NCBI GenBank assembly: GCA_050251055.1
Contig: JBFWNL010000003.1
Span: forward strand, 224,001-288,000
Source: Bacteriovoracia bacterium
GTDB taxonomy: Bacteria; Bdellovibrionota; UBA1018; JBFWNL01
Length of the DNA: 64,000 nucleotides
Direction of reading: 5' to 3'
Made by a program: the position numbers and the translations under genes. Shown in pieces: positions 1-64,000 of the stretch. Positions within the stretch are counted from its first letter, which is position 1, and every line of letters starts with the position of its first letter. The notes below the pieces were generated by a model. That model was not told where the DNA came from. It worked only from the letters and a program-made list of their open reading frames with translations, and made no database searches.

Positions 1-1
1 T

Positions 2-337
2 GGCTCGACCGTGGTGGCATTCCAAATCTACTCCTTGGCCGATCGCCAACGAAACCTGATGGTCGCCCTATTTGACGAAGCCCTCGAACACCAAGCGCAC
101 GTAGAGCTCGGCAACACGCTGGCGAGCCGGCTCGCGGCCAATCTCGGCGCGGAGGTCGACGAAAGCATCTTGGTATCGCCGCCGATCGCGACGACCGATG
201 AATACATCGAAAAATTACTCGACTCCGGCAGCGTTTCACAGCTGTTCAGCTACGTGCTCAAGTCCTCGGATGGACCTCGAGCGGTGAACGTGCTGTTCTT
301 CTCGTTCCGCCCGCAAATGGAGCGGTTCCATGTTTAG
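2..337 (+). CDS. 5'-truncated CheC/CheX-like chemotaxis phosphatase-fold protein
   Basis: Frame is open to the window edge; ELGNTLASRLAANL...ILVSPP resembles the E-x-x-N motif and downstream SPP of CheC/CheX. Confidence 0.45.
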   Translation, partial: GSTVVAFQIYSLADRQRNLMVALFDEALEHQAHVELGNTLASRLAANLGAEVDESILVSPPIATTDEYIEKLLDSGSVSQLFSYVLKSSDGPRAVNVLFFSFRPQMERFHV

Positions 338-590
338 AATGATTGGCTGGATCTTTCGCGCGACGCTCGTCACGCTGGCCGTCCTGGTCTTCGGCAATGC
401 CGTCAGTTTGCGGGGTCGTACGGTGTCCGAGCACGTGCGCGTGCAAATGAATGAGATCGGAAAGACGTCCGCTGCGGCTCGCGTGCGGAGATGGCTCGCG
501 CGCGAGTCAAACGCCGCGACCAAGCCCGCCACGCCCGACTCCGTGTCGGCGCTTCTCAGGGAACTGAATTCTAAGCCCGTTCGCGATTAA
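330..590 (+). CDS. Small hypothetical membrane-anchored protein
   Basis: ATG overlaps the end of the upstream gene; N-terminal hydrophobic segment. Confidence 0.55.
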   Translation: MFRMIGWIFRATLVTLAVLVFGNAVSLRGRTVSEHVRVQMNEIGKTSAAARVRRWLARESNAATKPATPDSVSALLRELNSKPVRD

Positions 591-595
591 GCGAA

Positions 596-811
596 TTAGC
601 GCGCTTGCGCCGCGGAGGCTGCCTTCACGGCGCCCTTGGTTTCCAGGCGATCCAAAGCATCGATATCGACGTTGTTCTTCAGCATCGCCGCCGTCACTTC
701 ACAAAACGCCGAGCGAGCGTCGGTCGGGGAAGAAAGCTCTTCCGCGCGGACGCTGATCGCTGCCATATTCAGTCCGAATACCACGATGGCCAACCACAAC
801 AAGTTTTTCAT
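596..811 (-). CDS. Small secreted protein (71 aa, Sec signal peptide, single Cys)
   Basis: MKNLLWLAIVVFGLNMAAISVRA signal peptide; GAGGAG RBS upstream; own sigma54 promoter. Confidence 0.75.
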   Translation of the reverse strand: MKNLLWLAIVVFGLNMAAISVRAEELSSPTDARSAFCEVTAAMLKNNVDIDALDRLETKGAVKAASAAQAR

Positions 812-914
812 GGCTCACTACTCCTCTGTTCTCTGCTTCTTCAACTCTGCTACTACAGCACTGGCGGCTCTTGAGAGTCCCTCTCGGGAGTCACCAGTAG
901 ATAAGGGTAGGTAG

Positions 915-931
915 TGCAACACCGGTGCCAC
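915..931 (-). promoter_or_regulatory. Sigma54 -24/-12 promoter
   Basis: Minus strand GTGGCAC-CGGTG-TTGCA matches TGGCAC-N5-TTGCW. Confidence 0.8.
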
Positions 932-1092
932 GTTGACACAGGCCTAGGTCGTCGATCTGTTTGGTTTTTTCCCGGCGCTGGATTTGCGGGGGGTGGGTCG
1001 ATTTCGACAGCCACCGATCAGCTGTAAACTCTTTGATCAGGCGGGGAAGCGGCGGAACGGCGAGAATAGCGTGGGCAGGTTTCCAAAAAAAC

Positions 1093-1123
1093 AAAAAGGC
1101 CCACGTGGTACTCCACGTGGGCC
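1093..1123 (-). terminator. Intrinsic terminator downstream of the 1149..1334 gene
   Basis: Perfect 11-bp stem GGCCCACGTGG/CCACGTGGGCC, 4-nt loop, T-run on the minus strand. Confidence 0.8.
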
Positions 1124-1148
1124 CTATAGGTAAGTCTAAAACTTTTTA

Positions 1149-1334
1149 TTAGATCGCGGAATCGGCCGCAGGAGCGCCCACCGGAGGCACCGGCACTGGA
1201 GTGCCAGGCTGACCAACGACAGTGGGGGTCTTCACGGTTTCATCGGCGGCTACGGTGCAGTTGCCTTTCACTTCCCCGGCGAAAGCGGGAGCGGCCATCA
1301 CGAGCGCCAAGATCATCAAAGTAATTTTCTTCAT
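1149..1334 (-). CDS. Small secreted Pro/Ala/Val-rich, probably disordered protein (61 aa); positional equivalent of Bdellovibrio hit-locus Bd0108
   Basis: MKKITLMILALVMAAPAFA signal peptide; GGAGGAG RBS before ATG 1334; directly downstream of the YD-repeat gene. Confidence 0.8.
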   Translation of the reverse strand: MKKITLMILALVMAAPAFAGEVKGNCTVAADETVKTPTVVGQPGTPVPVPPVGAPAADSAI

Positions 1335-1374
1335 AACCAATCTCTCCTCCAAAAAAACCTTCCACCCACTATAA

Positions 1375-1391
1375 AGCAAGCAAGGTGCCAA
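1375..1391 (-). promoter_or_regulatory. Sigma54 -24/-12 promoter
   Basis: Minus strand TTGGCAC-CTTGC-TTGCT, perfect consensus. Confidence 0.85.
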
Positions 1392-1451
1392 GCTCCGTCC
1401 CGAAAAGCCCTGGCTTTACCGGGGTTTAGCCGAACCCACGGCCGGCAAAGC

Positions 1452-1466
1452 GTCTAATGATTAGAC
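1452..1466. promoter_or_regulatory. Palindromic candidate enhancer (bEBP UAS) GTCTAATGATTAGAC
   Basis: Perfect 7-bp inverted repeat ~60 bp upstream of a sigma54 promoter; related motif at 37599, 39704 and 56759. Confidence 0.55.
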
Positions 1467-1475
1467 AGCTGCCGA

Positions 1476-3194
1476 TCAGAACGAGAGATTCACGCCCGCC
1501 GGACGAATGATATCCAGTAACGTCTGGAACGCCGTCGTGACCTGCATGGCGATTTTCCGTCCCGCCGTGGAATCCACGTTCTTGATCTCGCCCGAATTCG
1601 TATAAGCCACGTTGATCGCGCCCAGTTGGGGATCGGTGATCTTGATCGGCTTGGAGTTCTCGTTGTATTCGAACTTCAGCACGCGGTTGGACTTATCGCG
1701 CATGCGGGCGATGCGGCCCTGGGTATCGTAAAACAGCTGAACGAAACGCGCGTCGGAATCCTTGGCCGTCACCAGATTGCATTTCGGATCGTACTTGAAG
1801 CTCGACCATTTCTTCTTCTGAGTCAGTTTCGAATAGAGCTGAACGTGCGTTACTTTCCCGCAAGATTTGTCGTAAGCCAGGCGCTTCACTTCGGTCGGTC
1901 CGGACTTTTCCGTCACGTGTCCCTTGGTGTCGTACTTGAACGCCGTAACTTCCTTGCCCCGCTTGATCATGATGGGCATGCCGCAGCACTCGTTGAAAAT
2001 GGTTTCGGTGCGATCGCCATCGATCGTCGTGGCCAGGCTGTAATTGTAGAGCTCACCCGTATCCTTGACCTTCATTACGTATTCGTAGGTGCTACGCGAA
2101 ACGACCTTGCCGCCTTTGGTCTTGACGTCCACACCCACGGTGAAGTGATTACGATCGCTGTCCTTGTACTTGTAGCTATACTCGGTCAGCGTACCGTCAC
2201 GATCCTTGAGGCTCTTGACGTTCTGGTTCAGGTCCTTTCCGAAATACTCCACGTTCATGCTCGAGTTGTCGGCATACCCGATCTTCGTCAAGTTGTGCCA
2301 CTGGTCCGTGCTGTATTCGTAAGTGTAGACGTTGGCGTCGGTATCCTTGCAGTAAACCAGCTCGTTCTGCTTATTATACTTATAAACCGCCTTCTTGCCG
2401 TTGAGGCCTTCCACGCTTTCCACCAGGCCTTGGCTGTTGAACGTGAAGTAGATCTTGCGGCTGAAGTTGTCTTCGATCTTGTTGAGGTGATTGTCCTTGC
2501 CGTAGGTAAACACGATGAAGTTATTATTCTTGTCGGTGACCTTGCCCAAACGTCCCGCTTCGTTGAAACGCTCCACGCGTCCGTTATCGAAGCTACGCAC
2601 GTAACCGCCGGCCACTTTCGTCAAAAACTGGTAGCTGAATCGATTCGAGGTAAACTGCGTGCCGTCCTTAACCGTGCGCGCCTTAAGGAGGCCCTTGGCG
2701 ACGAACCCTTCCCAGGTTTCATTCCGGAAGATGGCGTCGGTGCTGAGTTTCTTCTTGAAGGCGTCGATCTGGGCCTTAGCCGTCACCATGCCCTGTTTCT
2801 TGGCCGTCTCGGTGAGGCTGTCGACCGCGGTAGCGAGCTCCGCCTTATTGAAACCGACGGGGGTAAAGCGATTCTGGGCGCCCCCGCCGTACTCGTTCAC
2901 GACCACGCTGCCGTCGGCGGACACCGTGAGGTAAACTTCGTACTCGGTGCCCCAGCCGTAACCGAAGATCCCTTGGAAGCCGGTCTTGGAGTTGTAAACC
3001 CGCTCGACCTTCGGCTCGAATCCGCCGGGATAATAAAGATCGCGGTACGCGACGAAAAAATTACCGTTCTTGAGACTCACGTTCGACGAGGCGGTCGGAG
3101 CCAAGGCCAATCCGAAAACCAATCCCAAGCCGGCGCCGATTTTCGCCGAGCCACGTACCAAGCCAGAAAAATGACGGACCATGATTACCCCCAC
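1476..3194 (-). CDS. Secreted DUF6531 + YD/RHS-repeat protein (Bd0109-like) lacking a C-terminal toxin
   Basis: Signal peptide; NVSLKNGNF...ERVYNS...GIFGYGW DUF6531 signature; repeated YD/YN-xxG motifs; no DPxG motif near the C-terminus; start may be ATG 3182. Confidence 0.85.
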   Translation of the reverse strand: MGVIMVRHFSGLVRGSAKIGAGLGLVFGLALAPTASSNVSLKNGNFFVAYRDLYYPGGFEPKVERVYNSKTGFQGIFGYGWGTEYEVYLTVSADGSVVVNEYGGGAQNRFTPVGFNKAELATAVDSLTETAKKQGMVTAKAQIDAFKKKLSTDAIFRNETWEGFVAKGLLKARTVKDGTQFTSNRFSYQFLTKVAGGYVRSFDNGRVERFNEAGRLGKVTDKNNNFIVFTYGKDNHLNKIEDNFSRKIYFTFNSQGLVESVEGLNGKKAVYKYNKQNELVYCKDTDANVYTYEYSTDQWHNLTKIGYADNSSMNVEYFGKDLNQNVKSLKDRDGTLTEYSYKYKDSDRNHFTVGVDVKTKGGKVVSRSTYEYVMKVKDTGELYNYSLATTIDGDRTETIFNECCGMPIMIKRGKEVTAFKYDTKGHVTEKSGPTEVKRLAYDKSCGKVTHVQLYSKLTQKKKWSSFKYDPKCNLVTAKDSDARFVQLFYDTQGRIARMRDKSNRVLKFEYNENSKPIKITDPQLGAINVAYTNSGEIKNVDSTAGRKIAMQVTTAFQTLLDIIRPAGVNLSF

Positions 3195-3217
3195 GAAAAA
3201 TAACTTTCCTCTCTGTA

Positions 3218-4081
3218 CTATACGTCAATATTGACGATTTTCCTTATGACAAAAGAACCGACGATTAGATTTAACAAGATCCCGAACAGAATGATCCAAC
3301 CAAGATTCGTCTGCACGAGCGGGCTGATGAATTCAGGATCGGTGTAATAAAGCACGAGGCCCATCACGGGAGGGACCGCGAGCAAAATCATGCCTTGGGT
3401 CTTCGCTTGGGCCGTGAGCGCGTCGATCTTGTTTTCCACCTTGATGCGCTCGCGAAGCGTGTTGACGATCGTATCGAAAGTTTCCGCCAAGTTCCCGCCA
3501 GTTTCCTTCAAAATATTGACGGAGGTAACGAACATCTCCACATCGTCAGACTCGACCCGTTTAGACAGGTTCAAAAAGGCCTCCTCGAGCGGAACACCGA
3601 GCTTGTTCTGGCTTAAGATCAAGCTGAACTCCTGCTTAATGGGATTCGGCATTTCGTTCACCACCAAGCCCATGGCTTGACTAATGGATAGACCCGATTT
3701 CATCCCGTTAGCCATCAAGGCAAGGGCGTCGATCATCTGGAGAACGAACTTTTTCACGCGCCGGCCATAGAGATAGTCAACGATGGGCTTGGGCGCGCGC
3801 CACCCCAAGGCGGTTACGGTCGCTCCGAATAAAAACCCCGGGATCACCTTGGGCAAAAGCAATAGGAACACGAGCGCGCCCGAGCCAAAGCTGATTACGA
3901 ACTGCCCCACGAGGATGTAATTTGAAGGCAGCTCCACGAACATGATGGAAAGCTTCTCGACGATGTAGTCGCGGGTTCCCAACGACTGGAAACGCAGCCA
4001 CTCCAAGAAACGTTTGTTGTACGAGTACGTCAGACCGAATGCGGCCACGCCAAACGTCAAGTATGCGATGTACTTCAACAT
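3218..4081 (-). CDS. tadB: Tad pilus inner-membrane platform protein TadB (T2SS F family)
   Basis: ANGMKSGLSISQA...ETGGNLAETFDTI...RERIK motifs; TM segments; follows tadA. Confidence 0.9.
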   Translation of the reverse strand: MLKYIAYLTFGVAAFGLTYSYNKRFLEWLRFQSLGTRDYIVEKLSIMFVELPSNYILVGQFVISFGSGALVFLLLLPKVIPGFLFGATVTALGWRAPKPIVDYLYGRRVKKFVLQMIDALALMANGMKSGLSISQAMGLVVNEMPNPIKQEFSLILSQNKLGVPLEEAFLNLSKRVESDDVEMFVTSVNILKETGGNLAETFDTIVNTLRERIKVENKIDALTAQAKTQGMILLAVPPVMGLVLYYTDPEFISPLVQTNLGWIILFGILLNLIVGSFVIRKIVNIDV

Positions 4082-4090
4082 GCCGTTCCC

Positions 4091-6262
4091 CTATTTCGCC
4101 GCGAACAGACCGCGCGAAATCTTCATGCCCTTGGCTTCCATGTCCTCCACGAACTTCGGAACGAAGCCCGTCGGCACGAAACGACCGAGCACTTTGCGTT
4201 TCTTGTCCAAACCTTCCTGACGGAACTCGAAAATATCCGTGAGGGTAATCACATCGCCCTGCATTCCGTTCACTTCCGTGATCGCCGTAACCTTGCGGGA
4301 CCCGTCGCTCAAACGGCTTTGCTGAATAATCAGATGCACCGCAGAAGCGATGGTTTCCTTGATCGCCTTGGAAGACAAGCCTAGGCCCGCCATCATAACG
4401 AGCGTCTCCAGGCGGGAAATCGCTTCGCGCGGGTTGTTCGCGTGAATGGTCGTGAGTGACCCGTCGTGGCCAGTGTTCATCGCCTGCAGCATGTCCAAAG
4501 CCGCGCCGTCACGGCACTCGCCAACCACGATGCGCTCCGGGCGCATACGCAACGAAGCCTTGACGAGATCGCGGATGGTGACCTCGCCTTCGCCTTCGAT
4601 GTTCTTCGGCCGCGACTCCAGGCGCACCACGTGATCTTGGCCCAGCTGCAACTCGGCGGAGTCCTCGATGGTAATAATGCGCTCGTTCTGCGGAATAAAA
4701 TTAGACAGCACGTTGAGCAGAGTCGTCTTACCGGAGCCGGTGCCCCCGGAAACCACGATATTCAAACGCGCTTCGACGCAGCAGCGCAGAAAGTCGGCGA
4801 TCTCCTGGGTCATGGATCCAAAGCCGATCAGGTCCTTGGCGACGATGCGTTTCTTGGGGAATTTACGGATAGTGATGGTCGGTCCCCGCAAAGCCAGCGG
4901 GGGAATGATGATATGGACGCGAGAGCCATCGGGCAGGCGCGCGTCCACGAAGGGAACCTTTTCATCCACGCGCCGACCGAGCGGGGTGACGATACGCTCG
5001 ATCACGTTGCGCATCTGCAGCTCACTCGAAAACGTCACCTTCGACATCTGCGGCTTGCCGGCGCGTTCGATATAGATCTGATCGCGGGCATTGACCATGA
5101 TTTCCGTCACGCTCTCGTCTGCGAGCAAGTCCTCAAGGGGCCCCAAGCCCAAGGCCTCGTCCAAAACCTCCTTAAGCATCTGGCTTTTCAGCTCGCGCGT
5201 ATTCAGGAGCGTTTCGGTGTCTTCGGTGGCCATGATATCCAGGATGCCCTTACGGGTCTTTTCGTAGAGGATTTTGCGCTGTTTGGGATCGTTGCTTTCG
5301 GTATTGGTGTTCTTGAGATCCATCGTCTCCACCAAGGCCTTGTGGATCCGCAGCTTCATCGCCGTCCAAGGATCAATTGGCGCGGAAAGGCTGCGCCCCC
5401 CCGGCCCGCTTCCTTCGGAAGCCGATCCGCCTTCGGCACCCGCGACATCCTGGGTCTTCAGAAGGGTCTGCGTCTTAGCGACCAGCCCCGTTGGTTTTTT
5501 TAACTGGGACAAGGTCTCGAGCAATTTTCCTTGCTGGATTTTGCGAACCAGGTCGCTGTAGGCACGCGCGATAGGGGCGCTCGGGGCGGCCAGACAGAGC
5601 GGAATGCCTTTGGCGAGCGAACCATCGCACGTCGTGACGTCGTCCGGAATGGCGGCGTAGATCGGTCGGTTCAGATTTTTCTGGATGATCTGCGGATTGA
5701 TGAGGTTCGCCTGCGAATACTTGTTCACGATGATCTGCACCATTTCAGGAGGGAAGAGCAGCTCCTGAATCTTGCCCAAAATGCGCTTGGTCTGGTTGAC
5801 CACGATGACATCCGCGGTAGTCACCACGAAGATCGCGGTAGCGAACTCCAGCGTCTTCATCACGTGCGCGTCCATCGTGCTACCGCAGTCGACCACGACC
5901 AGGCTGAACACGTTCGTGACCGCCTTGAAAAAACGGCCCAGTCCATCCAGATCCAAATCGGCCACCGCAAAGGCTTCGCGAGGCGCGGCTATGTAGCTAT
6001 AGCCCGCCGGTGAGTTAGTCATGTACGGGGCCAGCGTCTTGGGATCGATCGGGCCCGGGGGCATGCGCGTGACGTCGACGATCGACTGCTTCGGGTTTTG
6101 GCCCAAGATGATGTTCTGGTCGCCCAGGCTGTTGAGATCCAGGTCGACGATCAGCGGGCGCTGCTTGAAGTTCTGGAGGTATGCGATTGAAAGGTTGGCC
6201 GCGAGCACGCTCTTGCCCACGCCGCCCTTTCCGCCTACCACCGCTATGATATGACCCGGCAT
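4091..6262 (-). CDS. tadA: CpaE/TadZ (MinD-like)-TadA/CpaF ATPase fusion
   Basis: N-terminal GGKGGVGKS deviant Walker A; C-terminal [38 protein letters not shown]. Confidence 0.92.
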
Positions 6263-6270
6263 TCGACTCC

Positions 6271-7881
6271 CTATTTCACCTTGACCCGGAAGTTCTTTTC
6301 CAAGTCCTTCGTTCCCTGTGAAGCGTTCGCGATGATCTGGGGGGTGACGAAGATCACGAACTGCGACTTCTTCTTCGAGTAAGCTTTTGAGCGCAGCAAG
6401 CTGAACAACGGACTCGTCGTCGGATTGGCGAATCCGCCCGCGGCCGGGTCGTCCTTATTGAAGTTCGTCTGCACATCCGCCGAATTTACACCCGCCAAAG
6501 CCGCGCTTTCGTTGGATTTGATGTAAACCTTGGTCGTGACCTCATGCTGGGCCGTGATGGGCGCCGTGCCCGCCTTACCGACTAAGTTCGACTGCTTGAG
6601 CTCGAGGTCCATCGAGATATCCTCGCTCTGGCCGACGATCGCCGGGGTAATCTTGAAGGAAATTCCGACCCCTGCGGTGGAGGTGGCGACCTCGCCATTT
6701 GGTCCCTGCACCGCGAACGGAATCTGCGTTTCGTCGCGCAACACGCCAGACTCGCGGTTGCGGATCACGAGGGTACCCGTCTTAAGGATCCGGGCGAAAC
6801 CTGCGTTCTGCGCGCTTTGCAGCTTGGGAAAGAGGCTCGAGAGCGTCGCCGTAAAAGAGGCCGTGGTGGAGCTATCCGCGCCGCTACTACCCGTGCCCGT
6901 GGTGCCCACGGTCACCTGCGGATCGGCGGTGAAGCCGGGCTGCCACTTGAATCCGAAGACGTCTTGGTAGTCTTTGGAGAGCTCCACGAAGTGCACCGTG
7001 ATACGCACCAATTTTTCCTGCTTCTTCTGGGGCGGTGGATTCACGACCATGAAGTTCTGAATGAGGCTTTGCGGAGGCAGGCGCTGCGCGGTGGCGTCGG
7101 CGGCCAGTGCGTTGCCGGGCCGAATCTCCGGAATATATTGGAAAGCGATGCGCTCTACGCGCTTGGCCTGATCGACCCGATCCACGGTTCCTTCAAGCCA
7201 AATACGGCCGTTCACCACGCGAGTGGTAACGTTCGGAGCGATCGCGTTCACGTCCTTCTTGATCCGGTCCGCCAGGTACTGCAGCGCAATTGGCGAGAGC
7301 GTGACGAGGTTCAGGACGTTTTCCCCGTAAGTCTTGTCCGAAAGGATTTGCGATAGGCGCGCGTAGTCGGCGGGGACCAGCACCTCGCCATCGATTACGA
7401 TCTTTGTGCCCATGATGCGCGTCTTAACGCCCTCTACGTCGCGAAGCAGGGCTTCGATTTCAGCCTGTGTTTTCGTGAGGTGGGTCGCCGCCACCTGAAC
7501 GTGGAAAATCAGGCGCAGGTTGCCCTTGTCGTCACGCACGGAAACGTTGGTTTCGCCCGGCTTGAGTGGCTTGAAGATCAGCTGCCGGCGATCGCCGTCA
7601 CTGATGCGCACGAAGGTGGTCTTCACGACGGTCTCGTTACCCGAGGTGATGCCGCCCGGATCCACGTTGGCGTCGAAGTCCAAATCGATCACCCGATCCT
7701 CGCCCTGCACGAGCAGGACTTCGCGCCGGTCCGCATCTCTTTCCGAGCGATCGCTCGTTAGGCGCGGCTTGGCCGGAGGTTTCGCGCCCGAATCCGGCGC
7801 CCAAGCTCCAACACAAACCCAGGCGCACGCCGCCACCGCGACCGCCCACCCAGATTTCAAGCCTTTGCGTCTACTCAACAC
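6271..7881 (-). CDS. cpaC: Tad secretin CpaC/RcpA with pilus-formation N domain and BON-like domains
   Basis: Signal peptide; KPGETNVSV N-domain; VHFVELSK...FGFKW and FVIFVTPQII secretin motifs. Confidence 0.85.
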   Translation of the reverse strand: MLSRRKGLKSGWAVAVAACAWVCVGAWAPDSGAKPPAKPRLTSDRSERDADRREVLLVQGEDRVIDLDFDANVDPGGITSGNETVVKTTFVRISDGDRRQLIFKPLKPGETNVSVRDDKGNLRLIFHVQVAATHLTKTQAEIEALLRDVEGVKTRIMGTKIVIDGEVLVPADYARLSQILSDKTYGENVLNLVTLSPIALQYLADRIKKDVNAIAPNVTTRVVNGRIWLEGTVDRVDQAKRVERIAFQYIPEIRPGNALAADATAQRLPPQSLIQNFMVVNPPPQKKQEKLVRITVHFVELSKDYQDVFGFKWQPGFTADPQVTVGTTGTGSSGADSSTTASFTATLSSLFPKLQSAQNAGFARILKTGTLVIRNRESGVLRDETQIPFAVQGPNGEVATSTAGVGISFKITPAIVGQSEDISMDLELKQSNLVGKAGTAPITAQHEVTTKVYIKSNESAALAGVNSADVQTNFNKDDPAAGGFANPTTSPLFSLLRSKAYSKKKSQFVIFVTPQIIANASQGTKDLEKNFRVKVK

Positions 7882-7885
7882 GCCG

Positions 7886-8725
7886 TTATCTCCTCAACCC
7901 GTTGTTGGCCGGCAGGCGCGCGGCATCCCCGAGCACGTCTTGCATGCTGAGGCCGGGCGCCGAAACCCGATCGTTGTCGTCGTTGTTGCGCAAGGAAAGC
8001 GCGATCGTGTTCTTGTTGTCGGCCGCGATGAGCGCGAGCTTCTGGGCGTCGCCCGGCTCGACCTCCACCGTCACGGAAGCGAACCCGTCGAAGCGCGTAA
8101 GCGACTTCAAGCTCATCTTGTTGTCTCCCATCGAGTCTTCCAGCACGCGGGCCACGTTGTTGGTGACGTTGCGGCCCACGGCGAGCACGCCCACATCCTG
8201 CAATACCGTTTTGGCCACCTTCACGGCGCCCAGACCCACGCCTACTTCCATCACGGCAATCAAGTCTACCCGGTCGCCAGGCTTCACAAGCTTGCCCACG
8301 CCGGTTACCTCGTTCACGGGAATGGTCACCGCCCGACGTCCCGGCGTCACCTGCGGGGCGAGCCCCGTGCGAATGCTGGGTTCAGTAAGCTTGTTGTAGG
8401 TCAGCTGTTCGCCTTTTTTGATGGGCACGATAGCGACGGAACCCGACAGCGCGCGCATGTCCTTCGGGAGCGAATCATCGTCCTTCACCTTCTGGTTGAA
8501 CCAAACCGACGCCGGCTCTAAAAACTGCTTTGGAACGCTCTTCATCTCGAGCATGTTTTCGGTAATGGTGTCCATCTCGCGGATGTCCTTGGCGGCGACG
8601 ACCACCAGGACCTGCGTCCCGAACTTCTTCTCGGCCTCGTTCTCGATGCTGCTCACGTAAGTCTGCATGAAGAACACCGCCAAGCCGGCCATGAAGATGG
8701 ATAGTACAATCGCGCGGTTATTCAT
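7886..8725 (-). CDS. cpaB: Flp pilus assembly protein CpaB/RcpC
   Basis: SAF domain VVVAAKDI; GRRAVTIPV...VKPGDRVDLI; VLQDVGVLAVG. Confidence 0.92.
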   Translation of the reverse strand: MNNRAIVLSIFMAGLAVFFMQTYVSSIENEAEKKFGTQVLVVVAAKDIREMDTITENMLEMKSVPKQFLEPASVWFNQKVKDDDSLPKDMRALSGSVAIVPIKKGEQLTYNKLTEPSIRTGLAPQVTPGRRAVTIPVNEVTGVGKLVKPGDRVDLIAVMEVGVGLGAVKVAKTVLQDVGVLAVGRNVTNNVARVLEDSMGDNKMSLKSLTRFDGFASVTVEVEPGDAQKLALIAADNKNTIALSLRNNDDNDRVSAPGLSMQDVLGDAARLPANNGLRR

Positions 8726-9237
8726 CAGTAAGGCCTCCCACAGTAGGTGGGTGAAACATCATTGGTTACGACGGAATTCGATTGCGTGCAGATCGCGACG
8801 GTGTTGCGGATGCGCACGTTCGCGCGCTGGGCGCGCGGATCGCCCGGGTCATCCAATCCCGCTGGCACCCGCTGTCCCGGGCGGGTGATCGCCTGGATGC
8901 TCGCCTCCGGAATATAAGCGCCTTCATTGTCGGCGTCGGGCGCGAGGTTGTTGGTCACGCCGACGACCATCATGCCGACGTTTTGCTCCCGCATGCGCAC
9001 GGCCACCCGTTTACTCAGCTCGGGAAACGTCGGGCTATTGAAAGCCAGGAACAAAGCCTGCGCGCGTGCGTACTGCTGGTTGACGATGGACATCTGGATC
9101 GCCGTATTCACGCGGACCAACGTGACGGTGACACCGACGAGAATGGGTAATAAAAATAGGAATTCGAGGACGCTTTGGCCTCGAGAGTCGGACGCGAATT
9201 GCTCCGGGCGCGACGCCCGCCTAACATCCGTTATCAA
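8725..9237 (-). CDS. TadE-like pseudopilin
   Basis: RG/QSVLEFLFLLP prepilin cleavage motif plus hydrophobic helix. Confidence 0.75.
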   Translation of the reverse strand: MITDVRRASRPEQFASDSRGQSVLEFLFLLPILVGVTVTLVRVNTAIQMSIVNQQYARAQALFLAFNSPTFPELSKRVAVRMREQNVGMMVVGVTNNLAPDADNEGAYIPEASIQAITRPGQRVPAGLDDPGDPRAQRANVRIRNTVAICTQSNSVVTNDVSPTYCGRPY

Positions 9238-9835
9238 AAATCGCTCCTACCGAGTCCCCGTCCGCCCCACGCAGGGCATCCAGGAACTGGTCACATTCAT
9301 CAAAACTGGGTTCGCGGCCCAACCAGCTCTCCGACGTCAATTCAATGGCGCTCGCGGTAGTGCCTCCCAGTGGGATCCTGATGAGTCTCCCTCGAAAGGT
9401 GTATCGGACTCCGTCTTGCCAACTTAAAGCCCTATTTTTCTTGTCCGTTACGCCCTGTTTGCCGAATCCGACCTCCGCGCCGGTGACCTCTTCGACCCCT
9501 TCCCGGGCGCCCGCCCCGACATTCTGGCCCTTCACCAGGCCGGGCCAACGATCCAGGGTGGAACCGTCCTTCTTGAGCATCTGCTTGAGGACGGCGTTGG
9601 CGTTTTCGAACTGCTGCGACGGCGATCCCGTGGCCGAGAGGTAGGCCCGCGCCGCCATAAAAGTGGCGTAATGAACGTAGTTCCCCGCCGCGAACATCAA
9701 GGCGAGCTGCAGGAAAAACAGTACGAAGAAAAACATGATGGAGAGCGTAAGAATGAACTCGAGCACGGACTGCCCGGAGCGGCCGAGTTTTCTGGCCTCA
9801 CTTTTCTCGCGCCCACGCGCACCACCCGGAAACAT
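9221..9835 (-). CDS. TadE-like pseudopilin
   Basis: SG/QSVLEFILTL motif; YATFMAARAY TadE signature. Confidence 0.8.
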   Translation of the reverse strand: MFPGGARGREKSEARKLGRSGQSVLEFILTLSIMFFFVLFFLQLALMFAAGNYVHYATFMAARAYLSATGSPSQQFENANAVLKQMLKKDGSTLDRWPGLVKGQNVGAGAREGVEEVTGAEVGFGKQGVTDKKNRALSWQDGVRYTFRGRLIRIPLGGTTASAIELTSESWLGREPSFDECDQFLDALRGADGDSVGAIFDNGC

Positions 9836-9842
9836 ACGTTAC

Positions 9843-10145
9843 TCACCTCTGCGGGTTAAAGAAGATACGAAAGTTACCTCGATCCTGAAAACGGGGATGG
9901 AGCTTCGGCCCCCCGCTCTCGTCCGGGCCGATGGTCTGCGGATGCCCGAACTGGTAAGCATGCTTGAAGCCTTTTCCCAAATGGCCCGTCAGCCGGTCAT
10001 TGATGTCCAGGCCCACGATCGCCCGCTTCAGGAGCAGGAAAAACAGCACGACGGCCGAGAGCACGATGATGTACTCGAAAATCGCCTGGCCTCCCTGATC
10101 ACTGGCCGAGGGACGTACCGGTTGGGCGCTTCGACTCAACGCCAT
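9843..10145 (-). CDS. Pilin-like/TadE-like small protein
   Basis: GG/QAIFEYIIVL motif; ATG 10145 overlaps the end of the upstream peptidase gene. Confidence 0.7.
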   Translation of the reverse strand: MALSRSAQPVRPSASDQGGQAIFEYIIVLSAVVLFFLLLKRAIVGLDINDRLTGHLGKGFKHAYQFGHPQTIGPDESGGPKLHPRFQDRGNFRIFFNPQR

Positions 10146-10687
10146 AGATCCAACCCCAATCTCGCCACCGGATTGTCCACGGCGACCCAAACCGCCGCGA
10201 CCGCGATGGGAATCCCGAACGGCATGCGTAAGCGCCGGTCGATCTCCGGAAAACGAAACTTGAACCCTCGATTAAAAAGCGCCATGAATGGCGCGGAAAC
10301 CCGGTAAAAAAAATCGGGAAGCCGCCCCTTGAAGAGCAAAACGAAGAAAGCGATCACGGCGCCGACCGCCACCGAGAAAACCGCGACGTCAGCCGTATAA
10401 GCCAAACCTCCCCAAGCGCCCAAGGCCATCAAAAGCTTCACGTCGCCCGCGCCCATGAACCCCAGCCAGAAGATCCAGCCGAAAAGCAGGAGGCCCGCCC
10501 CCGCGCCCAGCAACGAGTCGGACGCTCCCGACCAGCCCGCTAAACTCGCGGAAACCGCGATGCCCAGCAGGAGCGCCGGCAGCGTGAGCCAATTGTAGAT
10601 TTTTCCCCGCGCCACGTCCGTAGCCAAAGCGATGAGCGAAATCAGCACGATCGCGACGAGATAGGTCTCAGTTGCTCCAAATCGCAC
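10136..10687 (-). CDS. cpaA: Prepilin peptidase CpaA/TadV (A24 family)
   Basis: TDVARGKIYNWL and MGAGDVKLLMALG catalytic Asp motifs; MPFGIPIA. Confidence 0.9.
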   Translation of the reverse strand: MRFGATETYLVAIVLISLIALATDVARGKIYNWLTLPALLLGIAVSASLAGWSGASDSLLGAGAGLLLFGWIFWLGFMGAGDVKLLMALGAWGGLAYTADVAVFSVAVGAVIAFFVLLFKGRLPDFFYRVSAPFMALFNRGFKFRFPEIDRRLRMPFGIPIAVAAVWVAVDNPVARLGLDLWR

Positions 10688-10892
10688 CAGCAGGAGCCCT
10701 CCCCGTCTTCAAGTTCTTCTCGAAGCTCGCGCCAAACTTCAGGAGCGATTCATCGATGCGCGGAACGATGTTTTGCAAAATAGCCACGGTGGCAACGATG
10801 GCGAAGGTAAGCAGAAAAATGTACTCGAACGTCGCCTGTCCGGCGCGGGCCGATGATTTTTTTGGATTAGAATTTTTAAGGACGCTGTCCAT
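10668..10892 (-). CDS. Flp-like minor pilin
   Basis: AG/QATFEYIFLL Flp-type motif (E+5, Y+6). Confidence 0.75.
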   Translation of the reverse strand: MDSVLKNSNPKKSSARAGQATFEYIFLLTFAIVATVAILQNIVPRIDESLLKFGASFEKNLKTGRAPAGAIWSN

Positions 10893-10957
10893 CTGAGTGC
10901 CACCCCGCACTTTGCTATGGACCAACCAATGCTGTCCGGGCCGATGCTTGGCGCCGG

Positions 10958-11149
10958 CTACTCCGACATCGCTTCGTCGATCTTTCCACCCAGATCGGTC
11001 GTCGCCTTGGAGATACGACCCGCGATTTCTTTCTTGAAACGCAGGGCGATCAAGACCACGGCGAAGAGAATGAGGATGTACTCCAGCGTCGATTGGCCTT
11101 CCTCGTCGCGGATGAAACTGGCGATTTTCTTTGAAACGAACTTGAGCAT
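10958..11149 (-). CDS. flp: Flp major pilin
   Basis: FIRDEEG/QSTLEYILIL classic Flp leader and motif; 63 aa. Confidence 0.9.
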   Translation of the reverse strand: MLKFVSKKIASFIRDEEGQSTLEYILILFAVVLIALRFKKEIAGRISKATTDLGGKIDEAMSE

Positions 11150-11219
11150 AGTTACCAGTTGCCTCTCTCTCCCTTCATCGTCAGAAGTCCGCCCAAACTA
11201 AAGCGAACCCCGTCTAAAA

Positions 11220-11249
11220 AGTATAACTTTATCCGATTATTTGGGTCAA
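11220..11249 (-). promoter_or_regulatory. Sigma70-like promoter upstream of flp
   Basis: TTGACC-N18-TATACT on the minus strand in the PP2C-flp intergenic gap. Confidence 0.45.
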
Positions 11250-11255
11250 CAAAAC

Positions 11256-12011
11256 CTAACCCTTTAATATAACTAAAGAAAAAGTAGCATTTTGCGCAAA
11301 CCCGGCCCCCTGCATCTCTGCACTCAGTTTTTGGTAAAGATCTTGAATACTTAGGCCATGCCCCTGGAGTTGGCTGAGGGTTTCCCGAAAGTCCGAAGTA
11401 ATTCCATGAGTTTGAAAGAGGTACCAGTCCCCCGGCTGAGCGATGACTTCGATCACCTCGGGCTCCAGATCTTCGCTCATCCCTAATGCCGCCATCGGAA
11501 TGTCCGTCGTGGGGCCCGTGTCGGTACCGAACGGATCGAGCATCCGCCCGTAACTTCGAGGCGTTACCAGCTCCACCGAACGGCAACCGCGAATCATCCA
11601 CGCCGAGCAAACGCCCAGATTCGCGAGCACCATTCGATTGCCTTCCAAATACCCGGCGACCATCGAAGCCCCGCCGCGATCGTGGATCCCGCGGCCATCA
11701 TTATACTGGATGATCTCGCGGTTCGCGTGCACGAACGAGTTAAACAGTACATTGCCCGCGAGCGAGTAGTTGGCCCGCAACTCGAAAGGCAATGTGGCCT
11801 CCAGGTCACCGGCTTCGCGCTCCAAAAAGTGCAGCACCGACTCGCAAGCCTTGCGCGCGGCCTCGGCACCGGCCTTCACGCCGCCAAAGCCATCGGCCAC
11901 CGTGAAGATGCGCCGCTGCTCGTTCATCGCCGCGTGATCTTCCTGGCACGGGGCCGCGCCCGACGAGGAAACCGTGGTAGCCGCCTGGATCTCGCAAGGC
12001 TTCAGGATCAT
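11256..12011 (-). CDS. PP2C/PPM-fold protein, probably a catalytically degenerate pseudophosphatase
   Basis: QEDH and VADGFGG retained; ANLGVCS, QTHGI and QNAT replace the GDSR, SDG and DN motifs. Confidence 0.8.
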   Translation of the reverse strand: MILKPCEIQAATTVSSSGAAPCQEDHAAMNEQRRIFTVADGFGGVKAGAEAARKACESVLHFLEREAGDLEATLPFELRANYSLAGNVLFNSFVHANREIIQYNDGRGIHDRGGASMVAGYLEGNRMVLANLGVCSAWMIRGCRSVELVTPRSYGRMLDPFGTDTGPTTDIPMAALGMSEDLEPEVIEVIAQPGDWYLFQTHGITSDFRETLSQLQGHGLSIQDLYQKLSAEMQGAGFAQNATFSLVILKG

Positions 12012-14527
12012 AATCCCGACCCTCCCGCCGGCGCATGTCCACCTTCGCCTTCCGACTTGAAACGGTCGAAGCGGCTGATGCGATTACGCGCGCGCTCGTA
12101 ATAGATATCGTCTTGAGGAGCGATGTTCATGGTTTCCGCGTACTTCCGCTTGGCCATCTCGAAATCGCTATAGCTTTCAGCGATGATCGCCTCCGAGTAC
12201 GCGAGCTTCGCGCGCTGGTGGAGCACCCCACGGATCCGCTCCATCCCCTTAAATCCCGTCTGATCCCTGGGATCGATCTTGGTCGCCCGTTCGTAGAGCT
12301 TAAACGCCTGCACTAAATCGCCGCCTTCCTCGGCGGACTTCGCCTGCTCGAGCACGGGATCGAGTAGGGCCTTCAGCGAAGCCAGGCATTCGGCGATGCG
12401 GGACTTTGCGCGCGCGAGCAGCTTGCGGTCAGTGGCTCCCAGATCGTTGATCTGACGGTAGGCGCCCACGGCCGAGAGATATCGTCCTCGCTTCTGGAGC
12501 TTCTGGCCATCCCGATAGATGCGCCAGGCGTTTCCATTGATGGCCTGGCGATCCTTGCGAGCCTGTTCTTCTTGCGCGATTTTCTCCAGATGATCCCGGA
12601 TCACCTGCTCCCACTGGGCCAACTGCTTGTTGTCCGGGTCAAGCTGCAGGATTTCCGGGAATACTGCCTTGGCATCCTCGTACTTCTCGGCCGCCATGAG
12701 CTTTCCAACCGCGTCTACGAGCTCGGCCACGCGCAGCCGGATGCGCTCCTGCTCTTCGCGGCGGCGCTTTTCCTCTTCTTTATCCTGCATCCGCTTCTTG
12801 CCTTCGCGCGCGTAGCGCTCGATGTCGCGCGAATCCTCGTAGTCGTCGACGACCTCGAATATTTTCGCAACTTCATACAGCGCCTTATCGAACTCGCCGT
12901 TCTTGTAGTGATCGAACGCGAGCGTGTGGTGCGATTTTACGAATTCCTTCTTGTCGGGACTGAGCTTATCGAAGGACGGCTTTCCCTTCGCGGCTCCCGG
13001 CGCGGTGGCGGTCTTCGCCGCTGGTTTTGCTGGCGCGGACGGCTCTTCCTCGTAGTCCAGGAGGGAGAACAGGATTACCAGGCCGACGATACCAACGATC
13101 ACGCGCCGACGCGGAGGCATCTCGCGGAACTGCTCGACCAAGCTCTTTCTGCCCTTCGGGGCGCCCAGGCCCGGAATCGGTCCGGCGCCGAAGGCCGCCA
13201 TCGGGTCCGCTCCCATGCCGCCCACGGGCGCGCCGACGATCTCGGGTTGAAAATCCAGCCCCGAGGGAGAAGCGTAGTTCTGCCCCCCGGCCGTGAGCTG
13301 TAGGCCGCCATCGGCGCGGGAAAAGCCGGCGGAAACGCCCGGCGGGCCGTCCTGCTCTTCGGGCTCATCCGGGACGGTCATGAAATCATTTTGTTTCGCC
13401 TGATAGTCCGCGCTCAAAGCTTGGAAATGGCAATACACGTCGCCGACCCGAATCTCGTCATCTCCGGTCAGCTCCTGCTCGGTCACGCGCACGCCGTTTA
13501 CGTACGTGCCGTTGGATGAGCCGAGGTCTTTAATGATGAAACGTATGCCTTCGCGCCGGATCGTGGTGTTCTTGCGCGAGGATTTCTTGTCATTCAAGAC
13601 GATATCGCAGTTCTTGCCGCGGCCCAAGACGACCTCGTCCTGGGTGATCTCGAATTCCCGTACGTTGGCGGCGCCCGGAGCAAAAACCAGTTTGGCGCGC
13701 AGTTTACCCGTGGCGGCGACCCGGGTATTCCCGTCGTTCACGTCGGCGGGCACGAACTCCGTGCCCGTGCGGGCCGCGGGCGTTCCGGCACCCGACATCT
13801 CTCCACCCTCGAGATTCACTTCGAGCGGGGCTTCGCCGCTGGAGGCACCGATGCCCTTGCTGAACTCCTCGAGCGAAAGGGGGCCGTTGCTGGAAGAAGC
13901 CGCCGCCGAGCTTTCCGGCGAGCCATTCAAGTTCGCGAACGGATCGGAGGCGGGCTCTCCGCTCGCGGCTAGATCAGGATCTGGATCGGCGGATGCTTCC
14001 GCAGGGGCGGCGAAATCGCCCGGAGGATCAAGATTCTCCGCCGGGAACTGATTGGACGGGAAGTCTTTCGGCGTCTCGACCGGGGTTCCGAATTCACTGG
14101 CTACGGGCAGGGTCGCTCCGGAAGGCGCGGCCGAGACCGTGGGCAAGTCCATGGGCGGAAGCGGATCGGGCGTCGGGGAAGGCTCCGCCAAGGAACGCGT
14201 ACCGGCCCGCGGCGAAACGTTGCCTTCCTGAATCGCGGCGGCAACCTGAATGAGGAAGGGGCCGATATTGATAACGTCGCCACCCTTGAGCACGGCCTTC
14301 GTGCATTCCAGCCCATTCACCGACAGCGGCGCAAAGCCGCTTTTCTTTTCGACCTGGATGCCGCCTTCGGAGGGGCGGACGACGGCGTGCTGGCGCGAAA
14401 CCATGCGGTGATCCAGCCGGATCACGCAGCCGGCATCCCGCCCGATCGCTAATTCGCGATCGACCGGAATTTCCTGGATCATTTCGCCGTCCCGCAGGAC
14501 GGTCAGCTTCGCGGCTCCCATCCTCAC
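12008..14527 (-). CDS. Double-FHA, single-TM, periplasmic TPR protein
   Basis: FHA1 IGRD...VSRQH; FHA2 LGRG...SSRKN...GSSNGTYVNG; Pro/Ala/acidic linker; TM; helical TPR-like C-terminus. Confidence 0.85.
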   Translation of the reverse strand: MRMGAAKLTVLRDGEMIQEIPVDRELAIGRDAGCVIRLDHRMVSRQHAVVRPSEGGIQVEKKSGFAPLSVNGLECTKAVLKGGDVINIGPFLIQVAAAIQEGNVSPRAGTRSLAEPSPTPDPLPPMDLPTVSAAPSGATLPVASEFGTPVETPKDFPSNQFPAENLDPPGDFAAPAEASADPDPDLAASGEPASDPFANLNGSPESSAAASSSNGPLSLEEFSKGIGASSGEAPLEVNLEGGEMSGAGTPAARTGTEFVPADVNDGNTRVAATGKLRAKLVFAPGAANVREFEITQDEVVLGRGKNCDIVLNDKKSSRKNTTIRREGIRFIIKDLGSSNGTYVNGVRVTEQELTGDDEIRVGDVYCHFQALSADYQAKQNDFMTVPDEPEEQDGPPGVSAGFSRADGGLQLTAGGQNYASPSGLDFQPEIVGAPVGGMGADPMAAFGAGPIPGLGAPKGRKSLVEQFREMPPRRRVIVGIVGLVILFSLLDYEEEPSAPAKPAAKTATAPGAAKGKPSFDKLSPDKKEFVKSHHTLAFDHYKNGEFDKALYEVAKIFEVVDDYEDSRDIERYAREGKKRMQDKEEEKRRREEQERIRLRVAELVDAVGKLMAAEKYEDAKAVFPEILQLDPDNKQLAQWEQVIRDHLEKIAQEEQARKDRQAINGNAWRIYRDGQKLQKRGRYLSAVGAYRQINDLGATDRKLLARAKSRIAECLASLKALLDPVLEQAKSAEEGGDLVQAFKLYERATKIDPRDQTGFKGMERIRGVLHQRAKLAYSEAIIAESYSDFEMAKRKYAETMNIAPQDDIYYERARNRISRFDRFKSEGEGGHAPAGGSGL

Positions 14528-15528
14528 GTATCTCCCTTGATGGCCTTACTGACCTTCACGAGTTGGTCCTTGGCCTCGATGTAATACGGGCTCGCCTGGT
14601 CGCGATAAAGCAAACGCAAGATAGCTTCGTAATGCCCCTTGGACTCGCGAAGTTTTCCCGACTCGTAACCCTTTAGACCGCGATCCAGATGGAATTTCAC
14701 TTCCTCTTGAATGGCCTTGTCGCAGTTTTGCAGGTAAAGATTGGAAAGCTTGTGGCCGGGGCTGACTTGCAGCGCGGTTTCGAACTGCACCTTGGCCCGC
14801 AAGTAATTTCCCGCCTGATACTCCTTGAACCCAGCCTTAAAGAACATCGTCGCCGTCTTGTTGACTTCGGGCGAATCGTCGGGCGGAAGGAGCGAGGCTA
14901 AGTCGCGGGCTTCCACCGAGGTCGTGCGTTTCTTGCGCTTCTGGACCTGTTCGCCTTCCGTTCCCACCAGGAAATAAAGGAGCGCGCCCAAAGCGCCGTA
15001 AATCAGCAACCGCCGCTGGCCGGCGGGATTCAAGTTTGGCCGGGCCACCGCCGCCTTCATCGCCTCGCCGCCGCCAAAACTCGTCATCGCGCGGATGCGT
15101 TGGCGATGAGCATCGAGCGCCGCCTGATCCGCTTTCATCTGGGCGGGACTCTTCGCCGGAGCCTTGAGCATGAGAGTGTTGGAATCGCTGGCCGCCATGA
15201 ATTCCAGCACGGTCTCGCCGATGGTCACGGTGTTACCGGTGCGCACATCGGCGATCTTAGCCTCGTTTCCGTTGAGCAGGATCCCGTTCGCGCTGCCGAG
15301 ATCACGTACTTTCCAACCGCCTGGGACGGCGATGAACTCTGCGTGTTGCCGGGAGGACTTTAAATCCGAGATCATCACGTCGCAGGTCTCACCCCGCCCG
15401 ACCGTCGCCCGCGCACCGGTGACGACGAAAATCGCGCCGTAGTCAGGCCCCTGAATGACCTTAAGCCGCATCAACTCGCCGGGCTGGCGGGGAAGGCTGT
15501 TTTGTCGGAAGCGCGTGGCGTTTGGCAT
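14524..15528 (-). CDS. FHA-TM-TPR protein
   Basis: VGRGE...SSRQH...DLGSANG FHA; TM LLIYGALGALLYFLV; TPR-like C-terminus. Confidence 0.85.
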   Translation of the reverse strand: MPNATRFRQNSLPRQPGELMRLKVIQGPDYGAIFVVTGARATVGRGETCDVMISDLKSSRQHAEFIAVPGGWKVRDLGSANGILLNGNEAKIADVRTGNTVTIGETVLEFMAASDSNTLMLKAPAKSPAQMKADQAALDAHRQRIRAMTSFGGGEAMKAAVARPNLNPAGQRRLLIYGALGALLYFLVGTEGEQVQKRKKRTTSVEARDLASLLPPDDSPEVNKTATMFFKAGFKEYQAGNYLRAKVQFETALQVSPGHKLSNLYLQNCDKAIQEEVKFHLDRGLKGYESGKLRESKGHYEAILRLLYRDQASPYYIEAKDQLVKVSKAIKGDT

Positions 15529-15532
15529 ATCC

Positions 15533-17191
15533 CTACGCTTCCTCCTCTGCCCGGATGACGGAGAACACGAATCCTGCCGGCGTGCCCATGCCCACGGCGA
15601 CGCCCGAAACCTTGTAATTGATACCGGCCATCTCGGTCTCTTCGGTGATGGTCAGGCCGACCGAAGCCGAGGCTTGGCCAAGCATGTCCTCGAACAGGAC
15701 GCCAAGCGCCTGGTCGCGCGCGACGCTCGTGATGGGCTGCCCCACGGCTTCGTGCGAATGTATACCGCTCAACTCCTCGAAAAACGGGTTGATATACGCG
15801 ATGGCTTTGTCCCGATCGAAGACCACGACGCCACTTCGGGCGGAGGCTCCCAGGACCTTGAGTCCTTCCAAGTAGGCCTCTAGGCTCGCGGCGGCCGCGC
15901 CACCGCCGCCGCCCGCGCCGTCCGAACCCGTGCCCAATTCATGGGGAACTCGTTGAAGCGCGGAGTTGATGACATCCCAGAGCTGGTTCAGCTCCGAGCG
16001 CTTGAATTCACGCGTCACCTGACTCATATCGCCCTTCAATACTTTGTCGATATCGTCGTTGAGGATCTCGAGCGGCTTCAACGTCAGGCGGTAAACCGCG
16101 AAGAAAATCAGCGCTCCTACCGCCAGTAGGGCGATCAGCGTCTTGGAATAAATCATGCCCACGTCCCCGCCGGATGGGGTGGACAACGTGGTGTCGATCG
16201 AGACTACCGCCATGGCCACGATGGCGTTGCGGCCGGTCTGCGGATCCAACACCTTCAGCGGCTCCACCGCCACCACGGTTTCGTCGTCCGCGCGGACCAC
16301 GTAGCCCGACTCGGCTCCCCCCGCAGTATAGCGCTTGGCGGCTTTCGCCGCGACCACGCCCTCGGGCGCCGCCGTAAGATACTGATTGAGTTTTTTCGAG
16401 GGCGCCAGGATGCGGTTGCGCAGGTCGATCAACACGGCCTCTCGCACCCCGTCTTCATTCTCGAGGTTTCCGATAATTGTTTTGGTTTCCGCATTGGCCG
16501 CGATGTAGGCGGAGTTTTTCTCCACGATCTCGCGCGCCAAGGCCGCCGCGCGCTTACCGGTTTCCTTCACGACCGCGACCTCGTTCAGCTCAAGCAGCGG
16601 ATACACGGAAATAAATAGATTAAGAAATGCGAAGGCCGTGAAGAGGGAGATGCAGATCACCCGCCACTCGTGCCGCAGATTCAGGCCGTAAAACACCGGC
16701 ATCACGAATTTTTCGAAATACCAACCCGCCTTGCCCAGGGGATCGGTCGGAATCCCCTGACCCATGCCCTCGAAGCCGCTGCCCAGTCCGACGCCGCCCG
16801 CGTTCGGAGGCGCCGAAGCGGGGCCACCCGAGGTTTTCTGCGAGGGAAACTGAATCACGTTGCCGAAGTCGGCGATCGCGGGTGCCTGCAAAGAATTCTT
16901 CACGACCGGCGTGCGGATCTCCATGACGTACTCGCCGACGCTGATCTTGTCACCGGAAGCGATTTTCTTTACCTTGGTGAGGATGCCGTTGACGAAAGTG
17001 CCGTTGGAGCTGCCCTCATCGCGCACGGTGATCTCGCCGTTATCGACGACGAGCACGCAATGGGTTTTGGAAACACGCTGGGATGGCAACACAATCACGT
17101 TGCCGTCTTGACGGCCGATCGAGTTCCTGCCCTTTTGAAGGACGTAACTCGTTCCGCGATTTGGTCCTGACACGACGGTCAGTTTATACAT
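15533..17191 (-). CDS. FHA-TM-periplasmic-TM-HAMP-PAS protein with no kinase or other output domain
   Basis: IGRQ...VSKTH...GSSNGTFVNG FHA; two TMs; LKPLEILNDDI...ELNQL HAMP-like; GVVVFD...YINPFFEELSG PAS. Confidence 0.8.
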   Translation of the reverse strand: MYKLTVVSGPNRGTSYVLQKGRNSIGRQDGNVIVLPSQRVSKTHCVLVVDNGEITVRDEGSSNGTFVNGILTKVKKIASGDKISVGEYVMEIRTPVVKNSLQAPAIADFGNVIQFPSQKTSGGPASAPPNAGGVGLGSGFEGMGQGIPTDPLGKAGWYFEKFVMPVFYGLNLRHEWRVICISLFTAFAFLNLFISVYPLLELNEVAVVKETGKRAAALAREIVEKNSAYIAANAETKTIIGNLENEDGVREAVLIDLRNRILAPSKKLNQYLTAAPEGVVAAKAAKRYTAGGAESGYVVRADDETVVAVEPLKVLDPQTGRNAIVAMAVVSIDTTLSTPSGGDVGMIYSKTLIALLAVGALIFFAVYRLTLKPLEILNDDIDKVLKGDMSQVTREFKRSELNQLWDVINSALQRVPHELGTGSDGAGGGGGAAAASLEAYLEGLKVLGASARSGVVVFDRDKAIAYINPFFEELSGIHSHEAVGQPITSVARDQALGVLFEDMLGQASASVGLTITEETEMAGINYKVSGVAVGMGTPAGFVFSVIRAEEEA

Positions 17192-17604
17192 ACTTCATCC
17201 CCCGCGCTGACTCCGCAGCGCTGGATCGTTCCCAATGGCAACTCGAGCGTCTCCGTCGCCCGGAAGTCCGCCACCGGGAGCAATTTCCACGGACGCACGT
17301 TCTCGCGCACCGAGGAAACTTCCCAGCGGTCTCCCGCCCGGCGAATAAACACGACGTCGATCGGCATCCGCATGAACCACATGTGGATGTTGTTGCAACG
17401 AGGGAAGAACATGCCTTCCCCCGCATTCAACGTCGCGCGACCGATGAGCCCCACTAGGCGCTCCAGAAAACGCTCGGCCACGATACACTTTTCGGCTAGA
17501 ACGGCTTTGTTTTTGAGGGTTTGGATGGTGACGCGGCGAGATTTGTCGCGGGCGCGGACGGCGCCGGCTGAGTTTTGACGGTCGATACCGCTCATTTCCG
17601 CCAT
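17179..17604 (-). CDS. DUF192 family protein
   Basis: ERLVGLIGR...EGMFF...IHMWFMRMPIDVVF...TLELPLG. Confidence 0.85.
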   Translation of the reverse strand: MAEMSGIDRQNSAGAVRARDKSRRVTIQTLKNKAVLAEKCIVAERFLERLVGLIGRATLNAGEGMFFPRCNNIHMWFMRMPIDVVFIRRAGDRWEVSSVRENVRPWKLLPVADFRATETLELPLGTIQRCGVSAGDEVCIN

Positions 17605-17632
17605 AAACTTGACGTCTCCCCTGTCCGCGCGT

Positions 17633-18559
17633 TTAAAACGGCGAACCCTCGCCGCTCATGAACTGCAGGATCACCGGCCCCAGGATCATCGCGACCACCG
17701 AGGGCATCACGAAAATGACGGTGGCGATGATGAGCTTCGGTCCGGCGGCCGCGCCCGCCTTCTCCGCGCGGGTGAACCGCTCGTTACGAATCTGTTCCGA
17801 CTGCTGGCGCAGGGTGCGCCCGATCGACGCGCCCATCTGATCCGCCGAAACCAAGATTGCGACGAAGGAGTTCACCTCCGACATGTCGATTCGAATCGCC
17901 ATTTCCCGCATAGCCTCACCGCGCGAGGAACCGACTTTGATCTCTTTTAAAAGCTGCTCGAATTCTTCTACCAGCGGACTGGGCGCGGCCTTTTCGACGA
18001 CCTTGCCGATAGCGCCGATAAAATCCAGACCCGCCTCGGTCGAGAGCGCGAGGAGATCCACGATGAACGGCATCGCGTTGCGGATCTTCTTCTGTCGCTG
18101 CTCGATGCGGCTTTTGATCCAGATATCCGGGTAAAACCAGCCAAAAATCGCGGAAAGCACCGAATAGTACCAATCCACCTCGGTCTCGCCCACGTAGCGC
18201 ACCAAAAGCAGGATGACCGGAAAGAAGCCGATCAGGAACATCTTGAACGCGATGAACTCGTCGGCCGTAAGCTCGTTCTTCAGGCCCGCCGTCACGAGCT
18301 TGCGGCGATAGTGCTTGCGCTTCACATCCCAGAACGCCTTACCCCGGATGATGGGCACGAGGTACTGGGAAAAGAACGGGCGCGTGAGCGCCACGAGGGG
18401 ATTGGAGGCCTTGCGGTTCCGGTTTTCCTCGAGGTTTTCCTCCGCCGCCCGCGCCTCCTGCTCTTTTAGAAGCAGATACGAGACGTAGAACACCCCCACG
18501 CCGATGAGCGCATAAGCCGCATAGATTACGAGACTGCCACCACCGATCAGTGAATACAT
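17633..18559 (-). CDS. tadC: Tad platform protein TadC
   Basis: MPFIVDLLALSTEAGLDF...ADQMGASIGRTLRQQSEQIRNERFTRAEKA; ATG 18559 chosen over GTG 18571. Confidence 0.9.
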   Translation of the reverse strand: MYSLIGGGSLVIYAAYALIGVGVFYVSYLLLKEQEARAAEENLEENRNRKASNPLVALTRPFFSQYLVPIIRGKAFWDVKRKHYRRKLVTAGLKNELTADEFIAFKMFLIGFFPVILLLVRYVGETEVDWYYSVLSAIFGWFYPDIWIKSRIEQRQKKIRNAMPFIVDLLALSTEAGLDFIGAIGKVVEKAAPSPLVEEFEQLLKEIKVGSSRGEAMREMAIRIDMSEVNSFVAILVSADQMGASIGRTLRQQSEQIRNERFTRAEKAGAAAGPKLIIATVIFVMPSVVAMILGPVILQFMSGEGSPF

Positions 18560-18575
18560 AATCCTACCCACTAAG

Positions 18576-18626
18576 TTATCGGTAAAAACATAAGACTAAT
18601 TGAGGACCTAGAAGAACTGCCGATAA
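18576..18626. promoter_or_regulatory. Back-to-back sigma28 (FliA)-like promoters for the tad operon (minus) and yihY (plus)
   Basis: Minus: TCAA-N16-ACCGATAA; plus: TTGA-N15-GCCGATAA; both use the 18600-18603 segment as -35. Confidence 0.6.
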
Positions 18627-18648
18627 GCTGGTATAGGCCTATTTTAGC

Positions 18649-19488
18649 ATGAAATTGACGAAGCGTTTGGAAGTGCCGACGTTTAAAGCGGCCTGGAAAG
18701 GCCTCCTGGGTGTCACCCGCGACACACTCAAACTCGTGTCGGAATCCCGTTTATTAATGGTGGCTTCCGCCCTCGCCTATACGACCATCCTCTCGATCGT
18801 CCCCCTTTTGGCGGTGAGCTTTACGATCTTCCGGGCGTTCGGGGGTTTGGAAAACCTTTTCCACAACATCGAGCCCATCATCCTAGAAAACCTGGCTGAA
18901 GGCACCGCCGAGGAGGCCGCCGGGAATTTTCGCTCCTTCATCACGAACGTGCACACCGGCGCCGTGGGCATCAGCGGCTTCATCATGCTCGTGTTCACCA
19001 GCATGAGCCTGCTCTCGAACATCGAAAAGGCCATCAACGGCGTTTGGGGCCTCACTGTAAAGAAGACGTGGTTTCAGCGCATCGCGGGCTATTGGCTTTT
19101 CATTACCTTGGGCCCCTTGGGCCTCGCCTTCGCCGTCGGCGCGGTTACGTCCTCCGGGGAGCAGATCGGCGCGCTCATCCCCAAGGGAACCTTCAGCTAC
19201 ATCCTCGTCGTGGGCATCTTCTTCGCCCTGTATAAATGGGTCCCGCAACGGATCGTGCGCTGGCGACCCGCCCTCATCGCCGGGATATTCACGGCCACCC
19301 TGATGGCCCTTGCGAAAATGGGCTATTCCCTCTATACCCAAAAAGTCATCAGTTATAGCAAGATCTACGGTAGTTTAGGCGCCGTCCCGATCGTTCTGTT
19401 GTGGATCTACATCTCCTGGGCGGTGATTTTATCGGGCGCCGCCCTCAGTGTTTCTTTGCAAAAACGTATCGAACGGATGTCAGCATGA
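18649..19488 (+). CDS. YihY/virulence factor BrkB family membrane protein
   Basis: ASALAYTTILSIVPL, IEKAINGVWG, YSKIYGSLGAVPIVLLWIYISW. Confidence 0.9.
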   Translation: MKLTKRLEVPTFKAAWKGLLGVTRDTLKLVSESRLLMVASALAYTTILSIVPLLAVSFTIFRAFGGLENLFHNIEPIILENLAEGTAEEAAGNFRSFITNVHTGAVGISGFIMLVFTSMSLLSNIEKAINGVWGLTVKKTWFQRIAGYWLFITLGPLGLAFAVGAVTSSGEQIGALIPKGTFSYILVVGIFFALYKWVPQRIVRWRPALIAGIFTATLMALAKMGYSLYTQKVISYSKIYGSLGAVPIVLLWIYISWAVILSGAALSVSLQKRIERMSA

Positions 19489-20303
19489 AATCAAAAGACA
19501 CGATCGGATTCCGCAATCTCGCAACTCTAATCGCGCTCGCCGTTTCCGCCGCCGGCGCGACCCCGGCCTCCGCGGCCAATGCCGCGAATCCGGCGAAAGT
19601 AACGAAGTCCGCCGCCGCCGCCCCGGCCGCCAAGCCCGCCGCCGGCCAGGTGATCTGGAACAACTGGTACACCGTCACCCTGAACGGCAAGACTCCTTAC
19701 GCCTACTATAATGAACGCCTCAGCATCAAAGATGGCAAGCTTCACTACCAGAATGACGTTTGGAAGAAGGAAGAGGACTTCATCAACCGCGAGTCCTTCG
19801 GCGGGTTCGCCGAGAACAACTCCACCTACACCCCCATCTTTTATAACTTTTTCTCCACGTACCGCACGAGCGAAACCAAGATCGATGGCACCGTGGGCGC
19901 CGACAATGTACTGAGCCTGAAGATCCGCAAGGACGGCAAGGATCTCCCGGTGGTAAAGAAGCACCTTCCCAAGGGAGTTTTCTTCTCGACGTACTTCCCG
20001 CTCTGGCTTCGCGATAACGTAGCGGACATGAAACCCGGTCAACCCCGATCTTTTTCTACGATCCTTGAAGACAGCATCGATACGGGCTTCAAGGTGGAGT
20101 CCGGCCACGCGCGCGTGGAAGCGCCGGATGAGTTCGCCAAGAAAACGGGTACCAAGCGCGTTGCCGTGCAGTATCGGGACATGCCTTCGATCTGGTGGAC
20201 GGACGATAAAGGCAACTACGTGCGCATGGAGATGGGTCGTGGAGTGAGTGCCGCCGAGCTCGTGCCCGAAGCCAAAGCCAAAAAATTTCTCGACACCAAG
20301 TAG
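19485..20303 (+). CDS. Secreted hypothetical beta-rich protein
   Basis: ATGA overlap with the yihY stop; signal peptide and Ala/Pro linker. Confidence 0.7.
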   Translation: MKSKDTIGFRNLATLIALAVSAAGATPASAANAANPAKVTKSAAAAPAAKPAAGQVIWNNWYTVTLNGKTPYAYYNERLSIKDGKLHYQNDVWKKEEDFINRESFGGFAENNSTYTPIFYNFFSTYRTSETKIDGTVGADNVLSLKIRKDGKDLPVVKKHLPKGVFFSTYFPLWLRDNVADMKPGQPRSFSTILEDSIDTGFKVESGHARVEAPDEFAKKTGTKRVAVQYRDMPSIWWTDDKGNYVRMEMGRGVSAAELVPEAKAKKFLDTK

Positions 20304-20315
20304 TCCCAATCTTCC

Positions 20316-21230
20316 ATGTGGCTCGCGCGCTCCCTCACCTTTCTGCTCGCGATCCTGCTGGTTTTCTTCCTTTCCCGCACGCTCGTGCGTTGGCTGCCCG
20401 GCGACCCCCTGGAAACCCTCATGGCCGAAACCGGCACGAGCTGGGATCCCGACCTACTAAAAAAAGAATTTCACCTCGACCGTCCCTGGAGCGAGTCGCT
20501 GTGGCTGGATCTGAAGCGGGCCGCGCGGGGAGACTTCGGCCGCTCGTTGCTGAGCCGTGAGGCGGTGGGCCCGCTCGTCCAGCGGCGCTTGGCGAACACG
20601 CTCGTTTTGGCCGGGACGGCGCTAGCGCTGACGCTCGTTTTTAGCCTGAGCTTAGCCCTACTTTCGCAGTCGGAGTCTTTCCCATTCCGGCGCCAAGCCG
20701 ATTGGCTTTGCTCGACATACGGAGGCCTCTCCGCCGCGCTACCGCTTCCCTGGCTGGGCCCCATGATCACCTACCTGCTCGCGGTGAAGTTCCCGATCTT
20801 CGATCTGGGTGAGTCCGTGGCGCTACCCGCACTCTCCATCGCGCTCGTGATGGCGGGCTTTTGGGCGCGCTTCATCCGTGCGCGCATTCGCGAATCCCTG
20901 CGCACACCCTACGCGATGAACGCGCGCGCGCGCGGCCTCCCGGAGCTGAATGTGCTCTTGAAGTACGGCCTCTTCCCCGTCAGCGGAGCGCTCGTGGGGT
21001 TCCTCGGCACCCAGGCGGGCCAGCTGCTCACGGGCAGCGTGGTTGCGGAAATCATCTTCGATCGCCCGGGCATGGGATCGCTCCTGGTAGAGTCCGTGCT
21101 CAAGCGCGACTACCCCATCGTGGAAGCCGCCGCGTTCGCGGGCGGAGTATTCTGCCTGCTCGGCAACTGGCTCGGAACCTTTGCCCAGACGCGCGTACTG
21201 AGGCGCGCGGCGGGCGAGGAGGCGGCATGA
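20316..21230 (+). CDS. Peptide/nickel ABC transporter permease (DppB/OppB-like)
   Basis: LPGDP, GDFGRS, ARARGL, EIIFDRPGMG, RDYPIV. Confidence 0.88.
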   Translation: MWLARSLTFLLAILLVFFLSRTLVRWLPGDPLETLMAETGTSWDPDLLKKEFHLDRPWSESLWLDLKRAARGDFGRSLLSREAVGPLVQRRLANTLVLAGTALALTLVFSLSLALLSQSESFPFRRQADWLCSTYGGLSAALPLPWLGPMITYLLAVKFPIFDLGESVALPALSIALVMAGFWARFIRARIRESLRTPYAMNARARGLPELNVLLKYGLFPVSGALVGFLGTQAGQLLTGSVVAEIIFDRPGMGSLLVESVLKRDYPIVEAAAFAGGVFCLLGNWLGTFAQTRVLRRAAGEEAA

Positions 21231-22024
21231 GCAATCCGATGAAATTGAGGGCGAAGAAAATTCACGCCCACTGGCCCGTCGCGTGGCTTGGCTTCTGGCT
21301 CACGGCCGCGATCTATTTCGGCGTGCAACGACTGCCCTTCGCGCTAGAGTATTCGCTGGTGCGGCCGCAGTGGGTCGCCCCGCTTGGCTTCGATGTATTT
21401 GGACGAAATCTGGCGACGCTCATTCCGCATTCCGCACTCATCAGCCTGATTTTTGCCGCGTTTTGCGGCGCCCTTTCCCTCGGCGTAAGCATCACCGCCG
21501 GTTGCGCCATTGGCCTGGGCCCGCGCTGGATGCGACTCCTGGGAGAGCGCGCGCTCGATTTTCTGCTCGCATTTCCGCCGTTGCTACTCGCGCTCGGATG
21601 GAGCGCCGTGCGGGGTCCGGGCTGGAGTTCGCTTCTCATTTCCCTGCTGATGGCAACGGTACCGAACTTCACGCGCTTCGTGTACGTGCGCGTACGCGAG
21701 CTACAAACCGAACCTTATGTCGCCGCCGCGCGGGCGCTCGGGGCGAATCGTTTTCAAATCGCGACCCGGCATCTTTTGCCGCATATATTGTCGCTATGCG
21801 CAATTCGCATTCCCAGCCTGTTTGCGCACGCAGTACTCGCCGAAGCCACTCTGTCATTTATCGGCGTGGGCGCGCCGATCGGAACGGATTCGTGGGGTAC
21901 GTTGCTCCTGCAAGGCCGAGAGTATTTGATCGAAGCGCCACACATCTCCATCGCCGTGGGTCTGCCTTTGATTTTAACGGTGTTGGCCTTGCAGCGTCTC
22001 ACCGAGCCGGACTATAATCGATAG
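21227..22024 (+). CDS. Peptide ABC transporter permease (DppC/OppC-like)
   Basis: PLGFDVFGR, YVAAARALGA, EATLSFIGVG, SWG; ATGA overlap. Confidence 0.88.
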   Translation: MSNPMKLRAKKIHAHWPVAWLGFWLTAAIYFGVQRLPFALEYSLVRPQWVAPLGFDVFGRNLATLIPHSALISLIFAAFCGALSLGVSITAGCAIGLGPRWMRLLGERALDFLLAFPPLLLALGWSAVRGPGWSSLLISLLMATVPNFTRFVYVRVRELQTEPYVAAARALGANRFQIATRHLLPHILSLCAIRIPSLFAHAVLAEATLSFIGVGAPIGTDSWGTLLLQGREYLIEAPHISIAVGLPLILTVLALQRLTEPDYNR

Positions 22025-22028
22025 TTCC

Positions 22029-23111
22029 ATGAGCCTCATCCAAGATGCGCAAAAAAAACTGGGTGAGCTCTTCCTGGTCGGATTCGACGGGACAGAGCTC
22101 TCCGATGACACCGCCGCTTTTATCTCGCAGGCGGGAATCGGCGGGATCATCCTCTTTAGCCGCAACTATCAAACGCCGGAGCAAGTAGGCGCGCTCGTCA
22201 ACCAGATCCAGGAATGCCGCGTGGATCTCCCGCTCTGGATCGCCGTCGACCAAGAAGGCGGCCGCGTCCAGCGCTTCAAGGCACCCTTCACGATCCTTCC
22301 CACCGCCGCCGAAGTCGCCGCGGCCAACTCCCCCAAGCTTACGTTTGAAATCGCCGAGATGTGCGCGAAAGAGCTCGCCGCCGTCGGCGTGAACCTAAAT
22401 TTCGCGCCCGTGGCTGACATCAACACCAACCCGAACAATCCCATCATTGGCGATCGTGCCTACGGATCGGATGAAGAAGAAGTCACCAAGCACGTGACGG
22501 CCATCGTGCGCGGCCACGTCGTCCAGGGCGTGCAGCCGTGCGTGAAACATTTTCCCGGCCACGGCGAAACGGACGTCGACTCGCACCTGGCATTGCCGAA
22601 ACTGCGGTTCTCGCTCGAAGAATTGAAAAATCGCGAACTCAAGCCGTTCGTCAAATCGTTCAAATCCCGCTGCAACATGGTGATGACGGCGCACATCCTT
22701 TTCGAGAAGCTTGATCCGGAAGTTCCGATCACGCTCTCGAGCAAAGTGCTGCGCGATCTCCTGCGCAAGGATCTCCGCTATAGCAAGATCATCTTCAGCG
22801 ACGATATGGAAATGCAAGCCATCACCGACCACTACGGCGCCGAAGAGGCCCCGCTCATGGCCGTGAAGGCCGGCTGCGATATCCTCATTTACCGTTCCGA
22901 AGGCGCTGCTCGCAAAGCATATGCGTCCCTCTATAAAGCGCTCGATCAGGAAAAACTGCCTGCGGATATGGTCATCGAAGCCGCGAACCGCAGCATCGAA
23001 GTAAAAAAAGAAGTTCTCGGCGCGTATCAGCCGGTAAATATCGCCGAGATCAAGACTAAGGTCGGCTTACCGGAGCACAAAGCGTTGCTCGAGCGCCTGA
23101 AGAACCCCTAA
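22029..23111 (+). CDS. nagZ: Beta-N-acetylhexosaminidase NagZ (GH3)
   Basis: VDQEGGRVQR, KHFPGHGETDVDSH, VMTAH, SDDMEM. Confidence 0.92.
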   Translation: MSLIQDAQKKLGELFLVGFDGTELSDDTAAFISQAGIGGIILFSRNYQTPEQVGALVNQIQECRVDLPLWIAVDQEGGRVQRFKAPFTILPTAAEVAAANSPKLTFEIAEMCAKELAAVGVNLNFAPVADINTNPNNPIIGDRAYGSDEEEVTKHVTAIVRGHVVQGVQPCVKHFPGHGETDVDSHLALPKLRFSLEELKNRELKPFVKSFKSRCNMVMTAHILFEKLDPEVPITLSSKVLRDLLRKDLRYSKIIFSDDMEMQAITDHYGAEEAPLMAVKAGCDILIYRSEGAARKAYASLYKALDQEKLPADMVIEAANRSIEVKKEVLGAYQPVNIAEIKTKVGLPEHKALLERLKNP

Positions 23112-23118
23112 CAACCAG

Positions 23119-24012
23119 CTAACTGTCTACCAATGCGATCAAAGGCAGGTGATCTGATAGATCGCCCGTGCTGATGATCCGGTGCCCTTCCATTCGAGCC
23201 TCCGCGTCCACGAACAAGTAGTCCAAACGGCGCGTAGGCGCCACCGACGGAAACGTGAAATACCGGCTCTCCTGCGCGACGTATTCATCAATCCCGACCA
23301 CTTCACGGAATCCGGCCAATCCGCGCAGCGTCTCGATCGCGCGATCGCCCCGATAATCATCCCGCGTGTAATCAGCGAAGCCATGCTTCACGGTCGCCTC
23401 CGGTGGCGTCGTATTCAGATCCCCGCCGAATCCCAGTACGCGCGCTCCATTCATTCGCATTTCTTCCGCAAACTGCCCGAGCCGCCGTGCATGTGATTCG
23501 CGATTCTCGCCGTCGTAGGCATCAAAATGATTGTTCGCGACCCAAAACTCGCCGCCCGGTCCCTGTATCTTCACCCACTGCGAGTAGCGACCGAGGTAAA
23601 ACCAGTTGTACCACCACGGATTCTTCCGTGGCTTTTCGTGCAACACCGGCCGATTCTCCAAAACGGGAAAACGGCTCAGCACCGCCCCACCCGATTTCAC
23701 TCGACCGAAGTGATACGACAAAGGCCAATAAGGAAACGGTACGTAGGGATGATTCCAGCTCACGCAGGCAGCCGCGTACGCTAAACCGGAGCGTTCGCGC
23801 AGGTACTCCATTTCGTCGATAAAGTGGCTGCGGCGGGCATGGAAGTCGACCTCCTGCAAAAGCACGATGTCGGCCTGCTCCCGGCGAATCAGCTCGGCCA
23901 TGTCCGTAAGCCTGCGCTCGAATTCGGCGCGCGGCTTTGGACGGTACTGTACGCCATCGGAACCGATGCCGTACCCGTACGCAATATTCCACGTCATCAG
24001 CTTTAAATGCAT
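23119..24012 (-). CDS. Endonuclease/exonuclease/phosphatase (EEP) family protein
   Basis: MTWNI, LLQEVD, GGDLN, RLDYLF, SDHLP. Confidence 0.9.
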   Translation of the reverse strand: MHLKLMTWNIAYGYGIGSDGVQYRPKPRAEFERRLTDMAELIRREQADIVLLQEVDFHARRSHFIDEMEYLRERSGLAYAAACVSWNHPYVPFPYWPLSYHFGRVKSGGAVLSRFPVLENRPVLHEKPRKNPWWYNWFYLGRYSQWVKIQGPGGEFWVANNHFDAYDGENRESHARRLGQFAEEMRMNGARVLGFGGDLNTTPPEATVKHGFADYTRDDYRGDRAIETLRGLAGFREVVGIDEYVAQESRYFTFPSVAPTRRLDYLFVDAEARMEGHRIISTGDLSDHLPLIALVDS

Positions 24013-24068
24013 AGCGTCAATTATACACCTTCATTGATGGGGGCTGAGGGGCATGTTACGACAACCGG

Positions 24069-25577
24069 ATGAAAACACATCAGATAAAAGTCTTCCCATC
24101 GAAAGTCACCCTCGCGAAACAAGATCAATTCGCCTGGAAGCTGGCCGAGATGGCCACCGACCCCGTCGCCGTAGAACCCGCGGTCACCGACATGATCATC
24201 AATCGTATAATTGATAACGCCTCGGTGGCGATTGCCGCCATCAACCGCGAACCCGTCGCCAATGCCCGCTCCCAGGCCTTGGGGCATCCGCGTGCGAACG
24301 GCGCCACTGTTTTCGGGATGCCGAACTCGCAGCGCTTCGACGCCGAGTGGGCCGCCTGGGCGAACGGCACGGCTGTGCGCGAGCTCGACATGCACGACAC
24401 TTTCTTGGCCGCCGACTACTCCCACCCGGGCGATAACATCCCACCCATTTTGGCCGTCGCCCAGCAATGCGAAAAGTCCGGCGCGGAAATGCTGCGCGGG
24501 CTCGCCACCGGCTACGAAATCCAGATCAACCTGGTAAAAGGAATCTGCCTCCACAAACACAAGAAAGACCACATCGCGCATCTGGGGCCCTCGGCCGCCG
24601 CCGGCATCGGCACGATGATGGGCCTTTCGACCGATCAGATATACCAGTCGATCCAGCAAGCCGTGCACGTCTGCTTCAGCACGCGGCAATCGCGCAAAGG
24701 CGAGATCTCGAGCTGGAAAGCCTACGCCCCCGCCCACGCCGGCAAGCTCGCCATCGAAGCGGTGGACCGTTGCATGCGCGGTGAGAAAGCCCCCTCGCCG
24801 ATTTACGAAGGCGAAGACAGCGTGATCGCTTACATGCTCGATGGCGCGAAGGGCATGTACGAAGTCCCGCTTCCGACGAAGGGCGAGCCGAAGCGCGCCA
24901 TTCTGGAGAGCTACACCAAGGAACACTCGGCCGAGTACCAGGCGCAAGCCCTGATCGATCTCGCTTTCAACATGCGAAAGAAAATCAAAAACTTCGCCGA
25001 CATCGACAAGATCATCCTGCACACCAGCCATCACACGCATTACGTGATCGGCACGGGCGCGGGAGATCCGCAGAAGATGGATCCGAAGGCGTCTCGCGAG
25101 ACCCTCGATCACAGCATCATGTACATCTTCGCGGTGGCCCTGCAAGACGGCGAGTGGCACCACGTGAAGAGCTACACGCCCGAACGCGCCGGCCGCGCCG
25201 ATACCGTGGCCCTTTGGCATAAAATCGAAACGCGCGAAGACCCTAAGTGGACCGAGCGCTACCATGACGAGAATCCAAAGAATAAAGCGTTTGGTGCCCG
25301 CGTAGAAATCATCATGAAGAATGGCGAAAAGATCGTCGACGAAATGGCGCTCGCCAATGCCCATGCGTTCGGCGCCAAGCCCTTCGCCCGGCCCGACTAC
25401 ATCAAGAAGTTCAAGACTCTGACGGAAGAATGGCTCGACGCCCGCGAGTCCGATCGCTTCTTGGACTTGGTGCAAAACCTGCCCAAGCTCACCGCCAAGG
25501 ACTTGCTGGATCTGAACGCGCAAGTGGACCTGAAGCGCCTCTCCCACAACGCGCGTGATCGCCGAGGCATCTTCTAA
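24069..25577 (+). CDS. prpD: 2-methylcitrate dehydratase (MmgE/PrpD)
   Basis: [23 protein letters not shown]; context with prpB and prpC. Confidence 0.92.
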
Positions 25578-26476
25578 TGTTGTTTGGAAAAAAATCCGCC
25601 ACTGAGAAACGCGCCGCCTTCCGCAAGGGCCTGAAGTCGGGCAAGCTGCTCCGCTTTCCAGGAGCGTTCTCGCCGCTCGTCTCCATGCTGATCGAACAGC
25701 AGGGATTCGACGGGGTATACGCGTCAGGCGCCGTGATTGCCAATGACCTGGGACTCCCCGACATTGGACTGACCACGCTCACGGAAGTTTCGCAACGGGG
25801 CCGCGCCATCGCGCGCGTGACCGATCTACCCACGATTATCGACATCGATACGGGCTTCGGCGAACCCATGAGCGCCGCCCGCACCGTGCAGGAGCTCGAA
25901 GAGATGGGCCTAGCGGGCTGCCACCTGGAAGACCAGATCAACCCCAAGCGCTGCGGACACCTCGACAATAAATCGGTCGTGGAAACCTCCGCCATGGTCC
26001 AAAAGGTGAAGGCCGCCGCCAACGCCAAGCGCGACCCTAACTTCCTGCTCATTGCCCGCACCGATTCGCGTGCCATCGAAGGCCTGGATAAAGCGATTGA
26101 TCGCGCCAACGCGTACGTTGACGCAGGGGCCGAGATGATTTTCCCGGAAGCATTGGCCGATGAAAAAGAGTTCGAAAAATTCCGCAAGGCGGTGAAGGTG
26201 CCGTTACTCGCGAATATGACGGAGTTCGGTAAATCCAAACTCCTCAACGCCAAGCAACTCACCGACCTAGGCTTTAACCTCGTGATCTATCCGGTTACAG
26301 GACTGCGCCTAGCGATGAAAGCGGTTGAAGACGGCTTCGCGACTATCCTGAAGGAAGGCACCCAAGAATCGCTGCTCGATAAGATGCAGCACCGCAAACG
26401 CCTGTACGAAGTCGTGCGTTACGAAGAGTACAACGCGTTCGATCAAGGAATCTTTAATTTCAAAGTACAGAAGTAA
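25577..26476 (+). CDS. prpB: Methylisocitrate lyase
   Basis: DIDTGFG, LEDQINPKRCGH. Confidence 0.95.
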   Translation: MLFGKKSATEKRAAFRKGLKSGKLLRFPGAFSPLVSMLIEQQGFDGVYASGAVIANDLGLPDIGLTTLTEVSQRGRAIARVTDLPTIIDIDTGFGEPMSAARTVQELEEMGLAGCHLEDQINPKRCGHLDNKSVVETSAMVQKVKAAANAKRDPNFLLIARTDSRAIEGLDKAIDRANAYVDAGAEMIFPEALADEKEFEKFRKAVKVPLLANMTEFGKSKLLNAKQLTDLGFNLVIYPVTGLRLAMKAVEDGFATILKEGTQESLLDKMQHRKRLYEVVRYEEYNAFDQGIFNFKVQK

Positions 26477-26495
26477 AGCATAGAAGGAGCGAATC

Positions 26496-27638
26496 ATGGC
26501 GACTGAATCCAAAGAAGTGATTGTCCGCAAAGGCCTCGAAGGCGTCATCGTCGACTCCACCTCGGTGTCGAAAGTAATGCCCGAGATCAACTCCCTGACC
26601 TATCGTGGTTACAAAGTACAGGACCTGGCCGAACAGTGCTGTTTTGAAGAAGTCGCTTACCTACTCTGGCAGGGCGAGCTCCCCAACAAGTCGCAGCTCG
26701 ACGCCTTCACCCAGGACGAGCGCTCCCGCCGCCAACTCACCCCCACGATGCTCGAAGTCATCCGCAAGTACCCCAAGCACGCCCACCCCATGGACACGGT
26801 ACGCACCTCGGTGAGCTTCCTGGGCATGGAAGACAAGCAAATTTGGGAAAATGACGCGAAGACCAACCTTCGCAAGTCGATGGACATGCTGGCCAAGATC
26901 CCGACCATGATCGCGGCGGATTACCGTTGCCGCAAGGGGAAGGATCCCATCGCCCCGCGCACGGACCTCGGCTTTTCGGAGAACTTTTTCCACATGTGCT
27001 TCGGCGAAGTCCCTCACCAGGAAATCGTAAAAGCGTTTGACGTCTCGCTCACGCTTTACGCCGAGCACGGCTTCAATGCCTCCACCTTTGCTTCGCGCGT
27101 GGTGAGCTCCACGCTCTCGGATATCTACAGTGCGGTCGTCGGCGGCATCGGCGCGCTCAAGGGACCGCTCCACGGCGGAGCCAACGAGCAGGTCATGCAT
27201 GTGCTCAAGGAAATCGGCGATCCCGCGAAGGCCGATGCCTGGATGAAGGACGCGCTGGCGAATAAGAAAAAGATCATGGGTTTCGGCCACCGCGTGTACC
27301 GTAACGGCGACTCCCGCGTTCCAACCATGAAGAAGTACGCGCTGAAGCTCGCCGAGCTCAAAGGCGAACGGAAATGGGCGCAGATCTCCGACGTCCTGGA
27401 AGCGGCCATGCTCAAGGAAAAGAACATCCAACCGAACTTGGATTTCCCGGCCGGCCCCGCGTACTACCTGATGGGTTTCGACATCGACATGTTTACCCCC
27501 ATCTTCGTCATGGCCCGCATCACGGGCTGGACCGCGCACGTCATGGAACAGACGGCGAACAATCGCATCATCCGGCCCCTGAGCGAATATACCGGCAGCA
27601 AGGAACGTCAAGTTGCTGCCATGACCGCTCGCCCGTAG
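26496..27638 (+). CDS. prpC: 2-methylcitrate synthase/citrate synthase
   Basis: YAEHGFNASTF, GPLHGGANE, MGFGHRVY, PNLDF. Confidence 0.93.
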   Translation: MATESKEVIVRKGLEGVIVDSTSVSKVMPEINSLTYRGYKVQDLAEQCCFEEVAYLLWQGELPNKSQLDAFTQDERSRRQLTPTMLEVIRKYPKHAHPMDTVRTSVSFLGMEDKQIWENDAKTNLRKSMDMLAKIPTMIAADYRCRKGKDPIAPRTDLGFSENFFHMCFGEVPHQEIVKAFDVSLTLYAEHGFNASTFASRVVSSTLSDIYSAVVGGIGALKGPLHGGANEQVMHVLKEIGDPAKADAWMKDALANKKKIMGFGHRVYRNGDSRVPTMKKYALKLAELKGERKWAQISDVLEAAMLKEKNIQPNLDFPAGPAYYLMGFDIDMFTPIFVMARITGWTAHVMEQTANNRIIRPLSEYTGSKERQVAAMTARP

Positions 27639-27673
27639 CTTCGCACGGAAGTGAGTGCTACCCTATTAGACGG

Positions 27674-28348
27674 ATGAACCGCCGGTTCGAATTCTTCAAA
27701 CGATTCCTATTAGTCGCCTGGGCCACCACCAGCATGGCCACGGCCAGCGCGCACGCCGGCATGGGAGACCTGTATTTCGAGACCGGCTTCGGCCTATCGA
27801 AGATCCGCAATGGCTCCCTCGCCTTGGATTCGAGTTTTTCGGATTCGCCCGGCTTCGGGCTAGGAGGGGCCTTCACCTTAGCCTACAACATCACGGCGCC
27901 GTCCTCGCTTTTACAGGTGCACGTCGGCATCAAGGATCGAGTCAGCACGAGCGGTGACGACAACGGCAACTCCTATATGCTGCACTCCATTTATCCGGTG
28001 ATCCGCCTGGAGACTCCGCGTATTTATATCGGCGGCGGCCTCACTCCCTATCTCTTCAAACGTCCGGGGGGCCTGGGCTTTAGCGGCTTCGAAAAAATCG
28101 AGTCGAGCATGGGTTACTTTACCGAGCTGGGGCTACTGTGGCGCGTGGTGAATTATTTTCACGTCTCGATCGAATCGTCGCTTTATTTTTTTTCCACGCC
28201 CCGCGGAACGAGTCCCAGCATGGCGCTCGACTTCACTTTCAACATGCGGTTCTTTCTCTATAACGAGACCGGAAGCGGCGCCGGGGCGGGCGGACGGCAA
28301 TACGACGGATGGCGCTATCCGTTCGGGATTGAAATCGGCGGAAAATAA
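27674..28348 (+). CDS. Putative small outer-membrane beta-barrel protein
   Basis: Signal peptide ending ASAHA; alternating amphipathic beta strands. Confidence 0.6.
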   Translation: MNRRFEFFKRFLLVAWATTSMATASAHAGMGDLYFETGFGLSKIRNGSLALDSSFSDSPGFGLGGAFTLAYNITAPSSLLQVHVGIKDRVSTSGDDNGNSYMLHSIYPVIRLETPRIYIGGGLTPYLFKRPGGLGFSGFEKIESSMGYFTELGLLWRVVNYFHVSIESSLYFFSTPRGTSPSMALDFTFNMRFFLYNETGSGAGAGGRQYDGWRYPFGIEIGGK

Positions 28349-28363
28349 GCTTTGCGCCGACTT

Positions 28364-29089
28364 TTATCGCGGCTCACCGCTTCCGCCGCAGTCCGGCGGT
28401 GAAATCCGGCCCAGATTGAGATTCCGGGTGACTCCTTGGCGAATCACGCTGGTGTCATCCGGATCCACCATTCCGTTGACATCCACGTCCGAGCGAAAAC
28501 TGAAGTCACTGGGTGCTCCGTCTACACGAAAGTAAGCTTGAACCGAATTGAGGTCTCGAGATTCCACCTTGCCATCCCCATTAATATCACCCGGCAACCG
28601 GGCGAACCGCCGATAGAGCACGGTTTCGATGGCACCGAGTTCGTCTTTCACTTCAAAGCGCAAGCAGTATCGCCCGGGAAGGCTGGGGAGAGCCACGAAC
28701 CCCCAGTCGGATCCGTCCAACCGATGGGAACTCCGAAACGGCTCGATCACGTAAAATGCATCGCCGGATTCACTCCCCACGCCACTAATTCGCACATCCA
28801 CTTGTAGACGCCGATCGCCATCACGCAAATTACCTATCCGGAAAAGCCCGTACGTCCACGTACGGGACTCGATCAATTCCCGATCGGCCCCGACGACAAA
28901 GTCACCTTGGACGCCGTCGTGACTCGCGGTCGAATACAAAAGCAGCTCCGGGGTGGACCGCTGCGGCTGCGCCCCCCGCCCAGCACCTCTTTCCGGGCCA
29001 ACTTCCAGGGCACACCCGAATAAAAAAAAACCAAGTACACCAGCTGCCGCATGAACGCCGACAGACCACAGATTATTCGAAACCTTCAT
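28364..29089 (-). CDS. Putative lipoprotein with C-terminal dockerin type I (double EF-hand) repeat
   Basis: FLFGC lipobox-like; GDINGDGKVESRD and SDVDVNGMVDPDD repeats. Confidence 0.7.
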   Translation of the reverse strand: MKVSNNLWSVGVHAAAGVLGFFLFGCALEVGPERGAGRGAQPQRSTPELLLYSTASHDGVQGDFVVGADRELIESRTWTYGLFRIGNLRDGDRRLQVDVRISGVGSESGDAFYVIEPFRSSHRLDGSDWGFVALPSLPGRYCLRFEVKDELGAIETVLYRRFARLPGDINGDGKVESRDLNSVQAYFRVDGAPSDFSFRSDVDVNGMVDPDDTSVIRQGVTRNLNLGRISPPDCGGSGEPR

Positions 29090-29211
29090 ACATCCGAGAA
29101 TAAGTCCGGACTCCTAAAACTCGAATGGGTATAGCGGGACACGGTGGCCACCTTCGGAGCATTTTGTATCCTAGCTGAATACACCCCGCGCGAGGCTGAC
29201 TTGAGCCCAAT

Positions 29212-29243
29212 AAAAAAGCCGGTCACGTTTCCATGACCGGCTT
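29212..29243 (-). terminator. Intrinsic terminator after the sigma54 activator gene
   Basis: AAGCCGGTCA/TGACCGGCTT stem followed by a T-run on the minus strand. Confidence 0.8.
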
Positions 29244-29269
29244 CCCTAAATTCCTAGTGATTAGTCGAC

Positions 29270-30889
29270 TTAGGCCGCGCCTTCGCCTTCACCCGGGCCA
29301 CGCTGATTGCCGCCCGCCGCGGCCGCGGCGGCCGCCATTTTACGCTTATCTAGGCCGTACTTCTCGACCTTCATGATGAGGCCGGCGCGGGAGATGCCGA
29401 GCTCTTTGGCGAGCCGGCTCTTGTTCCACTTCGTACGGCGAAGACCTTCGCGGATCATCGTCTTTTCGAGCTCTTCCAAGGCGTCCTTCAGCTTACCCGA
29501 AACACGCACGCCTTGAACCTTGGCATTGGCGCCGTGCTCACGGATGCGTTGCGAGAGCATATCCGCGGAAACTCGGACTTCATCGCCCGATAGCACGATC
29601 AAACGCTCAATCTCGTTCTGCAGCTCACGAATATTGCCGGGCCACGGATAGTCGAAGATCTTTTCCATCGCGCGCTTAGCGAGCGCCTTAAGCGGAACCG
29701 CTTTTTCTTTGCATCCATTCATGAGGAAGTTATCCACGAGCAGCGGGATATCTTCCTTGCGGTCGCGCAGCGGCGGGACCACGATATTGATCACGTTGAT
29801 GCGATAGTATAAATCTTCACGGAACGTGCCCATTTCGACCATCTCTTTTAGATCTTTATTGGTCGCCGCGAGCACGCGGACGTCGACCTTGCGCTGCTCG
29901 GTGCCGCCGACCGGCGTCAGCGTTCCTTCCTGCAGGACGCGCAAGAGCTTCACTTGCATCGCAAGCGTCATGTCTCCGATTTCGTCCAGGAATAAAGTCC
30001 CGTGGTTCGCGGCCTCGAACAAACCCTTCTTGTCCTTGAACGCGCCGGTGAACGCACCTTTCAAGTGACCGAAAAGCTCGCTATCGAGCAAGTTTTCGTT
30101 GAAAGCCGAGCAGTTCACGGTGACGAAGTTAGCGTCTTTTCGCGACGAATTGTAATGGATCGCGCGCGCGATGAGCTCTTTACCGGTGCCGTTTTCGCCC
30201 TGAATCAAGACCGTCGACTCCGAAGTCTTGATCTTGTCGAGCATCGAGTAGAGTTCCTGCATGGGCTTCGACTTGCCGATCATCGAATCGTAGCTATAAC
30301 GTTCGCCCAGCTGATTATTCAACGCGCTGATGCGTTCTTCACGTTTCGTGATCTCGGTGTGAAAAGCGATGATTTCTTGGGCGACCAGGTCCACGAGCTC
30401 GTGGAAGTACTTGCCTTCGCCCTCGTCGAGCACGCGGAGGCGGGCTACGGCCTGTTCGAAGTGCTCGCCGTCCACGCCGTATTGCTCGGCGCGGGCTTTG
30501 GCTTTTTTCTTATTGGCTTCGCTCACTTCCTTCTCGATGAAGGAGTACGCGAAAACACTGCCTAAAAATTCGCCATCCATCGTGATGGGCGTGATGAAAG
30601 CCTTTTCGACGCCCATGGGGCCATCGACTACTTTATGGGCAGGGTCGCCCTTCAGGAAGCTTTCGTTGGCTTCCGTCATGTGCTTGAGTACCAGCTCGCG
30701 CCCCTTGTCGGTCGGCAAAAGCAACGCGCACAGCGGGTTCTTGAACATGCGCTGACGATCCAGCGGATCGTAATTTTTTACGTTGCCGCGCTCGTCGAGG
30801 AAGAAGACTTCGGTATTGAACCATTGCGCGAGGATGTGCTCGAGCTTGCGGATGACGTGGATGTGTTTTAGCTCTTCCCAATTGATCAT
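29270..30889 (-). CDS. Sigma54-dependent activator (bEBP) with N-terminal PocR-like sensor and Fis HTH
   Basis: GENGTGKE, ELFGHLKGAFTGA, LFLDEIG, WPGNIREL, WNKSRLAKELGISR. Confidence 0.92.
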   Translation of the reverse strand: MINWEELKHIHVIRKLEHILAQWFNTEVFFLDERGNVKNYDPLDRQRMFKNPLCALLLPTDKGRELVLKHMTEANESFLKGDPAHKVVDGPMGVEKAFITPITMDGEFLGSVFAYSFIEKEVSEANKKKAKARAEQYGVDGEHFEQAVARLRVLDEGEGKYFHELVDLVAQEIIAFHTEITKREERISALNNQLGERYSYDSMIGKSKPMQELYSMLDKIKTSESTVLIQGENGTGKELIARAIHYNSSRKDANFVTVNCSAFNENLLDSELFGHLKGAFTGAFKDKKGLFEAANHGTLFLDEIGDMTLAMQVKLLRVLQEGTLTPVGGTEQRKVDVRVLAATNKDLKEMVEMGTFREDLYYRINVINIVVPPLRDRKEDIPLLVDNFLMNGCKEKAVPLKALAKRAMEKIFDYPWPGNIRELQNEIERLIVLSGDEVRVSADMLSQRIREHGANAKVQGVRVSGKLKDALEELEKTMIREGLRRTKWNKSRLAKELGISRAGLIMKVEKYGLDKRKMAAAAAAAGGNQRGPGEGEGAA

Positions 30890-30921
30890 GGCTTAGTCCC
30901 TCGGTTATTGACTCAAGTGAC

Positions 30922-30948
30922 TCTTCGGCAAAAGCGTCAAAAGAGTTA
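30922..30948 (-). promoter_or_regulatory. Sigma28-like promoter for the bEBP gene
   Basis: Minus strand TAAC-N15-GCCGAAGA. Confidence 0.5.
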
Positions 30949-31076
30949 ACAAGATTTTCCAACTCTTTGACACCGATGTACGTTTTCTAGGCATGTCCAA
31001 CACTTAGCCAGCCCGAAACTGTTAAGAAATAGGCCTTGGCAGCAGCCTTAATATCCGATAAAAAGACTAAATTCTT

Positions 31077-32300
31077 ATGGCTTTTAAGTTCTTTGATAGC
31101 GCCTCGACCACTCGCTGTTGCGACGCCGCTACCCGCGTGCTTCGTCAATTCAGTGACGAGGATTACGGAAATCCGTCCTCCAGTCACGCGATGGGCGAGA
31201 AAGCCTCACAGGCGATCCGAGACGCTCGCCAATTTTTCGCGCGTTACTTCCAGGTCCAGCCCGACCAAGTGATTTTCACCGGCAGCGGCAGCGAGTCCGA
31301 CAACCTTGCCGTCTGCGGTGTCGCCATGGCCGCGATGGCCGAACCCAAGCACCGGCCCACCGATCCGGCCCCGATGCGGGTGATCGCCTCCTGCATCGAG
31401 CACCCGGCCGTTAAAAGCGCGGTCGAGTCACTCAAAGCCTTCGGGTTCGACGTTCAATTCGTAAAAGTCGATCAGGATGGCAAGATCAATGAGCAGATGC
31501 TCGATGAGATGCTCACGCCGGCAACCCTGCTCGTGAGCATCATGACCGTGAACAACATCGTGGGCTCCGTGCAAGACATCGAAGGCTTAGCCAAGAAAGT
31601 GAAGGCGAAGGTTCCCCACGCGATTTTCCACACCGACGCCGTCCAGGCCTTTGGAAAAGTCGATATCCCGCGCGCGCCTTCGGCGGTGGACCTCGTTTCG
31701 ATCTCTGGCCATAAAGTGTACGGTCCCAAGGGTATCGGCGCACTCATCGCGCTGAACCCGACCCTCATGAAAACCGGGCGTTTGCGTCCGCTCATCTGGG
31801 GCGGCGGCCAAGAGGGCGGATGGCGCTCCGGCACCCAAAACGCGGGGCTCATCGGCGGGTTTCACGCCGCGGCCGCGCACATGATCGAGAATCGCCAGCA
31901 CTTCCAAGAACACACGGCCCGCCTACGCGATCATTTTAAGAAGTCGCTCGAGTCCCGGGGCCTCCTCACGAGCGACGCAAAATCACCGCTGCACTGGAAC
32001 TCGCCGGCGGACGCGGTTCCTCACATCGTTAGCCTTTCGCTTCCCGGCATGCCCACCGGGCCGCTTTCCAAGCTGCTCGAAGAGCGTGGCTGCCTCGTTT
32101 CGACGGGATCGGCTTGCAGCTCCAAGAAAGCGGCGCCCGATCACGTGCTCGAGTGCATGGGCAAGGATTCCTGCGACACCCAAAGCGGCCTGCGCGTGAG
32201 CTTTTGCTCCTCGAACACCCTCGAAGAAGTCGATTGCTTGGTGACGGCGCTCGACGACTCCATCCAGCGCGTCCATCAGCTGCTCAGCGGCAACCTCTAA
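31077..32300 (+). CDS. Class I cysteine desulfurase (NifS/IscS family) partnered with ThiI
   Basis: DSASTT, GNPSS, HTDAVQ, SGHKVYGPKG, GSACSS. Confidence 0.92.
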   Translation: MAFKFFDSASTTRCCDAATRVLRQFSDEDYGNPSSSHAMGEKASQAIRDARQFFARYFQVQPDQVIFTGSGSESDNLAVCGVAMAAMAEPKHRPTDPAPMRVIASCIEHPAVKSAVESLKAFGFDVQFVKVDQDGKINEQMLDEMLTPATLLVSIMTVNNIVGSVQDIEGLAKKVKAKVPHAIFHTDAVQAFGKVDIPRAPSAVDLVSISGHKVYGPKGIGALIALNPTLMKTGRLRPLIWGGGQEGGWRSGTQNAGLIGGFHAAAAHMIENRQHFQEHTARLRDHFKKSLESRGLLTSDAKSPLHWNSPADAVPHIVSLSLPGMPTGPLSKLLEERGCLVSTGSACSSKKAAPDHVLECMGKDSCDTQSGLRVSFCSSNTLEEVDCLVTALDDSIQRVHQLLSGNL

Positions 32301-32303
32301 GCC

Positions 32304-33599
32304 ATGACGTCCCCAATAAGCGAAGTTATCCAACCCGTTCTCATCCGCTACGGCGAAATTGCGCTCCGCAAGCGCAACCGGCCCGTCTTCGAGCGTAAAC
32401 TCGGGGAGGCCGTGGCGCTGACCGTGAGGCGCGCGTGGGAACGCGCGCACCCCGACCGCGAAGCCCCACCAATTTCCTATTCATTACTGCATGGACGCCT
32501 TTTCCTGCACGCGCCGTGGAACGAGATCACCCGCGACGCCATCCAACGCACATTCGGCATCGTGAGCTTCAGTCCCGCTCGTACCGTGCCAACCGAGCTG
32601 CCCGCGCTCGTCCGCGCCGGTAAAGAAGAGTTCGCACGCTACGTCGAAAATCGCGGTTTGCCGGCGAACTTCGCGGTGGAGACCCGCCGTAGCGACAAGG
32701 CCCTGCCCGAGACTTCCATGCAGATCGACTCGGCCGTGGGGGCCGCCATCCTGGAGAAGTTCCCGCAGCTACCGGTGAAGCTGCAGAAACCCGCCTGCAC
32801 CTTGGGGATCGAGATTCGCCGCGGACATTCGTACGTGTGGACCGAAGTGATCGACGGGCCGGGTGGTCTGCCCTACAGCAGTAATAGCAAGGTCCTTACC
32901 CTGCTTTCCGGCGGCATTGATTCGGTGGTCGCCGCGATCCAAATGCTCAAACGTGGAGCACCCACCTCACTCATTCACTTTTACGGAACGCCGTTCGTGG
33001 GGGAAGACGTGCTGCACAAGGTGCGCGACCTCGCGGGGCTAATCAATCGCTACGCGCCCGCCCCGCAGAAACTCTATGTGGTCCCCTTTGGAAAGATCCA
33101 AGAGAAGATCGCGCTCGCCGTGACCCCCACCTATCGGACCCTGCTTTACCGCCGCATGATGATGCGAATCGCGACGGAAGGTGCGAAGCTTATCTCGGCC
33201 CGCGCCCTCGTTACGGGCGATAACCTCGGTCAGGTCTCTAGCCAGACGCTCGAGAACATGGCCACGGTAGAGGACGCCTCCGGGCTGCCGGTACTCCGGC
33301 CGCTGCTCACCTACGACAAGCAGGAAATCGTCGATATTGCCCACCGCCTGGGGACCTTCGAAACCTCCATCCGCCCGGGCCTGGATTGCTGCACGCTCTT
33401 TGCGGACCGAAACCCTGCGATCAAAGCCCGTCTGGATTCAATCTTAGCCGAAGAAGCGAAGTTTCCCGTGGACGAATACGTGAAGGAAGCGCTGGCGGGA
33501 GCGTGGCTCGATCACGCAAATGCCGCTAGTAGAGTGTCTGTACCGCTTGCCGATACAGTTCGAGCTTCCAGTTCTGCGGCCCCAGCCATTTCGTCGTGA
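32304..33599 (+). CDS. thiI: tRNA 4-thiouridine synthase ThiI (THUMP + PP-loop, no rhodanese domain)
   Basis: IRYGEIAL, LLSGGIDS, TGDNLGQVSSQTLEN, DCC. Confidence 0.93.
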   Translation: MTSPISEVIQPVLIRYGEIALRKRNRPVFERKLGEAVALTVRRAWERAHPDREAPPISYSLLHGRLFLHAPWNEITRDAIQRTFGIVSFSPARTVPTELPALVRAGKEEFARYVENRGLPANFAVETRRSDKALPETSMQIDSAVGAAILEKFPQLPVKLQKPACTLGIEIRRGHSYVWTEVIDGPGGLPYSSNSKVLTLLSGGIDSVVAAIQMLKRGAPTSLIHFYGTPFVGEDVLHKVRDLAGLINRYAPAPQKLYVVPFGKIQEKIALAVTPTYRTLLYRRMMMRIATEGAKLISARALVTGDNLGQVSSQTLENMATVEDASGLPVLRPLLTYDKQEIVDIAHRLGTFETSIRPGLDCCTLFADRNPAIKARLDSILAEEAKFPVDEYVKEALAGAWLDHANAASRVSVPLADTVRASSSAAPAISS

Positions 33600-34080
33600 T
33601 TTTTCCGTCCCGGCTGATCAGGAAAGTCTCCGGATACTGGTAGGAGCCATAATGCTCGGCCGTCTTCGTACTCGTGTCCAACACCGAGACGATGTGTGGA
33701 GGCCACTCCCCGCCCGGCAAGACCTTGGCCGCATCCTCCCAATTGGCGTCCAAACTCACGAAAATCAACGCGGTCTTTTGGGGATCTAAGGTTTTCCCAA
33801 ACTCGAGCATCGGCGCGAGCTCATCAAGGCAGGGCGGACACCAACTCGCCCAAAAATGGATTAACACTACCCGGCCCTTGAAGTCGGCCAAACCCCTAAG
33901 CTTACCCGCTTTATCCGGATGGCTGAAGGCGGGGGCGGGCCGAAGGGCCGCCGAGCCTCCCTCCCGAGCATCCCGGGGGCGATTCAGGACAAAAAAGACC
34001 GTCACGATTCCGACGAGGGCGACAAAGAGACCGCCGATCAGTAGCTTAGACTTACGGTTTTCATTCATGTATTTCCCCAT
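33526..34080 (-). CDS. TlpA/ResA-like membrane-anchored thiol-disulfide oxidoreductase
   Basis: N-terminal TM; FWASWCPPC; YPETFLI; exact start uncertain. Confidence 0.9.
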   Translation of the reverse strand: MGKYMNENRKSKLLIGGLFVALVGIVTVFFVLNRPRDAREGGSAALRPAPAFSHPDKAGKLRGLADFKGRVVLIHFWASWCPPCLDELAPMLEFGKTLDPQKTALIFVSLDANWEDAAKVLPGGEWPPHIVSVLDTSTKTAEHYGSYQYPETFLISRDGKITTKWLGPQNWKLELYRQAVQTLY

Positions 34081-34132
34081 CTTCCCGCGTCGAAAGCGGA
34101 AATAAAACATGATTTCAAGCAATTACCAAAAT

Positions 34133-34162
34133 TTGCATTCCGCCGCGTTTCCTCAGTATAAT
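34133..34162 (+). promoter_or_regulatory. Sigma70 promoter of the HNH gene (likely leaderless mRNA)
   Basis: TTGCAT-N18-TATAAT, 7 nt before ATG 34170. Confidence 0.6.
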
Positions 34163-34169
34163 CAATAGT

Positions 34170-34697
34170 ATGGGAGATCATACTCTCGTACTAAACGCCT
34201 CCTTCGAACCTCTGTCGATCATCAGCTGGCAACGAGCCATCCAACTTTTATTCCTGGGCAAAGTCGAAGTCATCGAGGAGTCCGAGCGCGAGATTCGCAC
34301 CGTGCGCTTCACGATCAAGGCGCCCGCCGTGCTTCGCATGCTCAGCTACATCCCGATCGCGAAAAAGCGGCAGATCATCCGTTTCTCCCGCGCCAATGTT
34401 TTCATCCGGGACCAATACCAATGCCAATACTGCGCCGACGTGCTGCCTCGCCAGCAGCTCACGCTCGATCACGTCGTGCCCTCCGTCCAAGGCGGGGAGA
34501 AAAACTGGCACAACATCGTCACTTCCTGCAAAGATTGCAACCAGCGCAAAGGGGGTCGCACGCCGGCGCAAGCGAACATGCACCTCATTCGGAAGCCGCG
34601 CGAACCGCGCTGGCTGCCGAGCAGTCAGTTGAATTTCAGCATTTCCTTCATGCCCGACCGCTGGAAAACGTATTTATACATCGATACGGAAGTCTAG
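34170..34697 (+). CDS. HNH endonuclease family protein (McrA-like)
   Basis: LVLNASFEPL, RDQYQCQYC, TLDHVVP, WHNIVTSCKDCNQRKG. Confidence 0.92.
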   Translation: MGDHTLVLNASFEPLSIISWQRAIQLLFLGKVEVIEESEREIRTVRFTIKAPAVLRMLSYIPIAKKRQIIRFSRANVFIRDQYQCQYCADVLPRQQLTLDHVVPSVQGGEKNWHNIVTSCKDCNQRKGGRTPAQANMHLIRKPREPRWLPSSQLNFSISFMPDRWKTYLYIDTEV

Positions 34698-34702
34698 GTC
34701 CC

Positions 34703-35221
34703 GTGGCGCTCCTGAAAAAAAAGAAAACCCAGCCGGCGGATAAGGCCACTGGCGAAGCGGCCACTCCCCATCCGGTAGCGGAAGCGATTGATCTCTGTCT
34801 TTCCCTCTGCAAAGACACCCTTCCGGATCCCCGGTCGGTGGAAATCGTCCACCGGCAGGTTCTAAAAAAATTGCAAACCTCCAAGGGTGAGCGCCGCTTC
34901 CGCGAATTCGAGCGCGCCTGGGTTTTGAAAACCGCCTTTCAAAGCATACTCGCCGTAGGCAAGCGCTTGCCCCGCCGCCTGAGTGCCGCCGAGCAGTTGG
35001 GACTCGATGCTAGCGCGGGAGTGGACTCCCGCCTGGGCCAGTTCGACGTGTACTTCAATCGCCTTCACGTGGAAGAGCGCGTGCTGCTCGTGCTGCTGGA
35101 AAAATACAAGTTTCCCATGGAAGAGGTGGCCATGATCATGGGCAGCCCCCTGGGCACTCTGAAACTGCGTCGCCACCAGGCCATGAAATCCCTGCGGGAG
35201 TGGATTTGGGAACAGCAATGA
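34703..35221 (+). CDS. Divergent ECF-type sigma factor-like protein
   Basis: Region 4-like RLHVEERVLLVL...MEEVAMIMGSPLGTLKLRRHQA; weak region 2; coupled to an anti-sigma gene; GTG start inferred. Confidence 0.6.
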   Translation: MALLKKKKTQPADKATGEAATPHPVAEAIDLCLSLCKDTLPDPRSVEIVHRQVLKKLQTSKGERRFREFERAWVLKTAFQSILAVGKRLPRRLSAAEQLGLDASAGVDSRLGQFDVYFNRLHVEERVLLVLLEKYKFPMEEVAMIMGSPLGTLKLRRHQAMKSLREWIWEQQ

Positions 35222-36141
35222 ACTGCGGAGAATGGAACCGCCACTTTTCCGATTACCTCGATGGCGTGCTTCCCGAAGCGCTCCAATCGGAAACCGACGC
35301 GCATCTAAAGACCTGTCAAAAATGCACGTCCGAGATGAAACAGTTCCGTACCTTGGCCGAGGTGCTGGCCAACAAGGCGCCCCAGAGCGCGCATCTCACG
35401 GTTGCCGGACCGGCGGTCACCGCTCCAAAACGCTGGGAGCGGGCGCCCTGGTTCATTCGCAGCGGCGTCGAAGGCATGGGCGTCGCCGTGATGGTGCTCG
35501 CGGTCGTACTGGCCCTGCCCCGCTTGCGCGGATTCTACGAAAACAACCTGGAAAAGCGACTATCGGCGTTCGACATGGCCGATATCGTTTCGGACCAGAG
35601 CGTCCCGAACCAGAAAAAATCGGCGGCCGCGCCGGACGGTGGCGACCCTCTGTCGGCGGCGATCCCCCCCGACTGCACGAGCAACTCGGTGGAGTGCATG
35701 ATTCCACTCGCCGCCACGGAAACGCCCGCGGTGGCCGACGCGGCGGAAACCCTTGAGGAAGAAGCGCCCCCCGAGGAAGAACCCACGCCCGAGCCCGTGA
35801 ACATCACCGTGGGTAACTCCGAGATCTGGCGCTTTGAGATCAAAACGGAAAGCCCTCAGGAAATCAAACCCTGGCTGATCCAGACCCTCTCGGAGGTCGC
35901 CGAGGCGACGGATCCGCTCACTCCCAACGAAGTTCCGGGCGGTATCCAGTTTGACGTGCTCATCAAGAAAGAATCTGTGCTCAGGCTCAAGGGCCTGCTC
36001 GAAACGAAGGTGAAGCCTACTCCGGGAACTCCCGTCGTCGCCGGTGTCCTGAAAAACTCGCTCACCTGGTTCAAAAAACGCGCTCCCCAAGGCGTGCCCA
36101 CCGGCAAAACGCGCGTGGTGGTCTGGGTTTCCCAGATCTAA
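35218..36141 (+). CDS. zf-HC2 anti-sigma factor with TM and periplasmic domain
   Basis: MNC...SDYLDG...HLKTCQKC; ATGA overlap with the sigma-like gene. Confidence 0.85.
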   Translation: MNCGEWNRHFSDYLDGVLPEALQSETDAHLKTCQKCTSEMKQFRTLAEVLANKAPQSAHLTVAGPAVTAPKRWERAPWFIRSGVEGMGVAVMVLAVVLALPRLRGFYENNLEKRLSAFDMADIVSDQSVPNQKKSAAAPDGGDPLSAAIPPDCTSNSVECMIPLAATETPAVADAAETLEEEAPPEEEPTPEPVNITVGNSEIWRFEIKTESPQEIKPWLIQTLSEVAEATDPLTPNEVPGGIQFDVLIKKESVLRLKGLLETKVKPTPGTPVVAGVLKNSLTWFKKRAPQGVPTGKTRVVVWVSQI

Positions 36142-36144
36142 GTT

Positions 36145-37476
36145 TTAAGGATTGTACGACTCGAGATCGACCCCCGGGGCCTGCTTATCCCCTTCCACGC
36201 GTTGGTCGAAATATTCCTGGGAGAATATCAGGCGCTGACTCTTGTTCTGGCCACTTGGTTTCACGATCTCCCGGTTCTGATGTTCGGGAATCTTTTCATC
36301 TGGGAAATACTTGCGATAAATCAGCTGTACCCGACTCAACGAGGCCGGCTTGCCGTCAGTGCCGGCGGCCACTGCCTGATCCGAGGTCGGATGTCGGTCA
36401 GCGGAGCCTGCGCCCGTAACGTCCGCGGCGGTCCTCGCTCCCAAATCGTCCACGGTCGTCTTCAAAATATGCTTCATGCGCGCGGTTTCAACTGCCTGCT
36501 CCTCGGGCGTGGGCTTGGCCGCAGCCGCGCCTCCATCCTGGCGATTGACGGCGTCGATTAGCATATTGCGCGCGCGGATATAGGCGACGATCCCCAGCTT
36601 GCCGGATGCCGCTTCGAGATTTTTATGCTCGACGATGGACTTCGTCCCTGGCCTCACGGCGTAGTTCTCGGCCGCTTTCATCTCCTTGCGGTAATCGGCC
36701 ATTCGGTCCTTGAAAGCCTCATATTTTTTGACCGCGGCTTCGTAATCTTTGCGACGAAAGCAAATTCCCGTGGGTGTCTTGTCCGGACAATAAGGGTCGC
36801 GGCGAATTCGGGAAACCTTGCCCACGGCGGGATTATCCGGATCGATCGGGACCATGCTATATTCCACAAAGTCATCGATGTTCGGCACCGGTTGGGTGTT
36901 GGCGTTCACCCACCGCTCAAATTTGGCGTTGTTTACGTCGACCTGCCGTAAGGAGGCGTCGGAGTCATAAACCCGCGCGAGATCCGCGGCCGTCGGCGGA
37001 TCGATGGGACGCTCCGGCTTACGCAGCTCGGGATTGTCCACCACGATCGTGCCCCCGATTTTTTGATCGTAGGCCACCCCACTGGGATCCACGACGCGCA
37101 CATTCGAGTCCAAGCTCTTGATCTGATCGCCCAATTTCACGTGGGCCTGCCGGAGAGCGTAGAGTTCTTCCTTCGTCACTCGCTTGTACCGACGGAAACA
37201 GTCGTCGCCGCTCTCCCCGACGTAGCAAAAACCGCCGAGGTTCTCCCGCGCCAATTGGTCGCGTTGATCTTGGGTACGCGCGCTCGCTAATGCGCTTTCT
37301 AGCAGGTCGATCTTTTCTATGGTGTAAAGGGTCTGCAGGGAATTGAGATCCTGGGCCCGGCGATAGGCGCATTCCTGTCCGCATTCGCGATAGGCGGAAT
37401 CATCCGCCCAAACCGCGAAAATCGGGGCTAGGAGCAGCGATAGCCATAGGGTGAAGCTGCAGACCACTCTGAACAT
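36145..37476 (-). CDS. Secreted hypothetical protein with three Cys pairs
   Basis: Signal peptide MFRVVCSFTLWLSLLLAPIFAVWA from ATG 37476; no recognised domain. Confidence 0.7.
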   Translation of the reverse strand: MFRVVCSFTLWLSLLLAPIFAVWADDSAYRECGQECAYRRAQDLNSLQTLYTIEKIDLLESALASARTQDQRDQLARENLGGFCYVGESGDDCFRRYKRVTKEELYALRQAHVKLGDQIKSLDSNVRVVDPSGVAYDQKIGGTIVVDNPELRKPERPIDPPTAADLARVYDSDASLRQVDVNNAKFERWVNANTQPVPNIDDFVEYSMVPIDPDNPAVGKVSRIRRDPYCPDKTPTGICFRRKDYEAAVKKYEAFKDRMADYRKEMKAAENYAVRPGTKSIVEHKNLEAASGKLGIVAYIRARNMLIDAVNRQDGGAAAAKPTPEEQAVETARMKHILKTTVDDLGARTAADVTGAGSADRHPTSDQAVAAGTDGKPASLSRVQLIYRKYFPDEKIPEHQNREIVKPSGQNKSQRLIFSQEYFDQRVEGDKQAPGVDLESYNP

Positions 37477-37490
37477 ATGCCCTCTTAAAG

Positions 37491-37507
37491 AGCAAAGAGC
37501 AGGCCAA
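37491..37507 (-). promoter_or_regulatory. Sigma54 -24/-12 promoter
   Basis: TTGGCCTGCTCTTTGCT (GG-N10-GC). Confidence 0.6.
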
Positions 37508-37582
37508 GCCCTCGACGCCAGCGCGCCATCTCGCGCATATATATATCTGAAATCACTCAGCTTTCGGTCCACTACCCTAGGC

Positions 37583-37613
37583 TTATCGGCGGAAACTCGC
37601 CCAAAGCTTAGAC
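37583..37613 (-). promoter_or_regulatory. Sigma28-like promoter overlapping candidate UAS GCCCAAAGCTTAGAC
   Basis: Minus strand TAAG-N16-GCCGATAA; imperfect palindrome 37599-37613. Confidence 0.5.
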
Positions 37614-37653
37614 AGTTGGCGAGGGAACGACGATCGAGCGGCGAGGCGCCCCG

Positions 37654-38640
37654 TCAGAACGCCAGCGGCAACGATTGAAGAAGCTCCCCGTTCGCCGCCT
37701 TGCGGGCCTCGAGCGTCAACCGCGGCTTGCCGCCTTTTTCTTCGGGCCATTCGATGACCACGGACCCGTAGTTTTTCTCGACGAAGCCTTTCCCAACTCG
37801 CGCCGGATTCCGGGGTGGGCCTCCGACGCGCACATGCGTGAGCCCGCTCGAAGTGAAATCGTAAAGGGGCTTGCCGTCGGCCAGCTGAACCGTGGCGACC
37901 TCGGTAAAGTGACGATCACCGCTGATCACGAGGTAATTCCGGCCGCGCGCGCGCCCTTCGACCAATCGCTGAAACAGCCGCGCTCGGTCGGTGGGATAGC
38001 CTCCCCACGTGTCTCCCCCCGTCCCCATCGACACCACCTGGGTGCTCGAGCCGATAATCGTCAGCTGGGCTTCGTCTTCCCGCAGAACTTTCTCCAACCA
38101 GATCCACTGCGCGGGCCCCAGGATCGTCGCCGAGTCGGGTCCAGGTACGTCGCGAAAATAACGCTCATCCGGCAAAATCACCCGCACCTGGCGTCCGGTA
38201 GGACCGTAGGTCCAGGTTTGGTAGATCCCTTCCTGCGCACGTTGCGGGCTGTCTTTAGTGAAACCGAAAAAATCCAAAAAAAGCTGCTGACTCTCGCGCC
38301 GATGTTTGTAGTTCTTGCCGACGTTATTGTCGCCGTAATCATGATCATCCCAGGTACCGATCATCGGCACCGCGCCCGCGAACTTCACGAAGAAAGGATT
38401 GCGCTTGAGCCGATTCCACTCCTTCTCGCGTCCGGACGGGGACTTAAGATCGGCGTAGATATTATCACCTAACCACACCCAAAGCTGGGGTGCCTGCTTG
38501 GCCACGGATTCCCAATAATTCTGTGGATCCGTCTGATGGTTACAGGAACCGAAGCTGAATCGGGTCAAGGTGGATTCCACACTCGGAACCGGCGTCGCGT
38601 GCGCCCCGCCCACCCACAAAATCAATGCGGCTAAAACCAT
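37654..38640 (-). CDS. phoD: PhoD-family alkaline phosphatase (short form)
   Basis: FGSC, LGDNIYAD, WDDHDY, SGDRH; Sec-type signal from ATG 38640. Confidence 0.88.
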   Translation of the reverse strand: MVLAALILWVGGAHATPVPSVESTLTRFSFGSCNHQTDPQNYWESVAKQAPQLWVWLGDNIYADLKSPSGREKEWNRLKRNPFFVKFAGAVPMIGTWDDHDYGDNNVGKNYKHRRESQQLFLDFFGFTKDSPQRAQEGIYQTWTYGPTGRQVRVILPDERYFRDVPGPDSATILGPAQWIWLEKVLREDEAQLTIIGSSTQVVSMGTGGDTWGGYPTDRARLFQRLVEGRARGRNYLVISGDRHFTEVATVQLADGKPLYDFTSSGLTHVRVGGPPRNPARVGKGFVEKNYGSVVIEWPEEKGGKPRLTLEARKAANGELLQSLPLAF

Positions 38641-38737
38641 TTCCACCCCCAAAAAAGATAGAGGGAGAAAATCAAAAGCCGGCAAGGCTCGCAAGCATTT
38701 TTGCGGTATTTTTCGGCTTTTTAAGCGTGAATGAGAA

Positions 38738-39589
38738 TTACTGCTCCGCGCGAGCTTGTCCTGCGCAAGGATTCGTCTGGCCTTGCGGAAGATAGAAGTT
38801 CGCTGCCGGCACGGGGCTCCACCCGCGGGCCAGTAGATTGGTATAGGCCGCCTTCGGCTGATAACTGCCGCCTACCGACTGCGCCGGGTCGAACCAGACT
38901 TCGTTCCCCGTCACGCCGCAGGCGGGATCCGCGGCGTTGCCGTACTGCGCGTCGTTTGGCGCCAAGCGCCACAACAAGATCAGAGAAATGTGGAAGCGCG
39001 GACCTTGGAAGTAGTCGAGGTCCATCGGGTAGCTCTCGCCCGGCTGCATGTTCACCGGGATACTCGGGCAGCCCAAACGGGTCGGATGCGTGAGATCGTT
39101 GTTCACGACTTCTTGGAAACCTTCGCCGCGGTCCACCCGCAAGATGGCGCCGTCGTCGGAAAGGAGCGCGAACTGATAATCGCCTGCCACGTCGCCGGCG
39201 TTCAAGCGAAGCTCGCTTTCATAGTGCAGCGTGAACCACTCGAGTAGAACCTCGCCGCCATTGTTCTGCAAAAGCGCCCCTTGCGTCGTTTCGAATCCCG
39301 CCGAAAACAGGCGCGTCGGAACGAAAAGCTGGTTGAAATAGAGAATCGCGGGCACCGGAATGCCGTTCGCCTGGTAGTCCATCACGCTATCGTAAGGCGG
39401 CTGACCCGTGAGGTATTTCAGATCGGCTACGAGCCCATTTTGAGGCGTCACCGGCGCGCCGTTGGGATCGCAAACCAATGCCGGCCCGGGACTATTTTGC
39501 TGCAAGTTATGCAGGGGAATGCCGTCCGTACAGCCGCAAGCGGCGCTTAAGATAAGAATGCTCGCTATTTTATTGAATCCCATGCCCAT
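38738..39589 (-). CDS. PA14-domain lipoprotein
   Basis: Signal with AACGC lipobox; YQFALLSDDGAIL and LDYFQGP PA14 motifs. Confidence 0.8.
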   Translation of the reverse strand: MGMGFNKIASILILSAACGCTDGIPLHNLQQNSPGPALVCDPNGAPVTPQNGLVADLKYLTGQPPYDSVMDYQANGIPVPAILYFNQLFVPTRLFSAGFETTQGALLQNNGGEVLLEWFTLHYESELRLNAGDVAGDYQFALLSDDGAILRVDRGEGFQEVVNNDLTHPTRLGCPSIPVNMQPGESYPMDLDYFQGPRFHISLILLWRLAPNDAQYGNAADPACGVTGNEVWFDPAQSVGGSYQPKAAYTNLLARGWSPVPAANFYLPQGQTNPCAGQARAEQ

Positions 39590-39636
39590 ATCTCCCTCTC
39601 AGAACAAATCCAGGCTCCCAAACAAGGAGATGGAAT

Positions 39637-39653
39637 TGCAAAAGGGAAACCAA
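39637..39653 (-). promoter_or_regulatory. Sigma54 -24/-12 promoter
   Basis: TTGGTTTCCCTTTTGCA (GG-N10-GC). Confidence 0.6.
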
Positions 39654-39701
39654 CCCCTCGCCGACCTATGCGGGGATTAACTCGGAATTGGCGGACGCGC
39701 G

Positions 39702-39720
39702 CTGTCTACGAACTAGACAG
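39702..39720. promoter_or_regulatory. Palindromic candidate UAS CTGTCTA-CGAAC-TAGACAG
   Basis: Perfect 7-bp arms, 5-nt spacer, ~50 bp upstream of the sigma54 promoter. Confidence 0.55.
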
Positions 39721-39747
39721 CGAACCACGATCCGGACAAAGGCCGTT

Positions 39748-40332
39748 TTAGACTTTTTTGGATTTACCGGTCGACTTCGTCGCCGAGGCGCCGCGATCCG
39801 CGTTCGAGGTGGCCTTGGTGGCCTTACCGCGAGACTTGGAGCCGCTGAACACCTTGCGGAAGCGGCCGAACGGATCGGCTTGCTTGCCGGCGCCGGCTTG
39901 ATCGGTTTCCTGCGTTTCCGAAGCCTTCTTCTGGGCGTCGGTCGCGGGAGCCTTGCGCTTGCGGTCGATCGGTGGGTGATCCACCAATTCCACCACCGCC
40001 ATCTGGGCGGCGTCGCCGCGACGAAGCTCGGACATCTTCAAGATGCGGGTGTAACCGCCGGCGCGGGCCTTGTAACGCTCGGCCAGCTCGCCGAAGAGCT
40101 TCGTCACCACCGCGCGATCGCGGGTGCGGTCAAACGCCAAACGGCGGCTCGCCAAGTTGGCGTTCTTGCCGAGCGTGACCAGACGATCAACGTGACGGCG
40201 GATTTCCTTCGCCTTCGGCACCGTGGTGATGATCTGTTCCATCTTGATGACCGAGTTGGCCATGTTCCGGTACATCGCCTTGCGGTGCGAAGTATTACGA
40301 CCTAATTTTCTTCCGTCTACGCCGTGTCTCAT
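39748..40332 (-). CDS. rplQ: 50S ribosomal protein L17 with C-terminal extension
   Basis: MRHG...RKLGR...GGYTRILK; position after rpoA. Confidence 0.97.
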
Positions 40333-40370
40333 GACTGCTTCCTATCGTTTACTGCGGTAAATCCTAACCC

Positions 40371-41447
<1,077 letters not shown>

Positions 41448-41547
41448 CTCATTCTCCCGTTGTCTTACGTTAGGCTATATTAAGGGCCTACCGGATGAAC
41501 TGGGTGCGCGTCGACCACCTCGACCCGCACCATCCACCATTAAAAAA

Positions 41548-42174
41548 TTACTTCGAGTACAACTCCACCACCAAGCGTTCTTCCATCGGCGCGGTGATAT
41601 CATCGCGAGTCGGAAGATCGCGCACGCGGGCCTTGAAGCCGGCGGCATCGAGTTCCAACCACTGCGGAATTTCCCGGCGCTTCACGGATTCGAGCGCGGC
41701 CTGAATGCGAGTCACGCCCTTGCTCTTTTCCTTCACTTCCACCAGGTCGCCCTTGCTGATCATGAACGAAGGGACGTTCACGCGGCGGCCGTTCACGACG
41801 AAGTGGCCGTGGCGGACCATCTGGCGGGCTTCGGTGCGGGAATTCGCGAAACCGGAACGATAAGCGACGTTATCGAGGCGGCGCTCCAGCATGCTCAAGA
41901 GCATGGAGCCGGTAACGCCCTTGGAGGCCGAAGCCTTCTCGAACAGGTTGCGGAACTGACGTTCCAGCAAACCGTAGGTCTTCTTGATCTTCTGCTTTTC
42001 GCGGAGCTGCAGACCGTACTCCGAGAACTTGATACGGCCTTGGCCGTGCTGTCCCGGCGGGTAACCGCGGCGCTCGAACGCGCACTTCTCGGTGAAACAA
42101 CGATCGCCTTTCAGAAACAGCTTCTGATTTTCGCGGCGGCAGATTCTACAAACAGATTCACAATAACGAGCCAT
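41548..42174 (-). CDS. rpsD: 30S ribosomal protein S4 (Cys-containing type)
   Basis: [21 protein letters not shown]. Confidence 0.98.
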
Positions 42175-42195
42175 GTTTCCTTCTACTTCCTTAAA

Positions 42196-42699
42196 CTATA
42201 CGCGACGTTTCTTGGGCGGACGGCAGCCGTTGTGCGGAATCGGCGTCACGTCTTCGATATAAGTCACGCGGAGACCTGCCATCGAGAGCGCGCGCAATGC
42301 GCTTTCGCGGCCGGCACCCGGACCACTGACATAAACTTGTACGGAGCGCATGCCATTTTCCACGGCCTTGCGTCCGGCGTCTTCCGCGGCGACCTGCGCG
42401 GCGAAAGGCGTGTTTTTGCGCGAACCACGGAAGCCTTTTCCGCCCGCGCTGCACCAAGCGATCGCGTTACCCATCGGGTCCGTGACCGTGATGATCGTGT
42501 TGTTGAAAGAAGACAGGATGAAGACCTTGCCGGAAGAAACGTTCTTGCGGCTCTTCTTGACCTTCGCGGCTCCGTCGGCGGGAGCGGCACCGGCGGCCGG
42601 GGCCGCGCCTTCGGCACCCGTGGGCGCCGCGCCCGCAGCGGCAGCTGCGGCGGGTTTCTTTTCTTTATCGGTTTTTACTTCAGTCTTTTGTTCGCTCAT
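42196..42699 (-). CDS. rpsK: 30S ribosomal protein S11 with N-terminal extension
   Basis: [30 protein letters not shown]. Confidence 0.98.
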
Positions 42700-42727
42700 A
42701 TAATTCCAATAAATCTCTAACTAGCTA

Positions 42728-43114
42728 TTAGCCCTTCATGGCTTTGATGGACTTCTTGCCGGCGATCGCAACCGCTGGGCCCTTACGCGTACGCGCGTTC
42801 GAGTGCGTGCGTTGACCACGTACCGGCAATCCGCGACGATGGCGGACTCCGCGATAGCAGCCGAGATCTTCCAAGCGCTTGATGCTGAGGCTGACTTCAC
42901 GACGAAGATCGCCTTCGACTTTGTAAGCGCGGTCGAGGATTTCACGGATCTTGCCCACTTCGGCTTCGGTGATCGCGTCCGAACTTTTGTTCAGATCGAT
43001 TCCGGCTTCGGTCAGAATTTTCTTCGAGGAAGTTTTTCCGATTCCAAAAATATAAGTCAGCGCAATTTCCATGCGCTTGTTACGGGGCAAATCAACACCA
43101 GCAATACGAGCCAC
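42728..43114 (-). CDS. rpsM: 30S ribosomal protein S13
   Basis: [19 protein letters not shown]. Confidence 0.98.
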
Positions 43115-43241
43115 GCTCTATTCTCCTTAAAAAACGGCGTTCAATTAGTTGGATCCTGTCAAGTACTTCAAGAGGCGCAGAACTACAAGGATATTTGCTA
43201 AGAAATCCCCGCAAAAAACGCGGTAATTTCCCGGCTTTTGA

Positions 43242-43355
43242 TTACCCTTGGCGCTGCTTATGACGCGGGTTTTCGCAGATGACGCGAACCACACCCCGGC
43301 GGCGAACCACTTTGCATTTCAAACAGATCTTTTTAACCGATGCACGAACCTTCAT
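43242..43355 (-). CDS. rpmJ: 50S ribosomal protein L36 (below ORF-track length cutoff)
   Basis: Translates to [37 protein letters not shown]. Confidence 0.97.
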
Positions 43356-43389
43356 TACGCTTTACCTCTTCTAAAAAACTAATAGTTGA

Positions 43390-43608
43390 CTATTTCGCTC
43401 TGTAAGTAATCCGCCCCCGGGTTAAATCGTAGGGAGAGAGCTCCACCGTCACTTTGTCGCCCGGGAGGATCTTGATGTAAAACATCCGCATCTTGCCGGA
43501 AATATGGGCCAGGATTTGATGCCCGTTCTCGAGTTTCACGCGAAACATGGCGTTCGGCAGGGGCTCCACCACGGTTCCTTCCACTACGATTGCATCTTCT
43601 TTGGCCAT
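43390..43608 (-). CDS. infA: Translation initiation factor IF-1
   Basis: [13 protein letters not shown]...[13 protein letters not shown]. Confidence 0.98.
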
Positions 43609-43643
43609 CCGACCCTTTCCAGTCGTCCTAAATCCACAATTCG

Positions 43644-44402
43644 CTAAGTCTTTGATCCTAAAGTCAAAATCTCCGGTCCTTTCGGCATAATCGCAACCGT
43701 GTGCTCAAAATGAGCCGATAGTGACCGATCTACCGTGACCGCCGTCCAACCATCTTTGAGGACTTTGACTTCAGGACTGCCGTTATTGACCATGGGCTCG
43801 ATCGCCAACACCATTCCGACCTTCAAGGGTATACCCTTCCCCTTGGCGCCAAAATTAGGCACTTGCGGCTCCTCATGGAGGGCCCTTCCGATACCATGAC
43901 CGACGAATTCCCTTACCACGCTGTATTTAAACGCTTCAACATAATTTTGGATCGCAAAACCAATGTCCAAGACGCGATTTCCCTCGTGGCACTGCTCGAT
44001 TCCCTTGAATAGCCCATCACGTGTCACGTCGATGAGCTTCTGAGCTTCGGGGCTGATCTTACCTACGGGTACGGTACGGGCGGAATCGCTGTACCAGCCC
44101 TCGTAAATAACCCCAAAATCCAGGCCCACAATGTCGCCGTCTTTTAACACACGCTTGGGAGACGGGATCCCGTGCACGACCTCCTCGTTTACCGAGATAC
44201 ATACACAGCTCGGGAACCCATGGTAGCCTTTGAACGCGGGCTTTACTTTTAGCTCCCGGCAGCGGCTCTCGGCGTACTGATCCAGCTCGCCCGTCGTCAC
44301 GCCGGGTTTCGCCATCGCCGACATCTCGTCGAGGATCTGCGCTAGCGCTGAACCCGCTTTGCGCATGTAATCGAGCTCGCGTTCGGATTTCAAGGTGATC
44401 AT
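43644..44402 (-). CDS. map: Methionine aminopeptidase type I
   Basis: [27 protein letters not shown]. Confidence 0.97.
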
Positions 44403-44410
44403 GACGGAAC

Positions 44411-45052
44411 TTACTTCAAGGTTCCGAGAAGCGAAGTATAGACCTGGTCCGGAGACTCGCTGGCGTTGATCTGCTTCAAAATGTTTTTCTTCGTGTAGAA
44501 ATCAACCAGCGGCGCCGTCTGTTTGCGATAAACTTCGAGCCGGTTCTTGATCACCGACTCCTTGTCGTCATCGCGCTGGACGAGCGCGGTTCCGCAGTTG
44601 TCGCAAACGCCGTCGCTTTTTGGCTTCGTGAACTTCACGTGAAAAACCGCGCTGCACTTGGGACAGCTGCGGCGGCCCGAGAGGCGCTCGATCACGTCGG
44701 CGTCGTCGACTTCGAAGAAAATCACGCGCTCGAGCTTGCGGCCCGAGGCCGCCAACATCTGGTCCATGGTTTCCGCCTGCGGGATATTGCGAGGGAAGCC
44801 ATCGAGGATGAAACCATTTTTGCAGTCGGGATTCTGAATACGTTCTTTAATGAGTCCAACCACGATCGCGTCGGTCACGAGCTCGCCCCGATCCATGAAA
44901 GCTTTCGCTTCCATTCCCAGCTTGCTCCTGGCGGCGATCGCCGCGCGCAGCATGTCGCCCGTGGAAAGCTGCGGCCAGCCCTTCTCCGTGACCAAGCGCT
45001 TGGCTTGCGTTCCTTTTCCAGAGCCAGGCGGGCCAAGCAGCAGCAAGATCAT
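44411..45052 (-). CDS. adk: Adenylate kinase (zinc-lid type)
   Basis: GPPGSGKGTQA, LDGFPR, CPKC...CDNC. Confidence 0.97.
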   Translation of the reverse strand: MILLLLGPPGSGKGTQAKRLVTEKGWPQLSTGDMLRAAIAARSKLGMEAKAFMDRGELVTDAIVVGLIKERIQNPDCKNGFILDGFPRNIPQAETMDQMLAASGRKLERVIFFEVDDADVIERLSGRRSCPKCSAVFHVKFTKPKSDGVCDNCGTALVQRDDDKESVIKNRLEVYRKQTAPLVDFYTKKNILKQINASESPDQVYTSLLGTLK

Positions 45053-46353
45053 CGGTAAGCCGCTCTACCCTTCAGCCGCGCGTGCTTCATGAAGCCTTCG
45101 TAGTTGCGGCTCAGCAAGAACGTTTCGATCTGCGCCGTCGTATCGAGCGCCACGCCCACCAAGATCAGCACGCTGGTGCCGCCGAAATAAAACGGCACGT
45201 GCATGGCTTGGGTCATGAGCGTCGGCAACACGCAGATGGCGGAGATGTAAATCGCGCCACCCAAAGTGATTCGTCCCAATACGTAATCAATGTATTCCGC
45301 GGTGGCTGGACCCGGACGGATGCCGGGGATGAAGCCGCCGTACTTCTTGAGATTATCGGCCACATCGTCGGTCTTAAAGACGATAGCGGTGTAAAAATAA
45401 CAGAAGAACACAATCAGGCCGACGAAGAGCACGTTGTAAATGAGCGCGCCGGGCTGCACCATCGCGGCGAGCTTCTGCATCCAAGGCACGTGTACGAAGT
45501 TGCCCAAGGTCCCCGGAAACATGATGAGCGAAGACGCGAAGATCGGCGGGATCACGCCGGAGGTGTTGATCTTAAGCGGCAAGTGGGTGTTCTGGCCCCC
45601 GTAAACCTTCCGCCCGACGATCCGTTTGGCGTACTGAATCGAAATCCGGCGGGAGCCCCGCTCCACGAAAATGATCACAAAGAAGGTAACAATAATGATC
45701 GCGAGCACCATCAGGATGCGGAAAGCGCTCATTTCGCCCGAGCGGTAAAGACTCAGGGTGTTGGCGATGCCGCCCGGAATGGCCGCGGCGATACCGCCGA
45801 AGATCAGCAGCGAAATACCGTTGCCGATGCCACGCTCGGAGATCTGCTCGCCCAGCCACATTAGGAACACGGTGCCCGCGGTGAGCGTCAATGCCGTCAT
45901 GAGACGGAAGCCCATGCCAGGCGTAATGACGATGCCGCCGCCGCCCATGTTTTCGAGGCCCGTGGCGATGGAGTATCCCTGCACCAAGCAGAGCACGACC
46001 GTGCCGTAACGAACGTATTGAGTCTTCTTTTTGCGGCCGGCTTCGCCTTCTTTTTTCAGCTCGGCGAGAAACGGCCACACCACCGTCAGGAGCTCGAAAA
46101 TAATGGAGCTGCTGATGTAAGGCATGACGCCCAACGCAAGGATGGAAAAGCGCTCAAGCGCGCCGCCCGAGAACATATTGAAGACGCCGAAAACCGTGCC
46201 TTGCAGCTGCTCGAAGAGCTTAGCCAACTCGTCAGAGTTGATGCCAGGAGTAGGGACGTGCACGCCCAGACGGTACACGGCCAACACCATCAAGCTGAAC
46301 AGAATGCGTTTCCGTAGTTCCGGGATCTTTACAATTCCATCTGCTCCAGACAT
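45049..46353 (-). CDS. secY: Preprotein translocase SecY
   Basis: SILALGVMPYISSSII, GIGNGISL, IPGIRPG. Confidence 0.98.
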   Translation of the reverse strand: MSGADGIVKIPELRKRILFSLMVLAVYRLGVHVPTPGINSDELAKLFEQLQGTVFGVFNMFSGGALERFSILALGVMPYISSSIIFELLTVVWPFLAELKKEGEAGRKKKTQYVRYGTVVLCLVQGYSIATGLENMGGGGIVITPGMGFRLMTALTLTAGTVFLMWLGEQISERGIGNGISLLIFGGIAAAIPGGIANTLSLYRSGEMSAFRILMVLAIIIVTFFVIIFVERGSRRISIQYAKRIVGRKVYGGQNTHLPLKINTSGVIPPIFASSLIMFPGTLGNFVHVPWMQKLAAMVQPGALIYNVLFVGLIVFFCYFYTAIVFKTDDVADNLKKYGGFIPGIRPGPATAEYIDYVLGRITLGGAIYISAICVLPTLMTQAMHVPFYFGGTSVLILVGVALDTTAQIETFLLSRNYEGFMKHARLKGRAAYR

Positions 46354-46402
46354 CGCTCGCTTCGCTCCTTCTTCGCTCGACTACGACTGCGGATTCGGTC
46401 TC

Positions 46403-46930
46403 TTACTTTTTCTTGGCGGTTTTCTTGGCTGCCTTCTTAGCCTTCGTCTCTTCCTTCCGAATATCGGAGAGGGAGCGCGGGCGCGGGACGATTTCGAAGC
46501 TGCCGCCGGCCTGCTTGATCTTTTCCTGGGCCGAGGGGCTGACCTTGTGGGCCTTCACCTTGAAAGCCTTCTTCAGTTCGCCGGTGCCCAAAATAACGAG
46601 CTGGTCGGCGTAACCGCGGACCTGCTTGCCCTTCATGAGGGACTCCAGGGTCACTTCCGAATACTCCTTCGGATCGAGACGCTCGAGATCGCCGACGTTC
46701 AGGACGGCGCGCTCACGACGCATGAAATTGGCAAAGCCGCGCTTCGGCAGCTTACGGTACAGAGGCGTCTGACCGCCTTCGAAACCCGGACGGGAAACGC
46801 CACCACTACGGGCCAGCTGACCCTTATCGCCTTTACCGGCCGTGGGACCACCGGAACCGGGTCCGCGGCCTTTACGACGGGGCGCCTGAGTGGCGCCCGG
46901 CTGGGCTTTAATGTTGTTTAACTGCAACAT
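46403..46930 (-). CDS. rplO: 50S ribosomal protein L15
   Basis: GFEGGQTPLYRKLPKRGF. Confidence 0.97.
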   Translation of the reverse strand: MLQLNNIKAQPGATQAPRRKGRGPGSGGPTAGKGDKGQLARSGGVSRPGFEGGQTPLYRKLPKRGFANFMRRERAVLNVGDLERLDPKEYSEVTLESLMKGKQVRGYADQLVILGTGELKKAFKVKAHKVSPSAQEKIKQAGGSFEIVPRPRSLSDIRKEETKAKKAAKKTAKKK

Positions 46931-46931
46931 A

Positions 46932-47129
46932 CTAACTCTCCTTCACCACTTCTACGAGGTGTAGAACTTTCTTGATCATGCCACGAACCGCCGGGGTGTT
47001 CTCCAGGGTGCGGACATGCTCACGATGGCGCAAACCCAGCCCCGCGATCGTGGCGCGTTGCTTCGGGTTGCACGAAATCGTGCCTTTTTTCAGCTTAATC
47101 GTAATGTTTTTCTTCGTGCCTGCGCTCAT
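46932..47129 (-). CDS. rpmD: 50S ribosomal protein L30
   Basis: QRATIAGLGLR...NTPAVRGMI; operon position. Confidence 0.95.
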   Translation of the reverse strand: MSAGTKKNITIKLKKGTISCNPKQRATIAGLGLRHREHVRTLENTPAVRGMIKKVLHLVEVVKES

Positions 47130-47139
47130 AACTCACCTC

Positions 47140-47655
47140 TTAGCTCAGAATCTCGGCGACTTGCTTGCCGCGCGCCCGGGCGATGTCCTGGAAGCTGCGG
47201 AGTTTCTTCAAGGCGACGAGCGTCGCGCGCACGACGTTGTGCGGGTTGTCGCGACGGATCGACTTGGCATTGATGTTCTGGATGCCAGCGGCTTCCAAGA
47301 TCGCGCGCACGCTGGAGCTGGCGATCACGCCCGTTCCTTCCGGGGCGGGCTTCATCAACACGCGGCTGGCGCCGTAACGGCCCAGGATCTGGTGCGGGAT
47401 AGTGGTACCTTCCAGCGCGACCTTCATCATGTGCTTGCGCGCCTTCTTGCCGGCCTTCTTGATGGCTTCCGGCACTTCGCTGGCTTTACCCAGGCCCACG
47501 CCGACGCTGCCCTTCTTGTCGCCGACCACCACGATCGCCGAGAAGCTGAAGCGGCGTCCGCCCTTCACTACCTTCGCGCAGCGATTGATGTGGATGACCT
47601 TATCTTCAAAGTCGCCATCTTCACGATTGTCCCGGCGATCATTTCTTTCAGCCAT
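47140..47655 (-). CDS. rpsE: 30S ribosomal protein S5
   Basis: [19 protein letters not shown]. Confidence 0.98.
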
Positions 47656-47669
47656 TTTTCAATCTCTCC

Positions 47670-48050
47670 TTAAAATTTCAATCCACCTTCACGCGCGGCA
47701 TCGGCGACTGCCTTGATGCGACCGTGATAGATGTAACCGCCGCGGTCGAAGACCACCTTGGTGATGTTCTTGGCGATGGCGCGCTTGGCGATCAAGCCGC
47801 CGACCGTCTTCGCACCTTCGACCGAGCTGTGGGCTTTCTTGCCACGCAGCTCTTCCTCGGAGGTCGAAGCCGCGGCCAGCGTGTGGCCCTTGGTGTCGTT
47901 GATGATCTGCACGTAGATGTGCTTGTTCGAGCGGAACACCGCCAGGCGAGGACGCTCTTCGGTCCCTTCCAAGCGCGCGCGGATGCGCGCCTTGTGCTTG
48001 AACCGCACCTTCTTCTTCGGATTCGTCGTGCGACGGATTCTGGTTGCCAT
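47670..48050 (-). CDS. rplR: 50S ribosomal protein L18
   Basis: [25 protein letters not shown]. Confidence 0.98.
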
Positions 48051-48051
48051 A

Positions 48052-48597
48052 TTACTTCGCTCCTGCCGCCTTGCCTTGCTTGCGGATGATTCTTTCGTTC
48101 GTGTACTTCACGCCCTTGCCTTGGTAAGGCTCCGGCTTCTTGAACGCGCGGATCTTGTCCGCGACCATGCCCACCATCACCTTGTCCGCGCCGCTCACCA
48201 CCACGTGGGTGTTGTTCGTCACGGCCGCCGTGATGCCTTCGGGCAGTTCGTAGTCAATCGGGTGCGAGTAGCCCAAAGTCATGCTCAGGACCTTGCCCTT
48301 CACGGCCGCGCGGTAACCGACGCCGACGATATCGAGCTCTTTCTCGAAACCCGTCTTCACGCCGTGAACCATGTTGCCAATCAAGGTGCGGCTCACGCCG
48401 TGGAGGGCGCTGAGCTTCTTGTTGTCCTTTTCCTTACGGGTCACCAGCAGGTTGTCCTTGTCGAGCTTCGCTTCGATGCCTTCCGGCATGCGGTAGCTGA
48501 GCTTGCCTTTCGGGCCTTCAACCTTCACCAAGCCGTCCTTGATGTCGACCTTTACGCCCTGCTGAACTTTAATGGGTGCCTTACCTACGCGAGACAT
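48052..48597 (-). CDS. rplF: 50S ribosomal protein L6
   Basis: [17 protein letters not shown]. Confidence 0.98.
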
Positions 48598-48600
48598 ATT

Positions 48601-49002
48601 TTACCAAACCTCACAAAGGACTTCGCCGCCGACCTTCATGGCGCGAGCTTTCGATCCCGTCAGCACGCCCTTGGACGTGGACACGATCGCGATCCCGGCG
48701 CCGCCCAGCGGACGAGGCAGGGTATCGTAGCTCGAATACCGGCGCAGGCCCGGCGTGCTCACCCGGCGGATGCCTTGGATCACGCTTTGACCGTCTTCGC
48801 CGTACTTCAAGTAAACCTTGATCTGGGCATGGCCCTTGTCGTCGCGCATGAGGCGGAAGTTCTTCACGAATCCTTCTTCCTTCAGCACGCGCACGACGTT
48901 CGCCTTGATGCGCGAAGCGGGAATATCGATCTTCTCGATCTTCTCCTTGGCGCCGTTACGAATTCTCGTCAATAAATCTGCAATCGGATCAGTCATTGCC
49001 AT
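48601..49002 (-). CDS. rpsH: 30S ribosomal protein S8
   Basis: [21 protein letters not shown]. Confidence 0.98.
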
Positions 49003-49010
49003 AAATCACC

Positions 49011-49196
49011 TCACCAGCTCGACTTCGTCACGCCCGGCAGTTCGCCCCGGAGCGCCATACCGCGGAAACACAGGCGGCACATGTTGAACTTGCGCATATA
49101 CGCGCGGGGACGGCCGCACAACGGACAGCGGTTGCGCACCCTCACCTTGAACTTAAGCTTTTTGCCGATCTTCTCGAGCTTACATTTCTTAGCCAA
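49011..49196 (-). CDS. rpsN: 30S ribosomal protein S14 type Z (zinc-binding)
   Basis: RCPLCGRPR...CRLCFR...GVTKSSW. Confidence 0.97.
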
Positions 49197-49208
49197 ACGT
49201 CGGTCTCC

Positions 49209-49940
49209 TTACTTTCTGAAAGGCATGCCAAGCTCGGTCAGCATCGCCCGAGCGTGTTCGTTCTTGGTTGCCGAGGTGGTGATCGTGATGGTCATACCCG
49301 CGACCTTTTCCACCTTATCGTAATTAATTTCCGGGAAGATGATCTGCTCGCGCAGGCCCATCGAGTAATTCCCGCGGCCGTCAAAGCTCTTCGGGTTCAC
49401 GCCGCGGAAGTCACGCACGCGAGGAAGCGCGGTGTTCATCAAGCGGTCCAGGAATTCGTACATGCGCGCGCGGCGCAGGGTCACGCGCACCGCGAGCGGG
49501 ATGCCGGCGCGAACTTTGAAGTTCGAAATCGCCTTCTTCGCGCGGGTGAAGACCGGCTTCTGACCGGTGATCGCCATGATCTCATTGTAGGTATGATCGA
49601 GCAGCTTCGGGTTGCCCACGGCTTCCTTCAGCGCGCAGTTGATCACGACCTTCTTGATGCGCGGTACTTGCATCGGGTTCTTGAACTGGAATTGCTTCAT
49701 CAGGGAAGGCACCACCGTGTCGGTGTAGAGCTTCTGCAGGCGCGGGGTGGCCGACGGCGAAATGCGGGTTTCCCCGTCCGCCGCGATCTTCACGTCCGAC
49801 TGGACGCCCTTATCGCGCTTGCCTTTGCCTTCCTTGCCTCCGCCCTTCTTCGCTTCCTTCGCGGCTTCGGGGGCGGCTCCGCCTTCGGCGGCCGGCTTGG
49901 CTTTCTTTTCAGTTTTCTTATCTTCGTTATTCTCAGCCAT
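49209..49940 (-). CDS. rplE: 50S ribosomal protein L5 with ~60-aa N-terminal extension
   Basis: [22 protein letters not shown]. Confidence 0.98.
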
Positions 49941-49949
49941 AAATTCCTC

Positions 49950-50306
49950 TTACTTCGACGTCTCGAGCGCGGTGTCGCACTTCTTGCACACGCGGGTCTT
50001 CTTAGCGCCGCCCTTCGCCTTGGCGTCGATTTTCATTCCGTGCCGTACGCCCTTGTTGCACTTCGGGCACATCAGCAGCACGTTGGAATAATGAATCGGC
50101 AGTTCCTTTTCCAGCATTCCGCCGGCGGGGTTTTGCTGACTGGGCTTCACGTGGCGCTTCTTCATGTTGATGCGTTCCACGACCACCCGGCCGGACTTGC
50201 CCAACACGCGCATGACCTTGCCGGTCTTGCCGCGATCACTGCCCGTCATGACCTGCACGAGGTCATTCTTACGGATCGTAAACTTAGTGGTTGCCTGGGC
50301 GCTCAT
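49950..50306 (-). CDS. rplX: 50S ribosomal protein L24
   Basis: [21 protein letters not shown]. Confidence 0.97.
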
Positions 50307-50671
50307 AATACCTCCGGAGCGAGCGAGATGATCTTGGTGAACGCCTTACCGCGCAGCTCACGCGCCACGGGTCCAAAGATACGCGTGCCGATCGGCTCAC
50401 TCTGGGCGTTGATCAAGACCGCCGAATTCGAATCAAAGCGGATGTAGGTGCCGTCGCCACGATTGATTTCCTTCTTCGTGCGGACGACCACGGCCTTCAG
50501 GATGTCCCCCTTCTTCACTTTCGCGTTCGGGGAGGCGTCCTTCACGGTGACGACGATCACGTCGCCCACGCTGGCGTACCGGCGGCGCGAACCGCCCAGC
50601 ACCTTGATGCACATGACGGACTTGGCGCCGGAGTTATCCGCGACATCCAACCGTGTGGTTTGCATAATCAT
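50303..50671 (-). CDS. rplN: 50S ribosomal protein L14
   Basis: [21 protein letters not shown]. Confidence 0.98.
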
Positions 50672-50683
50672 GACAAATTCTCC

Positions 50684-51082
50684 TTAATCCACGTTCACCA
50701 GCGCGGCGGAGCTGCCACGACGGATGATCGATTGGAGGACCCAACGCTTTTCCCGGCTCAAAGGACGGCTCTCGACGAGCGACACCAGGTCGCCGGTCTT
50801 CGCGTCGTTCTTCTCGTCGTGCGCCTTAAACTTGCGCGAACGTACGGTGTACTTGTTGTAGAAGGAATCGCGAACGCGACGATCGATGCGGACCACGATG
50901 GTCTTCTGCATCTTATCGCTCACCACGATGCCCACCATTTCCCCGCGGCGCTGGAGCGCGTTGCGGGTGTCCTGGTTGATTTCCAGGGTCTTCTCGTCCG
51001 TGCTCGTCGAGGCGGCGCGAGAGGTTTTATTTTCCTTTGCCGGGGCGGTCTTCACAGCCGGCTTCTTCGTCGTCGTTGCCAT
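50684..51082 (-). CDS. rpsQ: 30S ribosomal protein S17 with N-terminal extension
   Basis: GIVVSDKMQKTIVV, ESRPLSREKRW. Confidence 0.97.
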   Translation of the reverse strand: MATTTKKPAVKTAPAKENKTSRAASTSTDEKTLEINQDTRNALQRRGEMVGIVVSDKMQKTIVVRIDRRVRDSFYNKYTVRSRKFKAHDEKNDAKTGDLVSLVESRPLSREKRWVLQSIIRRGSSAALVNVD

Positions 51083-51330
51083 TACTTCTTACCTTTCGCC
51101 GAAGCTTCGGTTTTCGTCGCCTTTTGGGCTTTGGCCGCGCTCAAGGAAGCAAGCATGAACTTCATGCGATTCAGCTCCTTGCGCTGGCGCCAGATCTTCG
51201 CGGTGTCTTCGAGTTGGCCGGTGGCCAGCTTGAGACGGGAGTCAAACACGGCGGCTTCGGATTCGCGAATCTTCGTCCGCAATTCGTCCGCCGTCAGGTT
51301 CCGCACGTCTTTCATCTTTTTATTCGCCAC
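51082..51330 (-). CDS. rpmC: 50S ribosomal protein L29
   Basis: ATGQLEDTAKI; position between rplP and rpsQ. Confidence 0.93.
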   Translation of the reverse strand: MANKKMKDVRNLTADELRTKIRESEAAVFDSRLKLATGQLEDTAKIWRQRKELNRMKFMLASLSAAKAQKATKTEASAKGKK

Positions 51331-51340
51331 GATTCACCTC

Positions 51341-51910
51341 TTACTTCTTCGCCTTGGCGTCCGCGGCCTTGGCATCTGCCTTAGCCGGAGCCGCTTCCGC
51401 CGCGCCTTCCGCCGGCTTCGCCGGGGCCGGAGCCGCCGCTTCGCGGGCCGCCTTGGTTTGGCGCATCGGCGCCATGGTCGCCGTGCGCTTCTTGATCTCG
51501 TCGTCCGTGCGCGAGATCGGCTTGCAGTGAAGCGGCAACTTATAGTTGGCGAGCTTCATCGCGCCGATCGCGTCTTCGCGCGGGATCCCGGCCATCTCGA
51601 ACAGGATGCGTCCGGGTTTCACGACTGCCACCCAGTCTTCCACCCCGCCCTTACCGGAACCCATGCGGGTTTCGGCCGGCTTTTTGGTGAGAGGCTTATG
51701 CGGGAAGATACGGATCCAGATGTTGCCGCCGCGCTTGATGTAACGGGACATCGCCACGCGGGCCGCTTCGATCTGACGGGAAGTGATCTTGCCGCAGGTC
51801 GTGGCCACCAGGCCGAAATCGCCAAAGTGCAAGGTCGCGCCGCGGTCTGCCTTGCCGCGCATCTTGCCTTTCTGCTGCTTACGCCATTTAACTCGCTTAG
51901 GGGCTAACAT
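51341..51910 (-). CDS. rplP: 50S ribosomal protein L16 with C-terminal extension
   Basis: [24 protein letters not shown]. Confidence 0.98.
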
Positions 51911-51916
51911 GGTCGA

Positions 51917-52594
51917 CTACTCCCTCTTGCTGGCCAGGGCTTTCGCCTGGTCCGCGGCCTGACGCTTGAGGGTCTGCACTTCACCCAGGTAAACCCAGGT
52001 GCGCACGCCGATCAAACCGTAGGCGGTGTTGGCTTCCGAAAAACCGTAATCAATGTTCGCGCGCAGGGTGTGGAGCGGCACGCTGTCCTCGCTGTACCAT
52101 TCGCGGCGGGCGATTTCCGCGCCCCCGAGACGGCCCGAGCACTGGATCTTGATGCCCTTGATGCCCTGCTTGAACGCGGCGGTCATGCACTTCTTCATGG
52201 CGCGGCGGAAACCGACACGCTTGGCGAGCTGACCCGCGACGTTCTCCGAAATCAACATGGCGTTGGCTTCGGGATTCTTCACTTCGATGATGTTCAAGAA
52301 GACTTCCGAGGACGAAAGCTTCTGGATCTCGGCCTTGAGGCTCTCGACGCCAGCGCCCTTCTTGCCGATCACGATGCCGGGACGGGCGGTATGCACGTTC
52401 ACCTTCACCTTGTTCGCGGCGCGCTCGATCTCGATGCCGGCGATGCCCGCGCTAGCGAGCTTGGCCTTCAGGAAACGGCGGAGCTTCACGTCTTCGTGCA
52501 AGAGCTTGGCGTAGTTCTGCTTGGAGAACCAACGGCTGTCCCAGGTACGGGTGACGCCTACGCGGAATCCGATTGGATTAACTTTCTGACCCAT
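51917..52594 (-). CDS. rpsC: 30S ribosomal protein S3
   Basis: [23 protein letters not shown]. Confidence 0.98.
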
Positions 52595-52605
52595 TCTCTA
52601 TCTCC

Positions 52606-52950
52606 TCAAACCTTTTCCGCTAGCGTCACTTTAATGTGGCTAGTGCGTTTCTTGATGCCGAATGCCGAACCCTTCGCGCGCGGGCGGAAGCGTTTCAGCG
52701 TCGGGCCTTGGCAAACCAAAACCGTCTTCACAAACAGGTTGTCGACGTCGATGGCGCCCTTGCCTTTTTGGTCGGCGTTGGCCACCGCGCTCTTCAAGAG
52801 CTTGTGGAGGGCCATCGCGGCCTTCTTACGCGGCGAAAACCGCAGGTAAGTCAGGGCGAAGTTGATGTTCTTGCCACGGATCTCGTCGGCCAGAAGAATC
52901 ATCTTCCGGGGGGCGGACCGCATGAAACTGAGCTGTGCCTTCACTTCCAT
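52606..52950 (-). CDS. rplV: 50S ribosomal protein L22
   Basis: KRFRPRAKGSA...KRTSHI. Confidence 0.97.
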   Translation of the reverse strand: MEVKAQLSFMRSAPRKMILLADEIRGKNINFALTYLRFSPRKKAAMALHKLLKSAVANADQKGKGAIDVDNLFVKTVLVCQGPTLKRFRPRAKGSAFGIKKRTSHIKVTLAEKV

Positions 52951-52959
52951 ATTCGCTCC

Positions 52960-53280
52960 TTACTTCTTGTCCCCAGCCGGGGCGGCGGCGGCTGCCGGAG
53001 CAGCGCCTTCAGCCTTCTTGTCGGCAGGCGTGTGGCCATGGAACGTGCGGCTGATGGCGAATTCGCCCATCTTGTGCCCGACCATGTTTTCCGTGACGTA
53101 CACGGGAATGAATTTCTTGCCGTTATGCACGGCGAACGTCAGGCCCACGAAATCCGGGAGGATCATGGAACGACGGGACCAGGTCTTGATCACTTTACGG
53201 TCGCCCGAAGCTTTCGCGGCGGTCACCTTCTTCTCGAGGTGCGCATCGCAAAACGGGCCTTTCTTTAAAGATCTTGCCAC
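52960..53280 (-). CDS. rpsS: 30S ribosomal protein S19
   Basis: [23 protein letters not shown]. Confidence 0.98.
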
Positions 53281-53292
53281 AGTCGAATCTCC

Positions 53293-54123
53293 TTATTTCT
53301 TACGTTTCACGATGAAGCGATTGGTGCGCTTGTTGTTACGGGTCTTGTAACCCTTGGTCGGCTGACCCCACGGCGAACGCGGGTGACCGCCGGACGCCTT
53401 GCCTTCACCGCCACCCATCGGGTGGTCGATCGGGTTCATGGCCACGCCACGCACGGTCGGGCGAACGCCCATCCAGCGCATGCGGCCTGCTTTGCCGATC
53501 GTGATGTTTTCGTGTTCCGCATTGGAAAGCTGCCCGATGGAAGCGCGGCATTCGCGGTGAATGAACCGGATTTCACCACTCGGCAGCTTCACTTGACAGT
53601 AGGTGCCGTCCTTCGCCATGAGCTGGGCGAACTGACCAGCCGCGCGCACGAGCTTGCCGCCACGACCTGGCTCTACTTCCAGGTTGTGGAGCATGGTGCC
53701 CACGGGGATCAAAGCCAGCTGCAGGTTATTTCCCGGCAGAATGTCGGCCGCGTCGCCCGCGAGCACGGAATCGCCCACCTTCATATTGGCCGGGGCCAGG
53801 ATGTAGCGCTTCTCGCCGTCCGCGTAGTTCAGCAAAGCGATGAACGTCGTACGGTTTGGATCGTACTCGAGCGAAGCGACCTTCGCCGGGATATCGCGCT
53901 TATCGCGCTTGAAATCGATCACGCGGTACTTCTGGCGATGTCCGCCGCCTTGGTGACGAACCGTCATGCGTCCGTGGGCGTTACGGCCGCCCTTGGAGCG
54001 CTTGTCGGTGATGAGCTTGCGCGGCTTGCGCGGCTGCTCGTCCTTCGGCGTGAGCATCGAGAAATCGGCCACCGTCAGGTAACGGCGGGCGGGAGTAATG
54101 GGTCGGAATGTTTTAAGTGCCAT
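53293..54123 (-). CDS. rplB: 50S ribosomal protein L2
   Basis: [24 protein letters not shown]. Confidence 0.98.
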
Positions 54124-54153
54124 GTTATCCTCTTGCCTTTATATCCGTTGCTC

Positions 54154-54444
54154 TTATTGCGCTCCGAAGAAGTCGATCTTCTGGCCTTCGTCCAACGTGA
54201 CGATGGCTTTCTTCCAATTCGAGCGCTTCGTGGCGAAGCGGCCCACCATCTTGGCCTTACCGTGCATGGTCATCGTGTGCACGCGGCGCACGCGGACCTT
54301 GAACAGCTTCTGGACGGCGTCCTTGATCTCATGCTTGTTCGCGGCGGTCGCGACGCGGAACACGTAGCGGTTGCCCACCTCGGCGAGCGCCGTGCTCTTT
54401 TCGCTGATGACCGGCTTTTGAATCACTTCGTAAATGGTACGCAT
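54154..54444 (-). CDS. rplW: 50S ribosomal protein L23
   Basis: PVISEKS, WKKAIVTL. Confidence 0.97.
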   Translation of the reverse strand: MRTIYEVIQKPVISEKSTALAEVGNRYVFRVATAANKHEIKDAVQKLFKVRVRRVHTMTMHGKAKMVGRFATKRSNWKKAIVTLDEGQKIDFFGAQ

Positions 54445-54447
54445 AAA

Positions 54448-55065
54448 TTATCCGAGCCTCGCTTCCAGCTTCGCCACGGCTTGCTTGGTCAAAACGAGCG
54501 TGTCGTGCTTGATGATGTCGTACACGTTCAACCCTTCCGTCCGCAGGATGCGCACGTTCGGGAGATTACGTCCGGAGAGCTCCAGGTTCTGGTTCTTCTC
54601 GTCGACGATCAGCGCTTTCGTGAGTTCGAGCTTCTCGCGGATCGCCGCGAAAGCCTTCGTCTTGGCCGCCGAGAGTTTGAACTCGTCGACGATCATCACG
54701 CGGTTCGCCTTCACGCGTTCGCTCAAGGCCGCGCGCAGGGCGCCCTTCATCATGGTCTTGGGCGTGAACTGCTCGTAGGAGCGGGGAAGCGGACCGAACG
54801 TACGGCCACCACCGACCACCAGCGGGGAACGCTGGGAGCCGCGACGGGCGTTACCGGTGCCCTTCTGCTTGTAGGGCTTCTTGCCGCCGCCGCGGATTTC
54901 CGACTTGGTCTTCGTCTTGGCCGTGCCCTGGCGACGAGTCGCGAGCTGGGCCTTGATGACCTGGTGAATGAGCGGCACGTTCACCTTCGCGCCGAACACG
55001 GCGTCGCTCAGGTCGATCGTCCCGACTTTCTTCTTCTCAGTATTAATGACGTCTAAAGTTGGCAT
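54448..55065 (-). CDS. rplD: 50S ribosomal protein L4
   Basis: KPYKQKGTGNARRGS; start moved to ATG 55065 (MPTLDV). Confidence 0.97.
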   Translation of the reverse strand: MPTLDVINTEKKKVGTIDLSDAVFGAKVNVPLIHQVIKAQLATRRQGTAKTKTKSEIRGGGKKPYKQKGTGNARRGSQRSPLVVGGGRTFGPLPRSYEQFTPKTMMKGALRAALSERVKANRVMIVDEFKLSAAKTKAFAAIREKLELTKALIVDEKNQNLELSGRNLPNVRILRTEGLNVYDIIKHDTLVLTKQAVAKLEARLG

Positions 55066-55078
55066 AAAATCGTCCTTC

Positions 55079-55804
55079 TTACTTGGCCGCGGCCTTCTGC
55101 AGAGGCTTAATCGCCTTCTGGATGGTGACGATGCCGCTGCGCGGACCGGGCACGCTGCCGTGGACCAGCAGGATGCGCTTCTCGAGGTCAACGCCCACCA
55201 CCTTCACGTTTTGAATCGTGCGGGTGATGTGGCCCATGTGACCGGCCATTTTCTTGTTCTTGAACACTTTCGCGGGATCGGCACGGTTACCGATGGAGCC
55301 CGGGCTGCGGTGGCTGACGGAGCAACCGTGCGAAGCGTGCAGGCCTGCGAAGTGGTGGCGCTTCATCACGCCTTGGAAGCCCTTACCCTTGGACACGGCG
55401 GTGAGATCCACCATGTCGCCGACTTTCAAAAACTCGGCGGTGAGTTCCGCGCCGGCGGTGAGTCCGTCCATCTTGGCGGATTCTTCCAGGCGGATTTCGT
55501 TGTTCACGTAGTAACCCTTGCCGCCCGTCTTGTTGTAGTGGCCTTTTTGCGCCTTATTGATGCCCTTCACCGGCTTTTCGAGCAGGCCGATTTGCACGGC
55601 CTGGTAGCCGTCCTTGTCCTTCGTCTTCACTTGCGTGATGAAGTTCGGACGCAGGTCGATGACCGTCACGGCGACGGCGTCGCCCGCATCGTTAAACACT
55701 TGAGTCATCCCGGCCTTCACGCCGAAGATGCCGCCCGTCCCCTGTGACAAAGTCACACCCTGGGAAGGCGAAGCACTCGTGGTTGCTTCAGTCGTTTCAC
55801 TCAT
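55079..55804 (-). CDS. rplC: 50S ribosomal protein L3
   Basis: KAGMTQVF, SKGKGFQGVMKRH; start ATG 55804. Confidence 0.98.
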   Translation of the reverse strand: MSETTEATTSASPSQGVTLSQGTGGIFGVKAGMTQVFNDAGDAVAVTVIDLRPNFITQVKTKDKDGYQAVQIGLLEKPVKGINKAQKGHYNKTGGKGYYVNNEIRLEESAKMDGLTAGAELTAEFLKVGDMVDLTAVSKGKGFQGVMKRHHFAGLHASHGCSVSHRSPGSIGNRADPAKVFKNKKMAGHMGHITRTIQNVKVVGVDLEKRILLVHGSVPGPRSGIVTIQKAIKPLQKAAAK

Positions 55805-56023
55805 GTCGTTTCTCCAAGTCTCCGGACTTCTCCGGAGCACAACACCAATTGTCTGGTGATCAACCGTTCACAGCATCACCGGGAGGTCTTATCCTATTGC
55901 CGCCGGATGCTTTCATGAGACGATTTACAAAGCCGCGGACTTTCCGATTGGGAGCGAATTTACATTCGCTGCAAAAAGTAGTTTCCGTTGCTTTCTTTTA
56001 GAACCGAAAATCAGGACCTAAAA

Positions 56024-56344
56024 CTAGGACTTAATTTTCACATCGACGCCAGCCGAGAGATCCAGCTTCATCAGCGAATCAATCGTCTGTTGGGTCGGCT
56101 CGATGATGTCCAAAAGCCGCTTATGGGTTCGAATTTCGAACTGTTCGCGCGACTTTTTATCTATGTGAGGCGAGCGGAGAACGCAATATTTATTGATCAC
56201 GGTCGGCAGCGGGATCGGTCCCCGCACGCTAGCGCCCGTTCTCTTAGCGGTCTCCACGATTTCCCACACGGATTGATCGAGGACCCGGTGATCAAAAGCC
56301 AAAAGCTTGATCCGGATTTTGTGTTCTAAAACAGCCATTCTCAT
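56024..56344 (-). CDS. rpsJ: 30S ribosomal protein S10
   Basis: [26 protein letters not shown]. Confidence 0.98.
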
Positions 56345-56436
56345 CTCCTTTTAAATCCCAGGAAGTTCCCTCGCACGAGCAGATGAGTGCCCGACGAGCA
56401 ATCTTTCCCGAGTCATCAACAATGATTGAGGGAGGA

Positions 56437-56465
56437 GAGATACTGGTTCTGGATGTTGAAAGCAA
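56437..56465 (-). promoter_or_regulatory. Sigma70-like promoter of the S10 operon
   Basis: TTGCTT-N17-TATCTC about 90 nt upstream of rpsJ. Confidence 0.45.
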
Positions 56466-56758
56466 GCGAGAAACCCTTTGAGTTCAAGGGATCTACCGGA
56501 AGCTAATAACCAACCAAAAAACACTACTTTATAACCCGCCAAGGTCTTCTGCAGAGTCCAGGAAGGGCAACCTGCCTTGTCTCAAACCCTGACGAGTAAG
56601 GCACATTACGAAAAACCGCGGGTAGTTTCTTTTTGTAACTAGCCACCGAAGAGCTTGATACTTGAGCCAAATTCCCTCAAATGCCCCTTACCCAATCGAG
56701 GAAGCTACAGAAATCAAACTACCAAAAAGAAACTCGTGGCGTCTAGGAAGACAACAGT

Positions 56759-56773
56759 GCCTAAAGCTTAGGC
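56759..56773. promoter_or_regulatory. Palindromic candidate UAS GCCTAAAGCTTAGGC
   Basis: Perfect 6-bp arms; GTCTA half-site at 56741; ~88 bp upstream of a sigma54 promoter. Confidence 0.5.
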
Positions 56774-56860
56774 GTAAAGTCGCGGTGCCCAAGTCACTCG
56801 CGACACGGAGCGGCCCCCTGAAAATTCTCGGTTTTTCCGAAAGCACCCGTGCGGGCGGAA

Positions 56861-56877
56861 TTGGCCGCCTCCTTGCA
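56861..56877 (+). promoter_or_regulatory. Sigma54 -24/-12 promoter
   Basis: TTGGCCGCCTCCTTGCA (GG-N10-GC). Confidence 0.65.
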
Positions 56878-56957
56878 CCTTTGGTTTCCTGATTACGGGG
56901 TATCGGGGCCTGATAAAGAATTAGTCTTTCTTTACCGTCTTCCCACTCGGGGTAGAC

Positions 56958-59900
56958 ATGCCGACGCTGATTTCGGGATCTCGCGTTGTTCTGGGTTTAT
57001 TTTTCACCTTCACTGGTTTGACCGCCTCCGGCTGCCAAGCGCGCTTGGAGCCGCGCCTTACGCGCGCACCCGCGCTCGCCCGGCTCGATACGGCGGCACC
57101 AGGAGTGATCGACGAGTCCCGTGCCTCAGCCCAAACCGCGCCCACGCAAGGCCTACTAGGCAAGTATTTCGACAACGCGGATCTCACGAGCCTGAAGTTT
57201 TCCCGCATCGACGCCGCGGTCAACTTCGATTGGGGCGCGGGATCCCCCGACGCCTCGATGGATGCGGATACCTATTCGATTCGTTGGAAAGGAAGCGTCG
57301 AAGCGCCATTTTCCGCGCCCTTCACGTTTTACACCTGGTCGGACGACGGCGTTCGCCTCTGGATCAACGACCAGCTCGTGATCGACAACTGGACGGGCCA
57401 CTCCGCGACGGAAAACAGCGGCGTCGTGTACCTCGTAGGCGGGGAGCGCTATACCGTCCGCCTCGAATACTACGAAAACACCGGCAACTCGGTGATCGGC
57501 CTGAAATGGTCGGCACCCGGGCTCGCCAAACAGATCATTCCCAACTCCGCGCTTTTCGCACCGGGATCAACGGCTAACGGGATCGGCCTGGAAGGCAAGT
57601 ACTTCAATAATGTCGATCTCACCGAGCTCATGTTCCGGCGCCTCGACCCCCGCGTATACTTCCCCTGGGGCACGAGCGCGCCGGATCCAACGATGGGCGC
57701 TAACACGTTTTCGGTAGAGTGGAACGGCTTCGTGGTTCCGCTCCATTCGGAAAACTACACGTTTTATACCTACACCGACGACGGCGCGCGCCTCTGGATC
57801 GACGGGCAGCTCATCATCAACGACTGGCAAAACCACAGCGCCGCCAACCGCGCCAGCGCGCCGATCGCGCTCGAGGCCGGCGTGCGCTACCCCTTGCGCA
57901 TGCGCTACTACGACCAATCCGGCGAAGCGGTGGCGAAGCTGAAGTGGGAAAGCGCGAGCCAGGCCATGCAGGTGATTCAAACCAGCCAACTCTTCCCGCC
58001 GGAGCTAAGCCCGGTACTCGCGCCCAACATCGGCTACGAATCCAGCATCGTGGCGACGCAAGGATCTCCACTCGGCGCGGTGATACCGATCAACACCGGC
58101 GGCCCGATCTCGGGCTGCTCGGTAACGCCCGCGTTGCCGGCAGGCCTAAGCCTGGCCGCCACGACTTGCGGAGTGAGCGGCACACCCACGGCGAGCTCGC
58201 CCTTGGCGCAATATACCGTTACCGCCACGAGCCCACTAGGTAGCACTCAAGCGATCGTGCAAATTGGCGTCAACTCAGGTTCGAATCCTCCTCCCCCGCC
58301 GCCACCTCCGGCTGCGGCCCCGGAAGTGACCGTGACCCTGAACGGAGTGAACATCACCGACGGCCAAAGCGCGGCGATCGATTTCGGTTCGGTCGCGCAG
58401 AACGCTAGCGGACCCACCCGCGTTTTCCAGGTGAAAAATGACGGCAATGCCACCCTCACCTTGGGCACGGTGAATGTGCCGGCGGGATACGCACTTACGG
58501 AAGCCCTTTCCACCAGTCTCGCTCCAGGCGCCTCGGATACTTTTTCGGTGCGCCTGAACACCGGCGCGGCCGGCAGCTTCTCGGGTTCGGTGAGCTTCAC
58601 CAACAACGACGCCAACGAAAGCCCGTTCAATTTTTCCGTCACGGGCATGGTGACCTCAACGCCGCCCCCGCCGCCGCCGCCGTCGGGCAACGCGCCCATT
58701 GGCTGCAGCATACAGGCACCCTACGGATTGAGTGGCTACGCGCCTTTCACCGCTCACGTCCACGTCATCTCGGCGGGCTGCAATCTGCGAGCGGGAGATT
58801 ATACCTCGGCGCGCATCGAATGGGACTTTGGCACTCCAAGCGGAAACCCCTACCAGCTCGTCGGCTTCAACGGGTCGTATACGTACGATACGCCGGGCAC
58901 TTACACGCTCACGCTTCGGGTCGCGAACGAAACGGGTGCGATGTCGACTTACACGGCGCTCGTGAACGTGATGGCCGACAACCGCAGTGCGATCTACGTC
59001 TCGGCGGCGGGCAATGACAACAACCCCGGCACGCAGGCCGCGCCGATCGCGTCGCTCACGAAGGTGGGTCAGCTGCTTTCGGCCGGCCCGAATAACCGCG
59101 CCGTTTACTTTCGGCGGGGCGATACGTTCACCTGCGGCGGCACCTGCTTGAGCCTAACGGGACAAAACGTGCTCGTCGGCGCCTACGGATCGGGGGCCAA
59201 GCCCGTCATCGCCACGAACCAGACCACGAACTGGGGACGCATTATTAACCTCAGCGGAAGTCAGATCGTGGTGCAGGACCTAAAAATCCGCACCACGAAG
59301 TCCGGCGGCACCTGCGGAGACAATAGCGCGGCCAACGACTCCTGTCCGGCGGCGTTCGAGTTCTCGGGCACGAACCTGACCGCCCGCCGAAACGACGCCG
59401 ACAATCTGGGCTCTTTCTTGAAAGTGAACGGGTCGGCCAACGCCGTACTGCTGCGCGGGAACTCCGCGCCGGTGATCGGCGGGTACTTCGTGTGGGCCGC
59501 CGGCGGAAACGACCACGTCTACACGGAAAACACCGTGCTGGGCTCACGCGATCAGCATAACTTCCGCATGTACCACAACCGCGTCCTGCTCCACGGCAAC
59601 TACATGTCGACGGATGGCTCCAGCGAAAAACCGTGCATTGATTTCGCCGGCACCAACTACGGCTACGCGCGCATGAACACGCTCTTGGGCCGCGTTCGCA
59701 TTGGGTACTGGGACGGCTCGGGCAGCAATCCGTCGGGACGTAACTCCGTGTTCGAGGGCAACCACATCACCTGGTCTAGCCCCGAAGGCGCGATCTTCGC
59801 CTACCCGGGCGCAGACAACACGTACTTGCGCAACAACGTGATCATCGCCAATGGCGGCGTGGGCATCAAATTCATGCTGGTGGACGATGGGAGCGGAACT

Positions 59901-60386
59901 TGGGTATGGAGCGACCACTCGTCCAGCAACGTGAGGATCGTCCACAACACGATCGTCGACTCCAGCACGAGCGACCGCCAGGCCATCGTCCTGCGCCGGG
60001 TGACGCCGGACCCCGTGCTCGTCGCGAACAACGTCGTCGTGCGCCCGAACTCGCACCAGATCGAGAACGTCTTCTTGGAGGAGATCTCGAGCCTGCCCGC
60101 GCACTACGCTTTCATCAACAACCGGTACCGGACGCCGGCGAACGCGAACTGCGTCATCCGTTCGGGAGCCGCATGCTACTCGCTCACGAGCTGGGAAGGC
60201 TTTGGCTTTACGAGCGGCGAGAACGTGCATGGATATTCGGCCAGCTCGTTTTCGGCGGACTTCACGCCGCCGAATGACCCCATTTTCCTGAATGCCCCGG
60301 TGATCCCGGGAATCTTCGACGACTACTATGGTCGTCTGCGGGGGAGCGCACGTACGGCGGGGGCCCTGGAGCGAAACCCGCTCTAG
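56958..60386 (+). CDS. Large surface (lipo)protein: 2x PA14, putative Ig, choice-of-anchor-D/ASH-like Ig, PKD, right-handed beta-helix
   Basis: ASGC lipobox-like; WSDDGVRLW and TDDGARLW PA14 motifs; PALPAGLSL Ig; WDFG...YDTPGTYTLTLRV PKD; NT/NV/NN beta-helix repeats; poly-Pro linkers. Confidence 0.8.
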   Translation: MPTLISGSRVVLGLFFTFTGLTASGCQARLEPRLTRAPALARLDTAAPGVIDESRASAQTAPTQGLLGKYFDNADLTSLKFSRIDAAVNFDWGAGSPDASMDADTYSIRWKGSVEAPFSAPFTFYTWSDDGVRLWINDQLVIDNWTGHSATENSGVVYLVGGERYTVRLEYYENTGNSVIGLKWSAPGLAKQIIPNSALFAPGSTANGIGLEGKYFNNVDLTELMFRRLDPRVYFPWGTSAPDPTMGANTFSVEWNGFVVPLHSENYTFYTYTDDGARLWIDGQLIINDWQNHSAANRASAPIALEAGVRYPLRMRYYDQSGEAVAKLKWESASQAMQVIQTSQLFPPELSPVLAPNIGYESSIVATQGSPLGAVIPINTGGPISGCSVTPALPAGLSLAATTCGVSGTPTASSPLAQYTVTATSPLGSTQAIVQIGVNSGSNPPPPPPPPAAAPEVTVTLNGVNITDGQSAAIDFGSVAQNASGPTRVFQVKNDGNATLTLGTVNVPAGYALTEALSTSLAPGASDTFSVRLNTGAAGSFSGSVSFTNNDANESPFNFSVTGMVTSTPPPPPPPSGNAPIGCSIQAPYGLSGYAPFTAHVHVISAGCNLRAGDYTSARIEWDFGTPSGNPYQLVGFNGSYTYDTPGTYTLTLRVANETGAMSTYTALVNVMADNRSAIYVSAAGNDNNPGTQAAPIASLTKVGQLLSAGPNNRAVYFRRGDTFTCGGTCLSLTGQNVLVGAYGSGAKPVIATNQTTNWGRIINLSGSQIVVQDLKIRTTKSGGTCGDNSAANDSCPAAFEFSGTNLTARRNDADNLGSFLKVNGSANAVLLRGNSAPVIGGYFVWAAGGNDHVYTENTVLGSRDQHNFRMYHNRVLLHGNYMSTDGSSEKPCIDFAGTNYGYARMNTLLGRVRIGYWDGSGSNPSGRNSVFEGNHITWSSPEGAIFAYPGADNTYLRNNVIIANGGVGIKFMLVDDGSGTWVWSDHSSSNVRIVHNTIVDSSTSDRQAIVLRRVTPDPVLVANNVVVRPNSHQIENVFLEEISSLPAHYAFINNRYRTPANANCVIRSGAACYSLTSWEGFGFTSGENVHGYSASSFSADFTPPNDPIFLNAPVIPGIFDDYYGRLRGSARTAGALERNPL

Positions 60387-60421
60387 CCCCCCCCGATTCC
60401 GTTTCACATCGTTACGCGCAC

Positions 60422-60454
60422 GCAAGGGCGGCCTCGGGCCGCCCTTGCCGTTTT
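60422..60454 (+). terminator. Intrinsic terminator
   Basis: 12-bp perfect stem GCAAGGGCGGCC/GGCCGCCCTTGC followed by CGTTTT. Confidence 0.75.
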
Positions 60455-60480
60455 CGTGCATTCGGATTTATTTCGATTGA

Positions 60481-60550
60481 TACAATATTATGATTATTAA
60501 AATAATATTATTTATAAATATATGTTTTTATTAATTATTATTATTTATTT
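60481..60550. other. Extreme AT-rich tract
   Basis: 67 of 70 nt are A/T; contains palindromes AAATAATATTATTT and TATTTATAAATA. Confidence 0.85.
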
Positions 60551-60649
60551 AGATACATAAAAAATGACACATCTAGTAATTACCCGACAATCCCTGTAGT
60601 CTAATTAAGAGCCAAGCAAAGGAACTACCAACACAAGGGGACAATAGTT

Positions 60650-61063
60650 ATGGGTACGAAGGGACTTTTGACTTTAGCTTTAGTGAGCATCGCCCTGTCG
60701 ATCGCGGCCAACGCCAAGACATCCGGTCCATATGGCTTCTGTGCCAGCAAATGGCCTGGACCGGTGCCCGTGACGCCAAATCGCTGCGCCATTTTCGAAG
60801 ACAATGATCCATCTTCGAACGAGGGAGAATGCCGATTTCTTTATGACTACCTAAAGGATCACGCGATATACGTGCCTGGTCAGTACGGCCAAGCCGCGGC
60901 CTGTGAAGGCGCTACGCTGTATGCGACTTGCTTGAAAAACTTTGGCTGCTCGGCGGACTATCAACCACCGCAAACCGGCCCGGGCGAGAAGAACGAACCT
61001 ACGATTCAAGATTTAATCGATAGCCTGAAAAAGACCTGCGATTGCAAACTTACGGTCTACTAG
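60650..61063 (+). CDS. Secreted Cys-rich hypothetical protein (8 Cys)
   Basis: Signal peptide ending AANA; AAGGGGA RBS. Confidence 0.75.
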   Translation: MGTKGLLTLALVSIALSIAANAKTSGPYGFCASKWPGPVPVTPNRCAIFEDNDPSSNEGECRFLYDYLKDHAIYVPGQYGQAAACEGATLYATCLKNFGCSADYQPPQTGPGEKNEPTIQDLIDSLKKTCDCKLTVY

Positions 61064-61065
61064 AC

Positions 61066-61135
61066 GAATCAGGAACCGCGCCCGCCATCCGGTGCTCTCG
61101 CCCCAAAAAAGACCGGGCGGGCGCGGTTCCGATTC
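61066..61135. terminator. Long hairpin between convergent genes (possible bidirectional terminator)
   Basis: 15-bp perfect inverted repeat GGAACCGCGCCCGCC/GGCGGGCGCGGTTCC, extended by GAATC/GATTC. Confidence 0.6.
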
Positions 61136-61147
61136 CAAAATTTCGAC

Positions 61148-61297
61148 TTATCGAACCGCAGCCAATGCTTGCGGTGCCCGGGCCTGAGTGAGCTTGATGG
61201 GATTAGAAGCCGGGCGGCTGAAAACCGCGGCCAGTAAGACCATCAAAACTACGAAAGGGACACTCAACTCCACCATCTCCATCTTCAGCGCTCTCAT
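61148..61297 (-). CDS. Unannotated 49-aa small membrane/secreted protein
   Basis: GGAGGT RBS then ATG; MRALKMEMVELSVPFVVLMVLLAAVFSRPASNPIKLTQARAPQALAAVR; upstream sigma54 motif and downstream hairpin. Confidence 0.65.
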   Translation of the reverse strand: MRALKMEMVELSVPFVVLMVLLAAVFSRPASNPIKLTQARAPQALAAVR

Positions 61298-61356
61298 ACC
61301 TACCTCCGAATTTTCCAAACCCCAGTTCCGAACTGGGAATACCGGAAGCTCGATAC

Positions 61357-61372
61357 TTCAACGCTTGTGCCA
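61357..61372 (-). promoter_or_regulatory. Sigma54 promoter variant
   Basis: TGGCAC-AAGCG-TTGAA (-12 GA variant), followed upstream by an AT-rich IHF-like stretch. Confidence 0.55.
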
Positions 61373-61525
61373 CTAGTTATTTATCAATATTTTCAAATAT
61401 TTACGCTGTTTTAGCGTAAAATTCAGATAGAGCCAGCCTGCGCCCATGGAGCTGAAATGATACCGATTTCAGCTGAAATACCGGGGTCGATCCGCCATAC
61501 TCGCTCGATCGAAAGAGGAAAACCC

Positions 61526-62269
61526 ATGGCCGCCCAACCGACTTCCAGTATCGTCTCGCTCACGTCCGTCTGCAAAGATTACAAACTCGGCGTCACCGTC
61601 GTGCCTGCCCTGCGCGGCGTAAATCTCACGGTCAATGCGGGGGACTTCGTCTCGATCGCGGGCCCCTCCGGCAGCGGCAAGACCACGCTCCTAAATCTCA
61701 TCGGCTGCGTGGACACGGCGACATCGGGCGAAGTGGTGGTCGACGGTCACAACACCCTGAATTTAAGCGAACGCAAGCTCACCGAGCTGCGCCTGAACAC
61801 GATCGGCTTTATCTTTCAAAGCTTTAATTTGGTGGCGGTACTGAACGTCTTCCAAAACGTGGAGTTTCCGTTGCTCCTGCAGCGCAAGCTCTCGACGGCC
61901 GACCGCGAACGTCGCGTGAATAGCCTGCTCGAAAAGGTGGGATTGCACAAACACGCTAAGCATCGCCCTAGCGAACTCTCCGGCGGGCAACGGCAGCGGG
62001 TGGCCATCGCGCGGGCGCTCGTGACCGCACCCAAGATCGTCCTGGCCGACGAGCCCACGGCAAACCTCGATTCCAAAACGGGCGAAACCATCTTGGACCT
62101 AATGCGTGAGATGAACCGCCTGGAAAAGACGACCTTCATCTTCTCCACTCACGACGCGAAGGTCATGTCGTACGCGAACTCCGTCATTAAAATCGCCGAC
62201 GGTCAAATCGTAAACCAAGGCGGCGGAAACGGCGCTGGGCAACGCAGTCACACGGAAGCGAATCAGTGA
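61526..62269 (+). CDS. ABC transporter ATP-binding protein (LolD/MacB-like)
   Basis: [39 protein letters not shown]; GAGGA RBS before ATG 61526. Confidence 0.92.
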
Positions 62270-64000
62270 TGAGCGGCATTCGGATCATTTTGCAGATCGC
62301 GTTTCGCAACCTGTTCGCGAACTTCCTGAACCTGGTCATCGGCGGCATCGTGCTCGTGGGCACGCTGCTCTTCGTGGTGGGCGGCTCTTTTCTCAACAGC
62401 GTCGATCAATCGATGTCCAAGAGCATCATCGGCAGCGTGTCGGGCCACGTGCAGGTATATTCGAGCAAGTCGAAGGAAAAACTCGCGCTTTTCGGAGACT
62501 TCGGTTTTCCGGATTTGGCGGCGATCCCTGATTTTTCGAAGGTAAAAAACTCCCTCACGACGATTCCGAATGTGCAGACGGTGATCCCCATGGGCGTCAA
62601 CAGCGCGAGTATCACCTTCGGCAATACGCTCGACCAAGTACTTGAAAAGCTGCGCGCGGCGGTGAAACGCCGGATGGCGGGCGATCATTCGCGTGAGCTC
62701 GCGGATAAGATCGCGAGCCTCAAGAGCCACGTACGACATATCGCGGGCGTAATCCAAACCGATTACCAACGTTTTAGTGTAATGGCCTCGGCCGATGCCG
62801 TGGACAGTGATGGTCTCGCCTCGTTGAAACGCGCTACCTCCGACTCCTTCTGGGCTGGCTTCGACGCCGACGCGTTGAACCAGCTCGAATTTCTCGAAAA
62901 TAAGGTCGCCTCCTTGCTTCCCGATGCTGATTACATTTTCCTCAACTACATGGGCACGGACCTCGAGGCGTTCAAACGCTCGTTTGACCGGATGGAAATC
63001 GTAACTGGCAATATGGTGCCCGAGCGACAGCGCGGGATCGTGCTCTCTCAGTATGCCTACGAAGAGGCCTTCAAACTCAAGAGCGCACGTCGTCTCGACA
63101 AGATCAACGAAGCCTTGACGGAAAAAGGCCAGCGCATCGCGAACGAGCCCGATCTGCAGCAGATGATCAAGCACAACCGCAGCCAAACCCGCGAGATCAT
63201 TCTCCAGCTCGACCCCCTCGCCATGCGGCAGTTCGTGGGGTACCTGCAGGACTTCTTGAAAGACAACCGCACGGAAGCCGCGCCTTTGCTCGCCACGTTT
63301 TTCGAGATGAATGACGAAAACTTCGCCCCGCGCTACAAGTTCTTCTACGAGAAACTCGCCCCCATGCTCGAGCTCTATCGATTGAAACCGGGTGAATCAC
63401 TCATCATCAAGGCTTTCACGAAATCGGGTTTCATCCAGACCATCAGTATAAAGGTCTACGGCACGTTTCAGTTCAAGGGCCTCGAGAAATCGGGCCTGGC
63501 CGGCAGCATGAGCCTCATGGACCTGATGTCCTTCCGCGACCTCTATGGCTACGTAACGCCCGAAAAAATCGCCGAGACGGAGGCGCTGAAGAAAACCGTC
63601 GACTCCCAGTTCGTGAAACGCGACGAGGCGGAGGCGGCTCTGTTCGGCGGCGATAGCATCGTCGAGACGGGCCGCAGCCGACAGATCGATGACCGCGCGG
63701 AAATGGGCGGGGTGAAGTACACGACCACGGGCGATACCGGTGCCGGCCGAGTCTACACGCAAGCGGAGATTGAAAACGGCGTCGCCCTGAACGCGGCCGT
63801 TATCCTGAAGGATCCGACCCAGCTAGAAGCCACCATGAAAGAGATTGCGGCCGTCTCCCAGCGGGATGGGCTCGACCTAAACGTGGTCGACTGGCAAGAA
63901 GCGGCGGGTAACGTGGGGCGCTTCGTCTTCGTCGCCAAAATGGTGCTCTACTTTGCTGTTTTCATCATTTTTGTGGTGGCGCTCGTCGTGATCAACAACG
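62269..64000 (+). CDS. FtsX/LolC-like ABC permease with large periplasmic domain (3'-truncated by window)
   Basis: Frame from ATG 62269: [15 protein letters not shown]...SIIGSVSGHVQVY...VVDWQEAAG...IIFVVALVVINN; missing from the ORF track because it has no stop. Confidence 0.85.
   Translation, partial: MSGIRIILQIAFRNLFANFLNLVIGGIVLVGTLLFVVGGSFLNSVDQSMSKSIIGSVSGHVQVYSSKSKEKLALFGDFGFPDLAAIPDFSKVKNSLTTIPNVQTVIPMGVNSASITFGNTLDQVLEKLRAAVKRRMAGDHSRELADKIASLKSHVRHIAGVIQTDYQRFSVMASADAVDSDGLASLKRATSDSFWAGFDADALNQLEFLENKVASLLPDADYIFLNYMGTDLEAFKRSFDRMEIVTGNMVPERQRGIVLSQYAYEEAFKLKSARRLDKINEALTEKGQRIANEPDLQQMIKHNRSQTREIILQLDPLAMRQFVGYLQDFLKDNRTEAAPLLATFFEMNDENFAPRYKFFYEKLAPMLELYRLKPGESLIIKAFTKSGFIQTISIKVYGTFQFKGLEKSGLAGSMSLMDLMSFRDLYGYVTPEKIAETEALKKTVDSQFVKRDEAEAALFGGDSIVETGRSRQIDDRAEMGGVKYTTTGDTGAGRVYTQAEIENGVALNAAVILKDPTQLEATMKEIAAVSQRDGLDLNVVDWQEAAGNVGRFVFVAKMVLYFAVFIIFVVALVVINN

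Follow-up and report, generated by a model that had tools for sequence, protein, structure and literature searches.

Ever since the hit locus was first reported, it has been an open question by what means it moves Bdellovibrio from predation to prey-free growth and back, and one in three attack-phase promoters lacked an assigned regulator (PMC3627812). The question is raised again by a 64,000-nucleotide stretch of Bacteriovoracia DNA (hereafter the window), in which a secreted YD-repeat protein gene is followed by two small secreted peptides. A preliminary description of this DNA had proposed that an empty RHS cage may here serve two alternative, separately regulated peptides, as a pilus/lifestyle switch with interchangeable cargo encoded in trans. 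The reading that best explains the data overall, to which we give a probability of roughly 55%, is a hit locus with an open-bowl YD accessory, one or more disordered peptide partners and a single sigma54 regulon. The features on which the argument draws are collected in Table 1.

Table 1. Features of the locus and of the candidate activator gene, in window coordinates.
Feature	Position	Strand	Basis or remark
Convergent gene for an 86-aa protein, hydrophobic segment at the N-terminus; right border of the locus, conserved	330..590	+	probable Bd0103 equivalent
Peptide 2: 71 aa, signal peptide, Cys37	596..811	-	putative positional equivalent of BD_RS00505 / hit-locus 'sRNA', from gene order
sigma54 -24/-12 box of peptide 2	915..930	-	exact match
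GTGTC element	935..939	-	just upstream of peptide 2 -24 box; typical of later-peptide promoters
Weaker palindrome copy, peptide 2	1023..1039	-	109 nt before sigma54 box
Intrinsic terminator after peptide 1	1096..1125	-	13-bp stem, T tail, z = -5.5, 0/200 shuffles
Peptide 1: 61 aa, signal peptide, Cys26, low-complexity mature part	1149..1334	-	positional equivalent of Bd0108
sigma54 -24/-12 box of peptide 1	1375..1390	-	exact match
Palindromic upstream site (TGTCnAAnnnTTnGACA type), peptide 1	1451..1467	-	77 nt before sigma54 box; probable enhancer
Bd0109-family secreted DUF6531/YD-repeat protein	1476..3194	-	Pfam, NCBIfam, homology, model; likely start 3182
tadB and cpaE-tadA fusion, end of tad/flp operon running into YD gene	3218..6262	-	gene order, Pfam
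Candidate cognate activator: PocR-type sensor, sigma54 AAA domain, HTH	29270..31010	-	link to the peptides putative

Identity of the YD protein

The YD reading frame comprises 572 aa when counted from a GTG situated 24 nt behind the tadB stop; an alternative ATG at 3182, preceded by a G-rich stretch, is judged from the sequence to be the likelier start. The open reading frames and the place of the YD gene at the end of the tad operon were found as previously described, and the sequence observations of the preliminary description held up as a whole. Related loci were sampled from the best 80 of 568 confirmed matches, giving 50 Oligoflexia loci with no Bdellovibrio or Bacteriovorax type-strain locus among them; TadB lies directly upstream of the YD gene in all 52 relatives from these 80 matches that have upstream DNA.

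Pfam assigned DUF6531 and RHS_repeat to the protein, and NCBIfam the YD repeat. With a signal peptide, DUF6531 and YD repeats, and with neither a protease nor a toxin tip, the protein has the make-up of the Bd0109 family. As had been claimed for this protein, a DPxG motif (PxxxxDPxG in Rhs autocleavage) and a toxin tip are absent from the whole sequence, and the C-terminus is a conserved helix; 324 of 362 full-length homologues terminate 3-9 residues past a conserved P[AS]. For comparison we used P0292, a 551-aa cluster representative labelled B. bacteriovorus rhs family (UniRef RepID Q68VD7; the HD100 allele has 550 aa), which was taken as Bd0109 from its label, size and Y[DE] count (62.8 kDa and 13, the published Bd0109 values being 62.5 kDa and 13). 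The two proteins match over their full length, with 33% identity across 555 columns (E 2e-92).

The gene order of the HD100 hit locus is alike on both sides. In HD100 (PMC3818213, PMC4267844), the gene of the YD homologue, which likewise lacks a protease and a toxin tip, follows tadA-tadB; it has a small disordered exported neighbour, and a CheY-like gene stands on the far side. By sequence homology and two-sided gene order, these genes are assigned as a hit locus, borne by a member of the Bdellovibrionota of Oligoflexia type, which bears out the membership proposed earlier. In a tree of 67 sequences (midpoint root), the Oligoflexia clade of the window (0.996) and the Bdellovibrio clade (1.0) are separate and are split by homologues of unknown context, so that one-to-one orthology with Bd0109 rests on synteny.

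Predicted fold of the YD protein

The predicted model of the YD protein (537 residues, pLDDT 95.5) aligns to residues 360-787 of the S. bongori Rhs core (360-1420), with a Z of 29 and an rmsd of 2.5 over 414 residues. The matched portion is the N-terminal ~40% of the Rhs shell, namely the first ~430 of ~1040 shell residues, to which the model adds a helical insertion at 82-131 and a conserved hydrophobic C-terminal helix at 511-531. The model does not form a complete ~1040-residue single-chain shell, and because it matches only this N-terminal portion an open bowl is likelier than a closed cage; the 'cage' of the preliminary description is not an observation. This partial match to an Rhs shell was not found in print. 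Like the T6SS Rhs cores and Tc toxin B/C shells (PDB 8qjd, 8qja, 7q97, 4igl), the protein is predicted to combine an N-terminal plug with a YD beta-spiral, but it differs from them in lacking the DPxG protease, C-terminal plug and toxin and in having a Sec signal peptide, the helical insertion and the C-terminal helix. Covariation (424 sequences, Neff 276) recovered the hairpins as well as a period of close to 200 residues per turn, whereas the C-terminal helix had no firm contact (best z 5.3). Bd0109 has been proposed to begin like a pilin (PMC3818213), but no such N-terminus was seen; from residue 2 onwards the model follows the Rhs plug.

Encapsulation has been hypothesised for Bd0109 in PMC4267844, which reports that purified Bd0108 associates with pre-folded Bd0109 with a Kd of 45 uM and an N of about 3, and that Bd0108 remains disordered. 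Such weak binding is consistent with an open bowl. A rival reading has a closed and empty RHS cage take up one or other of two exchangeable peptides, their promoters answering different signals. It would agree with the encapsulation hypothesis, and the conserved C-terminal helix could seal the bowl or join two bowls. A fold amounting to about 40% of an Rhs shell argues against this reading, and together with the profile and promoter evidence below makes it quite unlikely. With a partial shell, the matter to be explained would no longer be encapsulation but binding that is reversible, or closure through oligomers.

Small secreted peptides

Both peptides have N-termini of the basic-hydrophobic-AxA type (judged by eye and with a heuristic) and a single cysteine, which agrees with the earlier report of two small secreted proteins. 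CxxC is absent from both; in this, and in their lengths of 61 and 71 aa, they differ from the HD100 Bd0108, which has 101 aa and a CxxC. Pfam and NCBIfam gave no entry above cut-off for either peptide. Peptide 1 matches the slot-1 profile of its relatives (0/300 shuffles do as well), and the chain is predicted to be unstructured after the signal helix (pTM 0.24). Peptide 2 gave no significant match to the last-slot profile, 165/300 shuffles being equal or better, and only unnamed clusters in the ESM Atlas, at 0.81 or less; a database search with the last-slot profile returned 12 proteins, none named Bd0108 or Bd0103. Both peptides are predicted to be of the Hit type, that is, small, Sec-exported, disordered and adjoining the YD gene.

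Among the loci from the best 80 of 568 matches, 49/50 carry small secreted peptides, which are conserved in position, as are the sigma54 boxes that occur with them, and 25/50 have two or three. Cysteine is present in 82/82 of these peptides, exactly one in 70/82 and an odd number in 77/82, with G[EQ] upstream of it in 52/82 (null mean 13.5), and A/S/G/K/T/P/E make up 65% of the residues of the mature peptides. Apart from the cysteine the peptides are hypervariable, and their copy number ranges from 1 to 3 per locus. In the 30 closest locus pairs of this sample, the C-terminal 240 aa of the YD proteins are 78-94% identical, whereas the slot-1 peptides, in their mature parts, share 14-35% identity in 28 pairs, the remaining pairs reaching 51% and 78%. 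This count of peptides per locus, the cysteine pattern and the hypervariability across 50 loci were not found in print.

Such divergence beside a well-conserved YD protein, together with the varying copy number, would suit peptides that are exported as lineage-specific signals or effectors (for kin, density or prey), the YD protein being a receptor or export chaperone and hypervariability the source of specificity; PMC4267844 raises both a role as 'receiver' and the idea that host-independent growth is quorum-like. We hold this to be unlikely, since a conserved receptor with drifting peptides points to weakly constrained disordered chains rather than matched lock-and-key pairs. Moreover, the conserved neighbours in the loci from the best 80 of 568 matches include neither a processing enzyme nor an immunity gene, and mutations in Bd0108 take effect in clonal cultures, where supplying the gene complements them (PMC11323537).

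Cysteines occur in peptides of both slots, preceded by G[EQ] as noted, which would favour a shared cage cargo. Beyond the cysteine the slot-1 and later-slot profiles have little in common (hhalign probability 39%, 6 columns), which weakens the proposed interchangeability. A Cys-Cys pair (ECC motif) is present in 47/57 YD proteins from the best 80 of 568 matches, and the CxxC peptides of L029 and L036 occur with YD proteins that lack it; with the prevalence of one-Cys peptides, this would fit a mixed disulfide between peptide and YD protein acting as a covalent redox switch. Yet 7/9 full-length YD proteins without the pair (same matches) still accompany one-Cys peptides, and five of them have no cysteine at all in the mature part. 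An obligatory peptide-YD disulfide is hence unsupported, and a mixed-disulfide switch very improbable. The odd number of cysteines in most peptides counts instead for peptide-peptide disulfides.

The gene layout itself is already known. The passages on Bacteriovorax marinus SJ in PMC3526173 and PMC4267844 place two short signal-peptide proteins after a Bd0109 homologue (BMS0182-BMS0183-BMS0184), each falling 34 aa short of the 101-aa Hit; one paper treats them as hit duplicates whose similarity is limited, the other reports that homology to Bd0108 is not significant, and these passages, unlike the present analysis, contain no promoter or cysteine analysis. Likewise, 20 bins of activated-sludge Bdellovibrionales have 2-3 short (57-133 aa) signal-peptide genes near Bd0103/Bd0109 homologues (PMC10469934); these belong to a different order within the phylum, and the section describing them does not address regulation, cysteines or fold. 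One RHS protein with two small secreted neighbours and trans-encoded cargo has been published before (PMC3526173, PMC4267844, PMC10469934). The earlier interpretation is supported as to homology and positional conservation, and weakened as to the cage, separate regulation and interchangeability.

Sigma54 promoters and the upstream palindrome

The exact sequence TGGCAC-N5-TTGCW occurs twice in the 64 kb, both times before the peptides (expected 0.03; 0/100 shuffles reach 2). A consensus sigma54 promoter sequence before each peptide, with -24 GG and -12 GC correctly spaced, and the terminator between them were confirmed; no sigma70 consensus promoter was found in 1-4000, nor any Rfam match within 1-12000. 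In the loci from the best 80 of 568 matches, a sigma54 box precedes 29/29 non-first and 20/53 first peptides, compared with 8/3032 background windows, which are coding DNA, the loci counts ignoring kinship. The other 33/53 first peptides lack a box, three having FliA-like promoters instead. The box is retained in 4/5 inverted peptide genes of these loci, and one is the second gene of an operon. The HD100 locus differs: bd0108 begins 15 nt behind bd0109, leaving no space for a promoter, and TGGCAC or TGGCAT occurs in 0/140 mapped HD100 attack-phase promoters, an outcome that lends no weight to sigma54 acting in that phase.

A palindrome of the type TGTCnAAnnnTTnGACA lies upstream of both boxes in the window. 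The peptide 1 copy (score 18.5, 1 mismatch of 12) is the top site in the 64 kb, and the peptide 2 copy is weak (score 10.2 against a null 99th percentile of 9.9; 4 mismatches of 12). The palindrome is common to 48/49 sigma54 promoters from the best 80 of 568 matches (20/20 first, 28/29 later; leave-one-locus-out test), and sites with at most 3 mismatches are found in 47/51 promoters, in comparison to 144/1595 background windows of coding DNA. Its spacing to the box is helically phased at 10.2-10.4 bp (R about 0.62). Phased palindromes of this kind are typical of enhancers, and the one found here probably serves a sigma54 activator in that way. The idea of a FliA -35 element in its place was rejected, with only 3/51 copies overlapping one. 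Because both window promoters carry the site, one activator probably drives both peptides. The combination of sigma54 box and palindrome at peptide promoters was not found in print.

These data bear in two ways on the claim of alternative, separately regulated peptides, and so on the closed cage with exchangeable cargo. In its favour, each window peptide has its own promoter and a terminator stands between them, terminator-like hairpins follow 10/26 upstream peptides (1/130 shuffles; best 80 of 568 matches), and a proximal GTGT(C/A) marks 17/29 later against 1/20 first promoters (Fisher p 2e-4; same matches, kinship ignored). Against it, the palindrome precedes both slots, and every peptide has its own sigma54 box in only 9/25 multi-peptide loci of that sample. 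The claim is thus supported in part.

Peptide 2 and the downstream gene block

Peptide 2 goes with the downstream gene block and not with the YD gene, an association that was not found in print. Among the loci from the best 80 of 568 matches, the downstream membrane-protein gene is present in 23/25 with at least two peptides and in 1/25 with one or none, the flanks of single-peptide loci being viewed out to 6 kb; in the sole exception, L058, an inverted second peptide lies 5 kb off, beside this gene. Insertions of 1-5 kb part peptide 2 from the YD gene in six loci (L001, L037, L041, L046, L058 and L066). Furthermore, three other exported-protein genes in the window have the palindrome upstream, with weaker sigma54 boxes. 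Peptide 2 might therefore be no partner of the YD protein at all, and instead belong to this sigma54 regulon in its own right, its gene lying at the edge of the CheY-like operon downstream. We consider this unlikely: peptide 2 is built like peptide 1 (signal peptide, one Cys, G[EQ], disorder), and in L022 both peptides form one inverted operon with one sigma54 promoter.

The second slot of HD100 is described as an sRNA or as the hypothetical BD_RS00505, and its putative equivalent in the window is peptide 2. The 261-nt hit-locus 'sRNA' increases in all bd0108 mutants of B. bacteriovorus. Gene order bears on whether this RNA encodes a second peptide, and suggests that it may be the mRNA of peptide 2. 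Bd0103 was dropped as the second peptide; its HD100 coordinates (86 aa, overlap with the CheY-like Bd0102) better fit the convergent membrane protein.

Proposed mechanism and candidate activator

In the favoured reading of an open-bowl accessory under one sigma54 regulon, the YD protein would be a Sec-exported Tad pilus accessory, produced with the tad operon at the end of which its gene lies. It would form an open beta-bowl, predicted to consist of the Rhs N-terminal plug, about 1.8 turns of sheet and the conserved hydrophobic helix, without a protease or toxin of its own. By analogy with HD100, peptide 1 would be the Bd0108-type disordered exported partner, whose weak, reversible binding to the bowl would gate pilus activity and the attack/growth decision. 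A putative enhancer-binding protein recognising TGTCnAAnnnTTnGACA would induce both peptides from their sigma54 promoters, so that a signal-driven peptide dose would be set apart from the tad operon, whose promoter is FliA-like. Peptide 2, in the same regulon with an extra control element, would be second-tier or back-up rather than a mutually exclusive alternative, and the single cysteine would most likely form periplasmic peptide-peptide disulfides.

More tentatively, and as a proposal that we consider unlikely to hold in every part, the hit locus may be a sigma54 regulon output in predatory Bdellovibrionota, in which a half-Rhs bowl on the Tad pilus is loaded by disordered peptides that are joined through disulfides and induced by a cytoplasmic PocR-sensor activator (29270-30889), the 261-nt 'sRNA' being the second-peptide (BD_RS00505) mRNA, feedback-induced upon loss of the first. 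Bd1891 is a possible HD100 counterpart of this activator. PilR would be a further candidate for the activator; no paper tying PilR to bd0108 was found. The conserved sigma54 box with its defined operator offers a testable regulatory input to the predator switch. The rpoN gene lies outside the 64-kb window and the gene of the PocR-type candidate inside it, and three palindrome copies are situated upstream of this candidate, over its own FliA-like promoter region.

Architecture of the window locus

The locus is a genuine variant of the hit locus of B. bacteriovorus HD100 (Rhs-type Bd0109 with the small secreted Bd0108). The three open reading frames, the single cysteine of each peptide, both exact sigma54 boxes and the terminator were found at the positions in the preliminary description, and the exact box occurs twice in the 64-kb window against 0.03 expected. 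The secreted YD protein (572 aa) carries DUF6531 and RHS/YD repeats, and scanning the whole protein bore out the claim that DPxG is absent. Its gene follows tadB and a cpaE-tadA fusion and closes a long operon that also contains a secretin, cpaB, a TadE-like gene, a prepilin peptidase, FHA-domain genes and, by eye, two Flp-like pilins. The nearest proteins share 53-63% identity; those with a named source belong predominantly to MAGs of Oligoflexia and other Bdellovibrionota.

Such a gene layout is already known. BMS0183 and BMS0184 of B. marinus are a pair of short hit-like genes (PMC3526173; likewise mentioned in PMC4267844), and in 20 bins short genes with signal peptides stand in arrays of two or three (PMC10469934). 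The present analysis adds a shared sigma54 enhancer grammar, a single-cysteine rule, a predicted partial-shell model and a possible re-reading of the hit 'sRNA'.

Features of the window locus, its promoters and the candidate regulon
Feature	Position	Strand	Remark
YD protein gene	1476-3194	-	end of tad operon
Peptide 1	1149-1334	-	61 aa
Peptide 2	596-811	-	71 aa
Convergent 86-aa membrane protein	330-590		N-terminal hydrophobic segment; conserved right border of locus; unassigned ORF 2-337 upstream
FliA-like promoter	11202	-	ahead of first flp pilin
FliA-like promoter	18604	-	ahead of tadC/FHA block
PocR-sensor sigma54 activator	29270-31010		palindrome copies 30935, 30956, 30994 upstream
Palindrome	37598		108 nt before weaker sigma54 box 37506; ahead of exported protein; overlaps FliA-like promoter
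Palindrome	39703		67 nt before weaker sigma54 box 39652; ahead of lipoprotein-like gene
Palindrome	56758		104 nt before weaker sigma54 box 56862; ahead of 1142-aa PA14/PKD adhesin-like gene

Relation to Bd0109 and gene order

Homology to Bd0109, suggested earlier, was upheld by an end-to-end alignment (33% identity, E 2e-92, C-terminal helix included) with P0292, a protein labelled B. bacteriovorus rhs family and retrieved by a search from a Bdellovibrio-type homologue. Because the window and Bdellovibrio clades are separate in the tree, with homologues of unplaced gene context between them, one-to-one orthology is not proven by the tree, and the relation therefore rests on synteny. TadB lies immediately upstream of the YD gene in all 52 relatives having upstream DNA. 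Downstream, multi-peptide loci share the order peptide, peptide, convergent membrane protein of about 90 aa, ORF of about 140 aa and CheY-like gene (the last by eye); in HD100, bd0109 is followed by bd0108, BD_RS00505, bd0103 (86 aa) and bd0102, which encodes a chemotaxis response regulator (PMC3627812 among the sources). The window's 86-aa membrane protein has no Pfam match; its family is present in 24/50 relatives, where its neighbours by eye are a CheY-like gene and two CNNM/hemolysin-like genes.

PMC3818213 reports that bd0108, bd0109 and bd0110 are co-transcribed, and that a 261-nt 'sRNA' between bd0108 and bd0103 is increased in all bd0108 mutants. FliA drives the tad operon, Bd0108-Bd0109 being described as not FliA-regulated (PMC5430801). 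The two FliA-like promoters of the window's tad region correspond to those mapped in HD100 for Bd0119 and Bd0470 (PMC3627812). At 11256-18571 the flp pilins are preceded, in the same orientation, by a PP2C-like gene, three genes with FHA domains (two of them also with TPR), DUF192 and tadC. These genes join two tad clusters that are apart in HD100. The arrangement appears to resemble the Myxococcus Kil layout.

Predicted fold of the YD protein

The model of the YD protein (pLDDT 95.5, pTM 0.89) consists of about 40 consecutive strands, with an insertion of three helices and a further helix at the C-terminus. It fits the first 430 residues of Rhs cores, and Foldseek returned the same family. 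Covariation places one turn at about 200 residues, giving about 1.8 turns. The empty cage of the preliminary description was not recovered, since the model covers only about 40% of the Rhs shell; the protein is predicted to be a partial shell and the peptides disordered. The helix and tail at the C-terminus are hydrophobic and strongly conserved, and may serve either as a lid on the bowl or as a contact between subunits.

Model residues 410 and 437 are two further cysteines with strong covariation (z 11.2), probably a lineage-specific disulfide. Two longer homologues, P0121 (838 aa) and P0159 (793 aa), have extra C- or N-terminal sequence and are possibly fused forms.

Bd0109 is stated to be without protease and tip, and binds Bd0108 with a Kd of 45 uM and N of about 3, encapsulation being a hypothesis (PMC4267844). 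As Bd0108 binds separately purified Bd0109, an accessible binding site is favoured.

Peptides in the relatives

The relatives are the best 80 of 568 confirmed matches from a single scan of genomes; they correspond to 66 loci, none from a Bdellovibrio or Bacteriovorax type strain. Of these, 57 include the YD C-terminus, and the 50 with at least 1400 nt downstream formed the peptide-count set. Small signal-peptide ORFs do follow the YD gene among these best matches: one in 24 loci, two in 22, three in 3 and none in 1.

Downstream of the YD gene, peptide genes point opposite to the tad operon in five loci, L022, L025, L041, L052 and L058 (the second peptide of L058 being outside the 50-locus counts). 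Both in L022 form one operon with a single sigma54 promoter, and L052 has two divergent promoters with overlapping upstream palindromes.

The 82 peptides analysed comprise 70 script calls and 12 picked by eye, five script calls having been removed as shadow frames or membrane-protein family members; cysteine was not a criterion. Nevertheless, all 82 have a cysteine after residue 22, exactly one in 70 and an odd number in 77, where a Poisson expectation gives 28% with none and 46% odd. Furthermore, 52/82 peptides have G[EQ] no more than 24 residues ahead of the cysteine (null mean 13.5, maximum 24). By eye, GE stands at the mature N-terminus of window peptide 1, outside the scripted range, and peptide 2 is without it; in Bd0108, GE presumably falls in the conserved 32-40 segment. 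The peptides are otherwise fast-drifting (mean column identity 17-19%). Peptide 1 fits the slot-1 profile, that of the position nearest the YD gene (0/300 shuffles as good), and peptide 2 gave no significant match to its own slot profile (165/300).

Beyond the observed gene order, homology, motif conservation and cysteine pattern, analogy with Bd0108 suggests that peptide 1 would bind the YD bowl and gate the pilus. That peptide 2 stays with the downstream gene block where the locus breaks speaks against a role as YD partner. The conserved cysteine might form a disulfide with the YD protein; however, one-cysteine peptides are kept beside cysteine-free YD proteins, and we favour peptide dimers.

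Promoters and a shared palindrome

Sigma54 boxes (at most one mismatch, 40-137 nt before the start) and peptides proved positionally conserved in relatives, with a box at 29/29 later and 20/53 first peptides, against 8/3032 background windows of tad DNA. Box-less first peptides mostly start 6-131 nt after the YD stop, three with FliA-like promoters. In L003, L005 and L010 the stretch separating the YD stop codon from the first peptide lacks a sigma54 box; by eye, it holds a sigma70-like promoter overlapped by a different palindrome, of CTGAC-N-GTCAG type. First-slot promoters appear to have been swapped among sigma54, FliA, sigma70 and read-through.

Dyad counting upstream of the sigma54 boxes revealed TGT-N11-ACA (trained matrix TGTCnAAnnnTTnGACA), which exceeds the 95th null percentile in 48/49 promoters, leaving one locus out, against coding DNA with kinship ignored. 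Its offsets, -55 to -136, follow a period of 10.2-10.4 bp (R 0.62 for n 48; R 0.49 with p about 8e-4 when each position counts once), as expected if an activator must face the sigma54 polymerase. Both window promoters carry it, strongly at peptide 1 and weakly at peptide 2. GTGT(C/A) adjoins the -24 box in 17/29 later versus 1/20 first promoters. The shared palindrome together with this element is most simply read as one activator for both peptides, which would set peptide dose, with additional control of the later gene. Hence, of the two alternative, separately regulated peptides proposed earlier, the separate sigma54 boxes and intervening terminator stand, but the palindrome is common to both. 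A literature search, with most subscription journals and early hit-locus papers outside its scope, found no paper that connects sigma54 or the palindrome with the hit locus.

The PocR-sensor activator is a candidate, no more, for the cognate activator; by eye, one of its three palindromes overlaps a FliA-like promoter. HD100 Bd1891, of the NtrC family and similar length (530 aa), has a FliA promoter and attack-phase expression (PMC3627812). The next best palindromes of the window lie ahead of three genes for exported proteins, whose sigma54 boxes are weaker and roughly in phase, consistent with a possible wider regulon.

Elsewhere, methylcitrate genes at 24069-27638 are possibly of horizontal origin, the best NCBIfam match of PrpD being the model for high-GC Gram-positives, at 825.8 bits and so short of the cut-off of 950.
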